In this document: positions 1 to 64,000 of the stretch, one piece after another
How the letters are laid out: each line of letters begins with the position of its first letter
Numbering within the stretch: the stretch's first letter is position 1
Origin: a virus
DNA: 64,000 nucleotides
Virus record (IMG/VR): IMGVR_UViG_3300017978_000154
Location: 7,367-71,366 of that record
Reading direction: 5' to 3' (one strand)
The notes under the pieces: model-generated
Seen by the model: only the letters and a program-made list of their open reading frames with translations
Databases searched by the model: none
Told to the model about the DNA's origin: nothing
Program-made: the position numbers and the translations under genes

Positions 1-1218
1 CCAATGAAACTCGTTATCAATAGTGGCTAGTCTTTTGGAATACTCTTGATCATCCATCAAACGATAACCCCACTTTGTATAATCACTCATCGCTGAAGGC
101 TCTTCTAATTCATGATTGGGAATTAACAAGGGATAAATCACTAACGATTCGCCATTCCAGTTGTTAATCAACCATTGCCTTGTATCAAGTAAGGTATCAA
201 AGGTTTCATGTGGAAGACCTACAATCAAACTCAAAGTACCACGAAACAATCCATTACCAGTTTCTTTGAAATACTTCCGCACTTCAATTAAACCAGCTTT
301 CAATTTTTCACTATCAAACTTCTTACCAACTGAAGAAGCTGATGCATGGTTGAAAGATTCAACGCCATAGTGGTGACCACGAAAGTTCATACGAGCAAGA
401 TCAATTCGATCTTTTGGTCGGTTCACTAACAGGTCGGCTCTAACAAAGCCAGAGAAGAAAGGTTCAAATGGTAACTTTTCTACAACGTCAGCAAACTTGG
501 ATATTTTACTTGGTCTGTCGTTGAACGTTTCATCAGATACAGTATAGTTCTCTACACCCCACTTATCATAATTGATTCTCATTTCCAAGTCAAAATTATC
601 TGCGTCACGGCTTGTGTCTTCTTTTACACCAAGTAATGGAAAATTACAAAAATCGCACTTGAACAGACAACCTCTAGCAAATTCAACAGATAACCATTCT
701 TCTGGTTGTATAAAATCTCTTGCTTCATACAACACCGTCAAGTCTTTCATTGGCAGCGCTGGATATTCAACGTTTGCGTTTAGAATACGCTTTCCAGTAT
801 TGTACCAAAATCTAGGACGTTCACCATTACTAAATAACCACTTCAAAACAGCCAGAATAGCATTCTCACCAAAGCCTTGTATATAATAATCAATGGTTGA
901 CGAGTTGTACAAAGGATTCGTCGAGCTTCCACTGATAACTTTGATACCCCATTTATCTTTTGCCCATTGGAAGAATACATCCATGGAAGGTTCCCACCAT
1001 CCAAAAATATGGCTTGTTCCAAAGAACTTTGTGTTGCTTGTAACACGGCTGTTTGCGATAGCCTTCAATTCATCAAGCGACCAGTCTAACGCAAAATCAA
1101 TAACTTCAACATCCCAGTTGTTCTGTCTAAGAATATGAGCAACGCGATACACACCATTTGTTCTGTTTGATGCAAGCCTATCAATCGTCACTATATTAAA
1201 AAGCAGACAGTGGTTCAT
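1..1218 (-). CDS. Radical SAM enzyme with N-terminal B12-binding-like domain (class B rSAM-like). Partial: the C-terminus runs off the window
   Basis: Manual translation of the minus strand from the ATG at 1216-1218 gives MNHCLLFNIVTIDRLASNRTNGVYRVAHILRQNNWDVEVIDFAL... An N-terminal Rossmann-like B12-binding pattern is followed by ARGCLFKCDFCNF (CxxxCxxC radical SAM cluster motif). The ORF is open to position 1. The ATG overlaps the TAA of the upstream ORF (TAATG coupling). Not in the ORF track because it is edge-truncated. Confidence 0.6.
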   Translation of the reverse strand, partial: MNHCLLFNIVTIDRLASNRTNGVYRVAHILRQNNWDVEVIDFALDWSLDELKAIANSRVTSNTKFFGTSHIFGWWEPSMDVFFQWAKDKWGIKVISGSSTNPLYNSSTIDYYIQGFGENAILAVLKWLFSNGERPRFWYNTGKRILNANVEYPALPMKDLTVLYEARDFIQPEEWLSVEFARGCLFKCDFCNFPLLGVKEDTSRDADNFDLEMRINYDKWGVENYTVSDETFNDRPSKISKFADVVEKLPFEPFFSGFVRADLLVNRPKDRIDLARMNFRGHHYGVESFNHASASSVGKKFDSEKLKAGLIEVRKYFKETGNGLFRGTLSLIVGLPHETFDTLLDTRQWLINNWNGESLVIYPLLIPNHELEEPSAMSDYTKWGYRLMDDQEYSKRLATIDNEFHW

Positions 1219-1553
1219 TAGTTTCTACGCATTGTGGCAATTTCAATAGCTTGTTCATCAGAGAATATTGGAACAGCATTGGACTTGTGCATTGTACCAA
1301 TACCCTTGATCATCGTGCCAGTATATCGCGGAGTTTCTTTCTTAGTGCAATCGTGGAAGCCAGTATTCAAAGAAGGGATCTTTGCGGTTTCGCGCACATA
1401 AGGTTTAACTTGAGCGACAGGTTTGACAGTCTTAGCAACTGGTTTGGTCTCGTACTTCTTCAGTAGCTTTTCCCAAGATGCATCCAACTCGCGTTGCTTT
1501 GCTGTTGGTTTCTTGGCTTTACGTTTCTTAAAAGATGTATGAATAACTTGCAT
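1218..1553 (-). CDS. Hypothetical Lys-rich basic protein. ORF track 1218..1607; the likely start is the internal Met at 1553 (MQVIH...)
   Basis: ORF track, K-rich sequence. A sigma70-like promoter sits at 1560-1588 so the upstream part of the ORF is probably not translated. Confidence 0.3.
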   Translation of the reverse strand: MQVIHTSFKKRKAKKPTAKQRELDASWEKLLKKYETKPVAKTVKPVAQVKPYVRETAKIPSLNTGFHDCTKKETPRYTGTMIKGIGTMHKSNAVPIFSDEQAIEIATMRRN

Positions 1554-1559
1554 GATATA

Positions 1560-1588
1560 ATTATACCCTAACAGTTCTTGTAAGTCAA
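1560..1588 (-). promoter_or_regulatory. Sigma70-type promoter, TTGACT-N17-TATAAT read on the minus strand
   Basis: -10 is the reverse complement of attata at 1560-1565. -35 is the reverse complement of agtcaa at 1583-1588. Spacer is exactly 17 nt. Member of a repeated promoter family. Confidence 0.55.
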
Positions 1589-1751
1589 TTACTGAATTGT
1601 TTCCCAAATTGCGAACGGTGTTACCTCGTCGCAGATTTCCTCAAAGAGAGCATCTTCAAGTTCAAAGATCTCATCCATAGTGATATGTTCAACACTCAGT
1701 TGTCCATCAAAGACGGCTTGGATAATCATATCACGATCTTCAATAACAAAA

Positions 1752-2066
1752 TCAACTTGCATTTAGTTTAGCCTGTAGACGTTTTACTTCAGCTTTGAGG
1801 TTGCGGTTTTCATAATCAAGCCAACCGTACTTTGATTGAAGCTCTCTGAACTGAGCATCAAAGTCGCGATCAGCGTATGCTAGTTCTTCAACGGCACGAA
1901 TGATAAACTTACCACTCTCCCAGTCAAAGCCACTTGTGGCGCTCTTAACGGCAACCATGGGAATTGAACCAGCAGTTGCATAAGGTAGTTTAACCGCAAT
2001 GGTAACTTCATCGCCATCCTTGGCATACTGCAATGCGATTCTTAGATCTTCAACTTTCATCTTCAT
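1752..2066 (-). CDS. Hypothetical protein. Likely start MKMKVEDL at 2066, with a GAGGA RBS
   Basis: ORF track 1752..2183. The internal ATG is preceded by AGGA. Overlaps the end of the 2050..2241 ORF. Confidence 0.4.
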   Translation of the reverse strand: MKMKVEDLRIALQYAKDGDEVTIAVKLPYATAGSIPMVAVKSATSGFDWESGKFIIRAVEELAYADRDFDAQFRELQSKYGWLDYENRNLKAEVKRLQAKLNAS

Positions 2067-2241
2067 CCTCGTAAGGTTTGTAACCAACAACGTTACATAC
2101 ATCTGCAATAAATTCGTATGCGTTTTCAATAACCCAATCGCATTGGTAGACAGTTTCAGGGCTACCAATCTCTTGGTCTTCAACGAACTTCTTACAAACG
2201 TTCCAGAGTGCCATCAGTTCGGCATGAGTGGGTTCGTTCAT
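2050..2241 (-). CDS. Small acidic hypothetical protein (63 aa)
   Basis: ORF track. Translationally coupled to neighbours. Confidence 0.3.
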   Translation of the reverse strand: MNEPTHAELMALWNVCKKFVEDQEIGSPETVYQCDWVIENAYEFIADVCNVVGYKPYEDEDES

Positions 2242-2744
2242 ACATCACCTTCAAAATTGTCAGGAAGCCAAACACCACCGTCAGATAACCAACCACCAAC
2301 GGAAGTCTTTGGCTCATCACTATCATAAGTCAAACCAAGGGCTTTCATCATACGGTGCTTCACACGTAGATTAGGTTGACGGAAACGATCAGTCGCAGTA
2401 AACCCCATCATGGTAGCAACTTCAACCACAGCACCTGATCGGCAGATACCAGCGTGGCAATGAACAACAACGTTCATAGAGTTAGCCAAAGCATGTTGAA
2501 GCAGACGAACAATCTCATCAGCTTGTTCTTGGCTGATTTTGAAGTCATCATCGAAACCGTCTTCGTCTTCAGCATCCAAGAAGTCAAACTGGTGAACTTC
2601 TTTGAACGCAAATTTAGGGGTTGGGTGGTCTCCTGGAGGATCAGAGATTTGGATGAGCATAGAATTGGCACCACAGTCGTAGTGGAAACCATTTCTCACC
2701 GAATCACGGCTCACATTTTCAATCCAACGAATAGTCACTTTCAA
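2238..2744 (-). CDS. Cys-based phosphatase (dual-specificity/PTP-like, CX5R active-site loop)
   Basis: VVHCHAGICRSGAV matches the HC-X5-R(S/T) signature of protein-tyrosine/dual-specificity phosphatases and related RNA/polynucleotide phosphatases. Confidence 0.6.
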   Translation of the reverse strand: MKVTIRWIENVSRDSVRNGFHYDCGANSMLIQISDPPGDHPTPKFAFKEVHQFDFLDAEDEDGFDDDFKISQEQADEIVRLLQHALANSMNVVVHCHAGICRSGAVVEVATMMGFTATDRFRQPNLRVKHRMMKALGLTYDSDEPKTSVGGWLSDGGVWLPDNFEGDV

Positions 2745-2910
2745 TCTCCGTCAAGATGGTTTTATCATATACTTCTAGCAGATCTTCGTCTGAAATTTCT
2801 TTCAGTTCGTGTTCTGCAATCATAAACTTTTCCATCAGTTGCTCAGGGGTGAAAGCAAACAGGATATACTCAGTCATCAATTCGCGGAGGCTCATAATAT
2901 ATTGCTCCAA
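2719..2910 (-). CDS. Hypothetical small acidic protein
   Basis: ORF track only. Confidence 0.3.
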   Translation of the reverse strand: MEQYIMSLRELMTEYILFAFTPEQLMEKFMIAEHELKEISDEDLLEVYDKTILTEIESDYSLD

Positions 2911-3194
2911 GTTCTTAACTTTTCACGTTTCTTTTCAGAGGCATCAATCACATTATCCCAACGGATCAAACCCTTCTCGCGCATCAAGTCAAACATGCAG
3001 ACCAAGTCACCAATTTCTTCTTCAAGATGCTCACGATTAGTCTTTGGCTTTCCTGGCTTGTAGTTGTCGATACCGAAACGGTGAATCTTACTGATTGCCA
3101 CAACCACTTCTGCGCATTCTTCTTGCGCAATATCCATAATCTCTACTTCAACCGAGTTCATTATACAATTCCAATTCTTGTTCCATTTGTTCAC
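2892..3194 (-). CDS. MazG-like all-alpha nucleoside triphosphate pyrophosphohydrolase (candidate)
   Basis: Two EExxE/D-type helix motifs (QEECAEVVVAI ... EEEIGDLVCMFDLM) typical of the MazG/HisE all-alpha NTP-PPase fold. Size about 100 aa. Confidence 0.4.
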   Translation of the reverse strand: MNKWNKNWNCIMNSVEVEIMDIAQEECAEVVVAISKIHRFGIDNYKPGKPKTNREHLEEEIGDLVCMFDLMREKGLIRWDNVIDASEKKREKLRTWSNIL

Positions 3195-3330
3195 ACGTCC
3201 AACAATAATACAACCACTCTACGAATTCCTGATACTCGTCGTCAAGTTGAGCCTGACGGTCAGCTTCGGTAGCTTCTTGCAGTTCTAAGTTGATTTCTTT
3301 TATCGTCTTCATATAATGATTATACCCCAA
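3148..3330 (-). CDS. Hypothetical 60-aa acidic protein
   Basis: ORF track. Promoter immediately upstream. Confidence 0.3.
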   Translation of the reverse strand: MGYNHYMKTIKEINLELQEATEADRQAQLDDEYQEFVEWLYYCWTCEQMEQELELYNELG

Positions 3331-3347
3331 GACTTAATTAAAGTCAA
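3319..3347 (-). promoter_or_regulatory. Sigma70-type promoter TTGACT-N17-TATAAT (minus strand)
   Basis: Reverse complement of attata at 3319-3324 and of agtcaa at 3342-3347, 17-nt spacer. Confidence 0.55.
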
Positions 3348-3371
3348 GGGGTATTTTCGTAATACTAAAGT

Positions 3372-4772
3372 TTACTTGTTAGAGTTGGCTCGGACTTCCT
3401 CGAAGGTGTAATCCTTGCTCAAGTTACCATTCCAGTAGACTGGCACCAAAGCATTAGACCAACCACCGATACCTTTGTCAGACCAACCAGTTGGAGCAGT
3501 TACGCCAGAAGCGAACTCACCACCAGAGTTAGTCCAAAGGGTAACACGACCAGCTTTAGACTTCTTACCAGAGTCAGTAATAGGATCTTTCTGAACGTCA
3601 ACCCAAGTACCATTGATCAATGCAGCGGAACACTTCATTGCGAATCGTTGTGTGTCTCGATCAATTTGTTGGAGCAAGGCACCGCCCATACCGAATGCAA
3701 TATTGTCTGCTGACCAACCCATTGCCATGAAACGACCAAGGATGCTACGAATTGTCAATTCATTCACACCATCACCTTGAATCAGGCGAACATTGTTCAG
3801 GACTTTGAAACCTTTGGCATTGGTTGTGTATCCGAACTTTTGTCCAAGGATTCCAACGAGTTGGCCACAGACCATTTCAGGATCACCAGAGTCGGGTCGG
3901 ATAACCACTGTCGCACCAGAGGCGATAACCTCTTCCTTGAGTTCTTCACCCCAGAGTTTGCTTGCTGCATTAAAGATGTCATATGAGTCACTCACAACTG
4001 CCAAGATAGAACCTTCACGTCCGAATTGCTTCAGCATGTTACGGTATGCGTCTACTTCACCTGCACGACCCCAGCTGGTAATGGTGCTGTGTTCTGCGGC
4101 TGGAATTGAGAAACCTGCAACACCAGCATTGTAATACTCACGAGCATAAAGGACACCAGTGATAGTGTCACTACCCATAAAATTAACCAAGTGCGCTGCG
4201 CCACCAATCCCCGCAGATTCCATACTTGAAACACCACGGGCACCGAAATCATGCAACTTAAAATCAATACCAGCAGGGTCACCAGTCTTCTCCAAATATT
4301 CTTTGATAATGTTTTTGATAGTTTTGGACTGAGTGGCCACAGTGGTAGGATACCATACTGCGCGAAGCAAGGCAGTCTCAAGCCAAGTTGTCAACCAGAA
4401 ACATTCTGGGTCTGTGTTCTCGATAGTCGCCAGTACATTTTTGACAGGCACCACAGTGCCTTCAGGTACAGCACGAATGACCAAAGGTAAGAAACCTTGG
4501 TGCTGATCAAGGATGTATTGCCACGCTTCACGATTAAATGGTTCACCGTGGGCTGTAAGAATTTCATCTGCAACATCAATGTCGGCTTGTGTGATTGGTT
4601 CAAGTAAGTATTCCTTGATGAAGGCTTGGAGACCGAAGAACAGGGTTTGATCGTAGCGACCACCACGTGATTCGATGTAAGAGTAGATGCCAGTTGTACC
4701 AGCAGGATATTGTTTCATCATGCTGACTTTGTAGCTGTCAGTGTTGAGGATGATGTTTTTAGCGAGTTTCAT
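3372..4772 (-). CDS. nadV: Nicotinamide phosphoribosyltransferase (NAMPT/NadV)
   Basis: 466 aa, full-length NAMPT-family sequence with the GxGxxxxHxxxFxGSDT core region. AAGGAG RBS. Promoter at 4803-4831. Confidence 0.9.
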   Translation of the reverse strand: MKLAKNIILNTDSYKVSMMKQYPAGTTGIYSYIESRGGRYDQTLFFGLQAFIKEYLLEPITQADIDVADEILTAHGEPFNREAWQYILDQHQGFLPLVIRAVPEGTVVPVKNVLATIENTDPECFWLTTWLETALLRAVWYPTTVATQSKTIKNIIKEYLEKTGDPAGIDFKLHDFGARGVSSMESAGIGGAAHLVNFMGSDTITGVLYAREYYNAGVAGFSIPAAEHSTITSWGRAGEVDAYRNMLKQFGREGSILAVVSDSYDIFNAASKLWGEELKEEVIASGATVVIRPDSGDPEMVCGQLVGILGQKFGYTTNAKGFKVLNNVRLIQGDGVNELTIRSILGRFMAMGWSADNIAFGMGGALLQQIDRDTQRFAMKCSAALINGTWVDVQKDPITDSGKKSKAGRVTLWTNSGGEFASGVTAPTGWSDKGIGGWSNALVPVYWNGNLSKDYTFEEVRANSNK

Positions 4773-4802
4773 GATAAGCTCCTTATCGTTTGTTACAGTT
4801 TA

Positions 4803-4831
4803 ATTATACCTTATGCTTGAATTAAAGTCAA
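4803..4831 (-). promoter_or_regulatory. Sigma70-type promoter TTGACT-N17-TATAAT (minus strand)
   Basis: Reverse complement of attata at 4803-4808 and of agtcaa at 4826-4831, spacer 17. Confidence 0.6.
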
Positions 4832-5805
4832 GCGTTTTTTGCGAAGGCTGGAATCGGCATAACTCCAGTGACTTTCGATACGATGTCCTTATGGTCGTCG
4901 TACATCTCGATGTTGTTCAGTGCGTCGGTTAGTGGCACCCACTTACACAGAGCAGCATCGTCAGCACCATTGGCACGTGGCAGAGACCAGTCAGGGTTTG
5001 GACTGATACGCATATACACAGCCATGGTGTTGCGGGGAATACCGAACGAACGACTAGGGTCGTCAAACAATTCGGTCTTTACGATAGAGCCACGGAGAAC
5101 TTTCTCTGGGACTCGCACGTTTGTTTCTTCAATCAACTCTCGGATTGCACAATCGAGAAATGTTTCACGCTGATTGCGAAAACCTCCTGGAAGTGCCCAC
5201 GCACCTTTTCCTGGGGAGAACTTGCGTTGGATAAGCAAGATGTGACCTTGGCATTCAAGGATAGCATCGGAGCAGTTGAAGTTAAGGGTTTCTGGGAATG
5301 GATACCCAGCGAATAAGTCTTTTTCTTTGTCATAAAATGCACGGTCGCCACGTACAGTCTCAGGCATGAGCGGATCATTTTCTGCAAACATACGGTTGCG
5401 AATCTCTGTTGCGTTTACCGAGTATTGAGCCTCGATAGATTTAAATTTGAGTTCAGGGAACCACTTGAGATAGTCGTTACCATCTTTCATGTGACCGAAC
5501 AGGATCGGTGAGCCCATTTCAAAATGTTCGATAGTAGCACGTACATCGGACATCCATTGGGTGTTTGAATAGCGATAATCGTTTAGTGGGATGATTTCGT
5601 AGTTGGTGATGCGTTGAGCATGCAACTTAACTTGGAGCATTTGTTTGCGTTCAGCAAACGTCCAAGGGTTACGGATAGAACGGCATTGATTAGCCGAACC
5701 AACTAGAATGTACAGTTTCTGTACTTGGGATGCAGCCACTCCAAGAGCGTGGATGTGACCTTCGTGAACGGGCTGGAATCGCCCAATAAAAATACCAGTT
5801 TTCAT
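4828..5805 (-). CDS. natV: Bifunctional NMN adenylyltransferase / Nudix hydrolase (NatV-like)
   Basis: N-terminal HIGH motif GRFQPVHEGHIH (NadM-type NMNAT). C-terminal Nudix box GGFRNQRETFLDCAIRELIEETN. Start placed at MKTGIF (AGGAGA RBS) rather than the track start at 5832. Confidence 0.85.
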   Translation of the reverse strand: MKTGIFIGRFQPVHEGHIHALGVAASQVQKLYILVGSANQCRSIRNPWTFAERKQMLQVKLHAQRITNYEIIPLNDYRYSNTQWMSDVRATIEHFEMGSPILFGHMKDGNDYLKWFPELKFKSIEAQYSVNATEIRNRMFAENDPLMPETVRGDRAFYDKEKDLFAGYPFPETLNFNCSDAILECQGHILLIQRKFSPGKGAWALPGGFRNQRETFLDCAIRELIEETNVRVPEKVLRGSIVKTELFDDPSRSFGIPRNTMAVYMRISPNPDWSLPRANGADDAALCKWVPLTDALNNIEMYDDHKDIVSKVTGVMPIPAFAKNA

Positions 5806-5855
5806 TTTCTTATCTCCTAAGAATACATACAAGCAGACTACCTGCTCATTTCTAT

Positions 5856-6305
5856 TTAGCCATTTAATTTGGCCAGAATTTCAAGGTAGAACCGATGGTA
5901 CTTTTCCATCCGAACTAGATCCTTTTCAGTAACACCCTTCAATCGACGGATATCAGAGTTGTGACGCAAGTCAGCCATTTTAACCTTCATTGCATCAGTG
6001 TTAGAGAAGATGACTTCTTTGTATTCAGCGAGGGTTTGACCACGTTGCTTAGTTAGGCATCGTACAGCGGCAATAACACGCTCACTCATACCAATAGCTT
6101 TTAGATCTACAAAGGTTACATCGCAATCTTCTACAACATCGTGTAAAAGAGCCATACATTGTAACTCTTCATCGTCAGTCTTCAGGTAGTGCATAACCTT
6201 CAGTGGGTGAAGGATATAGGGAGCACCTCCCTTATCGAACTGACCGTGGTGAGAGTTAGTGGCCAGCAACAGGGCTTTATCAAGCATTTCACCTTTTTTC
6301 ATCAT
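5856..6305 (-). CDS. HD-domain small alarmone hydrolase-like protein (Rel/SpoT hydrolase-domain homolog)
   Basis: HHGQFDKGGAPYILHPLKV ... ALLHDVVEDC matches the Rel/SpoT (p)ppGpp hydrolase HD-domain signature (HxGQxRxSGEPY..HPL ... LLHDxVEDT). Confidence 0.65.
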   Translation of the reverse strand: MMKKGEMLDKALLLATNSHHGQFDKGGAPYILHPLKVMHYLKTDDEELQCMALLHDVVEDCDVTFVDLKAIGMSERVIAAVRCLTKQRGQTLAEYKEVIFSNTDAMKVKMADLRHNSDIRRLKGVTEKDLVRMEKYHRFYLEILAKLNG

Positions 6306-6328
6306 ACACTTCCCCTTTCCATAGTTTA

Positions 6329-6357
6329 ATTATACCATAGATAGGAATTAAAGTAAA
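6329..6357 (-). promoter_or_regulatory. Sigma70-type promoter TTTACT-N17-TATAAT (minus strand), proximal of a tandem pair
   Basis: Reverse complement of attata at 6329-6334 and of agtaaa at 6352-6357, spacer 17. Confidence 0.5.
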
Positions 6358-6405
6358 GGGATATTTGACTAATACTTTACACTTCTTATCAAACCCGACA
6401 CGGGT

Positions 6406-6434
6406 ATTATACGTCTGCAAGAACCAAAAGTAAA
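6406..6434 (-). promoter_or_regulatory. Sigma70-type promoter TTTACT-N17-TATAAT (minus strand), distal of the tandem pair
   Basis: Reverse complement of attata at 6406-6411 and of agtaaa at 6429-6434, spacer 17. Confidence 0.5.
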
Positions 6435-6491
6435 GTTTATCTTACAATAAATACAATTGCATACTTTTGTGCATTTTTATAGGAAGGTGAG

Positions 6492-7115
6492 ATGGAATTA
6501 ACACTACAACAATTAAAACAGTTGCTTCCAAAGAACCCTTACGTTGATCACTGGCATCACGCTTTATCGCAACTTTTGCCAGATTATGAGATCAACACTC
6601 CGCAGCGAATTGCAGCTTTTGTGGCTCAGTGCGCTCATGAATCGGGTGGATTTATGGTTCTAAAGGAAAACCTTAATTACAAGGCTGCAACACTTCGCAA
6701 GATTTTCCCAAAGTATTTCCCAACGGACGCTATGGCTGCAGAATATGCTTCAAAGCCAAATAAACAAGAAGCAATTGCTAACCTAGTTTATGCAAACCGC
6801 ATGGGTAATGGTGGTCCAGAGACTGGTGACGGTTATCGTTACTGTGGTCGTGGATTGATCCAACTAACAGGAAAGTCAAACTATTCATGGTTCGCTGCTT
6901 CCCTTGGTATTCCAGTCGAAGAGGCTGCTGAATATCTACAGACTTTTGAGGGTGCTGCTCAATCCGCTTGCTGGTTCTGGGAAACTAACAACCTAAACCA
7001 ATGGGCTGATAAGGGTGACATTCTTACATTGACTAAGAAGATCAACGGTGGTACTATCGGTCTAGAAGATCGTATCAAACACTATGAGCATGCTCTACAT
7101 GTAATGGGAGCCTAA
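6492..7115 (+). CDS. Endolysin, glycoside hydrolase family 19 (chitinase-type lysozyme)
   Basis: FVAQCAHESGGF and YRYCGRGLIQLTGKSNY match the GH19 signature motifs. AGGAAGGTGA RBS. First gene of the only plus-strand cluster. Confidence 0.85.
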   Translation: MELTLQQLKQLLPKNPYVDHWHHALSQLLPDYEINTPQRIAAFVAQCAHESGGFMVLKENLNYKAATLRKIFPKYFPTDAMAAEYASKPNKQEAIANLVYANRMGNGGPETGDGYRYCGRGLIQLTGKSNYSWFAASLGIPVEEAAEYLQTFEGAAQSACWFWETNNLNQWADKGDILTLTKKINGGTIGLEDRIKHYEHALHVMGA

Positions 7116-7116
7116 A

Positions 7117-7398
7117 ATGAACGACCGTAAGTTAGTCAGATGGTTGTTATTGCTTTTGCTATTGCCACTTGGTTTAGCCATGTGCAGTAAAGAGCAATTT
7201 CGCTATCCATGCCAAGACCCAGCTAACTGGGATAAAGAATTTTGTAAAATGCCTTTATGTGATGTGAATAGAACTTGTCCAGAACACATCTTTAAAGGTC
7301 AACGCGACCCGCGATTAGGACCACCAAAAGATGAAACTACTAAAACTGCTGTACAACCGATTACTCCAGCATCTCAAGGAGCAAACTGTGGAAAATAA
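7117..7398 (+). CDS. Small Cys-rich putative lipoprotein (signal peptide followed by a lipobox-like LAMC)
   Basis: Hydrophobic N-terminus LLLLLLLPLGLAMC, 6 Cys, Pro-rich C-terminus. Position in the lysis cassette. Confidence 0.4.
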   Translation: MNDRKLVRWLLLLLLLPLGLAMCSKEQFRYPCQDPANWDKEFCKMPLCDVNRTCPEHIFKGQRDPRLGPPKDETTKTAVQPITPASQGANCGK

Positions 7399-7867
7399 AG
7401 ACACATTTGTATATACTGAAGAACAACTGATGGCTCGCCTGAAGTTCTTCATCGGTATCTGCTTATCGCTTACACTATTCGGTATCGTGTTCGTTGTATT
7501 GTATTCTTTGATTTTTGTTACTCAACCGTTGAACGCTATCAGCCCAATCGACCAAAAGTTCTTTGAGTTGATTGTACCTATCGCTACATTCTTGACTGGT
7601 ACTCTATCAGGTATCATGCTTGCAGGTACTAAACCAGAAGACCAGAAGATGATGTTAGAAGCTCAGAAGCAAGCGCAATCAAACGCCGAAGCTGCCGCTA
7701 AGAACACTATCGCTCAAGCTGCTATTTTGAATCCAACTCCGCCACCAGCGCCAGTTGTGATTCAACAACCAATGTATCAGGCTCCACCAGCTAACTTTAC
7801 ACCACAAGTGTTAATGAGCTCAACTGGTAAACCAATGCCTGCACAACCTGATCACCAAGAGATCTAA
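7331..7867 (+). CDS. Membrane protein with 2 predicted TM helices and a Pro-rich C-terminus (lysis cassette component; start uncertain, may be the Met at 7430)
   Basis: Hydrophobic segments FFIGICLSLTLFGIVFVVLYSLIFV and LIVPIATFLTGTLSGIMLAG. Overlaps the preceding ORF in another frame. Confidence 0.4.
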   Translation: MKLLKLLYNRLLQHLKEQTVENKDTFVYTEEQLMARLKFFIGICLSLTLFGIVFVVLYSLIFVTQPLNAISPIDQKFFELIVPIATFLTGTLSGIMLAGTKPEDQKMMLEAQKQAQSNAEAAAKNTIAQAAILNPTPPPAPVVIQQPMYQAPPANFTPQVLMSSTGKPMPAQPDHQEI

Positions 7868-8098
7868 ATGGAATTTCTAAAGAGTATGTTACAAGACGGT
7901 CACAACGGCTCATGGAGCAGTAAGAGAGTGATCACGCTTTTGGCTTTTGTTATCGTTGGTGTATCATATTTGGCTGATCAGTTCACAATCTATAAAGCAA
8001 ATGAAACCTTATTCGATTCAATCATCTACTTGGTGATTGCTGGATTAGGTTTCACTGCTTCCGAAAAATTCGCAAAGAAGGAAAAATCAAATGAATAA
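7868..8098 (+). CDS. Holin-like small membrane protein (2 TM helices, charged C-terminus)
   Basis: 76 aa, two hydrophobic helices then KFAKKEKSNE. Directly downstream of the endolysin cassette genes. Confidence 0.4.
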   Translation: MEFLKSMLQDGHNGSWSSKRVITLLAFVIVGVSYLADQFTIYKANETLFDSIIYLVIAGLGFTASEKFAKKEKSNE

Positions 8099-8267
8099 GT
8101 TTCTAGCAATTCTATTGGCAAGCGTAATGTCTTTTGGCGTTATGGCTGCTGAAACTGAACGTGTTTGTATCGAAGTAAAAGATGCAAAGACTGGTAAGAT
8201 GAAAGAAGAATGTAAGGTGATTAAGAAGCACAAAAAACTTGAAGGCACCGAAGTGCCTAAGAAATAA
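8091..8267 (+). CDS. Small secreted protein, 58 aa (signal peptide). Below the ORF-track size cutoff
   Basis: Manual translation gives MNKFLAILLASVMSFGVMAAETERVCIEVKDAKTGKMKEECKVIKKHKKLEGTEVPKK. Followed immediately by a terminator. Confidence 0.35.
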   Translation: MNKFLAILLASVMSFGVMAAETERVCIEVKDAKTGKMKEECKVIKKHKKLEGTEVPKK

Positions 8268-8271
8268 AAAA

Positions 8272-8296
8272 GGGAGCTTAACGCTCCCTTTTTTAT
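8272..8296 (+). terminator. Rho-independent terminator (GGGAGC-ttaac-GCTCCC followed by TTTTTTATTT)
   Basis: Perfect 6-bp GC-rich stem plus T-run, seen directly. Ends the plus-strand lysis cluster. Confidence 0.7.
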
Positions 8297-8462
8297 TTGC
8301 GCATTTTAAACCAATATGTTGTTTGTAATACTCTCATCACGTGATCGCCAGTTGTGTTATTCCATTTAGCTGCCCACTCGACGAAATGTGACCAATCCCT
8401 TTCAGGATCCTCTTGCTCCTGACACCACGCTTGATACATATGGTGTAAAGTATAAGGTGTCA

Positions 8463-8984
8463 TTACTTAGCCAATGGATTGTCCAGCGCTCTTTGAATCT
8501 TACGATCCACGCTGTTGTCTAACGCTTTAAGTTCTTTACGAACTTCGTTTACGTCCTGAGTTGTTTCACGTTGGCTTTGCTTTGCGCCACGTTCTACTGA
8601 ATCAACAATACCTTCCAAACGACGAATGTCGCTCTTTAAGTCGTTCTTAATATCTTGCGTGTATTGAACAGACTTCTCAGACTTTTCCACTACGATATCC
8701 ATCTTAGCTTGTAGCTCTGATAGGTCAGGTGCAACATATTCAGCGATACGCTTCTTCATTGATTGATAATCTTTGTACGTTTCAAACGCACCGTACAAAC
8801 CACCAAGGATAGAAGAAACTAGAGTGAACGCTACCATTAACTTGGCTGGAGTAAATTCATACCCACCAATGCTAATAACAGTGTTTGCACTAGCATACTT
8901 CTTTACTGCATCTTCAGCAGCGTCAATCTTGGCATTGACATCTTTAATTTCTTCAGACATATTACTCTCCGTATTGTGAGCCAA
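8463..8984 (-). CDS. Membrane-anchored coiled-coil protein, hypothetical
   Basis: One TM segment (LMVAFTLVSSILGGLYGAF) followed by a heptad-rich charged region. Confidence 0.4.
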   Translation of the reverse strand: MAHNTESNMSEEIKDVNAKIDAAEDAVKKYASANTVISIGGYEFTPAKLMVAFTLVSSILGGLYGAFETYKDYQSMKKRIAEYVAPDLSELQAKMDIVVEKSEKSVQYTQDIKNDLKSDIRRLEGIVDSVERGAKQSQRETTQDVNEVRKELKALDNSVDRKIQRALDNPLAK

Positions 8985-10566
8985 CTAGCTCGTTATGTAG
9001 ACGATCGGATGGTCCATACAACCCCATGCCTAATCTTCTATTGTCTACGTTCTTTTGATTATTGTAGACAGTGAAAGGTTTATAACCAACAACGTCTGGC
9101 ACTACTGATTTACCATACGCATCAAATCCTGGCGTGAAACCCATAGCTTGGATTACCACGTTCTGTACTTGCTTCTGCGATTCCATGTCCGCAGCCTTAC
9201 CCATTTCATTGGCTAAGTTCTTACCCTTTTCAACCGCATCTTTCTTAGCAGCTTCTGCTCTACGTTCAGCTAACTGTTGACGAGCAGAAGGTTGAGGCTT
9301 CTCGCCACCTTGAGCTTGCTGAGGTGCTGGTGCAGCTGGTTTATCGGCAACTGCTGGCTTTTCCACTGCCGCTGGTGCTGGCGCAGGTGCCTGTACTAAA
9401 GGGACAGTGGCTGTTGCTGCTTGAGCTGGTGATGCTGAAGTGGCAGATGTGGTAACAACTTCATTAACTACTGGATCAGACACCACGGCAACTGCAGTAG
9501 TTTCTGTTGTAGTCGTTGGAGCCATTGCTGCAACTGTACCAGCTGTTGCTATTGTTGATGCTGTTCCTTGCTTTTCGAACAGCATTTTCTTGGCGTAAGC
9601 TGTAGCATAATTAGGGCAAGTTGTTGAGTACAATCCATTAAGATTGCACTGTTGTGTAAAATACGCTTGTTCATATCCTGGACAAGCAGAATTGTAGAGT
9701 GCATTCGTTGAGCATTGCTGATTGAAGTACGCTGTTTCATATCCTGGACAAGTAGTTGAGTAAAGAGGGTTAACAGAACACTGATAATTTAGGTACGCAT
9801 TAGCATATCCTGGGCAGCTTGGATCGTGTAAAGCATTAACTGTGCATTGCTGTGTAAAGTAAGCAGCAGCATATCCTGGACATTGTGGGCTATAAAGGGC
9901 ACTTGCAGAACATTGTAGGTTTAAATAAGCTGCAGCGTAACCTGAGCATGTAGTAGATGATAGCGGATCGGCTGCACATGTATCAACACCATAGTTCATT
10001 TTTAAACTAACGTTGCGAACCTTTGGTCCGTAGTAACCACCCCAGAAACCACCATCTCTGCCGCTGAACTGAACAGTTAAGTTACCAAAGTCAGAAGGAA
10101 CTCCTGGGTTCTCGTAGTTGACAGTACCACTGAAAGTAGTCCAGTCGAACTTGGTGTTATAAACCCAAGTGTCAGTTCTTCTTACTGAAGTGTTATTATA
10201 GTTTAGAGTGTAAACGTTTGCGTATAGTGTATCAACGCCACCTTGACGGTTATCGCCGTTCAGGTTGTTAATATCCCAAGAGTATGAATACCCTCTAACT
10301 TGTATACCTGAGCCAACGTTTGATAGTGCTTGATTGATTGCGAATGTCTGAGCGACAGTCGACTGCATATAACTGAAGTGGATTGTATTAGTGGCTGGGT
10401 CGTAAAGAGCTCCTGGACCACCAGTGCAACAATCATTTGGTTTTGAGCCTGTGACTACACCTGACCACGTATGAGCAGTCCCAGATGTAATTAGATTTGG
10501 CGTTGACTGATCCTGAGCGTGAGCGAAAGAAACTGTCAACCACAAAATGGCTAACAGCTTCTTCAT
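8962..10566 (-). CDS. Secreted protein with six tandem ~20-aa Cys-containing repeats (CPGYxxAYxxQQCxxNxLYSxx) and an Ala/Pro-rich C-terminal region
   Basis: N-terminal signal peptide MKKLLAILWLTVSFAHA. Repeats visible at protein and DNA level. Confidence 0.6.
   Translation of the reverse strand: MKKLLAILWLTVSFAHAQDQSTPNLITSGTAHTWSGVVTGSKPNDCCTGGPGALYDPATNTIHFSYMQSTVAQTFAINQALSNVGSGIQVRGYSYSWDINNLNGDNRQGGVDTLYANVYTLNYNNTSVRRTDTWVYNTKFDWTTFSGTVNYENPGVPSDFGNLTVQFSGRDGGFWGGYYGPKVRNVSLKMNYGVDTCAADPLSSTTCSGYAAAYLNLQCSASALYSPQCPGYAAAYFTQQCTVNALHDPSCPGYANAYLNYQCSVNPLYSTTCPGYETAYFNQQCSTNALYNSACPGYEQAYFTQQCNLNGLYSTTCPNYATAYAKKMLFEKQGTASTIATAGTVAAMAPTTTTETTAVAVVSDPVVNEVVTTSATSASPAQAATATVPLVQAPAPAPAAVEKPAVADKPAAPAPQQAQGGEKPQPSARQQLAERRAEAAKKDAVEKGKNLANEMGKAADMESQKQVQNVVIQAMGFTPGFDAYGKSVVPDVVGYKPFTVYNNQKNVDNRRLGMGLYGPSDRLHNELVGSQYGE
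9592..9978. repeat. Coding tandem repeat, about six units of 60-63 nt (atatcctggacaag... cores)
   Basis: Periodic recurrence of atatcctggaca/atatcctgggca at about 9665, 9733, 9793 and 9868, inside the 8962..10566 CDS. Confidence 0.7.
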
Positions 10567-11054
10567 TACTTCTTCTCAGGAGTTGGGACGATTGTATCGT
10601 CTTCTTTGATACGACCCTTTGCCTTCCAAATCTCTTTAGCGTTCTCGCCGATCTTACCTTGCACTGGGCATGGTGTACCTGCGTCTAACATAGCTTGGAA
10701 AACACGATCGTCTTGGCATAATGTTGCTACCGCTGCAACCTTCATACCCATATCATATAGATTCTTCGAAAGTTTGATTCTTTCGCAATTCATATCCCTA
10801 GTTGTACCACCCATAGAGATACCAAGAATCTGCGTCTGAACTGCACCACTTGCGGCAGTGGCACATACGTCATTATTAATTGTTGTGATTGCTGGAGCCA
10901 CGGCTGTTGGCGGTGGCGATTTTACTGTTGTAGTACTGTTGCTTGTAGTCTCAGAATAAGATCTACTTGTCGAATCAGTTACGATTGGGTCAACTGCCCA
11001 AGCGTTTAATGTAGTCATAACAAAAAGCGACATCACACATAGCTTTTTGTACAT
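10566..11054 (-). CDS. Secreted small protein (signal peptide, Ser/Thr-rich linker, 4-Cys C-terminal domain)
   Basis: MYKKLCVMSLFVMTTLNAWA signal-like N-terminus. Translationally coupled to the downstream repeat protein. Confidence 0.45.
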   Translation of the reverse strand: MYKKLCVMSLFVMTTLNAWAVDPIVTDSTSRSYSETTSNSTTTVKSPPPTAVAPAITTINNDVCATAASGAVQTQILGISMGGTTRDMNCERIKLSKNLYDMGMKVAAVATLCQDDRVFQAMLDAGTPCPVQGKIGENAKEIWKAKGRIKEDDTIVPTPEKK

Positions 11055-11202
11055 GGCTTTTGCCCTCCTAACTCCTCACCCTTGGAGCCAGACACAACCC
11101 GTCTGTTGTTATTATATTAGGTGATAACACTATTTAGGTATCCGCAGTCTTTGCAAACGTCCTTGAATAGGTTTAATGCTCCACAAAATTTACATTCATA
11201 CT

Positions 11203-12342
11203 TCATTTTTTATTCAACTTTTCAATATCGTCTTCGATAGTACCAACCTTGTTTAAGAAGGATTGTACTTTACGTTTCTTTTCTTGTTCCAACAGTTCTG
11301 ATTCGTATCTACCCATTTCTTTTTCGGTAGATTTAACACCAACTCTGCTGTAAAGTTCTGGTTCCCAGTCTTTCTTGACCTCAACCTCAACATGATCATC
11401 AAATAATAGATCGTCCTCAGTTTCTAAAACTTTAGGGCTTTCTTCACCTTTAATCTCTAACGTGCCTTCTTCTATACCTTTTTTGACGGCTTCCTGTAAT
11501 TCAGGGAAATCGCTTATTGGGCGAGGCTCCGTTAGATTTAACTCTTTGTTCTTATCAAAGAACTCTTGAAGAGGGTGTGGTTTTTCTTCACCCTTTTCTT
11601 TCTTCATCTGCCAGTTAGCGGCAATCAGCAATAGAACGGCTAGTGGATCAAACACTAGCACGATCATCATGATTACAATTCGGACGGCTTTTTCGAGTAT
11701 CTCTTCGCTGGCGCTTTCTTCGTAGATGAGCGCTGCGATGTATTTGATTGGTCCGACTTCGGCTTCGACTTTACGGACTTCGCTGGCGATTGGGGCTCTT
11801 TCTTCGTTGTACTTGGCGACCTTGGTTTGCGCTTCACCGATTTCGGAGAGGAGTCTTGCTCTTTCTTTTTGCTGCCCTCTACGGATGGCAACGGCTCTGT
11901 CTGCTCCACTGGCTTCGGTTGTTCTTGCGATGGTTTGATCAACTTGTTGATCCAGTTGAGAAATTTGCTTACGAGCTGCATCTATATTTTCCTTTTCAGT
12001 TTTAATTTTTTCATCTATCAGAGATAACTTAGCTGCAACGTCGCCAGTTGGGACTGCTTGGTCTAGGTGAGCTTTAGACAGATAACCAAAGATACCCATT
12101 GACGTTAGCATCATTAAGACTACCAACGCAACGGTGAAATAGCCCATCATTAGTTTTGGAATCTCTTTCCAGCTACGATATAGCCAAGATGCCACAACTA
12201 ATTTGGACACTTCAAGTAGAGAACCCATGATGAAAATTGGAATTGCGGCTGCAGCAAAGATCGCCACTAGACCCATGATCGAGTAGTAAGCTGCCACTGC
12301 GGATAAACCCAGTGCTGTTCCGAATAGTAAATATGCCATCAT
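11203..12342 (-). CDS. Polytopic membrane protein (about 4 TM) with a long coiled-coil and acidic C-terminus
   Basis: Hydrophobic N-terminal 120 aa followed by charged heptad-rich sequence. The overlapping 11673..11981 ORF in another frame is judged spurious. Confidence 0.45.
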   Translation of the reverse strand: MMAYLLFGTALGLSAVAAYYSIMGLVAIFAAAAIPIFIMGSLLEVSKLVVASWLYRSWKEIPKLMMGYFTVALVVLMMLTSMGIFGYLSKAHLDQAVPTGDVAAKLSLIDEKIKTEKENIDAARKQISQLDQQVDQTIARTTEASGADRAVAIRRGQQKERARLLSEIGEAQTKVAKYNEERAPIASEVRKVEAEVGPIKYIAALIYEESASEEILEKAVRIVIMMIVLVFDPLAVLLLIAANWQMKKEKGEEKPHPLQEFFDKNKELNLTEPRPISDFPELQEAVKKGIEEGTLEIKGEESPKVLETEDDLLFDDHVEVEVKKDWEPELYSRVGVKSTEKEMGRYESELLEQEKKRKVQSFLNKVGTIEDDIEKLNKK

Positions 12343-12764
12343 AGTTTATTTAAGATATGAGAACCATGAACACGAACGCTAATCTGTCCGTTGTAATAAT
12401 CCGTGGTTTCCAACACTCTCCTTGTAAATTGTTCGCGAGCCTCAACGTAAGAACATTCAGCTTTTGATTTACAGAAAAACAAAATCTCCCTGCGGAAGTT
12501 ATCCTTCCCAAGGAGCTCTACATCTTTATTTAGTTCTATGCTAGAGCCATAGTAGTCTAGCCAATCAGAGTCTATTTTTGACTTGATCTTCTTTTTCTTC
12601 TTAGTGCCGTTCTTTAAAGTGACGGTCTTATAAGAAGTCTTGCTAAACTTAGCAAGTTTCTTACCAATATATTTGCGATCGCTGGTGAGGTTTGTGATTA
12701 AGTATACAAACCCCACGCAGTCGTCTGGTAATTCAGTAATTTGTTCGTTATTATAAAGCCACAT
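12339..12764 (-). CDS. GIY-YIG-like domain protein (Seg/Tev-type homing endonuclease-like; possibly degenerate)
   Basis: GFVYLITNLTSDRKYIGKK matches the GIY-(10-11)-YIG spacing of I-TevI/Seg N-termini. The downstream catalytic R/H/E residues are not obvious. Confidence 0.4.
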   Translation of the reverse strand: MWLYNNEQITELPDDCVGFVYLITNLTSDRKYIGKKLAKFSKTSYKTVTLKNGTKKKKKIKSKIDSDWLDYYGSSIELNKDVELLGKDNFRREILFFCKSKAECSYVEAREQFTRRVLETTDYYNGQISVRVHGSHILNKL

Positions 12765-12792
12765 TGAATAAAATAGTTCGTAAAGAAACTAT

Positions 12793-12939
12793 TTATTCTT
12801 CGTGGTCTTCATCGTCTTCTTCGTAAATGTCCGCTGAACAAACAGGGCAGTAAACGATATCTTCTAGTCTTTCTTCAGACTTGATGATAATTTTACCGTA
12901 TGCCCCGCATTCTTGGCATTCAAAATGCTTAGTTGCCAT
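12793..12939 (-). CDS. Small zinc-ribbon protein, 48 aa (CxxC...CxxC)
   Basis: Manual translation gives MATKHFECQECGAYGKIIIKSEERLEDIVYCPVCSADIYEEDDEDHEE. Below the track cutoff. Confidence 0.35.
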   Translation of the reverse strand: MATKHFECQECGAYGKIIIKSEERLEDIVYCPVCSADIYEEDDEDHEE

Positions 12940-12947
12940 ATTTCCCC

Positions 12948-13403
12948 TTACAGAGCAAACACAATGTAAGCTCTAGCTGTTTTTGGTTTACACACATAAT
13001 CAACACCAGCTGGAATATAAACTAAATCGCCTGGCTCTAACAATCTTTCTTGATCATTAACACTTAGTTCGCTATGACCAATAGTGTTCCAAATAAGAAC
13101 ATCATTCTCGCTGGTGTATTTATAGTCACCCTTTGTTGTAAGGGTAACATACATATCAACACCTTTGATTTCCGCAGCAAGGTTTTCACTAAGATATTCT
13201 TTAACGGGAGCAATGCTGTCGATTTGATCAGCAACTGGAAGTTTATAGTACATGATACCAATTGGTTCTCCAACTTGGTTATCAGCACAGTGAGCCAGAT
13301 AACCAATTGCAGTTTCCCAAAGGAAAGTTGGTTGGATAGCTTTTGAAACTACCGTCGGAATCTTACCAGCGATTCGTTCGTTTAATTGCTCCATTAAGCC
13401 CAT
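12948..13403 (-). CDS. Cupin-like hypothetical protein
   Basis: GDLVYIPAGVDY beta-barrel cupin-type motif. Co-transcribed downstream of nrdB. Confidence 0.3.
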   Translation of the reverse strand: MGLMEQLNERIAGKIPTVVSKAIQPTFLWETAIGYLAHCADNQVGEPIGIMYYKLPVADQIDSIAPVKEYLSENLAAEIKGVDMYVTLTTKGDYKYTSENDVLIWNTIGHSELSVNDQERLLEPGDLVYIPAGVDYVCKPKTARAYIVFAL

Positions 13404-14374
13404 ACATCACTCCACGATCCAGTAAGTGCACCTTTAGCGTAGTCAGTAACACGGTTCTCGAAGAAGTTACCGTGCACAGGTGCGTTAATCATTTCTTCAA
13501 CCCATGGTAGTGGGTTCTTCTTAACTTTAAAGATACCCTTCATACCCAAAGAGATAAGACGACGATCAGCAATGTAACGGATATACTTCTTAACGTCTTC
13601 AGCAGACAGGTCTCTCATATCACCGCTTTGGTAGCACAAGTCGATAAACTTGTCTTCTAGTTCAACCATCTTTTCAGCGATTGAATAGATTTTGCCTTTG
13701 AGTTCGTCGTTCCAGATCTCTGGATTCTCTTTGACGTATTCCTTGAACAAGCGCATCATGTTCTCAGCATGCATCGTTTCGTCAACGATAGACCAAGTGA
13801 CGATTTGACCCATACCCTTCATCATACCGTGACGAGGGAAGTTCAATAGCATAATGAATGATGAGAACAACTGCATACCTTCAGTGAACGCTGAGAACAC
13901 GGCAATGTGTTCAGCAACGCTGGCAGCTGTACCGTTCTTGCTAGAGATATCTAACACATAGTCGTGCTTGTCTTTCATCTCTTGGTATTCCAAGAACTGA
14001 TTGTAAGTAGTCTCTGGTAAACCTAGTGTTTCAATCAAGTGAGAATATGCAGCAATGTGTAATGCTTCACGTGCAGCAAAGCCCATCAACATCATGCGGA
14101 TCTCAGGTTGAGGGAAATGAGGTAAGTAGTTATTTACATAACCACCAGCAACGTCAATGTCACCCTGTGTAAAGAAACGGAAGATGTTAGTTAGAAAAGT
14201 CTTTTCCTCAGCAGTCAAAGACTTCTTCCACTGTTTAACGTCTTCAGCCATAGGCACTTCAGTGTGGAGCCAGTGAGCTTGTTCGTGTTTCAACCAAGCC
14301 TCATATGCCCACGGATAGTTGAACGGTTTAAAGTTCGTTCTGCTATCGGTAAGTTTGTAATTCTTTTTAACCAT
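13394..14374 (-). CDS. nrdB: Ribonucleotide reductase class I small (beta) subunit
   Basis: Ferritin-like diiron motifs (REALH ... FTEGMQLFSSF ... DETMHAE). Adjacent to nrdA. Confidence 0.85.
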   Translation of the reverse strand: MVKKNYKLTDSRTNFKPFNYPWAYEAWLKHEQAHWLHTEVPMAEDVKQWKKSLTAEEKTFLTNIFRFFTQGDIDVAGGYVNNYLPHFPQPEIRMMLMGFAAREALHIAAYSHLIETLGLPETTYNQFLEYQEMKDKHDYVLDISSKNGTAASVAEHIAVFSAFTEGMQLFSSFIMLLNFPRHGMMKGMGQIVTWSIVDETMHAENMMRLFKEYVKENPEIWNDELKGKIYSIAEKMVELEDKFIDLCYQSGDMRDLSAEDVKKYIRYIADRRLISLGMKGIFKVKKNPLPWVEEMINAPVHGNFFENRVTDYAKGALTGSWSDVWA

Positions 14375-14562
14375 TATTCTTTGTCCAATTCTAATTCTAT
14401 CATTTCGTCCGTGATATGGACGCCAACAACTTCACGATAACCTTCTGGTGTTAATACAACCACTTTAACCTTTTTAAGAGTTTTGTGAATCTCACCGCTA
14501 TTCTTTGGGTAGAGAGCACACCAGTATTTTTTGATTTTATCAGAGATGTCGTAAGCGTCCAT
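14374..14562 (-). CDS. Hypothetical 62-aa protein between nrdA and nrdB
   Basis: ORF track. ATGA coupling at both ends. Confidence 0.3.
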   Translation of the reverse strand: MDAYDISDKIKKYWCALYPKNSGEIHKTLKKVKVVVLTPEGYREVVGVHITDEMIELELDKE

Positions 14563-14566
14563 GGGG

Positions 14567-16366
14567 TCATCCTTCGCAGGCTAGGCAGACTGATTCATCA
14601 CCAGTCATAGCAGTTAAGTCGATTTCTTTAATCACTTCACGTTCAATCTTCTTAGCAACTTTATCTGCCTTGGCGATCTTATCAGAACGACAATAATACA
14701 TAGTCTTCAGTTTTTCTTTCCATGCCATAAAGTGTACAGCGTGGATATATTTAATATGCGAGTCTGGTCTAAAGAAGACATTTAGAGACTGCGCTTGGTC
14801 TATATATACTTGCCTGTCTGCGGCGTGTTGAATGACCCAGCGCTGGTCAATTTCCATAGACGTCTTGAAAACATCTTTGTTCCAGTCGTCCATCCAATCC
14901 AAGTGCTGAACCGAACCATCATTCGCAATAATCGAACTCCAGATTTCTTGGGCATCCGCTTTAGGGTTTGTAGCCACATAATCATTAACTACCTTATCAA
15001 GATACTTGTTCTTATTCAAGTGAGAACCCGATAGAGTGTCTTGGCGATAAGCGTTGGCACGATAAGGTTCAATAGAAGGAGAAGTATTCCCCATGAGAAT
15101 GGAAGAAGAAGCATTGGGAGCAATAGCCATAAGATGACTAAAGCGATTCCCAGTACCAACTGCATCAGGAGCTTCGCCACGCTCAGATCCCAATTCTTTA
15201 TTTGCAACATCTAATTTACCTCTTACATAAGCAAAGATTTGTTTATTCTTACCAACAGCTAGGCTGGATTCCCATGGGATGCTGTTCTTTTGCAAGAAGG
15301 CATGGAAACCCAACGCACCGATACCGATGCTTCGTTCACGCATGGCGGAGAACTTTGCACGTTCGATTGAGGTAGGTGCATGATCAATAAAATGCTGAAG
15401 CACATTGTCAAGCATTTCTGCAACATCACGAAGGAAAGTAGGATCGTTTTTCCACTCATCATAGTATTCAAGGTTCAATGAAGACAAACAACAAACAGCT
15501 GTACGTTCTTCGTTGGTTGGTAAAATAATTTCTGAACACAAGTTTGATTGATGAACACGTAGACCTTTTTCATACAACCACTGTGGTAGTCTACGGTTAG
15601 ACTCATCAATGAAGTGAAGGTATGGCTCACCAGTTTGCATACGCATTTCTAAGATACGCTGCCATAGTTCTTTAGCTGATACAGTTTCACGGACTTCACT
15701 TGACGCTGGGTCAATTAGATTCCATGAGTCATCAGCATTATGATCAAGCATACAACGCTCGATGATTTCCATGAACGCATCAGGGATATTAATACCGTGG
15801 TGCATATTCAGGCAACGCATATTCTGGTCACCTGTTGGTTTGCGCATCTCTAAGAAGTTAATGATATCTGGATGACTAATATCGAGGTAAGCAGCATAAG
15901 AGCCACGACGAGTACGTCCCTGACGATAAGCCAAACTAGACGCATCGTACATTTTGAGGTGAGGCATAACTCCAGTCGATTTATCGTCCGCCGAACGGAT
16001 ACCAAAACCGATGCCAACACCACCGCCAAGCATAGAAAGCCAATTAGTTTCGCTAAGATTATCAACTAGACCCTCCGCTGTGTCTTCGATATAGTTGAGG
16101 AAGCAGCTGATAGGAAGACCACGCTTGCTGCGACCGAAAGAAAGGATAGGTGTAGAATATGAAAGCCAATGCTTGCTGGAATATTCATACAACCTTTGAG
16201 CGTGTTCTGGTGTGCTACCGAACATACTTGATACATACGCGAACCTTTCTTGAGGGGAGACTTCTTCCTCTCTCATATAACTTTCTTTTAGACGAATCTT
16301 CCCAAGTTCATCAAATAGATTATCTCGAGAATAGTCTACCTTAATGCCATGCACAACTTCTTGCAT
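14567..16366 (-). CDS. nrdA: Ribonucleotide reductase class I large (alpha) subunit, short form lacking an N-terminal ATP-cone
   Basis: SNLCSEI active-site Cys-Glu motif and a C-terminal Cys pair (CLACEG). 599 aa. Confidence 0.85.
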   Translation of the reverse strand: MQEVVHGIKVDYSRDNLFDELGKIRLKESYMREEEVSPQERFAYVSSMFGSTPEHAQRLYEYSSKHWLSYSTPILSFGRSKRGLPISCFLNYIEDTAEGLVDNLSETNWLSMLGGGVGIGFGIRSADDKSTGVMPHLKMYDASSLAYRQGRTRRGSYAAYLDISHPDIINFLEMRKPTGDQNMRCLNMHHGINIPDAFMEIIERCMLDHNADDSWNLIDPASSEVRETVSAKELWQRILEMRMQTGEPYLHFIDESNRRLPQWLYEKGLRVHQSNLCSEIILPTNEERTAVCCLSSLNLEYYDEWKNDPTFLRDVAEMLDNVLQHFIDHAPTSIERAKFSAMRERSIGIGALGFHAFLQKNSIPWESSLAVGKNKQIFAYVRGKLDVANKELGSERGEAPDAVGTGNRFSHLMAIAPNASSSILMGNTSPSIEPYRANAYRQDTLSGSHLNKNKYLDKVVNDYVATNPKADAQEIWSSIIANDGSVQHLDWMDDWNKDVFKTSMEIDQRWVIQHAADRQVYIDQAQSLNVFFRPDSHIKYIHAVHFMAWKEKLKTMYYCRSDKIAKADKVAKKIEREVIKEIDLTAMTGDESVCLACEG

Positions 16367-16382
16367 AGATTTCCTTTTTATT

Positions 16383-17063
16383 TTAATTATTGATAATGTC
16401 GTCTACCATAGGGAAGGCTTCAGCAATAGCTTTTGCACACTCTAGAGCGACGTCTCTATGTTCTTCTTGTGTACCGTTTTCTTTACGGAGTTGAATGTAG
16501 TGAATCCAACTGCGGATTGTACCATTCATGTATAAGCGACTTACTGTATTACCTTCTGGTAAGATAGCACGTGCTTGTTCTTTAGCAATACCCTTTTCAA
16601 TAGCTTCAGCATAAGTCGCCTTGACATAATCAATTAGAAACTTTTGCTTAGCATCCCACCACGCTTTTAGGGCAACGTCATTAGTGTGGATGGAGTTTTG
16701 ACGGTTCTTCTGGTCTTGTAGTCTAGCTTCTCTTAGGACAAAGTCTAAGTCCTTAGTTGGATCAGCATAACGTTGGCTGAACTCTTGGAATGAGAATGAA
16801 CGGTGACGAAGAATCTGTCGAGCGATATCACGAGTAGTTTCGATCTCTAGGCATGCTGAGACCATTTCAAGTGGAGACCAGTGTTGGTGTTTGATAAGAT
16901 ACTTGATTAACTTATCAGCTGTGTCCATATTAAATTGGTTAGATGGGTTGCTAACTCTAGCACAGAATGCAATAAGCTCCTGTGCATCGGTCAACCCTTC
17001 ATCATACATACCACGTGCGGGTTTAGAGTAACTAATTAATTTAACTTTCATACTTTTTTCCAA
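16383..17063 (-). CDS. thyX: Flavin-dependent thymidylate synthase ThyX
   Basis: RHRSFSFQEFSQRY matches the ThyX motif RHRx7-8S. 226 aa. Confidence 0.9.
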   Translation of the reverse strand: MEKSMKVKLISYSKPARGMYDEGLTDAQELIAFCARVSNPSNQFNMDTADKLIKYLIKHQHWSPLEMVSACLEIETTRDIARQILRHRSFSFQEFSQRYADPTKDLDFVLREARLQDQKNRQNSIHTNDVALKAWWDAKQKFLIDYVKATYAEAIEKGIAKEQARAILPEGNTVSRLYMNGTIRSWIHYIQLRKENGTQEEHRDVALECAKAIAEAFPMVDDIINN

Positions 17064-18076
17064 TCTGCGAATTTCAATTTAGCTTCCATACCTGCGAAGG
17101 TATTTGTATTTATGAGGTTCAAAACCTCACTTGGGGTTCTTCCAGCCTTGATCATGTCATTAATGTCTTTTTCTTCCACTGTATCTGGATACATAACAAC
17201 GTTATAACCAAGGTCAATATATTTACCAAGCTGGCGGACAATGTCTTTATTTCTTGGTTCGTTATCCATTACAAGCGTTGCATTAGTGAGAAGCTGACGA
17301 ATGATAGGGGTATCAAAACTTGCTCCTGAAACAGCGATTGCATTCGGAAGAAACAAACTGTCGATTGGTCCTTCCACCACGTAAATTCGTTTTGAGTAGT
17401 CAACTCTGTCAAGTCCATATATTTTCTCCACTTCTTCACCAACTTTGATGGTGTAATACTTAGGCGTCTCGTCGCCGTATGCTCGCGCACCGATGGCAAA
17501 ACATTTACCATGTTTGTTAAAATACGGGATGATCATGCGAGGATGGTCACCCTGAATAGGCTCTTCAAATTTAGGTTGAAATGAGTTTACAAACTTCTTG
17601 AACTTCGGAGCGAAGTAAAGAAGGTTCAACTTATCTTCTGGGATTTTACGGTTCAGTGCGTACTTTACCGCTGGGTGACTGCGATCTAAACGATCGAGTC
17701 TATGAACAGACGAAAGAACATCATCTTCCCATTCAAGCACAGCAGGTGCTTTAGTTTCGGGGATGAATTTACCAACGTCCTTGTGGTCAGTATACTTGGA
17801 TGCGTTTTCTTTGTAACGTTCCAATACATACTCATCGTACAGGCTTGCATTAACACGCTTCAGTAAGTTACCAAAGTTGCAAGACAAACCACAGTTGTGA
17901 CACTTATAAGTCAGACCACCCTTGAAGTTTAGGATGTAACCACGTGCCTTTGTTTTCTTGGTTGAGCTGTCACCGCACACTGGACACGAGAAGTTCCAAG
18001 TGTATGGTTTAACCTGTCTGAAGTTTCTTAGCTGCGCTCCAAGAATGGAGGCATATTTGACGTCAATGTATAACAT
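17048..18076 (-). CDS. DNA primase (T4 gp61-like)
   Basis: Zn-binding CPVCGDS...CHNCG followed by a Toprim-like core. Start taken at the ATG (MLYIDV); the track start at 18088 is a TTG. Confidence 0.85.
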   Translation of the reverse strand: MLYIDVKYASILGAQLRNFRQVKPYTWNFSCPVCGDSSTKKTKARGYILNFKGGLTYKCHNCGLSCNFGNLLKRVNASLYDEYVLERYKENASKYTDHKDVGKFIPETKAPAVLEWEDDVLSSVHRLDRLDRSHPAVKYALNRKIPEDKLNLLYFAPKFKKFVNSFQPKFEEPIQGDHPRMIIPYFNKHGKCFAIGARAYGDETPKYYTIKVGEEVEKIYGLDRVDYSKRIYVVEGPIDSLFLPNAIAVSGASFDTPIIRQLLTNATLVMDNEPRNKDIVRQLGKYIDLGYNVVMYPDTVEEKDINDMIKAGRTPSEVLNLINTNTFAGMEAKLKFADWKKV

Positions 18077-18104
18077 GATAACTCTCAACTAACATATAGG
18101 GTTA

Positions 18105-18133
18105 ATTATACCCTATATCATGATAAAAAGCAA
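18105..18133 (-). promoter_or_regulatory. Sigma70-type promoter TTGCTT-N17-TATAAT (minus strand) upstream of primase. The -35 region also resembles a T4 MotA-box (cTTGCTTttTa)
   Basis: Reverse complement of attata at 18105-18110 and of aagcaa at 18128-18133. Confidence 0.5.
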
Positions 18134-18140
18134 GTTTTAT

Positions 18141-18614
18141 TTAACCGAAGATCTTAGTGAATAGACCTGAGTTTCCAATAATAAACCCTAATACAATTGC
18201 ACCACCGACAATCATCCAACGCCAGTTTTCAAGAACGTCTACACGCTTTGTGATTTCTTTGATATCATAATCCATAGTTGCTGCAACTTTTTGAATATCT
18301 TCTTGAACAGCCTTTTGAATAGAATCATGCTGCTCTTTCGCCATAGCAGCAGATGCATTCATCTTATGTTCTAGTCTAGATTGTAACTGATCAATCTTTT
18401 CCACAACTTCCCTCGTCTGTGTAGTGATGCGAGAATGTATCTCTTTTATTTCTTCGTTTCTATACTCTGACACTTTTTCAATATTGTCTAAACGTTGTTC
18501 GTGTACTGCGAGAATCTTACCGATATCACCGCTAACCTGTGCAATCTTTTCGATTGATGTATCAAGTTTTGAAACCACGCTCTTCAAAACTTCAACTTCT
18601 GTTTCAATTGCCAT
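18141..18614 (-). CDS. Coiled-coil protein with a C-terminal TM anchor, hypothetical
   Basis: Heptad-rich sequence ending in WRWMIVGGAIVLGFIIG. Confidence 0.4.
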   Translation of the reverse strand: MAIETEVEVLKSVVSKLDTSIEKIAQVSGDIGKILAVHEQRLDNIEKVSEYRNEEIKEIHSRITTQTREVVEKIDQLQSRLEHKMNASAAMAKEQHDSIQKAVQEDIQKVAATMDYDIKEITKRVDVLENWRWMIVGGAIVLGFIIGNSGLFTKIFG

Positions 18615-19197
18615 TGTAGATTCTCTTTTGTTCGTTAACCCACTCTTGTAGCGATCTCAGTTGTTCTGCTACTTTGTGGTAGGTTGTGTAGTTTTCTGTG
18701 ATGGTTGTGGCAACTCCAGAGAGTTTAACTTCGGAGGCTCCTTCATTAGCGCCTCTGGAGGTGTCGGGAACTTCATTGCGACTGGCACTGTCGTGGAGCA
18801 AGACGAAACCATTAGGGATAACGCACTGACCATCAGCAGTCGCTGTAATAAGATTTGGAATTTGTTTTGCAATTAGATCACCTTTTTCTTTAACAACTTC
18901 AACTTTTGTAATGTACTTTGTAACAACCTTGGTGCTGGCTTCAGCAGAGGCTGCTTCTTTCTTGGCCATTTCTAACTTTACTTCGGCGACTCTAGCTTCC
19001 CAACGTTCTTGGTTGGATGCTCCACCCATCATGTACAAACCAAAGACCAAAGCTACGATAGATCCTACACGAATAGCTTTAAGGTATGTTGACACAAAAG
19101 GTATCTTACCTAAGAACTCTGTTGCTAAGAATGCAACAACACCAGCCAGAGAAACCAAGCTGAAAATCCATGAAGGTAAAAAGTCAAGAATCCACAT
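18604..19197 (-). CDS. i-spanin (Rz-like)
   Basis: N-terminal TM helices. The C-terminal region GQCVIPNG...YTTYHKVAEQLRSLQEWVNEQKR resembles the lambda Rz C-terminus (...YFTLRERLITMQKQLEGTQKYINEQCR). Contains an embedded +1-frame lipoprotein gene. Confidence 0.55.
   Translation of the reverse strand: MWILDFLPSWIFSLVSLAGVVAFLATEFLGKIPFVSTYLKAIRVGSIVALVFGLYMMGGASNQERWEARVAEVKLEMAKKEAASAEASTKVVTKYITKVEVVKEKGDLIAKQIPNLITATADGQCVIPNGFVLLHDSASRNEVPDTSRGANEGASEVKLSGVATTITENYTTYHKVAEQLRSLQEWVNEQKRIYNGN
18669..18872 (-). CDS. o-spanin (Rz1-like lipoprotein) embedded in the i-spanin gene
   Basis: MQNKFQILLQRLLMVSALSLMVSSCSTT gives a signal plus lipobox (VSSC). The mature part is Pro-rich, typical of Rz1. 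Confidence 0.5.
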   Translation of the reverse strand: MQNKFQILLQRLLMVSALSLMVSSCSTTVPVAMKFPTPPEALMKEPPKLNSLELPQPSQKTTQPTTK

Positions 19198-19739
19198 TAT
19201 CGAGCACCTGCAGTAATTTGTAGTGGGCGACGAACCACAGTACCTTTGTACTTCTTAAGATCTTTCTTCTCGATCTTTGGTTCGTTTACAGAAACTGGTC
19301 CACCAGTGTTATTAGTAGGTGGTCCACCAACAGCACCTTCGCCCTCTTCCTCTAGAAACTTGGCAACTATAATTTCTTCTTCAGCTAATGTAACATTAAG
19401 GTTTAGAAGTTTCTCATACTTGCCCTCAATATTCATTGTAGCCTTTGAACCAGAATCTAACTGCTCGCGAACTAACCAAAGTGCAGGGGAAAGAGCTTTA
19501 GTAAGGTTGAAGTCACCACGCTTTTCGTGCTGCTTCATAACCTTCTTTAAGATAACAACCAAGCGGTCAAGATAAGTGTATGCTTTCTTTTCTGCTTGGG
19601 TTTTTAGTTGGTGTGACTTCTTCAGTACGTTGCCGTCTTTATCAATGATACCTTGCTTGTATGCGTCCATGTTCTTAAAATCTGTTGAAAGCATTTTAAG
19701 AATCTTAAGAGCATATTGTCTATCGAGAAGCTGATTCAT
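19197..19739 (-). CDS. Hypothetical protein
   Basis: ORF track only. Confidence 0.35.
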   Translation of the reverse strand: MNQLLDRQYALKILKMLSTDFKNMDAYKQGIIDKDGNVLKKSHQLKTQAEKKAYTYLDRLVVILKKVMKQHEKRGDFNLTKALSPALWLVREQLDSGSKATMNIEGKYEKLLNLNVTLAEEEIIVAKFLEEEGEGAVGGPPTNNTGGPVSVNEPKIEKKDLKKYKGTVVRRPLQITAGAR

Positions 19740-20118
19740 TGGTAAATTTCCTTAGGACGGCAATAACTTTTTCGTCTAGTTTTATGTCAGAAAGTATGAT
19801 GTTGTATTCTGGTAAAGTTTCGGGCATATGTCCAAGATAAAGTAAGAACGTTACAAGAACATCCCACGAATCCTTGTCCACCTTATAGAATAACATACGG
19901 GTGGCATTTTGTCCGAAAACATTATATAGCACGATGATATGATTAAGGATCAACCGATCTTTTAAATCACCGTCTTTTTTGTAACGAGTTAATAACTTTT
20001 TAAGATACAGAAACTTCTTAAGATCTTCATCAAACTCTTCTAAACTATGACACTGCGGGTTATCGTAGTGATTCATAGCAAAGAGTAAAAAGTTATTCTC
20101 GTTCAATTTTTCAACCAT
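19720..20118 (-). CDS. Hypothetical protein
   Basis: ORF track only. Confidence 0.35.
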   Translation of the reverse strand: MVEKLNENNFLLFAMNHYDNPQCHSLEEFDEDLKKFLYLKKLLTRYKKDGDLKDRLILNHIIVLYNVFGQNATRMLFYKVDKDSWDVLVTFLLYLGHMPETLPEYNIILSDIKLDEKVIAVLRKFTNESASR

Positions 20119-20128
20119 ACTTTCTCAC

Positions 20129-20155
20129 ATAAAACGGGGGAGTCGAAACTCCCCC
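20129..20155 (-). terminator. Rho-independent terminator (GGGGGAG-tcgaaa-CTCCCCC plus T-run on the minus strand)
   Basis: 7-bp perfect GC stem downstream of the 20174..20740 gene. Confidence 0.6.
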
Positions 20156-20173
20156 AACTCATGATTATTTAGC

Positions 20174-20740
20174 TTAGTCGCCGAATGTTAGAGTAGCAAC
20201 ATCAGATGTTACTTCACCAGCACCGTTAGCAGAAGTAATCTTAACACGGTATTGGTCACCAGTGTTACCAGCTTCTTGAGCAGCAAGAACCAATGAATCG
20301 GCAGTTTCGCCATCTACATCAGACCAGTTACCTTCACCAACTGCCTTAACTTGCCATTGGTATGCTAGAGTACCACCACCAGAAGATACAGTAGCTGCAA
20401 CAGTGAATGTAGCTGCACCGTTTGCAGTTTCTTGATCAGCAGGTTGAGTACCGATAGTGATAGTGTAAGTAGCGTCAGCTGCCTTAGTATCATCAGCACG
20501 GTCACCAGCGTTAGCTGCTGTTTCTGCTAGAGCAACTAGACACTCAGCCTTATGGCGAGTAGTACCTTGTGAATCAGTGTAAGTGCTATACAACCACCAG
20601 CCACCGTGTGTAAGACCACGCTTCTTGTTTGTTGCTTGTTGAGCTTCAGTGATATCAACAAAGATACACTTTGCTAGATCAGCAGAGTTTAGGTATTTTG
20701 GACGAGAGTTATCTGCGTCAGTTTTTGCCCATAGTGTCAT
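20174..20740 (-). CDS. Ig-like domain protein (possible capsid decoration / Hoc-like)
   Basis: C-terminal TFTVAATVSSGGGTLAYQWQVK...YRVKITSANGAGEVTSDVATLTF is a bacterial Ig-like beta-sandwich pattern. Strong terminator downstream. Confidence 0.45.
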   Translation of the reverse strand: MTLWAKTDADNSRPKYLNSADLAKCIFVDITEAQQATNKKRGLTHGGWWLYSTYTDSQGTTRHKAECLVALAETAANAGDRADDTKAADATYTITIGTQPADQETANGAATFTVAATVSSGGGTLAYQWQVKAVGEGNWSDVDGETADSLVLAAQEAGNTGDQYRVKITSANGAGEVTSDVATLTFGD

Positions 20741-20754
20741 GGTATTCTCCTTGA

Positions 20755-21489
20755 TTATCTGTTAGAGTTTGGTAGGTTCAAAGAGTGAGTAGCAATACCA
20801 CCGTAAGACTTACCTTTTGTTACTTTTTGGTTTGCACCAGATTTAGAACCTGCTGGGCGACCACGACCACGCTTTGGAGCGTCAGCTGCTGGCTTTGCTG
20901 GCTTATCGTCTTCATCTTCACCTGCATCATAAGATGCGCCATATGAACGACCCTTAACAACAGTTCTGCCGCCAGGACCAGGTGTATACTCTAGAAGTTG
21001 CTCAACGAACTGAGCGTAAGTTAGTTTTTCAGACATGTTAGTCTCCTCTTTTTTAACAGTTTTTTTCTTAACATCTTTAGAAGCATCTGAGCACTTCTCT
21101 GCCATAATTTTACTGATCAATGCTTCTGCAATTTTTCTACCAGTAGCTTGTGCGCTACCAATAGCTGTACTGGCAGAACCAACAGGTTGATCGTTACCAG
21201 TAACAAATTCGATTTGTGCATTATTTGACTTCTTAACCTTTTTGGTATCAGAGATAGTATCAGACTGAGTTGGACCAGCTGAGTCTACTTTAGAATCACC
21301 ACTAGGTTGAATAGTACCTTCGTCGACCTTGTCTTTTGCATTACGAGTAAACTTCTCGTTATCGAAGTTCTGGCGCGAAGTAATAGCTGAAGTCTTTCTA
21401 CCAGACTTATCAGACTTTCTCCAAGCCTCTGGATCGAAAATAATACGTTCTTTACGATCGGCAGATACTGTATCTTCTTTTAATGACAT
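20755..21489 (-). CDS. Low-complexity charged protein with a C-terminal AT-hook (KRGRGRPAGSK)
   Basis: GRP core flanked by basic residues. Confidence 0.4.
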   Translation of the reverse strand: MSLKEDTVSADRKERIIFDPEAWRKSDKSGRKTSAITSRQNFDNEKFTRNAKDKVDEGTIQPSGDSKVDSAGPTQSDTISDTKKVKKSNNAQIEFVTGNDQPVGSASTAIGSAQATGRKIAEALISKIMAEKCSDASKDVKKKTVKKEETNMSEKLTYAQFVEQLLEYTPGPGGRTVVKGRSYGASYDAGEDEDDKPAKPAADAPKRGRGRPAGSKSGANQKVTKGKSYGGIATHSLNLPNSNR

Positions 21490-21490
21490 A

Positions 21491-21931
21491 TTAACCCTTT
21501 AAGATTGATTTTAAGAACCAACCATGTTTATCGTGAGTATCTAAGCGAGAAGCTGCAAAATCGGCAATACCTTGCTTATTAGCTGCTGTTGCTAACTCGA
21601 ATACTTTATTTAGGCTATCGATCACTTTAGAGTTTGCATCTAAAAGGTTTTGGAACATCTCATCGGCAGAAGAAGGTACGTCTGCGTCTTCCTCAATAGT
21701 TGAAGACTCTAGAAGGTCTTTAAGGCTATGCGGAGCATATTGACTGATAACACGGATACGTTCAGCTGATGGGTCAACTGCATCGTGTAGTTCTGTGTAC
21801 AGATCGTTTAGGAAATCGTGGTGTTGAATGAAGTCTCTACCTTCAACGTTCCAGTGATAAGAGTGCGCCTTGAAATACATAACGAACGTATTAGCAAGAG
21901 CGATGTGTAGAGATGCGGTTAGTTCTTCCAT
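21491..21931 (-). CDS. Hypothetical protein
   Basis: ORF track only. Confidence 0.35.
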   Translation of the reverse strand: MEELTASLHIALANTFVMYFKAHSYHWNVEGRDFIQHHDFLNDLYTELHDAVDPSAERIRVISQYAPHSLKDLLESSTIEEDADVPSSADEMFQNLLDANSKVIDSLNKVFELATAANKQGIADFAASRLDTHDKHGWFLKSILKG

Positions 21932-21932
21932 C

Positions 21933-22418
21933 TTAGCTTCCTACTGCAGTTGTGTTATCGTAAATAGAGAACTGAGAAGTTTCAACTTTAGAAGTCCAAC
22001 CCATTTTACGAAGTTTAAGAATACAGTGTCCTGGACCATCAAATACTAATCTAAAGTCTTTATCGGCATAGATACGATCAGCGAAACCGTGGTGATCAAA
22101 CTCGTGTTGACCGCAGTTAGTAAAGAAGTAATGGCTATGAACCAAACCAGTACCACCGTTTAGAATACGAGTGATATCAAGTTGTTTGTCTTTCTTAAGA
22201 CCCCACCAGATACCAGTAATGTAAACATGTGAACCTGTATACTGAGCAAAGTGTCCGTCAGATTCTGAAGAATCACCAGCGCCAGCGACATACACTTGCG
22301 TAGGAGTAGTCAACCAAGTGCTTAGACTTAGGTCAAGAGTTTCACCAGCAGACTCCATTGTATAGAACTTAACAACGGCTTCTGTCTCTGTGTTTTTAAG
22401 GATATGAATTTTTGACAT
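21933..22418 (-). CDS. Hypothetical protein
   Basis: ORF track only. Confidence 0.35.
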   Translation of the reverse strand: MSKIHILKNTETEAVVKFYTMESAGETLDLSLSTWLTTPTQVYVAGAGDSSESDGHFAQYTGSHVYITGIWWGLKKDKQLDITRILNGGTGLVHSHYFFTNCGQHEFDHHGFADRIYADKDFRLVFDGPGHCILKLRKMGWTSKVETSQFSIYDNTTAVGS

Positions 22419-22420
22419 TA

Positions 22421-24523
22421 TTAGATACCTGCTGGTTTAGTATATTTCTTGTGAGACATACGAGCTTTTTCTACTTGCTTAACGCGAGAAACCATACGTG
22501 CAGCTAGACGGTCTACAACTTTACGACGTTGTTGGATGAAACGCTCAACACGTTCTTTCTCACCAACGGAGATCTTAGAAGCATTTTGTCCTCTTAGAAG
22601 ACGCTTCTTAAGAGCAGAAACAGCCATACGACGAGCACGCTTGTTTGCCACTTGAGGTGTTGATAGCTGACGTAGAGCAACCTTCTCTCTACGCTCACGC
22701 TTAGTTTGACTGCGACGCATGCGGGCTTTAGCACGGATACGTTCAACTCTAGATAGAACTTCCATCAGAGCTTCTTCAGTAACTGAATCAAAGGCTTCTA
22801 TTTCTTCGCCAGTCTCATCGTCGATGATTGCTAGTTCTTCATCATCATATGCTTCAAAGAACTCATCAGATTCGTCAGACAAGCTCATTAGTTCGTTTTC
22901 GATTTCAACAATAGAAGCCTCGTTGACTAGAGCGTCTAGGTCATCGAATTGTTCTTTGACTGTCTCAAACTTTTCTTCATGCGGTTCTTGACCAGCTGTG
23001 TGAACCTTATCAACGTTTACAGTTTTAGTTTTTGGTTTAGCAGCTTGGGCTTCAGTTAATTTTGAATCTTTAGCTTGGTCTTTGAAACGCTTTAGTTGAG
23101 CAGTGCGTGTAGCTTGTTGCTCATCAGTTTCTTCTCTGAAGTGAGCGATAGCATTAGCTTTCTTACCTTTAGCACGTAGTGTCTTAGCGGCAGCTTGGGC
23201 TTGGTGACCGTTGTCGAACTTCTTCCATGGCTTACCGTCAATGTGAACAGTGTGTGGACGATCTAACAGAGACTTAGCTTTGAACTTTGGTTTTGGTTCG
23301 TTGTGGTACTCATCGTCTTCGCGAGGCTTCTTAGCAAATCCAGTACGGTTATCATCGTAGCCGTTACCTTCACCCAAGTGATACTTTACTTTACGGTGAC
23401 GCATACTGTGGTCAGTATGTAAGTGAGAGTTACCAACTAGACCATCTTTTACTTTATCAGCAATCTCAGTCTCATCTTTAGTCATTTGACCAGTAGACTT
23501 ACGGAAGTCACTTAGACTCATGATAGACTTAGCGATGTTATACTTCTTAGACTTATCAACAACTGGAGAATCTTTGCAACCGCATTCTTCTGGGATGTTC
23601 TTAAGATTCTGGCGCTCGCGTTCTTGTTGCTTGGCTAGGTCTTCTTTTTCCTTGGCTTGATCAAGAGCAAGTTTCATCTTCTCTGTATCAGCTTGTGCTT
23701 TCTTAGCTTCTTTGTTACCAGTGGCCAAACCAGTGGCTGCAGCAGCGTCAGCTTCTTGTAATAGTTTTTCGTCTAACATAAATTCTCTTTCGGTTAGTTG
23801 TACGTCTTGAATCCATTTACTCACTTTTAAACCAGCTTCATTCTGTAACAGCAAATGATTAGAGCCACGTTTGATAATTTTATATACTGTATTATCGCTT
23901 TCAACGATATCACCTTCGTTAAAAATCTCACCACGGAAATACTGTTCACGCAGGTCGTCCTTAACCAAGTTAATTTGTTCTCTGATTGGCTCAAGGTTCA
24001 AGCCAATACGAATATCATTCATTAGACGCTTACCGTCTAATTCTCTGACTGTTGTTGGTAGACTGTTTTTAAACGATACAAATTCACCCTTTGATGCCAA
24101 CTTCAATAGCTTGTCGTCTTCATCAGGGCAAGTATCGCCAGCCTTAACAATCTCAACATCAGTGATACCAACTTTCTTCAACGCTTTCTTATAGTATTCA
24201 ACGTTATCAGTTGGGGTCACTAAAGTAACACTCTTGTACTTTTTAAGGACAGAGCCGATAGCATCTATCTCTTTATGTACGAATTTTGTATTTGGGAATA
24301 GACTTCCCAAATACTGCATCTTTTTACTAATTTCTAATGGATTCTTTTTAGCGTCTTGTACCGAAGATACAAAAATGAAGTGATCAGCTTTGCGCTGACT
24401 CGCTAATTTACGGACTACCTTGATCTCAAGCTCATGACCCACGTTAGGGGGATTGAATCTTCCGCAGGTGAAAACCACGGACTTGGATGGTAGCTCGCTT
24501 AGGAGTTCTTTATAGTTCTTCAT
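22421..24523 (-). CDS. Large (700 aa) protein with an N-terminal HIGH-motif nucleotidyltransferase domain, a CTS-like N-terminus, a charged coiled-coil middle and an Arg-rich C-terminus. Candidate packaged internal protein
   Basis: MKNYKELLSE resembles T4 IP capsid-targeting sequences (MKTYQEFIAE). CGRFNPPNVGHE is a HxGH nucleotidyltransferase motif, paralogous to the C-terminal domain of the 592-aa protein. Confidence 0.5.
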   Translation of the reverse strand: MKNYKELLSELPSKSVVFTCGRFNPPNVGHELEIKVVRKLASQRKADHFIFVSSVQDAKKNPLEISKKMQYLGSLFPNTKFVHKEIDAIGSVLKKYKSVTLVTPTDNVEYYKKALKKVGITDVEIVKAGDTCPDEDDKLLKLASKGEFVSFKNSLPTTVRELDGKRLMNDIRIGLNLEPIREQINLVKDDLREQYFRGEIFNEGDIVESDNTVYKIIKRGSNHLLLQNEAGLKVSKWIQDVQLTEREFMLDEKLLQEADAAAATGLATGNKEAKKAQADTEKMKLALDQAKEKEDLAKQQERERQNLKNIPEECGCKDSPVVDKSKKYNIAKSIMSLSDFRKSTGQMTKDETEIADKVKDGLVGNSHLHTDHSMRHRKVKYHLGEGNGYDDNRTGFAKKPREDDEYHNEPKPKFKAKSLLDRPHTVHIDGKPWKKFDNGHQAQAAAKTLRAKGKKANAIAHFREETDEQQATRTAQLKRFKDQAKDSKLTEAQAAKPKTKTVNVDKVHTAGQEPHEEKFETVKEQFDDLDALVNEASIVEIENELMSLSDESDEFFEAYDDEELAIIDDETGEEIEAFDSVTEEALMEVLSRVERIRAKARMRRSQTKRERREKVALRQLSTPQVANKRARRMAVSALKKRLLRGQNASKISVGEKERVERFIQQRRKVVDRLAARMVSRVKQVEKARMSHKKYTKPAGI

Positions 24524-24562
24524 TTAATCCATCAATAATTAGTAACAGTATTATTTAGCGTA

Positions 24563-24964
24563 TTAGCAGTTCCACTTTCTTAAGGCAAGAGCCTTACGAG
24601 TAGGTTCGCCATTTGGTTTCTTCATTGGACCATCTACACCAGACATACGTGCACAGAAAGACTTGCGACGGTTAGCAGCTTTGCTGCCTTTCTTTAGTTT
24701 AGAAGGTGGAGTAGTTACAGGTGCCTTTAGGTTGCTACCGTGTTCGCGATTATAGGCATCGCGACCCTTTTGTGTAAGACCACCAGTTGCAGACTTATGT
24801 CCTTTAGCATCAGCAGTTGCTGCTTCATCCAGTTCGTTTTCTTCTTTAACTGGAACGCAGTTTGGAACTTTCTTACCGTTCTTTTCTTTCATACCGATGG
24901 CTTCATAACCAGTCCAGCATGGATCTTTTTTCTTTTCTTCTAGGTAGTCTTTAAACGAAATCAT
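24563..24964 (-). CDS. Small basic protein with a CTS-like N-terminus (MISFKDYLEE). Candidate internal protein
   Basis: N-terminal similarity to T4 IP capsid-targeting sequences with an L-x-E prohead-protease-type site. Lys/Arg-rich. Confidence 0.4.
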   Translation of the reverse strand: MISFKDYLEEKKKDPCWTGYEAIGMKEKNGKKVPNCVPVKEENELDEAATADAKGHKSATGGLTQKGRDAYNREHGSNLKAPVTTPPSKLKKGSKAANRRKSFCARMSGVDGPMKKPNGEPTRKALALRKWNC

Positions 24965-26739
24965 TTTGCCCCCATATGTTTTCTTAAATCATTATAAAGA
25001 GCAGACTTGTGTAAGTCTTTCATGTGTGTTGGTAAACCAGCGTGGAACTCTTTTTGTTTTCCAGCAGCTGCTAATTCGCGCATCTTAGTACCTGATACTC
25101 CAGCAGTACCCTCAGCGTCTGGGTCACGTTCACCAGATGAGTGAACTGTGATTGACTTGAACTTGTATGCGCCGTGTTTGTGTTCAGAACCGTCGTTATA
25201 CTTATTCAGTAACTTTTCGTATTCTTCTGTACGATCAGAACCAGCCACAACGTGTAAGTGACGAGTACCTTTAGCGTACATGTCAGCAGCATGGTGAAGA
25301 ATAGTTGGCTTCTCTTTAGAAGCAGCTTCAATGTTTGTTCCTGGGAAAGCGTTACGAGCGTGTGTTACTTTAACATCAGCAGGTAAAGGGTTTTTCTTTT
25401 CATCATGACTATGTGATAGCACAACCTTATGGTCACCGTTGTGAGTTTTGGCTACTTCTTTGACTTTGTTGATAACTTGTTCATGACCAACAGTTGGCGG
25501 GTTCATACGACCAAAGGCTAGAACGCCATGCTTCTCATCAGGTTCTTTTGAAGGAGTACGAGCCTTCAATAAGTTTTGACGGGCAAACTCTGCACGGTTG
25601 ACCAACTTAGTAGGTTCTGTAACACCATTATGTGTATGGTTATAAACGAAGCCTTCAGGTTTAGAAGCCTCGCCATTGATAGCGTGTTCGTAAGAACCTT
25701 CGTTAGATTCTAGAGACTTAACAAGTTCGTTCTTGGCAGACTGAAGGTGACCGTGCATCTTCAATAGGTTATCGTAGTGACCTTGGTTCTTCTTGATATG
25801 ATCCAAGTGACCTTTTAGTTCATCCAGTTTAGCGTTCTGAGCTTTTTCAGTCTTTAGCTTAGAAACCATCTTCTCATACTTACCAGCGATGTGAGTCTTC
25901 AAACCTTCAGCGTCTGGCGTAGTACCTTCGCGCACAGTTTGGTTGATGTATGTGGCTAGATGTCCACCGTCACCGTGGTGCATAGATGTAGCTTTGTACA
26001 TCTTTCCCTTATGCTCAGCGTGGATAGCACGAGCAGCGGACATATGTTTGTTGAATGAATCTTGAGACTGCTTAGAGTAGTGAGCACCAGAAGCATCATA
26101 ATCAGCAGTGTGATGGAATACGTCTGGGTGTTGTCCGAAATCACTTCCGGAAACATTATGGTGAGCAGACATGCTGCTTAGTTTATCACCTTCGTATTTG
26201 GTATGAACAACTACACCAATCTTAGACTTCTTAATAGCTTCAGCCTTTTCACCCTTGGCTGTATATGTGATAGTGTTAGGTGTAAACGAAACCTTATCAC
26301 CTTTCTTCTTTAAGTCATCGTGAGTAAACATCAAGTCGCCTTGATATACACCAGACTTTGGAGAAACTTTAGGGAAGTGCTTAAGAGCAGACTTTAGCTT
26401 ATCGGCTAGACCAGGAGCATGTCCGTGGTTAGCATCTACATCTTCTGGAGTGTAGTTAATCTTTGGGTTCTTATTGAACGCTGACTTAGATGCCACAAAG
26501 AACTTACCGTTCTCAGGGTGGTGACCAAACACAACTGATGGAGAACCATCATACTTCATTGTCATCTTATGAGACTGAAGCCCTTGTACAGTGTGATGGT
26601 GCGCAGCTTGAAGAGCACCATAAGCGTGTTCAAAGCCATCTTCTCCGTGTAGAAGTGGACGGTCTTCAGCGTGGTGAATGTGCTTTAGTTTAGCACCTTC
26701 CTCTTCAGCTTCTAATAAGAAATTTAGAAAATTGATCAT
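24961..26739 (-). CDS. His/Lys-rich 592-aa protein with a CTS-like N-terminus and a C-terminal HIGH-motif nucleotidyltransferase domain. Candidate packaged internal protein
   Basis: MINFLNFLLEA N-terminus. FGRMNPPTVGHEQ (HxGH) and VSGTKMRE (ISxTxxR-like) match the cytidylyltransferase/NMNAT-type fold motifs. Confidence 0.5.
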   Translation of the reverse strand: MINFLNFLLEAEEEGAKLKHIHHAEDRPLLHGEDGFEHAYGALQAAHHHTVQGLQSHKMTMKYDGSPSVVFGHHPENGKFFVASKSAFNKNPKINYTPEDVDANHGHAPGLADKLKSALKHFPKVSPKSGVYQGDLMFTHDDLKKKGDKVSFTPNTITYTAKGEKAEAIKKSKIGVVVHTKYEGDKLSSMSAHHNVSGSDFGQHPDVFHHTADYDASGAHYSKQSQDSFNKHMSAARAIHAEHKGKMYKATSMHHGDGGHLATYINQTVREGTTPDAEGLKTHIAGKYEKMVSKLKTEKAQNAKLDELKGHLDHIKKNQGHYDNLLKMHGHLQSAKNELVKSLESNEGSYEHAINGEASKPEGFVYNHTHNGVTEPTKLVNRAEFARQNLLKARTPSKEPDEKHGVLAFGRMNPPTVGHEQVINKVKEVAKTHNGDHKVVLSHSHDEKKNPLPADVKVTHARNAFPGTNIEAASKEKPTILHHAADMYAKGTRHLHVVAGSDRTEEYEKLLNKYNDGSEHKHGAYKFKSITVHSSGERDPDAEGTAGVSGTKMRELAAAGKQKEFHAGLPTHMKDLHKSALYNDLRKHMGAK

Positions 26740-26740
26740 A

Positions 26741-27976
26741 TTAGCTCAATGAGAATGTGCCAGCGACACCTTTGTGTGGACCAGAAGAACCCTTCATGGT
26801 GAAAGAACCAACGTTTGTTACTTTACCAGTCTTCTTATGGACACCTTTGATCACAGTAGAGATACCGCCATTGTGTACAACGTGTAGCTTATCAAAGTTG
26901 GCTAAGTGATCATCCGCAATACTGTGTGATGGAACAACGTGCGATTCAGCATCACCACTATCTTTTACTTTGGAGTGAGCAACGATATGCGGGATATGAG
27001 TTGGTGCGGATACGTGTTGACGAACAATATCACGTAACTCATCATCAGACTTCTTAGCCATACTTTCAGAGAAGTGTTTAGCCATGGCACGTTTAGCGTG
27101 CAGCGCTGATACCTCGGCAGTCGCTGCTCTTGTCTGAGCTTTCTGTTCAAACGCTGCTTGTTCAGTAGGCTTTAATGCGTCATGCGCAGAAATGTATTTT
27201 GCAAGATGTTCGTGTGTGACTTTATTCTTTGAACTTAGGGTCTTACCCTTTGCCAACAAACCTTCAAACTTAGAGTGTTCAGCACGAGCCTTATCAATAC
27301 CCATCTTATCAATTTTGTATTGAATGTGACGTTGAGTCGCTGGACCATTGTAACCAAGTTCTTCCATATGCGCATGGTGGTTGTCGGATAGCTTCTTTAA
27401 AGAACCCTTTTGAAGACCAGCAGTCTTCTCCATAGAATCTAGACCAGGATTGCGATAGTTTGGTTTATGTGAACCATACTTGGCAGATACACCAACGTGA
27501 CCAACAGTCTTACCGTCTTTATCGTGGACACGAACAATAACGTCAGCGTTGGAGTTTACGTCTTTAACACCAGTAGTCTTTTCGTGGTCTCCTGGCTTTC
27601 CTGGCTTATCAGCGTTTGATGTCCAGAATACTCGCCCGATGTGTTGACCTTCACCAACGTGTCCAGCTGACTTCAGGTGAGCGTGAATAGATTTAGCAGT
27701 TTGTTTTGCGTGTTCGTCGATCTGAGAGTATGCAGCGTCACCCATCTTTTTCTTAAGACGATCGTGAACTTGAGTTGGAGTACCAGCGTGGTCTTCGTTT
27801 TCAGACTCTGAGCGGTGATGTTCTGGAAGAGTTGAATCAGGGTGAAGATACTTCGCTAGAAGTAGTTCGTGCATTTTACCCTTGTCGTCGTTTTCAACAT
27901 CTTTAGTATGATTAGCTTCTAGGAGCAACTCTTCTTGAAGAAGCGATTCCTTTAAGAAACTTTTAAAATTTAACAT
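26741..27976 (-). CDS. His/Lys-rich 411-aa protein with a CTS-like N-terminus (MLNFKSFLKESLLQEELLLEA), paralogous in its N-terminus to the 592-aa protein
   Basis: Shared M-[LI]-N-F-x-x-F-L N-termini. Numerous His residues. Confidence 0.45.
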   Translation of the reverse strand: MLNFKSFLKESLLQEELLLEANHTKDVENDDKGKMHELLLAKYLHPDSTLPEHHRSESENEDHAGTPTQVHDRLKKKMGDAAYSQIDEHAKQTAKSIHAHLKSAGHVGEGQHIGRVFWTSNADKPGKPGDHEKTTGVKDVNSNADVIVRVHDKDGKTVGHVGVSAKYGSHKPNYRNPGLDSMEKTAGLQKGSLKKLSDNHHAHMEELGYNGPATQRHIQYKIDKMGIDKARAEHSKFEGLLAKGKTLSSKNKVTHEHLAKYISAHDALKPTEQAAFEQKAQTRAATAEVSALHAKRAMAKHFSESMAKKSDDELRDIVRQHVSAPTHIPHIVAHSKVKDSGDAESHVVPSHSIADDHLANFDKLHVVHNGGISTVIKGVHKKTGKVTNVGSFTMKGSSGPHKGVAGTFSLS

Positions 27977-28012
27977 TAGAATTCCTTTTGATCCATCAAT
28001 ATATCTTTATAT

Positions 28013-29338
28013 TTAGGCTGCGACCAAACCAACTAGTTCGGTCATCATCTTACCCTTTTCAATATAGTGGCGAACATAGTTGTTCTTTGTTTCACCCTTT
28101 AGTCTAACGGTGAATAAGATAGAACCTGTTTTCACGTCTTGAAATCTCACTTCTGGTTTACTTTTATTAGAAACAAAAACTGCTTTTAGTTCTCGGTTCT
28201 TTAGCCTTAGAGCTTGAGCTAAGTTACCAAACTTATAAATCATAGCCTCTTTGTTGCTTAATGATACCATATCCACTGTTGGATCATTTCTGGTTCCAAA
28301 ATACATCAGACCATCAGCAAGGCTCTTGTAAACTGCCTCTTGGTTAGAAGTCATCTTGCGGTTGAACTCAGCAACCATACCTTTGTACACCTCAGTATTT
28401 GCTGCAATTAATCCGTCTGATTTCAGAACCGTGTAATATTTCTTTTCTAGAGCTGGCGAGACTTTTAAATCTAAGAGAGTTTCCCAAAGGTCTTTTTGTT
28501 TATCTAAACCACCACCACCAACTTGGCCAAATTGTTTTGCGCCAGCTGCTTTTAGCGAAACGTTGATATTAACTTTCTTATTATCAATTTCAACGTAAAC
28601 GTCAACCTTGGTGTCATTCTGTGCAACTACACCAATTGCTTTTACTTCTATCCTGTTATATAAGCTGTTTTCATAAACAACTTTTGCGTTTGCAGCAACA
28701 GTAGTTGAGTTGGCGTACTTAACGCTGGAGTTAATAATACTTTTCAAGTTCTTAATATGACGAGGGTTCTTCAACGCTTTAATGTTAATAAGCGCAGAGT
28801 TTACTTCCCAGTACAAATCATCAACAACCTTTGGTTCTTTGTTTGGCGATTTTAATGGACCAATAACCTGTCTTGTGTCAGTATCGTTAAGACGTTTGAT
28901 CATATCCAATACGTCACTATCAATAACAGCTTGGTTCTTATTTAAGAATCGGCAAGCAATAGCTGCGCTAAAGATAATCTCAGCCATATCACCACGGTTG
29001 CTCTTACCACCGAAGTCTTCTGTCTTCATGATATCACTCAGAGGTACTAGAGCAGAAACTTGCCCGTTTCGTTCATACGTTAAGTTGATTTGCTTAAATG
29101 AAACTGAACCTGCTCGAATAACGTTGGCGATGTCAGCAGAGTCTGCCAAGTCAAGTGCGTTCTTAGAAACCAGTTTACCAGTACGTGGGTCTGGATAAGA
29201 GATTCGATTGAATGGTTGTTGTTTACCGTCCGCAGTGGTAAACGGAGATTTTACACCTTCAATCAGTTTTTCAAGCAGGGCAATGATACGTGTTTCGCCG
29301 TGCTTACCTTTAAAATCTTTTACAGCCAGTTTAGCCAT
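28013..29338 (-). CDS. Hypothetical 441-aa protein
   Basis: ORF track. No recognisable motif except a Gly-rich GQVGGGG segment. Confidence 0.4.
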   Translation of the reverse strand: MAKLAVKDFKGKHGETRIIALLEKLIEGVKSPFTTADGKQQPFNRISYPDPRTGKLVSKNALDLADSADIANVIRAGSVSFKQINLTYERNGQVSALVPLSDIMKTEDFGGKSNRGDMAEIIFSAAIACRFLNKNQAVIDSDVLDMIKRLNDTDTRQVIGPLKSPNKEPKVVDDLYWEVNSALINIKALKNPRHIKNLKSIINSSVKYANSTTVAANAKVVYENSLYNRIEVKAIGVVAQNDTKVDVYVEIDNKKVNINVSLKAAGAKQFGQVGGGGLDKQKDLWETLLDLKVSPALEKKYYTVLKSDGLIAANTEVYKGMVAEFNRKMTSNQEAVYKSLADGLMYFGTRNDPTVDMVSLSNKEAMIYKFGNLAQALRLKNRELKAVFVSNKSKPEVRFQDVKTGSILFTVRLKGETKNNYVRHYIEKGKMMTELVGLVAA

Positions 29339-29340
29339 TA

Positions 29341-30048
29341 CTATCCCTTATTGACATACTGACTATTTAGTTTATATTTCCTATCCCACTTAACAATATG
29401 CTGCATTAGTTTTGGTATGGCATAATTGTTTTTAAAATCGTAATCAAAGGTCTTAAGGATATAATGTAGCGTTGAAGAGTCTCGTTTGTTATTGACTCTG
29501 GCCAATAAAGTTTCTAATGAAACGTTTGGTCTGTTCATTTTAAAGTCTAGATAGACACAATGAGCGTATGCTTGTATCTCATCAAACTCAGATAGGTATG
29601 AACGTTCAGCGTCTTTTAGAGAGTGTCCAACCTTCTTGTGCGGTAGGACATAATTACTGTACTCGTCATTGCGACGATCGTACTGCATGAAGTGGATCAT
29701 CTCATGCATTAAGGTTTGTATGACACGGTACTTGAATTTGTTCCAAGTCTTGACTTCAAATTTATGTTTATCGAAGTCAAAAGAATATATCTGGATACAA
29801 CATTGACGGTCATCTGGAGAATACTCGCCACCGACAGCAACGTATTTTGACCACGATTTCTTCAGAGGTTGTCTGAACTCTACTTTAGTTCTCCACTTCT
29901 TAAAGTAGTTGGAGAGACCGACGGAGTTATTTTCATACTCGTCTAGGTCTCTCCATATTTTTGATGGGTTGAGTTTAGCTCGGAATGGACGCTCAGTGAA
30001 GTTGAGCATTTCCATCCAGTCAAAGTTAGATTGTTCTAGGAAATTCAT
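29341..30048 (-). CDS. Putative zinc metallopeptidase-like protein (HExxH)
   Basis: TLMHEMIHFMQY contains HEMIH. N-terminus MNFLEQ resembles the neighbouring CTS-like N-termini. Confidence 0.35.
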   Translation of the reverse strand: MNFLEQSNFDWMEMLNFTERPFRAKLNPSKIWRDLDEYENNSVGLSNYFKKWRTKVEFRQPLKKSWSKYVAVGGEYSPDDRQCCIQIYSFDFDKHKFEVKTWNKFKYRVIQTLMHEMIHFMQYDRRNDEYSNYVLPHKKVGHSLKDAERSYLSEFDEIQAYAHCVYLDFKMNRPNVSLETLLARVNNKRDSSTLHYILKTFDYDFKNNYAIPKLMQHIVKWDRKYKLNSQYVNKG

Positions 30049-30072
30049 TTGACCTCCTAGAAAGCCTAAACC

Positions 30073-30678
30073 TTACCCTAATTGTCCTTCTAGGAAGGCT
30101 AAGACTTTCGCTTGTTCCTCTAAGTTAGTATTTGCAAACTCAGTAATATAAGGCATCAAGTCAAAATTTGATAACAGGTTACTATATTTAGTTTCGCGAC
30201 CTCTTAGGAATTGCTCGGACTGATCAGAACCACGATCTTTATATCGCTGTTCGAGAACTGTCTTAGGTGCGTTCAGGAATACGATATGAAGCTCGGTATC
30301 TGGGAGACCCATGGCGAACTCTAGGAAAGACTGATTGAAGATACGGTCACCTTCAAATAGAACGTTACAGTTATGGGAAGCGATCCACTCCTGCATGGCT
30401 GGCTGAACTGCCATAGAAAGACGGTCGGTTCCAGCGAACACTTCGCCTTCTTCATACTTACCAAGGATGTATAGATCACGCTCAGTATTATACATGGCTG
30501 AAACTAGCTTGGCTGGTTCAACTGGTTGGAATACTTTACTTTCCATATACTTACGGAACAACGTGGTCTTGCCAGTTCCTGGGCTACCACCAACAGCAAT
30601 AAGTTTTCTCACTTTTTTCTCCGCTCTAATAAGTTGAATGGTGACTTCATCATTCGCTTTAATTTTATCAATGAACAT
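30073..30678 (-). CDS. P-loop kinase (candidate nucleic-acid/nucleotide kinase; candidate 5-hydroxymethylpyrimidine DNA kinase by context)
   Basis: Walker A AVGGSPGTGKTT. About 200 aa. Sits in an operon with the modification-type genes. Confidence 0.55.
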   Translation of the reverse strand: MFIDKIKANDEVTIQLIRAEKKVRKLIAVGGSPGTGKTTLFRKYMESKVFQPVEPAKLVSAMYNTERDLYILGKYEEGEVFAGTDRLSMAVQPAMQEWIASHNCNVLFEGDRIFNQSFLEFAMGLPDTELHIVFLNAPKTVLEQRYKDRGSDQSEQFLRGRETKYSNLLSNFDLMPYITEFANTNLEEQAKVLAFLEGQLG

Positions 30679-31105
30679 TATTCAGTAACTCTTTCAATTC
30701 TTCATCAGTGAATACCCAAACACGACCGATGAAGTGATGAACGTCAGCATCCTTATCGTGTTTCTTTTTGAACATAACCTTCTTGGCAATATCACGTGCT
30801 AAGTTCTTGGCGATGTTCTCTTTAATCTCAGAGGCATAATCAGGGGCAACCTCTTGTAGCTTCAATAGCTCTTGAGCAGTTACTTTATGATCAACAGCGA
30901 TACGGTTGAGGCTATGCTCATCCATAATCTCATCCACTGTGCGTGTAATCTTTGGGAGAGGTGTAGCAGCAGTCATAGCATTATGAGCCGACCAACTACT
31001 AATACCAATTGGTGCAAGACCGCTATTTGTTACAACAGAATAATTGCCGTCGCTTAATGTAAGACTTCCTTGCATCACATCATTTAATACGTCATCTGGG
31101 TTCAT
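30668..31105 (-). CDS. Hypothetical protein
   Basis: ORF track. Overlap-coupled to both neighbours. Confidence 0.35.
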   Translation of the reverse strand: MNPDDVLNDVMQGSLTLSDGNYSVVTNSGLAPIGISSWSAHNAMTAATPLPKITRTVDEIMDEHSLNRIAVDHKVTAQELLKLQEVAPDYASEIKENIAKNLARDIAKKVMFKKKHDKDADVHHFIGRVWVFTDEELKELLNNVH

Positions 31106-32121
31106 GTAAACATCTCCAATCCCATTAAGGGTTTTTCTTCATCTTCAAACATCCATTCTAAGTTATCTATTTTACCTGAGTTCAGGAAGAAAGTAAACTT
31201 TTCTTTATTGATGCCATTCTTGTGGTCTAGTCGCAAGTCGATTGTTTCATTTCGAGATTGCCACATAACATTCCAATCAATACCATACCATCCATCACCT
31301 TCAGCTTTGATAATCTCTTCAGCTTGACGGTCAAGGTAATATCCAAGATAGCGACCGTGCTTTGCTCTAAAGATTTTCTTGAAAGAACACAGACAGGTTT
31401 CCATAGTAAAGAAGTCAATTTGATTTGCTAGTTCAGGAAACCTGTCTAGCATTTCAACCCTGATTCCCTCGCCAAATGCTTCAAGGTCTCCATACTCGCT
31501 TCCAGTGAGTTTTCGATCAACATCGTTATCACGCCCAGCGGCAAAAAGTAATCCATTACGATGAGAACGGGAACCATCATAATCATCCAACATAAGAGAA
31601 CTAGGCTCAATGTTAATACCAGCAGTGTGCTTAAGATGCTGCATATAGAACCAAGTAGAATAACGACCAAACTTATGAAGCCTTGACTTAAGAACGCTCC
31701 ACAGAGCATCAAAGTTTTCTTTAGCATCACCGACGTAGTACGATTCGAGTGTTTCACGTTGAGTCTTCTTTCCAATAAAATTTTGATACGATTCAAACAT
31801 TGCTGGAAGATGACCCTTGTTCCATTTCGTATCAGTCTGGTAACGGAGTCGTTTGTAGTTGGTTGTATTCCATTGAGTGATACGATCTACCGTGGCAAGT
31901 TCGTAGTCAGGGAATTCGTTCTTAAGAACCCAAGCAGTTGGCAGTTGATATGTGTTACCATACAACCAAGCGAACCAAATACGTTCTTCGTCATTATGTT
32001 CATAACGTTTATGAAGATAGTTTGTAGCCCAAACCGCTGGGTCACAGTCATCATATTTCATTGACCATGCGTACCAGCGGATGAAGGCTTCTCTTCTGTT
32101 TTCTTTATTTCGATAATCCAT
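31102..32121 (-). CDS. Uncharacterised W/Y-rich 339-aa protein; candidate base-modifying transferase (aGPT-Pplase-like) by context only
   Basis: No catalytic motif recognised by eye. Placed between the P-loop kinase and the ParB-like gene in the same operon. Confidence 0.3.
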   Translation of the reverse strand: MDYRNKENRREAFIRWYAWSMKYDDCDPAVWATNYLHKRYEHNDEERIWFAWLYGNTYQLPTAWVLKNEFPDYELATVDRITQWNTTNYKRLRYQTDTKWNKGHLPAMFESYQNFIGKKTQRETLESYYVGDAKENFDALWSVLKSRLHKFGRYSTWFYMQHLKHTAGINIEPSSLMLDDYDGSRSHRNGLLFAAGRDNDVDRKLTGSEYGDLEAFGEGIRVEMLDRFPELANQIDFFTMETCLCSFKKIFRAKHGRYLGYYLDRQAEEIIKAEGDGWYGIDWNVMWQSRNETIDLRLDHKNGINKEKFTFFLNSGKIDNLEWMFEDEEKPLMGLEMFT

Positions 32122-33460
32122 CTCGTGTCACAATGTTGTGATTAAATGGGTGCGCAAAGAAGATGTTAATCTTACTTTTAACACCGTGTGTTAAAATATT
32201 ATCCAGCTTTTTAAGGACACTGTCAGCTTCTGTCAAATAACCAACGATACTCTTAAAGTGAATAATTATATTCGCTTCGTTCTTACCACCTTTAACGAAG
32301 TTCTCAACCGCATAAGCAATAGCACCACCAATACCACCGTTATTCACCCCATCAAGAGATTGGTAAATAACAGGCAGACCATTATTATGTGTAGATTGTT
32401 GCCAGTAACGAGCAAGAGTAGCAGTGCTGTAATCAATGAAGTTTTGTTCATTCTTTGAACGAGCAAGGGCTTCAGCGGTTGCTTCAGCTAACTGGTCGCA
32501 TTTACGAATGACGTCAGAGTTAAGCCACATACCACCCTTCTTAGTACCTTTACCACCAAGATCTTCTTTGGCGATTGCTTTGAAACCAACGCTGTCGAAA
32601 CTGTGTGATGGGTAACGTGCTTGAAGTTCGCGAAGACGCATCACCAAGTCATCAAGTGTATTACCAGTGCGTTCAGCTTCGACATGGTTCATCAAGTTGC
32701 CAAAGATATTGAAGTTATACGCATCATTATCAAAGTGAGAGTAATCAACTTTGATAACAGGGAATGTATCCCAACCAGCAACAGAAGCAGCATTGACACG
32801 ATGGTTACCATCAAGCAACATAATGATACGACCGTTGGCGTCAACTAAAACAATAACTGGGGTGATATGCTTTCTAGCAAATCCTGGCGTTTTAAACGCA
32901 GTAATCAGAGAAGAAAGTTTGTCTTGTTTTAACTTGAATGCACGTGCTTGGTTGTGGTTGGTTATGTATAGCGTATGTACAGATTCTTCTGTTACAGGGA
33001 ATTCTTCAGTACCACCTTCTTTCCATTTTTCAATGGCTTCAGTAACCTTTCCCCACAGTTCAATCAGTTCAGGTGTTTTGGTTTTCTTCTCGAGGATAAG
33101 GTCGCTTGGGTCAAACCACTCACCAGTTTCAACCCACTTTGTAACATTGTCAACATGTTCTTTTACTGGACGGAATGATCGAACGACGCCTGGTCCGCCA
33201 CCATTAGTTTTATTATAGAACTGTTTAGAATTCTTTGCGTCAAACAAACTCAAAAAGAAATACTCTTGGTTGTACATTTCTTCTTTTGTGCCGTGCGCAA
33301 GAATAACACGCTCAATTAGGTCTTGGTGGATGGCTTCTTTGAGGAACCGATTAGTCGAGGATGTAATGTAGTTATCAACGGTCACATCTCCGTTGTGCAC
33401 ACCAATATACTTTTCTTTGGTGTTTACATTAGTCAAGCCGTACAAAATCCAAGTAGACAT
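32105..33460 (-). CDS. ParB/Srx-like domain protein with a GIY-YIG-like N-terminal motif
   Basis: VLVDANGRIIMLLDGNHRVNAA is the ParB N-terminal-domain DGxHR signature. ILYGLTNVNTKEKYIG is a GIY-(n)-YIG-like N-terminus. Confidence 0.45.
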   Translation of the reverse strand: MSTWILYGLTNVNTKEKYIGVHNGDVTVDNYITSSTNRFLKEAIHQDLIERVILAHGTKEEMYNQEYFFLSLFDAKNSKQFYNKTNGGGPGVVRSFRPVKEHVDNVTKWVETGEWFDPSDLILEKKTKTPELIELWGKVTEAIEKWKEGGTEEFPVTEESVHTLYITNHNQARAFKLKQDKLSSLITAFKTPGFARKHITPVIVLVDANGRIIMLLDGNHRVNAASVAGWDTFPVIKVDYSHFDNDAYNFNIFGNLMNHVEAERTGNTLDDLVMRLRELQARYPSHSFDSVGFKAIAKEDLGGKGTKKGGMWLNSDVIRKCDQLAEATAEALARSKNEQNFIDYSTATLARYWQQSTHNNGLPVIYQSLDGVNNGGIGGAIAYAVENFVKGGKNEANIIIHFKSIVGYLTEADSVLKKLDNILTHGVKSKINIFFAHPFNHNIVTRDGLSK

Positions 33461-33487
33461 AATAAATCCTTTTCAAGTTATAGATAT

Positions 33488-33516
33488 ATTATACTATATT
33501 CTTGAATAAAAGTAAA
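33488..33516 (-). promoter_or_regulatory. Sigma70-type promoter TTTACT-N17-TATAAT (minus strand)
   Basis: Reverse complement of attata at 33488-33493 and of agtaaa at 33511-33516. Confidence 0.5.
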
Positions 33517-33521
33517 TACCC

Positions 33522-34073
33522 TCAAAACCCTTCTAGAGTCAGGGGTTTCTGGGCTTCAGCGAGGTCAAACACCTCTACGCAGCCACCTTTACCCTTTTTA
33601 TGGATGGCTCCGTTGATCATCTGGTCTGTATAGTCGTAGTCTCCCTCAAAGAAGGTATCACCATCAATTCTAAAAATACTCAGCTGACAACCAGACTTTT
33701 GTTTACCCCAGAACTTGAAACCAATCTTCTCATAGAAGCCAACTGATTCTGGTTCTGACGATACACGGAAGTACAACGCTTGTTTACTTTTAACATGACG
33801 AAGTGATGCTTCACATAATGCTTTGGCTGCTCCCTGACCCCTGTGTTTAGCAAAGGTATGAAGCAGTTGTAGATTAGCAACGAAAGGTTTACGCTTAGAG
33901 ATAGTGGTAATGATAGCAGCCATCAGTTCACCTTCTTCGTTGAAGGCACCGATACAATCATCCCACTGTTCCTGCATGTCTGCTTTGGCCACGAAAGTCT
34001 TAGCAAACTTGTCAGCCTTATCATCAGAGATAGCTTTTATGAATTGGTCACGAGTACACTTATTCAACTTCAA
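33522..34073 (-). CDS. GNAT family N-acetyltransferase
   Basis: HRGQGAAKAL matches the (R/Q)xxGxG/A acetyl-CoA binding motif in a typical about 180-aa fold. Confidence 0.65.
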   Translation of the reverse strand: MKLNKCTRDQFIKAISDDKADKFAKTFVAKADMQEQWDDCIGAFNEEGELMAAIITTISKRKPFVANLQLLHTFAKHRGQGAAKALCEASLRHVKSKQALYFRVSSEPESVGFYEKIGFKFWGKQKSGCQLSIFRIDGDTFFEGDYDYTDQMINGAIHKKGKGGCVEVFDLAEAQKPLTLEGF

Positions 34074-34932
34074 CGTATGTTCTCACTTTCTTACCACGTT
34101 CTTCTGGGTGTTTAGTCTTTTCCCAACCGATGAACTGAGCCAAGTCCCATTGCATTGGTGGGAACTTATAACCACGTTCAGAGATAAGCTCATTGACACT
34201 TGGACCATCATTCAATGCAGCATCAAGGAAGTCTTCAACAAAACGGAAGCATGATTCTAGTTCAGTACGATCTAACGTGCCACGGAACAATCGAAACTCT
34301 ACCGTGTCAATATGCTTCAACGCATACATGTTAATAGCGAAACGGAATGGACGACCCATTGATACACCATCTTTACCTGCGGCGTGCATCTTGATAAAAG
34401 AATCAAAGTCAGTTGCTAGGTTGATAATGTTATCGCTCATGTAGTCAGGCATTGGGCGACCACCATCAAACTTCAGATACATCTTAGAACCTTTGGCACC
34501 CTTCATCTGGTTGTGCTCAAAGAAGCCATATACATGTTCAATGGCTGCAGCTTGGTTCTCTTTGATGTATTTTGTTAGACGCTTCAGTGCATCAATATCA
34601 TCACGAAGACCTGGGACACGGCAATGAATATGGGTATGAGCAGTAACACCAACAGTTGGGTCGTGACCTTGTTCATTGAATAAATCTTTCAGTTCAAAAT
34701 AACGATCAACTTGGTCTTGCCAAGTTCTAGTTGGCTTGGTGTTAATCTCACCACCCATCGGCGGTTCAACACCCAACGGATCGGCGCACACGTTTGCGTA
34801 TGGTGCACGAAGGTTGATAATGTCACGCTCAGAGTATTCCCAAGAACCTAGTTGTTCCGGAATTGAAAAAGAGCGGGGAACATCTCCCCACTCTATCTCC
34901 ATGCCATATGTAAAATCACTTTTGTTGTACAT
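34060..34932 (-). CDS. Glutamine-synthetase-like amidoligase (putative amidoligase family)
   Basis: EIEWGD, HTHIH and FRLFRGTLD conserved-residue pattern of GS/GCS2-type amidoligases. Start placed at MYNKSDF (AAGGA RBS); track start at 34962. Confidence 0.45.
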   Translation of the reverse strand: MYNKSDFTYGMEIEWGDVPRSFSIPEQLGSWEYSERDIINLRAPYANVCADPLGVEPPMGGEINTKPTRTWQDQVDRYFELKDLFNEQGHDPTVGVTAHTHIHCRVPGLRDDIDALKRLTKYIKENQAAAIEHVYGFFEHNQMKGAKGSKMYLKFDGGRPMPDYMSDNIINLATDFDSFIKMHAAGKDGVSMGRPFRFAINMYALKHIDTVEFRLFRGTLDRTELESCFRFVEDFLDAALNDGPSVNELISERGYKFPPMQWDLAQFIGWEKTKHPEERGKKVRTYVEVE

Positions 34933-35623
34933 TCTGTAAATCCTTGTTTCCTGTTTTAACAAGTTGCATTCTCATAGTTAGACCAGAGTCAAACGTAATA
35001 TATGTGTCCATTGGAATTTCCATGTTTGGAAAATACAAATTAGCACGTTTGGCAATATCTGCTGTAGAGGTAATTATACTACCATTCGATAGAGTAGTCA
35101 AATATAATGGACGCTTACCATTGCGATAAACAGTCAACTCTTTAGGAGAAGCCGTGAGAGTACAAACTGCCATGGACATATTGTTGAACTCATCAAGAGG
35201 ATCGTTTGAATGCAGGACTAACTCAGAATCATTCTTTGTTGCGCAGTCATAACCATACAACTCTTTCCAGTGTTCTGGAAGCTCTTGAGTGATAACACCA
35301 TTGTGGACAATTGATTTGTCTGCATTGGCCATAGGTTGGTTATATTCCAAATCAGATGTCGAGTAACGACAGTGACCGATCAGATATAAGTTACCATCCT
35401 TGTTAATGAACTCTTTGAAGTTGTCGTTATGCATATGCTTCTCAACGAACTGATCCGCTGGGATAGCTTCCTTAATTGTAACAATATCATCAGTCCACTT
35501 TGGTAAGAATGACATACCTGTTGCGTGCATACCACGAATCTTAGACTCGACGAACACACGCTTCAGGGCTTCAAAATCCTTCAGAGAAGGATTCTTAATA
35601 ACTGCTCCAATTACGGCACACAT
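34916..35623 (-). CDS. Class-II (Ntn) glutamine amidotransferase domain protein
   Basis: MCAVIG: Cys directly after the initiator Met is the hallmark of GATase type 2 N-terminal nucleophile enzymes (PurF/GlmS/AsnB type). Confidence 0.6.
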   Translation of the reverse strand: MCAVIGAVIKNPSLKDFEALKRVFVESKIRGMHATGMSFLPKWTDDIVTIKEAIPADQFVEKHMHNDNFKEFINKDGNLYLIGHCRYSTSDLEYNQPMANADKSIVHNGVITQELPEHWKELYGYDCATKNDSELVLHSNDPLDEFNNMSMAVCTLTASPKELTVYRNGKRPLYLTTLSNGSIITSTADIAKRANLYFPNMEIPMDTYITFDSGLTMRMQLVKTGNKDLQNVQQK

Positions 35624-36996
35624 TAGGAAAAGAACTCATCTAGTGAAGAAGCATTAGATTCTGGATGCATCTTCAAGGTTTCTGCTTCGCCAACTTCTTT
35701 CTTACAGAAGTCATACCACTCTTGGCTTTCCCACATTCCAGCGTACACACCGTTAAAGCGTGGGCGATAATGAGGGTTGTTAACATCGTTCTTGCAGTGA
35801 TCAACGAACTTACGACGAGCATTTTCATACTCCATAGAACCAAGAGTCAACATACCTTCGTGGAAGAATGCAATGATAGAGATACGTTCAGCATTAGGGT
35901 CATCCAGAATCAATTCAGTATTACCATGCAGACCAGCCATGTTATTAACGAACAGTAAATCACCTGGACGAATGTTAACAGCATAACCAATCTCGGGGAA
36001 TACCAAGTAAGCACCTCTATAATTATCAGAGTTACTAAACACGCAGATATTAGCGAAACCATCATCCATATTTGCGGGGTCATAGTGGGCTGCAGTTCTG
36101 AAGTTACGGTTTACAGTAATTGTACTGAATGGAGTATTTGGGACCAAGAAGCGTGGATCAATCTTATCCGCAGCAGCTTTCTGGTTACCATAACGCCATG
36201 GCAACAATTCCTCAAACGCTTTAGACAAGTGTTGGAGATATGGATAAGACTTCTTGAACTTATCGAATTGCTTCTCAGTGTAAGAAGTTGCACGACCATA
36301 AGGGATACGTGGATAACGATCGTACCAACCAGCAATACCAGAGTTCACTGGGTTTGCATATGTAGTCTTGGAGATTAGGTTATCTTCAACCCAAGCTGCA
36401 TCGGCTGAAGCGTCAGCTGCAGGTTTACGGCGAGTTGTTTCAACCCAGTCATCAAATTGGAACCCAGCATCTGCAACCGAATCGCGAAGCCATACTTGAG
36501 CACGGTTAGACGCTTGGTCACGACCTTCGGCATATTTAGTTTGGATAGCTTCAATCGGGTCTTCACCCAACAAGTTACCAGCACCCTTCTTAAAGGCTTC
36601 AATGATATCCCATTGATACGCTGTAACCCAGTCGCGACCTTGTAGCTTCTCACCACGTGGACCAGCAGCAGTACCACGGTTCTGAGTTTCAGTAGCTGCG
36701 TCACGAAGACCTTCGTAAGCAGACTTTGTCATTTCATCACTGAAGTAGTTCTTACGGAACTTGAAAACAATCTTACGTTCATCAAGTGCCTTGGAGCAAC
36801 CACTACACGCCTTTTCACAATTTGGGTCAGACAGGTCAGTTGCACAAGAAGCAGGAAGGTACAAGTCCATGTCAGACTCAACCAATGTATGGTAATGGCG
36901 TTCATCAAGCCAAGTACCAACTAGGTCTGGACGAGGAACAACCTCAGGGGCTTCCAATACAACAACTTTCACATTTCTACCAGCATCAACACTCAT
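35623..36996 (-). CDS. 2-oxoglutarate/Fe(II)-dependent dioxygenase-like protein with an N-terminal Cys-cluster domain. Candidate nucleic-acid base hydroxylase
   Basis: AAHYDPANMDDG ... GLHGNTEL ... RISIIAFF gives an HxD...H...RxS double-stranded beta-helix pattern. N-terminal CATDLSDPNCEKACSGCSK. Confidence 0.5.
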   Translation of the reverse strand: MSVDAGRNVKVVVLEAPEVVPRPDLVGTWLDERHYHTLVESDMDLYLPASCATDLSDPNCEKACSGCSKALDERKIVFKFRKNYFSDEMTKSAYEGLRDAATETQNRGTAAGPRGEKLQGRDWVTAYQWDIIEAFKKGAGNLLGEDPIEAIQTKYAEGRDQASNRAQVWLRDSVADAGFQFDDWVETTRRKPAADASADAAWVEDNLISKTTYANPVNSGIAGWYDRYPRIPYGRATSYTEKQFDKFKKSYPYLQHLSKAFEELLPWRYGNQKAAADKIDPRFLVPNTPFSTITVNRNFRTAAHYDPANMDDGFANICVFSNSDNYRGAYLVFPEIGYAVNIRPGDLLFVNNMAGLHGNTELILDDPNAERISIIAFFHEGMLTLGSMEYENARRKFVDHCKNDVNNPHYRPRFNGVYAGMWESQEWYDFCKKEVGEAETLKMHPESNASSLDEFFS

Positions 36997-37007
36997 TTCG
37001 TTTCTCC

Positions 37008-38402
37008 TTAAAACTTAAATCCGCTAAAATTCTCAGACTGCATTCTGGAACCAAAACCACTCTTATCAAATAATGGTTTGTCATCTTTGACGTGTCCAGC
37101 GTCAGCCAAGCCTTCTTGGGCAGATGCTTCAACATCATATAATTTCATCTTACTTCTATCAATACCAACCACAAATCGTTTATAGTAATTTGGGTCGTTG
37201 TAACGGTTCTTCAACTGCTTGACGATAATCTGATTCAGGTTTTCTAGTTCTTCACTTGAAACCAAAGCAAACATAAAGTCAGCTGTCGCAGGTAGACCGA
37301 ACGATTCAGAAGTATCTTCAAGTCCTGGGTCTGAACTACCATATCCAGAACGGGTAGTTTGTGTGGCTGAAACAATGGGTACATTATATTCAACCGCTAG
37401 ACCACGAAGCTCTTCAGCAATCGCTTTCACAAACGTATATGAATTAACATTCGCACCAGCTTTCATCCTCTGAGAGGAACAAATATTTAGATAATCTATA
37501 AACACGATATCTGGAACAAATTCACGTTTGAGTTTAAGTTCTTCTAGCAATGCACGGAAGTGACCAGCATGAGCAGAAGCAGTTGGATATTCTTTGACGA
37601 TTAGTTTACCCTGTGTCTTTTTCTTCAGTTTATCAATGCGTGATTCAAAGATGTCTTTGTCGACAACCTTCAATTCATCCATAGTCAAGTTCAAAAGGTT
37701 TGCGTCAATACGTTCAGCGATACGTTCTTCTGACATTTCCATAGTAATGTAGAGAACGTTACGACCTGCAGTTAGTGCGCCAGCTGCAACGTGACACATA
37801 AACAAGGACTTACCAACACCAGTACCAGCCAGTGCGATGTTCAAAGTCTTACGGCTCAGACCACCCTTGGTAATCTTGTTGAACATATCCAAGTCGAATG
37901 GAATCTTCTCTTCAATGCGATGATAAAAGTCATAGCGATGAGCGAAGTCATCCAAGTAGTCGTGACCCACATGGCTGTCAAAAGATACAGCAAGTGCGTC
38001 AGATAATAGGTGAGGGATTGCGTCTTGTCCATGCGTGGGATCTTTACCCTCAAAGATCTTAATGGAGTTCATGATAGCCAAATAAACGGCTCGGTCTTTA
38101 CAGAACTTCTCAGTGCTTGTAAGTAACCAGTCTTCGTTTACGGGTGCCTTGACCAAAGTCTTGATGTACTCGCCAATGTCGCCAACTTCTTTGTCGGTAA
38201 CACCTTTTGCGTTTGAAACTTCAATCGCTAGAATTTCAGGTGTTAGGGATTTATTGTATTTGTTAAAGAAGTCGATGATCTCAGTGATGATCACCGATTC
38301 TTTACGATCGGAAAAATACTCACGCTTTAGGAATGGAATGACCTTACGACAATAGTGCTCATCATGAATCAAATTACTCAGAATTTGTTGTTCGATTCTC
38401 AT
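37008..38402 (-). CDS. Replicative DNA helicase (T4 gp41-like, DnaB family)
   Basis: N-terminus MRIEQQILSNLIHDEHYCRKVIPFL aligns with T4 gp41 MVEIILSHLIFDQAYFSKVWPYM. Walker A GTGVGKS. Confidence 0.85.
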   Translation of the reverse strand: MRIEQQILSNLIHDEHYCRKVIPFLKREYFSDRKESVIITEIIDFFNKYNKSLTPEILAIEVSNAKGVTDKEVGDIGEYIKTLVKAPVNEDWLLTSTEKFCKDRAVYLAIMNSIKIFEGKDPTHGQDAIPHLLSDALAVSFDSHVGHDYLDDFAHRYDFYHRIEEKIPFDLDMFNKITKGGLSRKTLNIALAGTGVGKSLFMCHVAAGALTAGRNVLYITMEMSEERIAERIDANLLNLTMDELKVVDKDIFESRIDKLKKKTQGKLIVKEYPTASAHAGHFRALLEELKLKREFVPDIVFIDYLNICSSQRMKAGANVNSYTFVKAIAEELRGLAVEYNVPIVSATQTTRSGYGSSDPGLEDTSESFGLPATADFMFALVSSEELENLNQIIVKQLKNRYNDPNYYKRFVVGIDRSKMKLYDVEASAQEGLADAGHVKDDKPLFDKSGFGSRMQSENFSGFKF

Positions 38403-38679
38403 CAGTTCCGCCAGTGTATACTATGTTATTCTTTAATAAGTTTTCTTCGAGTAGATCAATCAGAATATCGCCAATGTGATTTCTGAACTTGCTTGGATCA
38501 AGAACGCCAACTGGGTTCTCTTGAATGTCATATTCAAACTGAACACGCAGTTGGTCTTCTTCTTCAAGCAAACGAACTCTACCGTAAGTATAAATTATAC
38601 CTGAATACTCGTTGGAAGTCAAGCGAATTAACTGATTTCCTTCAACGTCTTCATCCAAGAGTTCGTATGCTTTGATCAT
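38374..38679 (-). CDS. Hypothetical protein at the position of T4 gene 40
   Basis: ORF track; synteny only. Confidence 0.35.
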   Translation of the reverse strand: MIKAYELLDEDVEGNQLIRLTSNEYSGIIYTYGRVRLLEEEDQLRVQFEYDIQENPVGVLDPSKFRNHIGDILIDLLEENLLKNNIVYTGGTDENRTTNSE

Positions 38680-39746
38680 TCTTCGTGGTCCAATTCAGCA
38701 AGTTCTTTGTCGATAGACTCATCACTTACCATTTCAATTTGACCAATTGAATACTTGTCCTTAACGAAGTCATAGAATGACTTTGTTTGTAACACTGGCA
38801 TCCAGAATTCTTTGGTATCGGTATCTTTGATTCGATACTTCTTGTCTTCGACTTCACCAGTCTCAACATTTACCTTTGAATACCAACCATTGCTAGGCTT
38901 GATAACATGTCCTGATTCGAGTGCAAGATCAAGTAGACCGCTCCACTTGCTAATACCACCGTCAAAAGATACGGACACAGGGATTTTAGATTTTTCTTTA
39001 ACATGACGAGATTTTTCAACGTTGATAATAAAGTTGTAGCCGACGACTTCAGTACCTTCTTTTTCTTGCTGACGACCTAAGATGTAGATGTTATCAGCAG
39101 AGTAATACGAACCAGTACCACCACCAACGATAGCTTTCGGGAACATACCAATTTCCATGTAGGTGTGGTTAACAACTACCATTGGAATATCTTTCAAAGT
39201 CAAGTGCGGTGTTACCATACGGAACAAAGACTTCAACTGTTTGGCACGGGACATATCCGCAACAGACTTACCGTCTAACGCATCTTCAACTTCTTTCTTA
39301 GAAGCCAAGTTACCGATAGAATCAATAACAATCATCACACGCTCACCACGTTCGATATTTTGTAATTGTTGCATACAGTCAAACTTCAACTGTTCGATGT
39401 CAGTGATTGGAGTATGGATAACCTTCTCAGTATCAATACCGAAAGCATCGAAGTAAGATTGTGGTGTACCAAACTCAGAGTCATAGAACAAGATAACTGA
39501 ATCTGGGTACTTGTCCTGATATGCTTTAGCCATCAGCAAAGAGAATGCAGTCTTAAAGTGCTTAGATGGACCAGCCCACATAGTTAGTCCAGGAGTCAAT
39601 CCACCATCAAAGCGACCAGATAAAGCCACGTTGATAACTGGGATTGAAGTTGGGATCATATCCTTCTTAGTGAAGAATTTAGATCCAGAAAGGATAGCAG
39701 TATCCTTGATTGTGGAGTTCTTTTTGATTTTGTCAAGTAAGCTCAT
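38676..39746 (-). CDS. uvsX: Recombinase UvsX (RecA/Rad51 family)
   Basis: MSLLDKIKKNSTIKDTAILSGSKFF aligns with the T4 UvsX N-terminus. Walker A region GPSKHFKT. Confidence 0.9.
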   Translation of the reverse strand: MSLLDKIKKNSTIKDTAILSGSKFFTKKDMIPTSIPVINVALSGRFDGGLTPGLTMWAGPSKHFKTAFSLLMAKAYQDKYPDSVILFYDSEFGTPQSYFDAFGIDTEKVIHTPITDIEQLKFDCMQQLQNIERGERVMIVIDSIGNLASKKEVEDALDGKSVADMSRAKQLKSLFRMVTPHLTLKDIPMVVVNHTYMEIGMFPKAIVGGGTGSYYSADNIYILGRQQEKEGTEVVGYNFIINVEKSRHVKEKSKIPVSVSFDGGISKWSGLLDLALESGHVIKPSNGWYSKVNVETGEVEDKKYRIKDTDTKEFWMPVLQTKSFYDFVKDKYSIGQIEMVSDESIDKELAELDHEE

Positions 39747-39997
39747 TATTCACCCTTCATAAATTTCAAAACAGCAGCTTCATTCATAACGCCAGAAACA
39801 CGACGTTGTTCTAAGCCTTTTTCATCCACCAAGATCATAGTGGGAACACCACGGATGCCATATTGTTTGGCTAACTCCATGTTATCATCAATATCAATTT
39901 CTTCCAACTGTACTGGAAGTTCTCCCATGTCACCAATAACGGTGCTCAATGCTTTACATGGTCCGCACCAAGATGCGCTAAATTTTAATACTTTCAT
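39746..39997 (-). CDS. Thioredoxin
   Basis: WCGPCK active site. Start placed at MKVLKF (AAAGGAAAT RBS). Confidence 0.8.
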   Translation of the reverse strand: MKVLKFSASWCGPCKALSTVIGDMGELPVQLEEIDIDDNMELAKQYGIRGVPTMILVDEKGLEQRRVSGVMNEAAVLKFMKGE

Positions 39998-40013
39998 ATA
40001 TTTCCTTTGTGTC

Positions 40014-42500
40014 TTATCCGAAGAAGTCTTCAAGGGATGCTGTTTCTTCAGCACGCCAGTTCAACGGTTCAATAATTGTTTTTAATGGTTCTACAAATGT
40101 CTTGTCAAATTGTGTGTCGTAGTCTATGAAAGAATCCAGCTTAAACTCTTTAGGGAGTTCTTGCAGGAAGGCGATGACGTTTTCGTGGAATGGGTTTGGA
40201 GTTCTTAGATAAACGAATTTAATCTTATCACCCTCACGAATCAATGGATATTTCTTGTCGATGCCAAATTTCTTAACGTAGTGATTATATAGTAGTGCTG
40301 CACGGACAGCAATCGGGCAACCCTTCTGATAGATCGGAGAACCAGCATACTGCTTCAAACCTGACACGCCACGAGGGAATGCGATAGCTTCAACAGGGTA
40401 TGTCAAGAACTCGTTCTTGTAATCAGCGATATACTTCTGTACAACCTTTTCACTGCCATCTAGAATAACGTTGATGGACTTCTTCAGTTCTTTACGAATA
40501 ACGGCTGGTGTCGAAGAACGAACCATCGCTAAACCAAGAACCTTTTGCTTTGGAGTTGCATACTGAACACCTTCAGAGTTATGCACGTTAAGCACATAGT
40601 TCTTCTTTGCAACCCAAAGACCTTTGTCAGCCAAAACTTCACGCTTCATAATCATCTTCTGAGAATATGCGTTCATGTACTCGGCAAGTTTCTGATAAGT
40701 TGTATCAATGAACGGTTGGAAGATATCTTCGCAAATCTTGTCCATGTACTTGATCTTACCATTTGTATCTTTATCACCAGCAAAGTGCTCAACCAATTCT
40801 TCCAATGTCAGATAGATTGAGTCAGTATCAATAGCGATAACAAAGTCTTTACCTTCGGTCTTTAGGATCTTGTTCAGGTATCGGTTGAACTCGTTGGCCA
40901 TCCATTGAATGGACAACTGTCCAGAAGTTGTAATACCCTCAGCCATACGAATATCGAAATAGCGGAAGTACTGGTTACCCATAGCACCGTAAGCAGAGTT
41001 CAAAGCAATCTTCATAGCCATCTGAAGGTTATTCAGTCGGCTGATTTCTTTGCGCAGGTCGTTATTACCTTTGTCGTGTTCATACTTTTGTTGAACACCA
41101 AGCATCTGCTTTTTGAACTTTGAACGGTTAGCATACATCTGTTCCATCAACTCAGGCATAAACCCTTTGATGTCTTTACGATAGCACCAACCATTTGCAG
41201 TTACGGTCAAATCACGTTTGTGTGCGTGTGATGTGTCAATCTCTTGATTGAGTAGTTTGTCAACAGTAACAGAGATCTTTTCATGAGTCAAAGTCTCAGG
41301 GGAGATATTGTACTGCATGATCAAGTGAGGATACAATGAGTTCAAGTCAAAAGAAACAACCCACTTATGTAAACCAACCTGTACGTCTTTAACGAAAGCA
41401 CCTTCAAACTGTTCAGACTTACCGCTGTGTTCTTTCATTGGGATAACAATGTTCTTCTTACGAAGGTGATTGTAGATGATAGCATCCCACATACGAACTT
41501 GCGAGTAGACGTCTTCGTAGTTAATTTTGGCTTGGTAAGCCATGGTCAAGTGAAGTTCGATTAGACGCATCTTATCTTCAAGACGGTCAACCAGTTCTAC
41601 GTCATGAATGTTATACTCAACGAACTGTTGCCAGTGGTTTGTATAGAAGTCACGGAAAGTATCACCAGGATTCTCTTTCTTCTTGTCGCCTAGTTCCTGC
41701 TCTGCAATGTAATCCAATCGGTAGGATTCTTGCTTGGAGTAAGTATACTTTTTGTACAACTCGAGATAGTCAAGCTGACTAATACCAGAAACATCATAGT
41801 GGATTTCTTCATTGCCTTTGATGAACGTTTTGCGTTCAGTAATCATACCCCATGGAGAGATCTTCTTGGCGAGTGCTTCGCCAAGTTCACGAATCATTCG
41901 ACGAATCAAATAAGGTGTGTCGAAGAAGTCGGTGTTCCAACCAGTAATAACGTCAGGGTAGTTTTGTTGCCACCAGATGATGAACTCTTTGAGCAAGTGT
42001 TGCTCTGAAGCGCAGTTGATGTAAACTACATCGTCACGATCATGAACGAAAGCACCAACACCGAAAGTGATGATGCGCTTTGATGTCAGGTCTTTGACCG
42101 TGATCAAGAGGATTTCTTCGTTAGCTGTGACAATGTTCGGGAAGCCTTCTTCAGTCTTGGTTTCGATGTCAATCGTAAAGACTTTGAGTTGTTCCATATC
42201 CCAGTTGATATCATAGTCGTATGTATCACTGATGTATTGCAGACCGTAGTTAGTCTGACCATAGACGTTGAAGCCTTGCACTCCATCGTAACGCTTCATG
42301 AAGTCGCGAGACTCACGAATGCTCCCTGGTTGCACTTCATCAACGTAAGTGCCATCCAAGGTTTGCCATTTAGATTTACCCTTTGCATTAACAAAAAGGG
42401 TTGGCATAAAATCAATGCGTCGCTGGTAAGGTCGTCCGTTTTCGTAACCACGAACTAAAACCTTATCACCAGCGACTTGTACGTTTGTATAAAATTCCAT
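40014..42500 (-). CDS. DNA polymerase, family B (T4 gp43-like)
   Basis: MEFYTNV N-terminus (T4: MKEFYISIE). Exo and pol motifs (DIETK.., YGAMG, DTDS). Start placed at the ATG overlapping the dexA stop (TAATG). Confidence 0.9.
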   Translation of the reverse strand: MEFYTNVQVAGDKVLVRGYENGRPYQRRIDFMPTLFVNAKGKSKWQTLDGTYVDEVQPGSIRESRDFMKRYDGVQGFNVYGQTNYGLQYISDTYDYDINWDMEQLKVFTIDIETKTEEGFPNIVTANEEILLITVKDLTSKRIITFGVGAFVHDRDDVVYINCASEQHLLKEFIIWWQQNYPDVITGWNTDFFDTPYLIRRMIRELGEALAKKISPWGMITERKTFIKGNEEIHYDVSGISQLDYLELYKKYTYSKQESYRLDYIAEQELGDKKKENPGDTFRDFYTNHWQQFVEYNIHDVELVDRLEDKMRLIELHLTMAYQAKINYEDVYSQVRMWDAIIYNHLRKKNIVIPMKEHSGKSEQFEGAFVKDVQVGLHKWVVSFDLNSLYPHLIMQYNISPETLTHEKISVTVDKLLNQEIDTSHAHKRDLTVTANGWCYRKDIKGFMPELMEQMYANRSKFKKQMLGVQQKYEHDKGNNDLRKEISRLNNLQMAMKIALNSAYGAMGNQYFRYFDIRMAEGITTSGQLSIQWMANEFNRYLNKILKTEGKDFVIAIDTDSIYLTLEELVEHFAGDKDTNGKIKYMDKICEDIFQPFIDTTYQKLAEYMNAYSQKMIMKREVLADKGLWVAKKNYVLNVHNSEGVQYATPKQKVLGLAMVRSSTPAVIRKELKKSINVILDGSEKVVQKYIADYKNEFLTYPVEAIAFPRGVSGLKQYAGSPIYQKGCPIAVRAALLYNHYVKKFGIDKKYPLIREGDKIKFVYLRTPNPFHENVIAFLQELPKEFKLDSFIDYDTQFDKTFVEPLKTIIEPLNWRAEETASLEDFFG

Positions 42501-43060
42501 TAACCTTTTCCATACATTAATTGCATAATATCGAGAGCGCAATCATGAACAGGGTGGTGTTTGATTACAGCGGCACGTTGGAAGTCAGGTTGATTAACCT
42601 CAACATATCCGTTAGTTGTACCGTATAAAATATCAACAGCTGTTCTTACATCTCTCCACATATTATACCCTGTAATTGGTTGGCAGTCAAATTTCTTTGC
42701 CAAGTGATCAATTACAATTTGATCCAGAGAACCACGAGCCCACATTGTTTTCTTTTGGGCATTTGGAACCTTGTTCATATAGTTATGCAAGACAGTGAAA
42801 CCCTGCTCAACTGTAAGGTCATCGGAAGAAGGTTCAAGAGCGCAACCTCGAACATACTCGTGTTGGTTCTTCCACCATTCAAGAGTACCAAGGTCAACTG
42901 CACGCTTTGCAGCGATCTGTTCTTTGGCTTTGAACTTTACAAAGCATGCTTTGTCTAACAGTTCTTGATATGTCTCACCACCTTCAAAGTAGATGAGACC
43001 AGCGGACAGTACCACAGAGTTGGAATCAACTCCAAGGGTTTCAACGTCAAACATAAACAT
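42500..43060 (-). CDS. dexA: 3'-5' exonuclease DexA-like (DnaQ fold)
   Basis: MFMFDVETLG (Exo I D-x-E) and HHPVHDCALD (Exo III) align with T4 DexA. Confidence 0.75.
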   Translation of the reverse strand: MFMFDVETLGVDSNSVVLSAGLIYFEGGETYQELLDKACFVKFKAKEQIAAKRAVDLGTLEWWKNQHEYVRGCALEPSSDDLTVEQGFTVLHNYMNKVPNAQKKTMWARGSLDQIVIDHLAKKFDCQPITGYNMWRDVRTAVDILYGTTNGYVEVNQPDFQRAAVIKHHPVHDCALDIMQLMYGKG

Positions 43061-43545
43061 TATCGTTCTACCTCTTCACCATCCTTCGTGAAGAAGGCTT
43101 TAATCTTTTGTTCTTTAGTCCAAGACTTAGTGTAGTCATTATCAACATCACACATAGCCAATGCTTCTTCTTCAGTCATAACTCTATGAGAAGAAATAAC
43201 TTCAGGTAGAGCAAGTTGAGAAAACTCTTTAGCTTCGTTGCAGGTCACAGTATCAAGAGCCCACTCTGGACTAGAGGCAGGGACTTGAACCATATAACGC
43301 ATACGGAAAGTCTGTAGTGCTTCAACCATCACCCAAACCTTTTCTTCTTCTTTCTTGGTCAAAGTCCAAGAACCGTCGCCGTTGTCTGTCCACTCGATCT
43401 CGTCGCCTTCTTTCCAACCGACTTGTTCCAAAGCCTCTGGCGGGAACTCAATAAACTGATCGCCAGTAGGCGACTCTTGAACTTCTAATGTCCACTTACT
43501 CATAATGAATCTCCATAAAATTAGTTTCTTCAGGCAGCAACTCAA
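43060..43545 (-). CDS. Hypothetical acidic protein
   Basis: ORF track only. Confidence 0.35.
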   Translation of the reverse strand: MSCCLKKLILWRFIMSKWTLEVQESPTGDQFIEFPPEALEQVGWKEGDEIEWTDNGDGSWTLTKKEEEKVWVMVEALQTFRMRYMVQVPASSPEWALDTVTCNEAKEFSQLALPEVISSHRVMTEEEALAMCDVDNDYTKSWTKEQKIKAFFTKDGEEVER

Positions 43546-43831
43546 GCGTCACACCCTCAGCTTCGCTGACTTCCTTCTGGAAACTAGCATAAACACCAGA
43601 GGTGTAACCACTCATACCATACCCGTTCTTATGGCAACGATACACGCTACCACTTGAACCATGGAACAGAAAAGTCTGTCCGTCTTCTTCAATCTTGGTT
43701 ACACCGCTGTTCAGCTTCCAACTGTCACCACGGGCATAACCACCATACCACGAACCGAGGATCTTATAAATCACTTCACCGTTGTGGTTAAACTTCAGCA
43801 TGACCCAACGGTCAGGATTATATTCACGCAT
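43496..43831 (-). CDS. Hypothetical protein
   Basis: ORF track only. Confidence 0.3.
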   Translation of the reverse strand: MREYNPDRWVMLKFNHNGEVIYKILGSWYGGYARGDSWKLNSGVTKIEEDGQTFLFHGSSGSVYRCHKNGYGMSGYTSGVYASFQKEVSEAEGVTLELLPEETNFMEIHYE

Positions 43832-44385
43832 TATTTTCTCTTTTGATATTCTTCTTCGTGCTTATCACACAAGGTACGAACCCAACCACCAGAACGTTGG
43901 CGACCAGTTTCACCACAAACTTCACATGTACGTCCAGCCCAAATCTCAGCCATTGTTTCTAGACCACGACAGTATTCATCACCACCTTCAAAGTAGAAAC
44001 GGAGTCCACCGAACTTCTCTTTGATCTGATGAACCTCAATATGATGAACATATGGCTCAGGTTCATATGGACCATTTTCCACATACTCTTGAGCACGTTC
44101 AATCATATATTGGCTTGGCTCTTTATCACCAGCGATAATCTTTAGCGTGGCATCATAACCTTTCTTGATGGCACGATTCAACATAAGATCATGCGCTCGA
44201 CGGCGACGTTTTGCAGCAACGTGGTTGTACATTTGATTCAGGAGCAATGTGGTGATATGATACCAACCTTCATTGATAGATACGCCACAATATACATTGC
44301 GCATTGCTCGTGGATAAATTTCTTCTAGACGCTTAATGAAAGCATCATACTTTTCAGCTTCGTTCATACTTACTCCGCATACCAA
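43831..44385 (-). CDS. Hypothetical protein with a C-terminal zinc-ribbon (CEVCG...C)
   Basis: ORF track; Cys pattern. Confidence 0.35.
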   Translation of the reverse strand: MVCGVSMNEAEKYDAFIKRLEEIYPRAMRNVYCGVSINEGWYHITTLLLNQMYNHVAAKRRRRAHDLMLNRAIKKGYDATLKIIAGDKEPSQYMIERAQEYVENGPYEPEPYVHHIEVHQIKEKFGGLRFYFEGGDEYCRGLETMAEIWAGRTCEVCGETGRQRSGGWVRTLCDKHEEEYQKRK

Positions 44386-44840
44386 ATCTCATCAAAACCT
44401 TCTTCTAAAGAAGGTGGCTCAGCTTCCAATTGAGAAGCCATCTTAGACACAACGTCCCATGGAACATTCTTTCCTGGGCGAGAAGCCAAACGCTTCTGTA
44501 ACTCTGCAGTCGGCGGTGTCTTAAACACAACTGCAATTTTGTAATACTCAGGCAACATGCGCAATTTCTTAGCACGTGTTTCTATTGTAGTTGAAGTTTG
44601 ATCCCAAATCAAATCTTTTTTGTTTGCTTGACAAATCAAGACTTGGTTAGCCATCAACTTCACGGCAATAGGCATATACTCTTGAAAGACTTCTGAGTAT
44701 GTTTTACCTTCTTGTTCTGCATAAGCATCCACGAATCGGTCAGTGGATACAATAGGCATATCTTTTGCCCACTTCTGATTAGCCACCCAAGTGGACTTAC
44801 CAGAACCAGGAACACCAACCAACACGTACATCTTATTCAT
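44370..44840 (-). CDS. P-loop kinase (AAA_33/polynucleotide-kinase-like kinase domain only)
   Basis: LVGVPGSGKSTW Walker A. 156 aa. Confidence 0.5.
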   Translation of the reverse strand: MNKMYVLVGVPGSGKSTWVANQKWAKDMPIVSTDRFVDAYAEQEGKTYSEVFQEYMPIAVKLMANQVLICQANKKDLIWDQTSTTIETRAKKLRMLPEYYKIAVVFKTPPTAELQKRLASRPGKNVPWDVVSKMASQLEAEPPSLEEGFDEIWYAE

Positions 44841-44841
44841 T

Positions 44842-45096
44842 TTACACCTTCAAAAACTTTCTAATCAGTTTATCTTTAATCATATCTGGAACACTTGTAT
44901 ATGGATATTCCAATTCAAAGGGGCAGCTGCCCACAATCTTCCAATCATTATGAACAAGGAAGTGTTTATAGATCTCTACATCTTCCTTGTTATTCATATC
45001 GAATTTACGACGTTCATTTAATTTGAGTGCTGGCATCTGCTTCATCCTTATCAAAACGAATTTCCAAAACGATAGGCAAGAACAACGATTCTTCAC
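44842..45096 (-). CDS. Hypothetical small protein
   Basis: ORF track only. Confidence 0.3.
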   Translation of the reverse strand: MKNRCSCLSFWKFVLIRMKQMPALKLNERRKFDMNNKEDVEIYKHFLVHNDWKIVGSCPFELEYPYTSVPDMIKDKLIRKFLKV

Positions 45097-46303
45097 CTGC
45101 TCGGTTACTGATACGCATATTGTACTTGACCGCTGCTACCTTACCGATGATTTCTTTACCAAGGGACTTGCGTTGAGCGTCAGTAAAACCTGAACCAACG
45201 GAAACCTTAATTACACCATCAGAAGATTCGCATTGAATAGCACCGAGCATACCAGCATACTTGCCAGTGCCCTCTTCGATGCCAACAATCTTCAGGTCAC
45301 ATTCAAGTTCACCCTTGAATTTAATCTGAGTCTTAGAACGTTTGTTTTCCCAGATACCTGCTTTATCTTTCAGAATGATACCTTCTTCGCCACGCTGAAG
45401 CATTTCTTCGAACAAGGCTTTGGCAGTTTCGTAGTCTTCAACTTCCCAGCTTTTAACAGTAGAAACCTTCTCGGGTTCAATCTTATTGATCAGGGTATTC
45501 AAAGAATTAAAGCGAGTGCCGTATGGAGTAGTGCATTCACCATCTTGAAAATACAAGAAGGGAATAACATCCCACACAGTTGCTCGAACAAGCGAGGCTT
45601 CGCCAGCAGAGATTGTTCCCTTGTTAGCTTTGTTCAGAATACCGTTACCTGTCTGGCGATCCAAGATCCCAGTATCACTAGTGACAAGCAACTCGCCATC
45701 AAACACGCAGTCAACGTCGCCAGCAAGAGCGATAAAGTCAGCGTCGAGATTTCCCAACAGTTGGATTTCTTTTCCATTTCGGCTCCGATATTCTACCTTA
45801 CCATCGCGAACGATTGCGTTGAAGCGCATACCGTCCATCTTGAGTTGTACCAGTGCGGGGAACTTTACTTTGTCCACCAGCTTTTGCTCGAACTGGCTGC
45901 ACAACATTACTGGATATTCTTTCAGCAAGCCAGTCCACACTGCGTTTGCGGTTGACGTTGATACTCCACATTTTAGATCCTTCTGAATGATTCGTTCAAT
46001 AACTTTAGCGTCTTCTGGTTCAAGCGACTCAAGAATGTTAGTCAGGTGCGCGATGGCTGCATTACCTGTAACGAAACGTTGAGACAAGTCATACAGTTTA
46101 TCAAGAGCCCAAGGAATGTTAGCAGTATCTGCGTTTCGTCCATACTTCGGAATCTTACGAATGTAAAACTGGGTGAAGGGGTCAAGGGCTAGACGAACAA
46201 CTTCACGAAGAACCTTATCATTGCGATTCGCTTCAAGTTGCTCAATCTTATAATTGCGCGAAGAGTTAGCAGCGAGTTGTTCAAAGAAAGCATTCAAATT
46301 CAT
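45014..46303 (-). CDS. ATP-dependent DNA ligase
   Basis: Adenylation motif LKMDGMR (KxDG). 429 aa, T4 gp30-like position after regA. Confidence 0.85.
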   Translation of the reverse strand: MNLNAFFEQLAANSSRNYKIEQLEANRNDKVLREVVRLALDPFTQFYIRKIPKYGRNADTANIPWALDKLYDLSQRFVTGNAAIAHLTNILESLEPEDAKVIERIIQKDLKCGVSTSTANAVWTGLLKEYPVMLCSQFEQKLVDKVKFPALVQLKMDGMRFNAIVRDGKVEYRSRNGKEIQLLGNLDADFIALAGDVDCVFDGELLVTSDTGILDRQTGNGILNKANKGTISAGEASLVRATVWDVIPFLYFQDGECTTPYGTRFNSLNTLINKIEPEKVSTVKSWEVEDYETAKALFEEMLQRGEEGIILKDKAGIWENKRSKTQIKFKGELECDLKIVGIEEGTGKYAGMLGAIQCESSDGVIKVSVGSGFTDAQRKSLGKEIIGKVAAVKYNMRISNRAGEESLFLPIVLEIRFDKDEADASTQIK

Positions 46304-46515
46304 TTTTTATCCTTAATTCCAGATTGGATCACTTTGAAAGTACGATAGCGTCGGTCAATACTAAGAGGCGTCTTTAGCATAACGAAGTCTTTAGGATTAT
46401 GCCACTTAAAGTATGCATAGATCTTGGACATGGAATCGTTCATAAGATATGTGTGGTTGGGTTGACGTGGTACGTCTTTCCAAACAGTGGTTTCTTTTAC
46501 TAGTTTCATAAGATA

Positions 46516-46544
46516 ATTATACCCTATTTCTGAATTAAAGTAAA
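46516..46544 (-). promoter_or_regulatory. Sigma70-type promoter TTTACT-N17-TATAAT (minus strand)
   Basis: Reverse complement of attata at 46516-46521 and of agtaaa at 46539-46544. Confidence 0.5.
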
Positions 46545-46560
46545 GCGATTTTTGATGTGA

Positions 46561-46590
46561 AAAAACCACCCGAGAGGGTGGTTTAGAGGG
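46561..46590 (-). terminator. Rho-independent terminator (ACCACCC-gaga-GGGTGGT plus T-run on the minus strand)
   Basis: 7-bp stem followed by TTTTTT on the minus strand. Downstream of the 46602..46919 gene. Confidence 0.6.
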
Positions 46591-46601
46591 CTTTAGAGGG
46601 C

Positions 46602-46919
46602 TTATCGGAGTCCAGCTAGGGCACTGGCTGGGGCGATCTCGATTCCAGCCCCAAAGATCCGATTATACTCGTTAATCATACTTTGTTCTGGGGTGGCTTC
46701 GGAAGCGATAGCACTCTTGTAAAGTTTTATATTACCATCAGCATATGGCATATATGGGGCAATTCCTACACCCATTTGTCCATTCTGAGTTGGCTGTAAC
46801 ATAATATTGGCTGGATTCTTTAATTCAAAATTGTCGTTATATTGATTATGAATCTCAGAGATTAATTCTTCACCGTTAATCAATTTAAATACTTTTACGT
46901 TGCTCATATTATTCCTCAA
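46602..46919 (-). CDS. Hypothetical protein
   Basis: ORF track only. Confidence 0.35.
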   Translation of the reverse strand: MRNNMSNVKVFKLINGEELISEIHNQYNDNFELKNPANIMLQPTQNGQMGVGIAPYMPYADGNIKLYKSAIASEATPEQSMINEYNRIFGAGIEIAPASALAGLR

Positions 46920-47115
46920 TAATTAATGTTTCAATAAAATCTGCGGCTTCATCATGATGTTTAAAATGTTTGATTATAATTTGTTCAGTAGCATAATAAT
47001 TCTGAGCAATTAACAAAACATGTTTTGTTTTAAACACGGATATCTTCAATACCCAATCACCACGTCGAACCGTAATGAAGGATAATAGATTTGGGGATAC
47101 TCTTGCTTTCATCAT
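46909..47115 (-). CDS. Hypothetical small protein
   Basis: ORF track only. Confidence 0.3.
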   Translation of the reverse strand: MMKARVSPNLLSFITVRRGDWVLKISVFKTKHVLLIAQNYYATEQIIIKHFKHHDEAADFIETLIIEE

Positions 47116-47123
47116 ACCTTTAT

Positions 47124-47687
47124 TTAGGTATGAGATTGTCGATTCCAGTAAAAGTCGAACAAACGATAGTTGTTCTTATAATACATATCGTACATGGCGA
47201 TTCTATCCATGTACGCATCTTTTAAGATAGTAGCTGGCGTTGCAGGTTCAACCTGAACGTTAGCATCTGTATCACCATAACCACTAACTACGGTCATCTC
47301 ATTCTTTCGAGCGATGTGACGCATAGCTGCGTTTTCAGTTAGGCAATGCATGAACACGTTGGTGATACCTTTTGTGCGCAACCATGTTACGGCTCTATCG
47401 AACATCTGTTGTGCCAAACCTTCACCACGGAAGTCTTCATCAACGCAACAACCTAGTTCAGCTTCATCGTTTACGATGGCAGCGTGGCAAGTAGCTACCA
47501 AATGTCCGTCAATATGATCAACACCAAACCACTTAGAGTCTTGTTCAAAAGACTTTGTAACATAATCTCTTATGTAATCATCATTGCACATCATACCAAA
47601 TCGTAGTCTACGATCTTCACCTTGGAGTGAAGTTAGATTATGAATAATACGTTGTGCATCTAGTACAGTTAATTTTCTTACTAACAT
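47124..47687 (-). CDS. GNAT family acetyltransferase (second copy in the window)
   Basis: DEDFRGEGLAQQMFDRAV matches the GNAT motif A. Confidence 0.55.
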   Translation of the reverse strand: MLVRKLTVLDAQRIIHNLTSLQGEDRRLRFGMMCNDDYIRDYVTKSFEQDSKWFGVDHIDGHLVATCHAAIVNDEAELGCCVDEDFRGEGLAQQMFDRAVTWLRTKGITNVFMHCLTENAAMRHIARKNEMTVVSGYGDTDANVQVEPATPATILKDAYMDRIAMYDMYYKNNYRLFDFYWNRQSHT

Positions 47688-47693
47688 AAAACG

Positions 47694-47718
47694 AAAGGGG
47701 AGTTTCCTCCCCTACCTC
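47694..47718 (-). terminator. Rho-independent terminator (GGGGAG-tttc-CTCCCC plus T-run on the minus strand) after Hsp20
   Basis: Seen directly. Confidence 0.55.
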
Positions 47719-48201
47719 TTAGTCGTTCAAGAATTGCTTTCCGCCACGTTCTTTGACTGCGACTTTCTTAGCCTTCTTTTCTTCTGGGATAAGACGCTCA
47801 AGAGCGATCTTAAGCATACCGTTGAAGATTTCAGCATCCTTAACTTCCACTTGGTCGTTAAGTGCGAAAGTACGAGTGAACGCACGAGCAGCGATACCCT
47901 TGAATAAGAAGTTGTCTTCTGGTTCAGTAGTATTAACATTACCCTTGACGATCAACTTACCACCATCAATCTCGATGTCCAAATCAGTCTGACCGAAGCC
48001 AGCGACAGCCATCTCAATGACGTAATGAGTCTCATCAATCTTCTTGATGTTGTATGGAGGATAGTTGGGGATGTTCTTGGTAATGTCGTCGTGCAGTTTC
48101 TGCATCTTTACCAATTGGTCATCGAAACCTACGAAGAACTTATCAAAGTCCTTGAAAGCGTCTTGACTAAAGAACGAAGGGATGAATTGTTTTCCTGTCA
48201 T
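47719..48201 (-). CDS. Small heat-shock protein, Hsp20/alpha-crystallin family
   Basis: ETHYVIEMAVAGFGQTDLDIEI ... FTRTFALNDQVEVKDAEIFNGMLKIAL matches the alpha-crystallin-domain pattern. Confidence 0.7.
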   Translation of the reverse strand: MTGKQFIPSFFSQDAFKDFDKFFVGFDDQLVKMQKLHDDITKNIPNYPPYNIKKIDETHYVIEMAVAGFGQTDLDIEIDGGKLIVKGNVNTTEPEDNFLFKGIAARAFTRTFALNDQVEVKDAEIFNGMLKIALERLIPEEKKAKKVAVKERGGKQFLND

Positions 48202-48345
48202 GGTTTTCTCCTATTAAGCGAGTTAATTAAACGACTACCCCGAAGGCATAGTCATCCTTGGTTTGTTTAACCAGAGCCAAGGCTGCTGGGCGACGCCTTA
48301 TACCGTGAACGTCAAACGGTTCCCAAGGTAGTGGGACAAAACTAT

Positions 48346-48735
48346 TTATTCGCTTTGTGGGCGAACTTTTTTACCAATGTTGTATTTGGCTACCAAATTC
48401 CATTCGCTCTTTTCTTTAAAAGCGACAACTTTGATTTGAGATAGAGATGCTTTCTGTTCTGCTTTACTAGCCTGTACGATCTTAATTAGATCCCAGTCTT
48501 GAAGCAAACCAGCGATAGCATTTCTACGCTCAATATCACCTGAAGTGATATTAGAATCTTTACCATCTAAGGCAAAGAGTTCTTTGAAGTGTACAATAAA
48601 ATAACGACCTTGCTTATGTAAGATATGGCAAGATTGGTATAGTGTGTTATCTTTCTTAGACGCAATACCGATACGTGTAAGAGTCTCACGAACCTTCAAG
48701 AAGTTATCTGGTTCAGCAAGAGTTACCTCTAGCAT
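48346..48735 (-). CDS. regA: Translational repressor RegA
   Basis: MLEVTLAEPDNFLKVRETLTRIGIASKKDNTLYQSCHIL aligns with T4 RegA MIEITLKKPEDFLKVKETLTRMGIANNKDKVLYQSCHIL. Confidence 0.75.
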   Translation of the reverse strand: MLEVTLAEPDNFLKVRETLTRIGIASKKDNTLYQSCHILHKQGRYFIVHFKELFALDGKDSNITSGDIERRNAIAGLLQDWDLIKIVQASKAEQKASLSQIKVVAFKEKSEWNLVAKYNIGKKVRPQSE

Positions 48736-48773
48736 AGAATCGGGTGTCCAGTCATAGTAAATCATTTCTGACA

Positions 48774-49154
48774 TTATTTTCCACCTTTATTTAATTTTTG
48801 TTTTATTTCATTCAATTGTTCATCGGAAAGGACGCTTAAAGCATCCTTGGCTTTTTCACTGGAATACCCGTAATATTCCTGAACCAACTTCAAAGATTCG
48901 GTGGCAGCTTCTGCTTTGTGCCACTTAGAGAACCTTTTCTTCTTGGTTACACTATTTAGTAAAAACGCAAATTGCCATTCGTTTGGAATAGAATGGTGTT
49001 GGTTCATAGTGTTAGCCTGAACAACTGTGTCGTGGAAATAAGATAGACCTCGATTGATCATGAAAGGTTTATATTCCTTGATCGCTTGAGGGTCGTTTTT
49101 AAATAAGTCTTCCTTGGTGGAATTAATTGCGTTGATAATATCAAAGATGTTCAT
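48774..49154 (-). CDS. Clamp loader small subunit (gp62-like)
   Basis: FMINRGLSYF and KRFSKWHK align with T4 gp62 FMVENALSQF and KRYGKWAK. Confidence 0.6.
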   Translation of the reverse strand: MNIFDIINAINSTKEDLFKNDPQAIKEYKPFMINRGLSYFHDTVVQANTMNQHHSIPNEWQFAFLLNSVTKKKRFSKWHKAEAATESLKLVQEYYGYSSEKAKDALSVLSDEQLNEIKQKLNKGGK

Positions 49155-49471
49155 GTTTTCAACTCAATTTCTTCAAGGTTGGATTCCCTGATTAGGAATT
49201 TCTTCCCTGGGAATCTCTTTTGAATAGCATCATCCAACTCCTCAAGAGTTGAACCTTGAGCAATGAATGTATCAGTCTCATCCGTGAACGCATAGATAAC
49301 CTCACCGTGACGTTCTAAGCGCATGCGCTCGGGTTTGTCAGCAGATTCTTCTTCAACTGCCTCTGCTTCTTCTAGAAGTTTATGAATGGTATTCATAGCG
49401 TGACGCTCACGCCCATTCCAACCAGCAATGAAACCAACAACAAGAGCACCTGCTAGAATTAAAAATTCCAT
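49151..49471 (-). CDS. Small membrane-anchored acidic protein inserted between gp44 and gp62
   Basis: N-terminal TM (MEFLILAGALVVGFIAGW). Overlap-coupled on both sides. Confidence 0.4.
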   Translation of the reverse strand: MEFLILAGALVVGFIAGWNGRERHAMNTIHKLLEEAEAVEEESADKPERMRLERHGEVIYAFTDETDTFIAQGSTLEELDDAIQKRFPGKKFLIRESNLEEIELKT

Positions 49472-49478
49472 GTTACCC

Positions 49479-50432
49479 TCACTTGAATTTACATTGTACC
49501 ATCAGTTCGGTCATAGCAGCCATGATGTTCAACTCATGATCGGCTACAAAAGCTGCCTTGTATTGATAGTCGGCAAGCACAAGAACCAAGTTAGGAATAG
49601 TAGAAGGCTCAATGTAGTCCATTGCGTTATCGTAGAACTCTCGGAACAAAGCAGTAGTATCTGCGTCTGCGTTCTTAGCAACCCACTTACGAACTTCTGT
49701 AAAGTCGCGATCCTTCATGAAGCCAACAAGCTGCTTAAATGAATCATGAGACATGTTCACCAAGATACCTGAGTCAATCTTACCAGACACAGAGTAGCGT
49801 TGAAGTTCGTTCAACACACGACGCCAGTCAGGGAAGTGCTTAGTAACAAGTTCAGCTACAACCTTTGGATCAAACTCCACGCCTTCTTGTTTAAGAATCT
49901 GAGTGGCACGCTTGAAGAACTGGGCAGCGATCTGTTGCTTGTCTTTGGTTTCAATTTTAAACTCTACAACCGCACAACGAGAATGCAGCGGTTCAATGAT
50001 CTTGTTCTTATAGTTACAAGTGAAGATGAAACGACAGTTAGCCGAGAACTCTTCCATGTAGTTACGAAGAGCAGGTTGCGTAGAGTTGGCTTGTAGATAG
50101 TCAGCTTCGTCTAAGATAACAACCTTCTTAGAGTCAGTCAAAGAAACGGATGTAGCAAAGCCTTTGATAGTTGTACGCAGGGTGTCGATGTGACCACCAG
50201 TGTCCGAACCGTTCAGGATAATATATTCAGCGCCAATCTCATTACACAAGGCTTTGGCAATAGTAGTCTTACCAATACCAGCTGTGCCACACAAAAGCAT
50301 ATGTGGGAGTTGACCTTGAGCGACGTAATCTTTAAAAGTTTTCTTCAATGCATCAGGAAGAATACAGTCGTCGATGTTTTGCGGGCGATACTTTTCAACC
50401 CACAAGAATTGGTCTTTTTGTTGTTCAATCAT
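49479..50432 (-). CDS. Clamp loader large subunit (gp44-like AAA+ ATPase)
   Basis: MIEQQKDQFLWVEKYRPQNIDDCILP aligns with T4 gp44 (EQKYRPSTIDECILP). Walker A GTAGIGKTT. Start at the internal ATG with a GGAG RBS. Confidence 0.85.
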   Translation of the reverse strand: MIEQQKDQFLWVEKYRPQNIDDCILPDALKKTFKDYVAQGQLPHMLLCGTAGIGKTTIAKALCNEIGAEYIILNGSDTGGHIDTLRTTIKGFATSVSLTDSKKVVILDEADYLQANSTQPALRNYMEEFSANCRFIFTCNYKNKIIEPLHSRCAVVEFKIETKDKQQIAAQFFKRATQILKQEGVEFDPKVVAELVTKHFPDWRRVLNELQRYSVSGKIDSGILVNMSHDSFKQLVGFMKDRDFTEVRKWVAKNADADTTALFREFYDNAMDYIEPSTIPNLVLVLADYQYKAAFVADHELNIMAAMTELMVQCKFK

Positions 50433-50451
50433 AATAACTCCATAATAAAAT

Positions 50452-50482
50452 AAAAATGGGGAGAGATTTCTCTCTCCCCAAA
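50452..50482 (-). terminator. Rho-independent terminator (GGGGAGAGA-tttc-TCTCTCCCC plus T-run on the minus strand) between gene 45 and gene 44
   Basis: 9-bp perfect stem; seen directly. Confidence 0.6.
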
Positions 50483-50491
50483 CAGTCACAC

Positions 50492-51157
50492 TTAGAAGTC
50501 GAAGGTGGAATCCGCTTCTACAGCAACATAATAAACCAAGTCACTGTTAGTGCTAGACTTGAAGCGAGAGATTTTCTTGCTTGAAACACTAACAGAATAA
50601 TCGCCAGGGATCATCTTTAAGTTTTCAACCTTCAAGTTTACCTTGAAAGTCTTATCAGTAGTACCAACTGGTTCACTGAACGAGTTACCAGTAGCATTCT
50701 TCTTATCACCAACAACGATAGTGATTTTACCAGCCTCACCAACGATAGAAACGTCAGAGGCTTTCAACACTGAAGATGTGCGTTGAATCATAGTCAACAT
50801 CTGGTTAGACAACTCGAAGTTAACTTCAGCTTCAGGGAAAGTGATGCTCTTAGTTGGAGCAGTCAAAACAGACGCATCAGCTGCGAAGTATTTGATGCTC
50901 ATGTTACCTTGGGTAATCTTACAAACCTTATCGCTAAACTCCAACTCAGGATCTTCGAAGATCGACATCGCGCCAAGGAATTCGTTAAGATCGTAGATAC
51001 CGAAGTCAACTGGGAAAGTCTCAGTAACAGTTACGTCAGACATAACGTTCTTCTGAGAAGAGATAGTGGAAAGTTTGCTACCAGCTTTCAAAAGCAAGTT
51101 GCTATTAATACCAGCATAGTTTTTAAAAAGTGCAAGGGTGTCTTTAGATAGTTTCAT
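50492..51157 (-). CDS. Sliding clamp (gp45-like)
   Basis: MKLSKDTLALFKNYAGINSNLLLKAG aligns with T4 gp45 MKLSKDTTALLKNFATINSGIMLKSG. C-terminus YYVAVEADSTFDF vs T4 YVVALEADSTHDF. Confidence 0.9.
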   Translation of the reverse strand: MKLSKDTLALFKNYAGINSNLLLKAGSKLSTISSQKNVMSDVTVTETFPVDFGIYDLNEFLGAMSIFEDPELEFSDKVCKITQGNMSIKYFAADASVLTAPTKSITFPEAEVNFELSNQMLTMIQRTSSVLKASDVSIVGEAGKITIVVGDKKNATGNSFSEPVGTTDKTFKVNLKVENLKMIPGDYSVSVSSKKISRFKSSTNSDLVYYVAVEADSTFDF

Positions 51158-51187
51158 TATTTCTCCATATTAAAAGGTATAGGTAGA

Positions 51188-51216
51188 ATTGTAGCTGGAA
51201 ACCAGCTACAAGTCAA
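51188..51216 (-). promoter_or_regulatory. Sigma70-type promoter TTGACT-N17-TACAAT (minus strand) with a perfect 8-bp hairpin (GTAGCTGG-ttt-CCAGCTAC) inside the spacer
   Basis: Reverse complement of attgta at 51188-51193 and of agtcaa at 51211-51216. Confidence 0.45.
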
Positions 51217-51218
51217 AT

Positions 51219-52562
51219 TTATTTGCTTACAAACTTATCCAGCAATTGCTTGCCGACTTCGCTTTGAGCAAGCCCTTCAAGAGCAGCACCTACATTGCTA
51301 CCACCTTGAGAGGTGAACAATTCACCAAGAGAACTGATACCACCAGTTACTGTACCGCTGTTAGCGATAACCTTGATGTCAGCCTTATCCAAAGCACGAG
51401 CTTGTTCAACACCGATAGCTTGATTAGCTTCAACCTGACGGATAGTGATAAGGTATTGTTGATAGCTTTGGTTTTCACCAATTTCTTTAGCCAGAACAAT
51501 CTGAGCCTCAACAGGGGCAAGTTGCAACAGCTTCTCAGCTTCAGCTTTAGCCTGACCGTTCACCAACACAGCCTCAGCTTTACGCTTTTCAGCTTCAAGT
51601 TGACCTTCAGCAACCAACACAGTCTTTTGCTTCTGACCTTCAGCAGAGATAACGTCAGTCTGCTTTTGTTCTTCAGCTTTAACCACGTTCACGTCTTTGG
51701 CGATTTCAGCCATCTTAACTTCTTGAACACGGGCAACTTCCATAGCTTTTTCGGTTGTAACCTTTTGCTGAGCCTTAATATCTTGTTGAGACATTTCATT
51801 AGCGATACCAACGGCTTTGTCTTTTTCAGCGGTACGGATACCAACTTGTTCAGCAGCCATTTGCTTGTTCAGTTCGATTTCTCGTGCTGCGTCAATTTCA
51901 GCGTTTTGGGCAGCCTTCATGTTAGAAGCCACAACGATACGAGATTCTTTCTCAATCTCAGACTTCTTCTTATCCATGATGTTCTGGATAACTTGGCTTT
52001 CTCGGCTGTCGCGAATGTCCATCAGTTCGATGTTCTTAACAGTAGTAACACCCCACGCCTTCAGTTGTTCATTAACTTCTTTGGTAAAGGCATCACCGAA
52101 CTCAGAACGACCTTGCATGATTTCTTCAATAGTCTTAGAAGCAAGGATGGTACGAGCAGCACCTTGAAGGATAGAAAGCAACTGAGCATTCAGTTCTTGA
52201 TAACCAGCAACACGTTGAGCAGCAACGTTAGAGTTTTCAATACGGAAGAACGCTTCTAGGTCAAGTACGAAAGGCAAGCGACCGTTGTCATATGCCTCAT
52301 AATCCTTCAAGCGAAGGCTGAACACAGACACAGGCAGTTTGATAACGTTGATACCAATTACAGGGATCCAAGCTGGCCACTCATAGTAAGTGTTACCTGC
52401 TTCTTGGTCTTTACCATAAGAAACGGTTTTACTTGCGCTCTGAATGATGTGTACTTCATTGGTGCTAACAACACGGCGAAGGTTAACAACCCAGATTGCA
52501 GAGATGACAACAGCGGCAATAGCCAAAACTGCCAGAACGGTAGGGATGATTGCGATTTCCAT
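51219..52562 (-). CDS. SPFH/Band-7 (flotillin-like) membrane protein
   Basis: N-terminal TM, SPFH-domain-like core, and a C-terminal EA/AEA-rich coiled-coil. The 337-aa antisense ORF 51246..52259 is judged spurious. Confidence 0.65.
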   Translation of the reverse strand: MEIAIIPTVLAVLAIAAVVISAIWVVNLRRVVSTNEVHIIQSASKTVSYGKDQEAGNTYYEWPAWIPVIGINVIKLPVSVFSLRLKDYEAYDNGRLPFVLDLEAFFRIENSNVAAQRVAGYQELNAQLLSILQGAARTILASKTIEEIMQGRSEFGDAFTKEVNEQLKAWGVTTVKNIELMDIRDSRESQVIQNIMDKKKSEIEKESRIVVASNMKAAQNAEIDAAREIELNKQMAAEQVGIRTAEKDKAVGIANEMSQQDIKAQQKVTTEKAMEVARVQEVKMAEIAKDVNVVKAEEQKQTDVISAEGQKQKTVLVAEGQLEAEKRKAEAVLVNGQAKAEAEKLLQLAPVEAQIVLAKEIGENQSYQQYLITIRQVEANQAIGVEQARALDKADIKVIANSGTVTGGISSLGELFTSQGGSNVGAALEGLAQSEVGKQLLDKFVSK

Positions 52563-52577
52563 TATATAATTTCCTGA

Positions 52578-52886
52578 TTAAATTTCTTTAGAATATTTCA
52601 CGTCATGTTCATACAAGAACATTAAGCAACACATTGCGTGAGCCAAGTGGTGAATACCAGATTCTGGGTCAACCTGTTCACCCATCTTCCATGCCCACAC
52701 GTGCCTTTGCATAGCAGCAAAGTAACGACGTTTGGAGTCAGGAACAAGCTGCCAATTATCGGGAGCATATTTCTGAGCACCAAACGTCAGAACCTTCACC
52801 ATTTCCTCTTGGGCTAGAGGTGGAATAAGATCGTAGCGAAGTTTGTCGCCATCGAACTTACGTCCAGTAGGAAGGTTTTCGCTCAT
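52578..52886 (-). CDS. Hypothetical protein
   Basis: ORF track only. Confidence 0.3.
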   Translation of the reverse strand: MSENLPTGRKFDGDKLRYDLIPPLAQEEMVKVLTFGAQKYAPDNWQLVPDSKRRYFAAMQRHVWAWKMGEQVDPESGIHHLAHAMCCLMFLYEHDVKYSKEI

Positions 52887-53146
52887 TATTGGCGAGTAAA
52901 CGCAGCTGAACCCATAACTGCATTTGCAAGAGCGACCATACGGCGAGATGGCTTACCAATGCGGTACTTAGTACCTTCAGTGCCGTCAGATAGAGTAACT
53001 TTGTTTGCGTAAACGCAATGACCTTGTTCACGGAGATAGTGAACTGCACGACCAGCATTCTTAATACCGAATGTGCCAGTGATTTGCTTCGAAGTCACTT
53101 CGTGACCGTTTTGGAGATGATTCAAAAGTTTAGCGTGTTTAGACAT
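52886..53146 (-). CDS. Small putative DNA-binding (winged-helix-like) protein
   Basis: HTH-like segment VTSKQITGTFGIKNAGRAVHYLREQG. Confidence 0.3.
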   Translation of the reverse strand: MSKHAKLLNHLQNGHEVTSKQITGTFGIKNAGRAVHYLREQGHCVYANKVTLSDGTEGTKYRIGKPSRRMVALANAVMGSAAFTRQ

Positions 53147-53219
53147 AAATGTCCTCCATAATATACCATCATGACGAAAGAACCGTGTAGGCGATGGTGT
53201 TACCTACACGGTGTGTGAA

Positions 53220-53741
53220 TTAGACTTCGATGCCGTTTTCACGGAGGATAGCGTTGAAGTCTTCGACGTCTTGGTCGTACTCCGCAGATTCCTCGATGAT
53301 ACGGTTCAAACGAGAACCACTGATATCACTTTCGTCCTCAGTTGCCTTTGCAGCAACTTTCTTAGCCTTCACAGGCTTAGTCTTAACAACCTTGGCTTGA
53401 GCCAGCTTGGCTACCTTTGCCTTGGCTTTCTTAACAGGGTTCAACTTAGCATCCATTTCTTGCTGGTATGCAGACAATTCTGCGGCAGTAGGAACTGGGA
53501 GTTGATACAAACCCTTCTCGATCTTATTGGCTTTGAACAGCCAGTTAGGATAGCCAATCTTCATAGCACCCTGCTCGCGCATTTGAGCGAGGTCTTGGGT
53601 GATGGATGTAACTTCCTTCAGTGTAATCTGACCTGTCTTTTTAAGAGCAGGGGTATGCTCGATGAGAGCAACAACACACTTCTTTTGAGCGAGAGAAAGA
53701 GCAGAGAACTTCAACATAATATATCCTTTATCAGTTTTCAA
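53220..53741 (-). CDS. Hypothetical protein with a Lys/Ala-rich histone-H1-like C-terminal tail
   Basis: KAKAKVAKLAQAKVVKTKPVKAKKVAAKA. Confidence 0.35.
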   Translation of the reverse strand: MKTDKGYIMLKFSALSLAQKKCVVALIEHTPALKKTGQITLKEVTSITQDLAQMREQGAMKIGYPNWLFKANKIEKGLYQLPVPTAAELSAYQQEMDAKLNPVKKAKAKVAKLAQAKVVKTKPVKAKKVAAKATEDESDISGSRLNRIIEESAEYDQDVEDFNAILRENGIEV

Positions 53742-53768
53742 GAAAGGGGAATTTCACCCCATACATTA

Positions 53769-53797
53769 ATTATACCTGAACTTTGAATTAAAGTCAA
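53769..53797 (-). promoter_or_regulatory. Sigma70-type promoter TTGACT-N17-TATAAT (minus strand)
   Basis: Reverse complement of attata at 53769-53774 and of agtcaa at 53792-53797. Confidence 0.55.
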
Positions 53798-53804
53798 GCG
53801 ATTT

Positions 53805-54959
53805 TTAGAACGGAATTTCTTCCGATTCTGGGTTGAGAGACACAGGTGCAACAGGGGTCACCTCTGGCTCAGGATTTGCAATCTTGTCATACAAGTCGAT
53901 GAATGCAGCTTTCGTTGCAGCATCGAAGCGATTGCAACAAAGTTCGATAGCCTTATCTTGTTTCTTGAAGATCGCAAAGGCACGAACGATGTGGGTCATA
54001 CGACGAGTCGTAATTGTTTCATCAACACCACCGTCATCGAAAGTCTTGCGGATAGCATCAGCCCACTTCACCAAGTTTTCGGCGAAGGTTTTATCCAGAC
54101 ATTCGTACGAGGTCATCAGGTTTTCAACAATCTTACCTTCAATCTTAGCTGAAGGATATTCTTGGTTGAACGTAACAGCGAAACGCTCCAAGAAGGCTTC
54201 GTTCAGAATGTTGGTACCAATATAGCGACCATCGTCTGAACCTTTACCCTTGGTGTTGGCAGTGGCGATAATGTTAAAACCCTTGGCTGGAACGATCATC
54301 TCGTTCTTCAGCTTGAAGTAGTATGGCTTGCCCTCGAGAATAGGTTGCAAGCAAAGCAGGGTGTTAGCAGCACCTGCGTCAATTTCGTCCAGCAACAGAG
54401 TAGTGCCAGAGCGCATAGCGATAAGAACTGGTCCTTCAACGATCTCAACGTTGCCTTCTTGCAAGGTCTTAGAACCAATCAGTTGTTCTTCGTCAACCAT
54501 CATGTTCAGGTTGACACGAATCAGGGGACGTTTGTGCTTGGCACAAATCTGTTCCACCATCGTGGACTTACCATTACCAGTTGGACCAGAAATGTAAGCA
54601 GGGTAAAAGATTTGAGACTTGATGATGTTCTCAAGATCGGTAAAGTTACCGAATGGAACAAAATTAGGGTCTTTCTTGGGGATCAACGACTCAGTGTTCG
54701 TATAGTCAACTTCAAATGAACTCACGGGTTCTTCCTTCATAACAACATTGGACTTGCTGCCAGAGACAGCATACAAGCCACGACCTACTTTATTGACCAT
54801 CAACCACTTTGGTTGCTTAGTCGTACCAAGTGCTTTCATAACTGACAGCAATTCTTGATTCTTTACAGTACCGCTGGACAGTGCGTCAGGGTACATTTCA
54901 TTCATCTTAGCCTCGAACTCGCTTTGAAACAGGGTGTCTTTACTCATCAAATTCTCCAT
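53805..54959 (-). CDS. CobS-like AAA+ ATPase (MoxR/AAA_5 class)
   Basis: Walker A ISGPTGNGKST. Walker B LLLDEID. Downstream vWA partner. Confidence 0.65.
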   Translation of the reverse strand: MENLMSKDTLFQSEFEAKMNEMYPDALSSGTVKNQELLSVMKALGTTKQPKWLMVNKVGRGLYAVSGSKSNVVMKEEPVSSFEVDYTNTESLIPKKDPNFVPFGNFTDLENIIKSQIFYPAYISGPTGNGKSTMVEQICAKHKRPLIRVNLNMMVDEEQLIGSKTLQEGNVEIVEGPVLIAMRSGTTLLLDEIDAGAANTLLCLQPILEGKPYYFKLKNEMIVPAKGFNIIATANTKGKGSDDGRYIGTNILNEAFLERFAVTFNQEYPSAKIEGKIVENLMTSYECLDKTFAENLVKWADAIRKTFDDGGVDETITTRRMTHIVRAFAIFKKQDKAIELCCNRFDAATKAAFIDLYDKIANPEPEVTPVAPVSLNPESEEIPF

Positions 54960-54980
54960 AATTTATCAGACTATACAAGT

Positions 54981-55009
54981 ATTATACCTGTTTTTGGAAT
55001 AAAAGTAAA
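54981..55009 (-). promoter_or_regulatory. Sigma70-type promoter TTTACT-N17-TATAAT (minus strand)
   Basis: Reverse complement of attata at 54981-54986 and of agtaaa at 55004-55009. Confidence 0.5.
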
Positions 55010-55048
55010 GCTCTTTTTTGAGACCTCAAGAGCCTTACTCCTACAGGT

Positions 55049-57184
55049 TTAGGCAACGTACCCGATGAATCGGCTCAGCAAGATTCGGCTGGTTTTCTTG
55101 GTATTCAGGAATTTTCCAAGATTTGTAGCCAAACGACGAGCCGACATATCCGAGTCAACAATCAGTTCGCTTTCGTCGATTTTAGTCGATTCAGCTGGGA
55201 CAATGAACAAGTCGTCGCGACCAGTACCTTGCATAGAGTAAAAACCTTGACGTTTGAACTCTTTACGCATCTCGTCAATAACGTTCTCTACATTACCATT
55301 AAATCCAAACAGGTTATCTTTGATGGCAGCATTCAAACTACTACGACGGTTTGAACAGATGTAGAAACCAATCGTGCGGATGTCATAACGGTCTTTGATC
55401 ATCTTCAACAAGGTTTCAGTTTGTTGACCAGCATCGTAACCGAACGGATAAGTCTTCTTTGTCACAGGGTCGCGCACAAGGTGCTTAACCTTGTTGCCAT
55501 AGCTATAACGGCTGATACCACCAGACGCTTGCAACGAGCCACCACAACCATCAGACAAAGTAATGAAGTTCATCTTTTCGATACGATTGTTCTTCATGTA
55601 CTCGCCGATGTTACTGTAAACCCACAACAAGGCTTCGTTCAACGGAGTACCACCAAGGTCGTAACCCTTATGCCAGAAAACACGTGGGTCAAGCAACTTC
55701 TTGATCATACCATTGAACTCAGAAGTAGACATACGGTTAGAGAACAATTCCAACAGATTGAAGTGACCAGCATCGATCACAGAATCAGTTGAGTCCTTAA
55801 TGATACGGTCGCGAAGTTGCGAAGACTTCTTGTATCGTTTATGATACACATCACTATCACGATCGACGTATTGGCTAGTGAAAGCAAATACACGGTATGG
55901 AATCTGCGCCTTGTTACAGAACATAGCAAGGTTGATAACCTGTTTGATTGTATCATCAATGACGTCAGCCATAGAACCAGACCAGTCGATCATCATAATC
56001 ATGCCGTGGTTTTTACCCTGCGGGATAGTAGTCACACGCTTGAACAAGTCGTCTTGCAGTTGGTAGGCAAAAACCTTACGCATATCCAAAGAACCAATCT
56101 TAGAAACCTGAGCACGCTTATACAGCTGAGCAGACTTCTTCATTTCAAATTCTTTGACCAAGTAGTTAACCGAACTCACGGAGTCAGTCTTGAACTTGTT
56201 TACAGCAGCAGTTTGCTTTTGAGCGAATTGTTCTTCAGACTTAGAACCATAAACACGGTTGTGATAATACGAACCAACGGAAACGTTGGTGAAGTCAAAG
56301 TCCAAGTCTTTCAAAACTTGTTTGTAACCAATGATTGGATCAAAGCCAAGCGGTTCAACTTTATGATAGCGATACTCAGTAGATTGATCAGCCAATTCTT
56401 CAAGACGTTCAGAGAACGCACGGTCGGTCACAGACTCAAGATCTTCTTCAGTTTGATTTTGACCAGCACCTTTACCCTTGGCAGACTTTTCACCTTCTTC
56501 GGGTTCACCGTCATCTTCTTCTGCATGCCAGTCGTCGCCGTCAATATCGAGGTCGTCGATATAATCAGGTTCACCGTCACCACCATCACCTTCATCTTCG
56601 CCAGCAGCTTCACGTTCTTGCTTTTTCTTTTCGGCTTGCTCTTTAGCAAACTTGTAGATGTCTTTAGCAAGTTCGATAACTTCGTCAATAGATTCAGTGC
56701 GTTCGGCACGGTTGACGAAAGGCTTTTCGTCTTGGTCAAACTTAACACCACACTGGAAACCTGCTTTGAAATACAGGTTGATGCGGTCAATAAGGTTGAG
56801 TGCGTCCAGAGAAGCAACTTTGGAAACACCAAAGAAGTCCTTGTCGTTGAGTTGCTTGTAACCTTCGTTCATGCGCTTGCGCAGACCAGGATACTTGCGT
56901 TTGATGAGCTTCTCAATACGAACATCTTCAAGAATGTTCATGTATGATTTCAGCTTGGGTTGTTCCTGAATAGGTTTGATGTATTTGTCGAGGGTATAGA
57001 GAGCGTGACCAACTTCATGACCCACGAGCATATCCTCGATCTCAGGGGTCATGTCCTTCCACATCGGAAGGGTCAGTACACGTGATTTGATATCAAAAGA
57101 CGCAGTCGGTGCGTTGCTACGAACAACAGTCAGGTTCTCAGTAGCAAGCAGTCGAGCGGAAAGGTCGGTTGCCTTAATTTCCAT
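55049..57184 (-). CDS. CobT-like von Willebrand factor A domain protein with an acidic insert
   Basis: MIDAS motif MMIDWSGSM (DxSGS). Acidic stretch DDLDIDGDDWHAEEDDGEPEEGE. The large antisense ORF 55817..56947 is judged spurious. Confidence 0.65.
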   Translation of the reverse strand: MEIKATDLSARLLATENLTVVRSNAPTASFDIKSRVLTLPMWKDMTPEIEDMLVGHEVGHALYTLDKYIKPIQEQPKLKSYMNILEDVRIEKLIKRKYPGLRKRMNEGYKQLNDKDFFGVSKVASLDALNLIDRINLYFKAGFQCGVKFDQDEKPFVNRAERTESIDEVIELAKDIYKFAKEQAEKKKQEREAAGEDEGDGGDGEPDYIDDLDIDGDDWHAEEDDGEPEEGEKSAKGKGAGQNQTEEDLESVTDRAFSERLEELADQSTEYRYHKVEPLGFDPIIGYKQVLKDLDFDFTNVSVGSYYHNRVYGSKSEEQFAQKQTAAVNKFKTDSVSSVNYLVKEFEMKKSAQLYKRAQVSKIGSLDMRKVFAYQLQDDLFKRVTTIPQGKNHGMIMMIDWSGSMADVIDDTIKQVINLAMFCNKAQIPYRVFAFTSQYVDRDSDVYHKRYKKSSQLRDRIIKDSTDSVIDAGHFNLLELFSNRMSTSEFNGMIKKLLDPRVFWHKGYDLGGTPLNEALLWVYSNIGEYMKNNRIEKMNFITLSDGCGGSLQASGGISRYSYGNKVKHLVRDPVTKKTYPFGYDAGQQTETLLKMIKDRYDIRTIGFYICSNRRSSLNAAIKDNLFGFNGNVENVIDEMRKEFKRQGFYSMQGTGRDDLFIVPAESTKIDESELIVDSDMSARRLATNLGKFLNTKKTSRILLSRFIGYVA

Positions 57185-57207
57185 AATAAACTCCTATCAA
57201 TACAAGT

Positions 57208-57236
57208 ATTATAGCTCATTTTGGAATAAAAGGCAA
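57208..57236 (-). promoter_or_regulatory. Sigma70-type promoter TTGCCT-N17-TATAAT (minus strand)
   Basis: Reverse complement of attata at 57208-57213 and of aggcaa at 57231-57236. Confidence 0.5.
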
Positions 57237-57260
57237 GCGATTTCTTGAACCCCTGTAGAA

Positions 57261-58982
57261 TCAAGGGGTTGCGATGACCGAAAAGTCGTTACGCTTCTCG
57301 AATTTGATGACCGAACGGAACTTATCGAACAGCTGATCACCCTTATGGGAGATAACAAAGACGTTGGAGTTTTCACCCAAAGTATTCATTAGATTCAAGA
57401 AGTAGTCAGTACCAGCTGTGTCTAACGAAGAATCAAAGATCTCATCCAACAGCAACAGGTTAGTGTTCACCGAGTTCTTCATCTTAGCAATTTGACGCCA
57501 AGTGAAAAGGATAGACAAGTCGATGCGCATCTTTTCACCTTCAGAGAAACTAGCATAAGTAAAGTCATCGCGGAAACGACTCTTCACAGATTCATTGAAA
57601 GACTCATCAAGTTCAAAGTGAATGTAAGCATCCATTGCTTGGAGATACTTGTTGATGAGTTTATTCATCACGGGTAAGTATTCACGGATGATAGCTGTCT
57701 TAATGCCAGTATCTTTTAACAACAACGAAGCAACTTCTTCAAGGTTACGATGTTCTTGAAGAGCAGTCTTGGATTTGATCTTACCCATAGCATCTTCAGC
57801 TAACTGTTTCAGCTTGGCTTTCTCTTCATCAAGATTTGTCGTGTTCGTTTGATGAGTTTCAATCTCTCTTTCGAGGGAAGTAATCTGTTTGTTAATAAGG
57901 GTGATAGCGGAGTTCTTTGTTGATAACTCGATGTTCTTTTCTGTAATCTGGTCCAACACTTCGTTAATGTTAGATAGTCTTTCATTGAGAGACCCAAGAA
58001 CGGTTTCGAGTTCAGCAACTTTAGAATTTTGATCATCAACCTTTGCGTTGAGATCGCTGAGGATTGACTCTTTGTGTTCATGGGGGATACCCTGAGCACA
58101 AGAGGGGCATACATCATGTGAAGTAAAAAATTCTTTATGGTGTTCTGCTGTTTCAATCTTGTTGTGCAGCTTACTTCTGATTGACTTTGCCTTTTCGATA
58201 TCTTCTTGTACTTTCTTCTTGTCCTCAATCTGATTCTTAAGATTTCCAATTTGTCCGATAAGCTCATCAACCTCGAGTTGATTTCGCTCAACTTCTTTAG
58301 CGCTGCTTGCGATTTTCTCTTGGATGGATCTAATATTATCTGCCCTCGCATCCGAGATAGTTTTAATAATTGCATTTTGTGCTTCGACTTTAGTTTTTGC
58401 ATTCGCAATCTCGGTTTCGATCCTAGCAATTTCTGCCTTCGTATCACTAGCCTTCTCCTTCAATAACTGATTCATGGTAGAGAAGATACGAATATCAAGA
58501 ATGTCCTCAATAACTTCTCTACGTTGTGCTGAAGACAACTGCATGAATGGAACAAAAGAAGCTGAGCCTAAGATAACAACCTGTGTGAAGGTTTTGTAGT
58601 TCAGCTTTAAAATTTGCTGCTCAAGAACCTTTTGATAATCTTTAGCAGCAGCGTCTTGGTTGATGAGTTCGTCATCGCACCAGATTTCAAACTTGTTAGG
58701 TTTGATACCACGGATAACTTTATATGACTTACCATGTACACTGAATAGAATCTCAACCAAGCAGTTCTTACCGTTGATCGAGTTAATTAGCTGACCCTTG
58801 TTAATATTTCTAAAGGGTTTGCCAAACAAAGCAAAGCACAATGCGTCTAAGATAGTAGACTTACCTTCACCGTTCTTACCAATGATAAGAGTAGTGGTGG
58901 ATTTGTTTAGCAGAACTTTGTTGGCAGAATTACCAGTTGATAAAAAGTTTTTCCATTCAATGGATTCAAATACAATCATCAA
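57261..58982 (-). CDS. Recombination endonuclease subunit gp46 (SbcC/Rad50-like ATPase)
   Basis: Walker A IGKNGEGKST, long coiled-coil, C-terminal signature/Walker B LLLLDE. Confidence 0.85.
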   Translation of the reverse strand: MMIVFESIEWKNFLSTGNSANKVLLNKSTTTLIIGKNGEGKSTILDALCFALFGKPFRNINKGQLINSINGKNCLVEILFSVHGKSYKVIRGIKPNKFEIWCDDELINQDAAAKDYQKVLEQQILKLNYKTFTQVVILGSASFVPFMQLSSAQRREVIEDILDIRIFSTMNQLLKEKASDTKAEIARIETEIANAKTKVEAQNAIIKTISDARADNIRSIQEKIASSAKEVERNQLEVDELIGQIGNLKNQIEDKKKVQEDIEKAKSIRSKLHNKIETAEHHKEFFTSHDVCPSCAQGIPHEHKESILSDLNAKVDDQNSKVAELETVLGSLNERLSNINEVLDQITEKNIELSTKNSAITLINKQITSLEREIETHQTNTTNLDEEKAKLKQLAEDAMGKIKSKTALQEHRNLEEVASLLLKDTGIKTAIIREYLPVMNKLINKYLQAMDAYIHFELDESFNESVKSRFRDDFTYASFSEGEKMRIDLSILFTWRQIAKMKNSVNTNLLLLDEIFDSSLDTAGTDYFLNLMNTLGENSNVFVISHKGDQLFDKFRSVIKFEKRNDFSVIATP

Positions 58983-60034
58983 ACAACCTCAACGTTGACG
59001 GCTTCAGTATATAAAGCACGCATATATGTTTTAATCTTTTCTTTATCTAAATCAGTTTCAATAGAGTCAACGTAGTGACCAAGAACTGACAAGGTATCCT
59101 CAAGGTTGATTGACTCATCAATTTCACCCTCTTGGAATTCAGACATATCTTCCACGACCTTAATATCGTGGCAACCCTTATTATATAACTTTTGAACGAA
59201 GCGGTCAAATTTATAATAGTCAGTCTTGTTTACAACTACAAGTTTGACATACTTACCTTGTAAGTCTAATGTATCTAGATCGACAGGCTCTTGCTCTTTA
59301 TCGTTATATTCGACTCGGGCAAACATACTATAAGGATTTCGGATGAAGGTGAGCTTTCTACTTCCAAGATCAAACAGGTGAAACCCTCGGGGATCGTTGT
59401 AGTCTTGCCAAGTAAGTTCATAGGGGTTTCCGACGTAGTAGATATGCCCATCATCAGACTTGTGATGATAATGCCCGCTAAAAACCATATCAAACTTATC
59501 GAATGTTTCTTTAGAAAGACCATCATGAGATTCCATACCTCTATACATTGCAAAGCCTGCGATTTCAAAGTGACCCATACAGATTTCAGCTTTGGTATCA
59601 TTGATAGTGTCGATAGAGTCTTTGTAGTTCTCTGGACAAATCCAAGGCATCATACAGATTGGGGTTTCATCAACGTAGATTGTAGCAGGGTGATCAATCA
59701 CGTTGATATTGTCATACTCGCGCAATAGCAAGTCTGGTGAGTTTACGTCATTGGTATTTTTGAAGTAAGTATCGTGGTTACCAGCAAGCATATGAACAGT
59801 GATACCTGCGTTAGCAAGACGATCAAAAAACATCGCTTTCGCTCTTTGGAGTGCGTAGAAGTTAACATACTTGCGACGATCAAAGGTGTCACCAAGAACA
59901 AGAACGGTATTAATGTTATGTTCAGCAAGTGTAGGAAAGAAGACGTCATTATAAAACTTCTCAAAGTAATCTAGGAATGCGATACTATCGTTGCGAGCGC
60001 CAAAGTGTTGGTCTGTGATAATTGCTACCTTCAT
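58979..60034 (-). CDS. Recombination endonuclease subunit gp47 (SbcD/Mre11-like phosphoesterase)
   Basis: MKVAIITDQHFG, GDTFD, GNHD, GHYH calcineurin-like motifs. Confidence 0.85.
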   Translation of the reverse strand: MKVAIITDQHFGARNDSIAFLDYFEKFYNDVFFPTLAEHNINTVLVLGDTFDRRKYVNFYALQRAKAMFFDRLANAGITVHMLAGNHDTYFKNTNDVNSPDLLLREYDNINVIDHPATIYVDETPICMMPWICPENYKDSIDTINDTKAEICMGHFEIAGFAMYRGMESHDGLSKETFDKFDMVFSGHYHHKSDDGHIYYVGNPYELTWQDYNDPRGFHLFDLGSRKLTFIRNPYSMFARVEYNDKEQEPVDLDTLDLQGKYVKLVVVNKTDYYKFDRFVQKLYNKGCHDIKVVEDMSEFQEGEIDESINLEDTLSVLGHYVDSIETDLDKEKIKTYMRALYTEAVNVEVV

Positions 60035-60588
60035 TCTTCTACACCTTCCTCACCATAGTTGTTAGTGTCTTCAATAAACTCATCAAGAGTGTTTGTCTTT
60101 GCTTTCTTTTTCTTTTCTTTACGTTGAATAAAAGAATCGTCAAACGTTCCATGCTGCTGCATGAACTCTAGATATTGGTTGTGGTATTCACCATCATCAC
60201 CTTCTTGTAACTCGAAAGCGTCGAACGGCATGTTCTGAATTAACATACCCTTGATATATGATTGCTTCTTTTCTTTAGCGATCCTGCGAAGAAAAGCGTA
60301 GTAGATAATTTGGGTGAAGTATGCGAATGGGTTGCTTGATTTATCAGGGTTGAAGTTGTCCAAGTATTGGATGCAGTTTTCAATCCCATCAAGTACCATG
60401 TCGTCTCGATAAGAATAATTGATAAAGTTGGGTTTGTATGCTAAGTGGTTAGCAATTTTGAGAATACAGTCACCAACGTAGTTTGGAATAATCGGTTTTG
60501 GTAACCCAGCTTCTTTTGCTTTTTCTACATTTTCCTTATGGGCAATAAGGGCAGCGAGAAAGTCTGCGTTGTTTACATAGTGTGCCAT
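60031..60588 (-). CDS. Late-transcription sigma factor gp55
   Basis: 185 aa. YVNNADFLAALIAHKE vs T4 gp55 YVNNKELLQAIIDWKT. Same length as T4 gp55. Confidence 0.8.
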   Translation of the reverse strand: MAHYVNNADFLAALIAHKENVEKAKEAGLPKPIIPNYVGDCILKIANHLAYKPNFINYSYRDDMVLDGIENCIQYLDNFNPDKSSNPFAYFTQIIYYAFLRRIAKEKKQSYIKGMLIQNMPFDAFELQEGDDGEYHNQYLEFMQQHGTFDDSFIQRKEKKKKAKTNTLDEFIEDTNNYGEEGVEE

Positions 60589-60626
60589 TAAATATATTTC
60601 CTCTTTTAAAATAGAGGCATGTTCAT

Positions 60627-60655
60627 ATTATAGTTGATAGCACTACAAAAGGCAA
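60627..60655 (-). promoter_or_regulatory. Sigma70-type promoter TTGCCT-N17-TATAAT (minus strand) for gp55
   Basis: Reverse complement of attata at 60627-60632 and of aggcaa at 60650-60655. Confidence 0.5.
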
Positions 60656-60759
60656 GTTTTTATATCTTGAGAACTTACAAGAACTAGAGGATCAAAATAT
60701 ATTTGCCTTTTACTTGCCACCCCAATATAATAACCGTGTTGGGTTTGATATGAGTGATT

Positions 60760-61230
60760 CTAATGTACTGTATCGTTACCTTCCATAACGGAAAGCATAA
60801 CGTCTAGTTCTTCTTCTGGAATGTCTCCTCCAGCGATAGCTTCAAGCATCTCGATCCTTCGGTTGATCTCGTCTATCGTGAGATGCTCTGCATCGTCGAA
60901 GTATTCGCTGAGCTTCTCTTGGATGGAAGATCTCGTTGTTGGAATCAACGCTTCTTCGTAAGACTTTATAAAGTTTTTGTAATGCGAGATAAATTGCGAA
61001 TGCAACTTCTTAATGTAAACGATATGTCCCTTTTCAAGAACGAACGTTGTCGCATCAGAGAACTGGCATAGTGGAGATGCCGATATTGATTCTCGTCCCA
61101 GCTCTGGGATTATTGTAGTCTTGATTTGAATAGGGTAATCAATCTTGACATGTTTCTCGTCTTCACCCTCAAAAGTTGCCATTACTGTTTCACCAGAAAT
61201 TAGTTTGACAACAACATACTGCTTATCCAT
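60760..61230 (-). CDS. Hypothetical protein
   Basis: ORF track only. Confidence 0.35.
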   Translation of the reverse strand: MDKQYVVVKLISGETVMATFEGEDEKHVKIDYPIQIKTTIIPELGRESISASPLCQFSDATTFVLEKGHIVYIKKLHSQFISHYKNFIKSYEEALIPTTRSSIQEKLSEYFDDAEHLTIDEINRRIEMLEAIAGGDIPEEELDVMLSVMEGNDTVH

Positions 61231-62743
61231 ATAAGTTCACTTCCACCATTTTCAATTTAAATTCTTCTTCAACATACGTTTTGTAGCGTTCAGCTGCATG
61301 ATTCAACGTATGATTCTTCCAAGACTTCCAATGCAAGTCATCTGCAATATCGTACAAGTTGCAGGCAACCTTTCCATCTTTCAAACGCAAACCTCTACCA
61401 ATAGATTGAAGGTTACGAATCTTTGACTTACTTGGCGAAGCAAAGATAACGTTCTCAATAGAAGGAATATTAATACCTGTCGAGAAAGTTCCATATGAAG
61501 CGATGATAATCGCATCACTTTCTTTTTCTGTAATATGACGAATTGATTCACGATCAGTAACGTCAGTGCCACCGTGTACAAAGAATACGTGGCGACCTTC
61601 CTTTACTTTATTACTTATAAGATCGTATAGAACTTTGCCGTGCTTTTCAACGTATTGAAAAAGAACCAGCGTATTGCCGTTAGAATTTACTGCCAGGTTA
61701 CGGATAAACTTGTTACGCTTTTCATTGCCAACAAGAAAGTCCATTTCATCTTGGTATGTGTTCTTATTACGTTCTTTACGAATCTCTTCGCTATATTTCA
61801 TTATCAGACACGTTATATTTAGCGCAGATAATTTCCCTGAATCCATTAGTGCTTTGGTAGTGGTTACACGGTGTACTGGTCCAAACACACCTTCAAGCAC
61901 TAGCTGGTGAATCTTCTTGTTATCTAACGTGCCAGTTGTACCAATACGGTGCTCAACTGTATCAAGTTTCTCCATGATAGTTGTCAACGATTTAGCTTTA
62001 AATTGGTGAGCCTCATCACCAAAGATAACATCAAACTGTTTGAACCATGACTTAGGTTGCAGGTAGATAGACTGCCATGTAGTGATCAGTACGTCTTTGG
62101 TAAACTCTTTAGGGAAACCGCTGTATAGTTTCTGACAGTGGTTCTTAACATCAAAACCGTTAGCTGAAGAGTAGTCTTCAAAGTCAGCATACATTTGCTC
62201 AACAAGCGAAGTAGTTGGTACAATCAAAACGATCTTACGTTTGTTATTGATATGCCAACGCATTGTGCTGTAAATGATTAGCGACTTACCTGATGCCGTT
62301 GGAGATAACAGTAATGTACGTTGCTTATTCAAAGCAGTGTATACAGCTTCAAGTTGATAGTCTCGGATTTCAATAGGTTGTCCGCGACCTCTTAAGTTTA
62401 ACCAATCGGTAAACTCTTTGATGACGTCCATACTAACTTCTTCATTGCCACCAAACACTCTACCTTTTGATTGTAATTCATAACCGTTACGTTCACAGAA
62501 CTTCTCTAGGTATTCATACAAACCAATGTATAAGGTTTTACGGAATTGATCATACAAGCGTACCTTACCGTCCCACAACCGTGCTTTAAATTGTGGAGTA
62601 AACCTTGCTCCTGGGTATTCGTAAGTAAAGAAGTCTGCTAGTTCTTGTTCAACGGAAGCGTCGCCAAAAACACGCATGTAAACTTCATCTAGTTTTTCTG
62701 CGTATAAAGTAGTCATTACATACCAGCTAAGAATCTCTTCCAC
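61223..62743 (-). CDS. uvsW: UvsW helicase (SF2, DEAH)
   Basis: FTPQFKARLWDGKVRLYD...LEKFCERNGY aligns with T4 UvsW FNPRFRYGNWDGRIRLLD...IKKFCDNFGY. LLLSPTASGKS and GDEAHQF motifs. Confidence 0.85.
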   Translation of the reverse strand: MEEILSWYVMTTLYAEKLDEVYMRVFGDASVEQELADFFTYEYPGARFTPQFKARLWDGKVRLYDQFRKTLYIGLYEYLEKFCERNGYELQSKGRVFGGNEEVSMDVIKEFTDWLNLRGRGQPIEIRDYQLEAVYTALNKQRTLLLSPTASGKSLIIYSTMRWHINNKRKIVLIVPTTSLVEQMYADFEDYSSANGFDVKNHCQKLYSGFPKEFTKDVLITTWQSIYLQPKSWFKQFDVIFGDEAHQFKAKSLTTIMEKLDTVEHRIGTTGTLDNKKIHQLVLEGVFGPVHRVTTTKALMDSGKLSALNITCLIMKYSEEIRKERNKNTYQDEMDFLVGNEKRNKFIRNLAVNSNGNTLVLFQYVEKHGKVLYDLISNKVKEGRHVFFVHGGTDVTDRESIRHITEKESDAIIIASYGTFSTGINIPSIENVIFASPSKSKIRNLQSIGRGLRLKDGKVACNLYDIADDLHWKSWKNHTLNHAAERYKTYVEEEFKLKMVEVNLYG

Positions 62744-63153
62744 TCAATGGCGGATTTAATTTGCCAGTCTCTGGCTTTAAGCTGTCCTAAGATAGATTCT
62801 AAAAGATAAATCATTGTTTCAAGGTACTCTGCTCGAACCTTTAATGTGCATAGTTCAGAGTCACCGTTTAAGAACTCGTCCATTTCGTTCTTTAAAGGTT
62901 TAACACCTTGCCACTGATTCCAACCAAGCTGCTGCAGTTCATCTCTACCAAGTTCACCTCGATAGTAGCGGAATTTGTTTTTACGGAGTTGATTGTAGTC
63001 TGCTTGAAGTTTAGTGTATTTGAGCTTTACACCAATAAGTAACTTCAAGTATTTGGAATGTAGTTTTGGGGTATGGGTTGCATTCTCGCCGAGATAATTG
63101 TCATCAATCACGGCATCCTTTTCCCATTCATTTTGTATCTCATCAAGTGTCAT
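62716..63153 (-). CDS. uvsY: UvsY recombination mediator
   Basis: MTLDEIQNEWEKDAVIDDNYL...SKYLKL pattern matches T4 UvsY MRLEDLQEELKKDVFIDSTKL...SKWLNK. Confidence 0.65.
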   Translation of the reverse strand: MTLDEIQNEWEKDAVIDDNYLGENATHTPKLHSKYLKLLIGVKLKYTKLQADYNQLRKNKFRYYRGELGRDELQQLGWNQWQGVKPLKNEMDEFLNGDSELCTLKVRAEYLETMIYLLESILGQLKARDWQIKSAIEWKRFLAGM

Positions 63154-63177
63154 AATATCTCCACGCCTTCGGCGAAA

Positions 63178-63714
63178 TTAAGTATTGTCTATTGTAAAGT
63201 ATGAATATTTAAAAGTTGCAGAACCAATCACATAGTTAACGTCCATCGCTGTCGCTTCAAACTGAACAGGGTCTAAAGAGATAGGGAAGATGTCGTAAAA
63301 CTTAAATGAATTAGTTGGGTTGTTTTGAGCATCTAAAACCGATACAGTTGCATCAGAATAGTTTCTAGCTAACTCAGAGTATATAGTACCGTTTTGCGAG
63401 TTCATATAATTTGAGTATTGAATATGATCTTCTGGATAACCTAAAGCTACCATCCAATTGAAGATAGACTTATAATTTGACATCTTATCATCAACTAGGA
63501 ACTGAAGAGTCAATTCAGAGAACGTCATAATTTCACCTGGGATTGGCGTATTAATGAACGGTGTCGCTCTATCAATAGATGCTAGTGTGATTGATGGGAT
63601 CGTAACACGTTGACAAAAGAAAGAAACTTCAGGTAATTTTGAAATGCTGAAGTTAAATCCGTTGGGTGATAACGGGTTAAGATTGTTTGGGTATAGAGAA
63701 TCAGATAGTGCCAT
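63178..63714 (-). CDS. Structural protein with a tail-tube (gp19-like) fold signature; tentative
   Basis: FNFSISKLPEVSFFCQRVTIPSI vs T4 gp19 FQVEISYLGQNFTFQCKATALPAGI. Confidence 0.35.
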   Translation of the reverse strand: MALSDSLYPNNLNPLSPNGFNFSISKLPEVSFFCQRVTIPSITLASIDRATPFINTPIPGEIMTFSELTLQFLVDDKMSNYKSIFNWMVALGYPEDHIQYSNYMNSQNGTIYSELARNYSDATVSVLDAQNNPTNSFKFYDIFPISLDPVQFEATAMDVNYVIGSATFKYSYFTIDNT

Positions 63715-63719
63715 ACTTG

Positions 63720-63727
63720 TATTTATA
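63720..63727 (-). promoter_or_regulatory. T4 late-promoter-like TATAAATA box (minus strand)
   Basis: Reverse complement of tatttata. Lies only 5 nt from the ATG at 63714, so its functional assignment is doubtful. Confidence 0.25.
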
Positions 63728-63740
63728 CTCCATGAAAAAG

Positions 63741-63765
63741 GGGATCCCGAAAGATCCCCTGAAAT
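63741..63765 (-). terminator. Rho-independent terminator (GGGGATC-ccgaaa-GATCCCC plus TTTTTC on the minus strand)
   Basis: 7-bp stem seen directly. Downstream of the partial CDS ending at 63809. Confidence 0.5.
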
Positions 63766-63808
63766 TACCGCTTCTACGTCGGCTTCTTTAAAACCGACTT
63801 AGCCGATT

Positions 63809-64000
63809 ACATTAGGTTAGTAACCTTAACTTTACGGTAGTAGTAGTTAGCATCAGCAGTCAAGTTGTCTTGACCGTTAGTGCCGTCATCCAAGTTAATG
63901 AATGGGTTAGCAACTAGACCGTAACGAGTCTTGAAACCAATTTTAGGTTGGAAGCTGTTAGGATCAACAGCGCGAACCATTTGCAATGGAACGTATGGGC
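63809..64000 (-). CDS. 3' end of a CDS entering from the right edge (C-terminus ...ADANYYYRKVKVTNLM)
   Basis: Manual minus-strand translation is open from 64000 to the TAA at 63809-63811. Not in the track because it is edge-truncated. Confidence 0.4.

Follow-up and report, generated by a model that had tools for sequence, protein, structure and literature searches.

In phage T4, genes of the T-even glucosyl-hydroxymethylcytosine (hmC) system lie at the junction of the DNA polymerase gene and uvsX (gene order 43, imm.1, imm, 42, beta-gt, segA, uvsX, 40, 41). In the 64 kb stretch of DNA analyzed here (the window), from an uncultured marine T4-like myovirus, the same junction holds a single thioredoxin gene, which raises the questions of whether a DNA modification pathway has been replaced and of what the thioredoxin is for. 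The reading that we consider probable has three parts: the thioredoxin is cargo of a variable slot and serves ribonucleotide reductase (RNR), the window carries no sign of glucosyl-hmC synthesis, and thymine is modified after replication.

The thioredoxin gene and its neighbors

The first-pass annotation placed a WCGPC thioredoxin between the polymerase and uvsX, and Pfam matches for all three genes bear out this order (coordinates here and below are all on the minus strand). Upstream is gp43, a family B DNA polymerase (40014..42500; DNA_pol_B 1.2e-27, exo1 3e-21), whose start is probably the ATG at 42500 (MEFYTNVQ...) rather than the 42542 of the mechanical ORF list; its tblastn alignments to cyanomyovirus gp43 start at residue 14-15, with a best identity of about 55%. 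Downstream is the uvsX recombinase gene (38676..39746; T4_UVSX_C 1.5e-18, RecA 4e-12), followed by a conserved 101-aa ORF (38374..38679; phrog_3998 6.6e-9) that is syntenic in relatives and sits at the T4 gene 40 position, yet has no match to T4 gp40, and then by the gp41 replicative helicase gene (37008..38402; DnaB_C 1.4e-19), with about 70% DNA identity to cyanophage gp41.

The thioredoxin CDS itself occupies 39746..39997 and encodes 83 aa, with the WCGPC active site spanning residues 10-14 and a cis-Pro loop of sequence GVPT; the GTG-initiated, 102-aa frame originally annotated at 39746-40054 is the longest ORF, with a false 5' extension into the polymerase. As read from the sequence, the ATG (39997-39995) lies 16 nt past the polymerase stop codon TAA (40016-40014) and 5 nt 3' of a Shine-Dalgarno-like AAGGA (40003..40007), while the thioredoxin stop and the uvsX ATG are fused as a TAATG overlap. 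The homologues all start with MKVLKF or MKALKF. The protein matches Pfam PF00085 Thioredoxin (E 7e-16, 58.5 bits versus a cutoff of 23.5) and phrog_22 “thioredoxin domain” (6.9e-11), and the gene evolves under purifying selection, with dN/dS of about 0.07 (0.065-0.079 versus the five closest alleles). From the domain matches, WCGPC, cis-Pro loop, ribosome-binding site, TAATG overlap, and dN/dS, we conclude that the 83-aa CDS is real and under selection. A chance ORF is ruled out by the dN/dS range and by conservation of the gene's position on 14 IMG/VR contigs. There is no terminator in 38300-42700, and promoter-like sites there are not in excess; the thioredoxin would share a transcript with gp43 and uvsX, with translational coupling among the three.

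A variable slot between gp43 and uvsX

We compared 73 non-redundant relatives: 23 lack any gene in the slot, about 31 carry this thioredoxin, and the others carry different accessory genes (a membrane protein, Cpn10, cupin or 2OG oxygenases, and a Trp-halogenase-like gene); cyanophage S-SM2 has a single 56-aa ORF there. The junction is a variable cargo slot, and a thioredoxin in it is ordinary, not a surprise. According to PMC2993671 (Table 4), beta-gt is limited to T4 and CC31, and gene 42 occurs only in T-even and JS98-type lineages and a handful of others. With gene 42 so restricted, a marine T4-like phage without it is the norm. The first-pass annotation had described the T4 interval as imm, gene 42, and beta-gt, correctly except that imm.1 and segA were left out, and proposed that this interval had been replaced by the thioredoxin; the empty slots and the restricted distribution of gene 42 do not support a replacement. 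The T4 genes and the phage thioredoxin are independent cargoes of one slot, in which imm, gene 42, and beta-gt would represent a different, T-even-specific cargo.

Search for hydroxymethylcytosine genes

Pfam scans of all called ORFs in the 64 kb gave no match to Thymidylat_synt, glycosyltransferase, or DNA methylase, and searches of the six frames with T4 gp42, beta-gt, alpha-gt, gp56, imm.1, and gp40 (tblastn, phmmer --max) gave a best E of about 0.1. Within the limits of these methods, the earlier statement that the 64 kb holds no hydroxymethylase or glucosyltransferase stands, and it extends to dCTPase and DNA methyltransferase, neither of which is detectable; this absence applies to the 64 kb and a further ~4 kb out of a genome that probably measures 165-170 kb.

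With about 40% of the genome examined (relatives measure 163,824 and 170,832 bp) and gene order plastic outside the core blocks, the phage might still make hmC-type DNA through homologues of gene 42, gene 56, and the glucosyltransferases encoded beyond the window. We regard this as highly improbable. All three syntenic positions of T4, those of alpha-gt (47/55), 42 and beta-gt (43/uvsX), and 56 and dam (beside 61), are in the window and free of those genes, as is the extra ~4 kb of flank of any hmC gene. The nearest polymerases are those of cyanomyoviruses, and no gene 42 is known from cyanophage-like or marine T4-like lineages (PMC2993671). Furthermore, ThyX and a thymine-directed pathway indicate T, not C, as the modified base.

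A predicted thymine-modification cassette

These last two elements had been noted at first pass as ThyX and a separate modification-type cassette, and both are confirmed: the flavin-dependent thymidylate synthase ThyX at 16383..17063 (Thy1 3.9e-42) and the cassette at 30073-36996, which is a ParB-associated thymine dioxygenase pathway of known type. Its first gene encodes a Tet/JBP-family Fe(II)/2OG 5-methylpyrimidine dioxygenase with thymine as predicted target (35623..36996; PF12851 5e-23, phrog_24024 4.8e-144), which has HxD (AHYD), distal His (LHGNT), and Arg (ERIS) motifs, catalytic residues that align with TET2, and 41-43% identity to proteins of the T4-like isolates Cr30, DLP6, and C48C1. 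There follow a class II (N-terminal Cys) glutamine amidotransferase (GATase, 34916..35623; GATase_6 1.5e-10, GATase_7) that also matches NCBIfam asparagine synthase and PurF glutaminase domains; an amidoligase-like protein, weakly assigned (34060..34962; Amidoligase_2 at E 0.017 only), whose gene stays beside that of the GATase in relatives; a GNAT acetyltransferase (33522..34073; Acetyltransf_10 1.8e-12); a ParB-like protein with an N-terminal GIY-YIG-like domain, the predicted dioxygenase activator (32105..33460); an amino-acid:DNA transferase (AADT, formerly aGPT-Pplase, 31102..32121; PF18724 1.8e-21); and a P-loop kinase of the 5-hmdU DNA kinase type (30073..30678; PF18751 Ploopntkinase3 2.5e-9). 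In the ParB-like protein, residues 3-92 match phrog_314 (1.2e-10) and residues 181-254 match two ParB PHROGs (6e-4); ParB_N is matched by 9 of the 18 family members (best 4e-5), and the top Foldseek matches of the AF2 model (pLDDT 81) are all ParB, Noc, or KorB.

According to O'Toole et al. (2026, PMC13229309), GATases, P-loop kinases, and AADTs consistently accompany the ParB-dependent T-dioxygenases of clade C1, and Lee et al. (2021, PMC8989533) describe metavirome contigs with TET_JBP instead of dUMP hydroxymethylase. The window cassette shares with these 5mYOX systems and clusters the Tet_JBP dioxygenase, ParB homologue, P-loop kinase, AADT, and GATase, and likewise has no C5-methyltransferase or dUMP hydroxymethylase nearby; it additionally has the amidoligase-like protein and GNAT, and differs in lying inside a T4-type replication module, directly past gp41. 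It also differs in that its ParB-like domain comes after the GIY-YIG-like domain, an extension apparently missing from ParB176 of PMC13229309, since the mutated NBD residues of that protein are numbered 14-56. From context and this literature, we infer that the dioxygenase is specific for thymine, not 5mC.

Most likely, then, thymine is the base altered in the phage DNA, once replication has taken place. With the ParB-like protein as activator, the dioxygenase would turn T into 5-hmU, the P-loop kinase would phosphorylate the 5-hmU, the AADT would swap the phosphate for an amino acid, and the GATase, amidoligase-like protein, and GNAT may tailor the adduct into the final base. The T-even system (gp42, gp56, gp1, alpha-gt, and beta-gt), none of whose enzymes is detectable in the window, acts instead on cytosine and before replication, whereas the window system is predicted to act on thymine and after it. 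Of the first-pass suggestion that this phage does not use glucosyl-hmC and may protect its DNA differently, the core is retained, in that no such pathway is in the window and another system is encoded there, but not the replacement that it implied.

Ribonucleotide reductase as the probable client

The window encodes a class Ia RNR. Its large subunit NrdA (14567..16366; Ribonuc_red_lgC 2e-105), the proposed thioredoxin client, has a C-terminus read from the translation as ...DESVCLACEG, with a CxxC pair (CLAC); the small subunit NrdB (13394..14374; Ribonuc_red_sm 4e-76) is separated from it by a 62-aa ORF (14374..14562) that is unrelated to thioredoxin. At this very place, two close relatives among the IMG/VR loci (L023 and L024) have the thioredoxin; their NrdA and NrdB are 74-78% and 79-82% identical to those of the window, both have its segE-like gene downstream, and L024 also has a ThyX fragment upstream. 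In all, the thioredoxin family occurs outside the slot at eight IMG/VR loci and is directly beside NrdA in six of them, five as NrdA-trx-NrdB and one (L022) as NrdB-like ORF, NrdA, trx; at one further locus it follows a 625-aa RNR-like gene. The best isolate match, from Curvibacter phage P26059A (ASJ79188), is arranged NrdB-NrdA-trx, and cyanophage BUCT-ZZ01 has a ThyX-trx arrangement. These RNR-operon copies (ASJ79188; L022-L027) and the window protein form one mini-thioredoxin family, with 42-55% identity and a shared N-terminus, MKVLKFSA.WC.PC; they differ in location, between or beside NrdA and NrdB as opposed to between gp43 and uvsX.

Because the same family is found inside RNR operons elsewhere, the thioredoxin is most likely the hydrogen donor for the phage RNR, as NrdC is in T4. 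The window copy lies 23 kb from nrdAB, so the link draws on gene context in other genomes; moreover, the host's own thioredoxin or glutaredoxin could supply the RNR, and the phage protein is therefore not necessarily required. Pfam scans of ORFs found no other redoxin in the 64 kb, and the window lacks a thioredoxin reductase gene. Reducing equivalents would probably pass from host thioredoxin reductase to the phage thioredoxin and on to the NrdA C-terminal cysteine pair, which would sustain dNTP supply while the phage replicates.

A general auxiliary metabolic role, in which the thioredoxin would act as a reductant of host proteins or as a buffer against redox stress in the infected cell (e.g. 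by switching host enzymes under redox control, a function proposed for accessory genes of marine phages and cyanophages), is in our view unlikely. It would suit the slot's other cargoes, which are typical accessory genes (cupin or Asp/Asn hydroxylase-like, 2OG oxygenase, Cpn10, Trp-halogenase-like), the window's further host-metabolism genes (NAMPT, NMNAT-Nudix, Hsp20, and ferritin-like proteins), and those homologues that lie away from RNR genes (L020 and Alteromonas phage AD45-P1). Yet a general role does not readily account for the RNR genes next to 7 of the 8 IMG/VR copies outside the slot and next to the best isolate match, and no specific host target can be named for it.

The conserved, translationally coupled position between gp43 and uvsX could instead point to the replication fork or the DNA, with the thioredoxin either acting as an accessory to the polymerase, as E. 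coli thioredoxin does for T7 gp5, or serving as a reductant that keeps the DNA-bound T-dioxygenase or slot-sharing 2OG oxygenases in the active ferrous state. The T7 polymerase, however, is a family A enzyme that borrows host thioredoxin through a dedicated thioredoxin-binding loop, and the T7 mechanism requires that loop; gp43 of the window is a family B polymerase for which a clamp (gp45) and a clamp loader (gp44/62) are also encoded there, and gene adjacency is its only tie to the thioredoxin. In favor of a fork or DNA role, a cupin or 2OG oxygenase gene is also present in roughly 16-21 of 31 thioredoxin-bearing slots, the thioredoxin of one relative (L055) is fused to a tail that is rich in Lys and Ala and resembles histone H1, and slot thioredoxin co-occurs with TetJBP after gp41 among the 44 relatives with enough sequence (16 with both, 1 with thioredoxin only, 9 with Tet only, and 18 with neither; Fisher p 1e-4), but this co-occurrence is confounded by phylogeny, since neither trait occurs outside the clade in which polymerase identity is about 62% or higher. 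The two traits also occur apart, with TetJBP but no thioredoxin in the slot in about nine relatives and the converse in L021. With the same family in RNR operons elsewhere, we find a role at the fork or on DNA quite improbable, and see no evident link of the thioredoxin to DNA modification.

As an RNR donor, the window protein would resemble T4 NrdC, also a small phage dithiol redoxin (87 versus 83 aa) in a T4-type genome with class Ia NrdAB. The two have no detectable sequence similarity (BLASTP E 4.1) and no shared genomic position, and the NrdC site is a glutaredoxin-like CVYC in contrast to WCGPC. Compared with TrxA, the phage protein has the same active site and cis-proline loop and aligns to E. 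coli Trx residues about 24-97 (E about 1e-9), but it is without the first ~20 residues (the N-terminal beta1-alpha1 of canonical thioredoxin), scores 60.6 bits against TIGR01068 (NCBIfam; 1.3e-16), under the trusted cutoff of 96.8, and has Lys at the position of the buried Asp26. Its relatives include the active-site variants WCAPC and WCQPC.

A thioredoxin gene between gp43 and uvsX

With nearly all of its genes on the minus strand, the window holds the module that serves replication and nucleotide metabolism in a T4-type myovirus; in order of falling coordinate, its core genes encode UvsY, UvsW, gp55, gp47, gp46, gp45, gp44, gp62, RegA, DNA ligase, gp43, UvsX, gp41, gp61, ThyX, NrdA and NrdB. 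The closest annotated gp43 polymerases are those of cyanomyoviruses, at just ~55% identity, and DNA-level alignment is limited to stretches of a handful of core genes (gp41, uvsX and pol, ~70-78% identity). These values mark the phage as an uncultured one whose relationship to known isolates is distant. IMG/VR and the JGI metagenomes do contain near-identical fragments of it: a 6.5-kb contig found through an exact protein match and two 14-kb contigs found by exact DNA scan of IMG/VR (range 6.5-14.5 kb). The metagenome scan gave contigs of 36.5 and 23.4 kb, each represented by loci of 4-5 kb; these extend the sequence leftward of the window by ~4 kb, a flank that carries a radical SAM gene, small ORFs and an RNase H-like gene. 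The gene order pol, trx, uvsX, orf101, gp41, TetJBP is kept in many uncultured relatives.

The first-pass annotation had placed a single thioredoxin gene between polymerase (40014-42500) and uvsX (38676-39746), and this order stands, with the thioredoxin start corrected to 39997 (39746-39997, minus strand, 83 aa). The gp43 stop codon TAA (40016-40014) is followed 16 nt on by the thioredoxin ATG (39997-39995), itself 5 nt past an AAGGA; the ORF begins MKVLKFSASWCGPCK, and its TAA overlaps the uvsX ATG as TAATG. We dropped a longer, 102-aa ORF with a GTG start on the grounds of the ribosome-binding site, the N-termini of homologues and its overlap with the polymerase gene: all thioredoxin homologues begin MKVLKF or MKALKF, so the shorter CDS is the real gene. 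Neither a terminator nor an excess of promoter-like sites was found between pol, trx and uvsX, and the window yielded no Rfam families or tRNAs.

The protein matches PF00085 (E 7e-16; 58.5 bits, above the Pfam cutoff of 23.5), phrog_22 and TIGR01068 (E ~1e-16; 60.6 bits, below the NCBIfam trusted cutoff of 96.8). Its WCGPC active site occupies residues 10-14; among relatives the motif is WCGPC, WCAPC or WCQPC, the two cysteines being invariant and only the middle GP/AP/QP varying. The cis-Pro loop, GIRGVPTM, aligns with the E. coli GIRGIPTL region, and GVPT is invariant in relatives. The match spans Pfam profile positions 18-102 and only residues ~24-97 of E. coli thioredoxin, so that the protein begins at the strand preceding the active site; this restricted alignment and the sub-cutoff NCBIfam score identify it as a shortened thioredoxin without the N-terminal beta1-alpha1 of the full fold. 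A dN/dS of 0.065-0.079 against the five closest alleles (L009-L013 among our relatives' loci) shows the gene to be under purifying selection; more distant alleles (L014-L021) were left out because ungapped comparison with them slips out of register after 1-aa indels and is meaningless. Phage thioredoxins are common, with 920 phage records matching this one, and it is an ordinary phage accessory gene. The finding of a thioredoxin is thus in itself of little weight, the corrected gene start being among its useful outcomes.

The pol-uvsX junction as a variable cargo site

The first-pass annotation described the thioredoxin as having replaced the T4 interval of imm, gene 42 and beta-gt. That order is correct for T4, but imm.1 and segA were left out, and the idea of a replacement does not survive a wider survey. 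From 80 IMG/VR loci retrieved via UvsX and 22 via thioredoxin, we obtained 73 non-redundant pol-uvsX junctions. No ORF at all is present in 23 of them, where the gaps are 12-28 nt; the thioredoxin family is present in ~31, in almost every case immediately ahead of uvsX, either alone or with cupin/Asp-Asn-hydroxylase-like proteins, 2OG-Fe(II) oxygenases, Cpn10 or a tryptophan-halogenase-like protein. Ten of the 73 junctions (cluster 3; e.g. L081, 1716-2816) carry a homologue of a predicted membrane and coiled-coil protein of 379 aa that the window phage encodes elsewhere (11203-12342, minus strand), and thus the same cargo gene sits at different places in related genomes. Cyanophage S-SM2 has one 56-aa ORF between gp43 and uvsX. 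Given these varied contents, T4 imm.1, imm, 42, beta-gt and segA are one lineage's cargo and thioredoxin is another's; nothing indicates that they have replaced one another. The junction is now documented as a cargo hotspot.

Accessory genes often lie ahead of the slot thioredoxin in relatives (L017, 1715-2868; L019, 5425-5988; L043, 2262-3741; L054, 2366-3742). They encode cupin/Asp-Asn-hydroxylase-like proteins and 2OG-Fe(II) oxygenases and, in some cases, Cpn10 or a tryptophan-halogenase-like protein.

Absence of glucosyl-hmC genes

No hydroxymethylase or glucosyltransferase had been noticed in the 64 kb on first reading, and Pfam, tblastn and phmmer searches of the window agree. When all called ORFs were scanned against Pfam, nothing matched the thymidylate-synthase family (PF00303), glycosyltransferases or DNA methyltransferases; the scans were partly run on concatenated ORFs, in which weak matches may be masked, and key genes were re-scanned singly. 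Searches of all six frames with T4 gp42, beta-gt, alpha-gt, gp56, imm.1 and gp40 (tblastn with word size 2 and phmmer --max) gave no significant match, the best E being ~0.1-0.2. For dCMP hydroxymethylase (gp42) the best E in the window was 0.5-3, for alpha-gt 0.24, for beta-gt 2.3 and for the dCTPase gp56 0.21, so each of these components of the T-even glucosyl-hmC system is undetected in the 64 kb. It is formally possible, but unlikely, that hmC genes are located outside the window: the sites that such genes occupy in T4 (43 to uvsX, 47 to 55, and beside 61) all fall within it and lack them, gp55 abuts gp47 directly with no gene between, and none was found in the ~4 kb to the left.

This absence is not surprising. 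In Table 4 of Petrov et al. (PMC2993671), gene 42 is confined to T-even and JS98-type phages and to a small number of others that infect enterobacteria, Acinetobacter and Aeromonas, while T4 and CC31 alone have beta-gt. Outside the T-even group, to lack hmC genes is the expected norm. The suggestion that the phage forgoes glucosyl-hmC and protects its DNA in another way therefore holds to the extent that no such system is visible in the window and that a different one, predicted to be thymine-directed, is present; it does not hold as the outcome of a replacement.

A putative thymine-modification cassette downstream of gp41

The separate modification-type cassette reported in the first-pass annotation is indeed present, directly downstream of gp41 (30073-36996), with Tet_JBP, ParB-like, kinase, amino-acid:DNA transferase, glutamine amidotransferase and GNAT genes. 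The Tet_JBP dioxygenase (35623-36996; PF12851, 5e-23) has AHYD, LHGNT and ERIS segments that align with the H-x-D, His and Arg of TET2, leaving the Fe(II)/2OG triad intact. The P-loop kinase is of the 5-hmdU DNA kinase type (PF18751, 2.5e-9), the amino-acid:DNA transferase matches PF18724 (1.8e-21), the amidotransferase is of class II, and an amidoligase-like protein is also encoded, this last a weak assignment. Neither a C5-cytosine methyltransferase nor a dUMP hydroxymethylase was found in the 64 kb, and the dTMP supplied by ThyX is ordinary dTMP.

The ParB-like protein (32105-33460, minus strand, 451 aa) combines a GIY-YIG/homing-endonuclease-like N-terminus (residues 3-92; phrog_314, 1e-10) with a ParB-like middle part, the former lying ahead of the ParB nucleotide-binding domain and aligning across all 17 full-length homologues. 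The characterised ParB176 appears (PMC13229309) to begin directly with the nucleotide-binding domain. Sequence matches to ParB comprise two ParB PHROGs at 6e-4 and ParB_N in 9/18 members of the family. The family profile found no match among PDB sequences; structural similarity came from fold search, in which an AF2 model (pLDDT 81) had only ParB, Noc or KorB among its top Foldseek matches (pNOB8 ParB, Noc, and M. xanthus and B. subtilis ParB at E 1e-5 to 1e-3).

By gene content, the cassette matches the ParB-dependent clade C1 T-dioxygenase pathways (PMC13229309) and also the TET_JBP-containing thymidine hypermodification contigs (PMC8989533). It is a further case of this recently characterised, ParB-associated kind of pathway and, judged from its genes, is predicted to act on thymine. 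The dioxygenase would convert T to 5-hmU in DNA, the kinase would phosphorylate the 5-hmU, an amino acid would then displace the phosphate, and amidation, ligation or acetylation would tailor the adduct. An uncultured T4-like clade can be recognised in which gp41 is directly followed by a hypermodification cassette with a ParB-associated thymine dioxygenase. The cassette's final base, which the GATase, amidoligase-like and GNAT proteins would tailor, would be a more worthwhile target than the thioredoxin.

Three T4-like isolates, Caulobacter phage Cr30, Stenotrophomonas phage DLP6 and phage C48C1, encode homologues of the dioxygenase (41-43% identity) under the annotation "SNF2 DNA repair protein". 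In Cr30 (L006; NC_025422, 59353-60681) and DLP6 (KU682439, 27224-28519) this label looks mistaken. Cr30 has amino-acid:DNA transferase-like and kinase-like genes near its dioxygenase. The accessible part of the DLP6 paper (PMC5349666) makes no clear statement on restriction resistance.

A putative hydrogen donor for ribonucleotide reductase

For the thioredoxin, gene identity, selection and family context are established; as to its role, gene context is the strongest evidence, and decisive. Among the eight IMG/VR loci that carry a member of the family outside the junction, six have it directly adjoining class Ia NrdA (five of these in the order NrdA-trx-NrdB), and in a seventh it follows a 625-aa RNR-like gene. 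Curvibacter phage P26059A, source of the best isolate match, has the order NrdB-NrdA-thioredoxin, and a freshwater cyanophage has ThyX-thioredoxin. Two of the loci, L023 and L024, are close to the window phage (NrdA 74-78% and NrdB 79-82% identical) and share its segE-like gene downstream of NrdB, L024 also having a ThyX fragment upstream of NrdA. Their thioredoxin occupies the exact place where the window phage has an unrelated 62-aa ORF of no known family between NrdA and NrdB (14374-14562, minus strand), so the thioredoxin seems to have moved between two positions, RNR operon and pol-uvsX junction, within one phage group. We rejected this ORF as a thioredoxin remnant, since it has neither similarity to thioredoxin nor a Pfam match.

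In class Ia RNR, a C-terminal cysteine pair is re-reduced by thioredoxin or glutaredoxin. The window NrdA ends in such a pair (VCLACEG), and the 64 kb yielded no further redoxin gene. Together with the gene context, these features point to the thioredoxin as the putative hydrogen donor of the phage RNR, which is the most likely role; it would be reduced by a host reductase and would pass electrons to NrdA. We propose it as a functional analogue of T4 NrdC, to which it has no sequence similarity (BLASTP E 4.1), and homology between the two was rejected. A rival, a general redox or host-takeover role, would agree with the slot being an accessory one, but the family's occurrence in RNR operons speaks against it.

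It is also conceivable, though we think it highly improbable, that this mini-thioredoxin is more than an RNR reductant, either a redox partner that joins the machinery of replication and modification and maintains the in vivo activity of Fe(II)/2-oxoglutarate enzymes bound to DNA (the ParB-dependent thymine dioxygenase, and the cupin/2OG oxygenases often present in the slot) or a binder of the B-family polymerase. Such roles would suit its place between gp43 and uvsX, which is conserved and translationally coupled, and would likewise suit its frequent adjacency to 2OG oxygenase genes, the fusion in one relative to a histone H1-like, probably DNA-binding, tail, and the presence of the dioxygenase in 16/17 slot-thioredoxin genomes. 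That co-occurrence, however, tracks phylogeny and has exceptions in both directions (16 genomes with both genes, 1 with thioredoxin only, 9 with TetJBP only and 18 with neither, counts that are approximate because the ORF rule missed the L014 thioredoxin); we set the association aside as a functional link, as phylogenetically confounded. Polymerase binding of the T7 type needs a family A polymerase with a thioredoxin-binding insertion, whereas the window polymerase is of family B and is accompanied by its own clamp and clamp loader.

The fused thioredoxin (L055, IMGVR_UViG_3300022602_001708, 3582-4001) has a WCAPC active site and a ~50-aa C-terminal tail rich in Lys, Ala and Pro, with KKPAAKK repeats. 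DNA binding is suggested by the tail's match to HC2, a histone H1-like family (E 1.4e-6).

Other genes in the window

A B12-binding-type radical SAM enzyme (1-1218, minus strand, running on in L029 at 3843-5132) lies 29 kb from the cassette and weakly resembles P-methyltransferases of the PhpK family (E 2e-11, a score well short of the cutoff); in phage M6, radical SAM enzymes tailor thymidine hypermodifications. A 102-aa protein (52578-52886, minus strand) has a dATP/dGTP diphosphohydrolase N-terminal domain (PF18909, 4.8e-35), a type of nucleotide-pool enzyme that occurs near base-replacement systems; Cr30 also has such a gene, adjoining its dioxygenase.

An NAD salvage pair (3372-5832, minus strand) combines a nicotinamide phosphoribosyltransferase (NAPRTase, 1.8e-59, plus a NAMPT_N domain) with a protein in which NMN adenylyltransferase-like and Nudix parts are fused, and resembles the pair in Vibrio phage KVP40. 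A dual-specificity phosphatase-like protein is encoded at 2238-2744. The 534-aa product of 8962-10566 (minus strand), with no Pfam match, has a signal-peptide-like N-terminus, an Ala/Pro/Thr-rich region and ~7 tandem repeats of the form C-P/S-G-Y-x-x-A-Y-x-x-x-Q-C. Two large proteins (22421-24523 and 24961-26739, minus strand) each contain a cytidylyltransferase-like GRFNPP.VGHE motif, and one of them matches DUF6267 (E 1.5e-95); the equivalent region of cyanophage S-SM2, after gp41, includes a gene annotated "cytidyltransferase".
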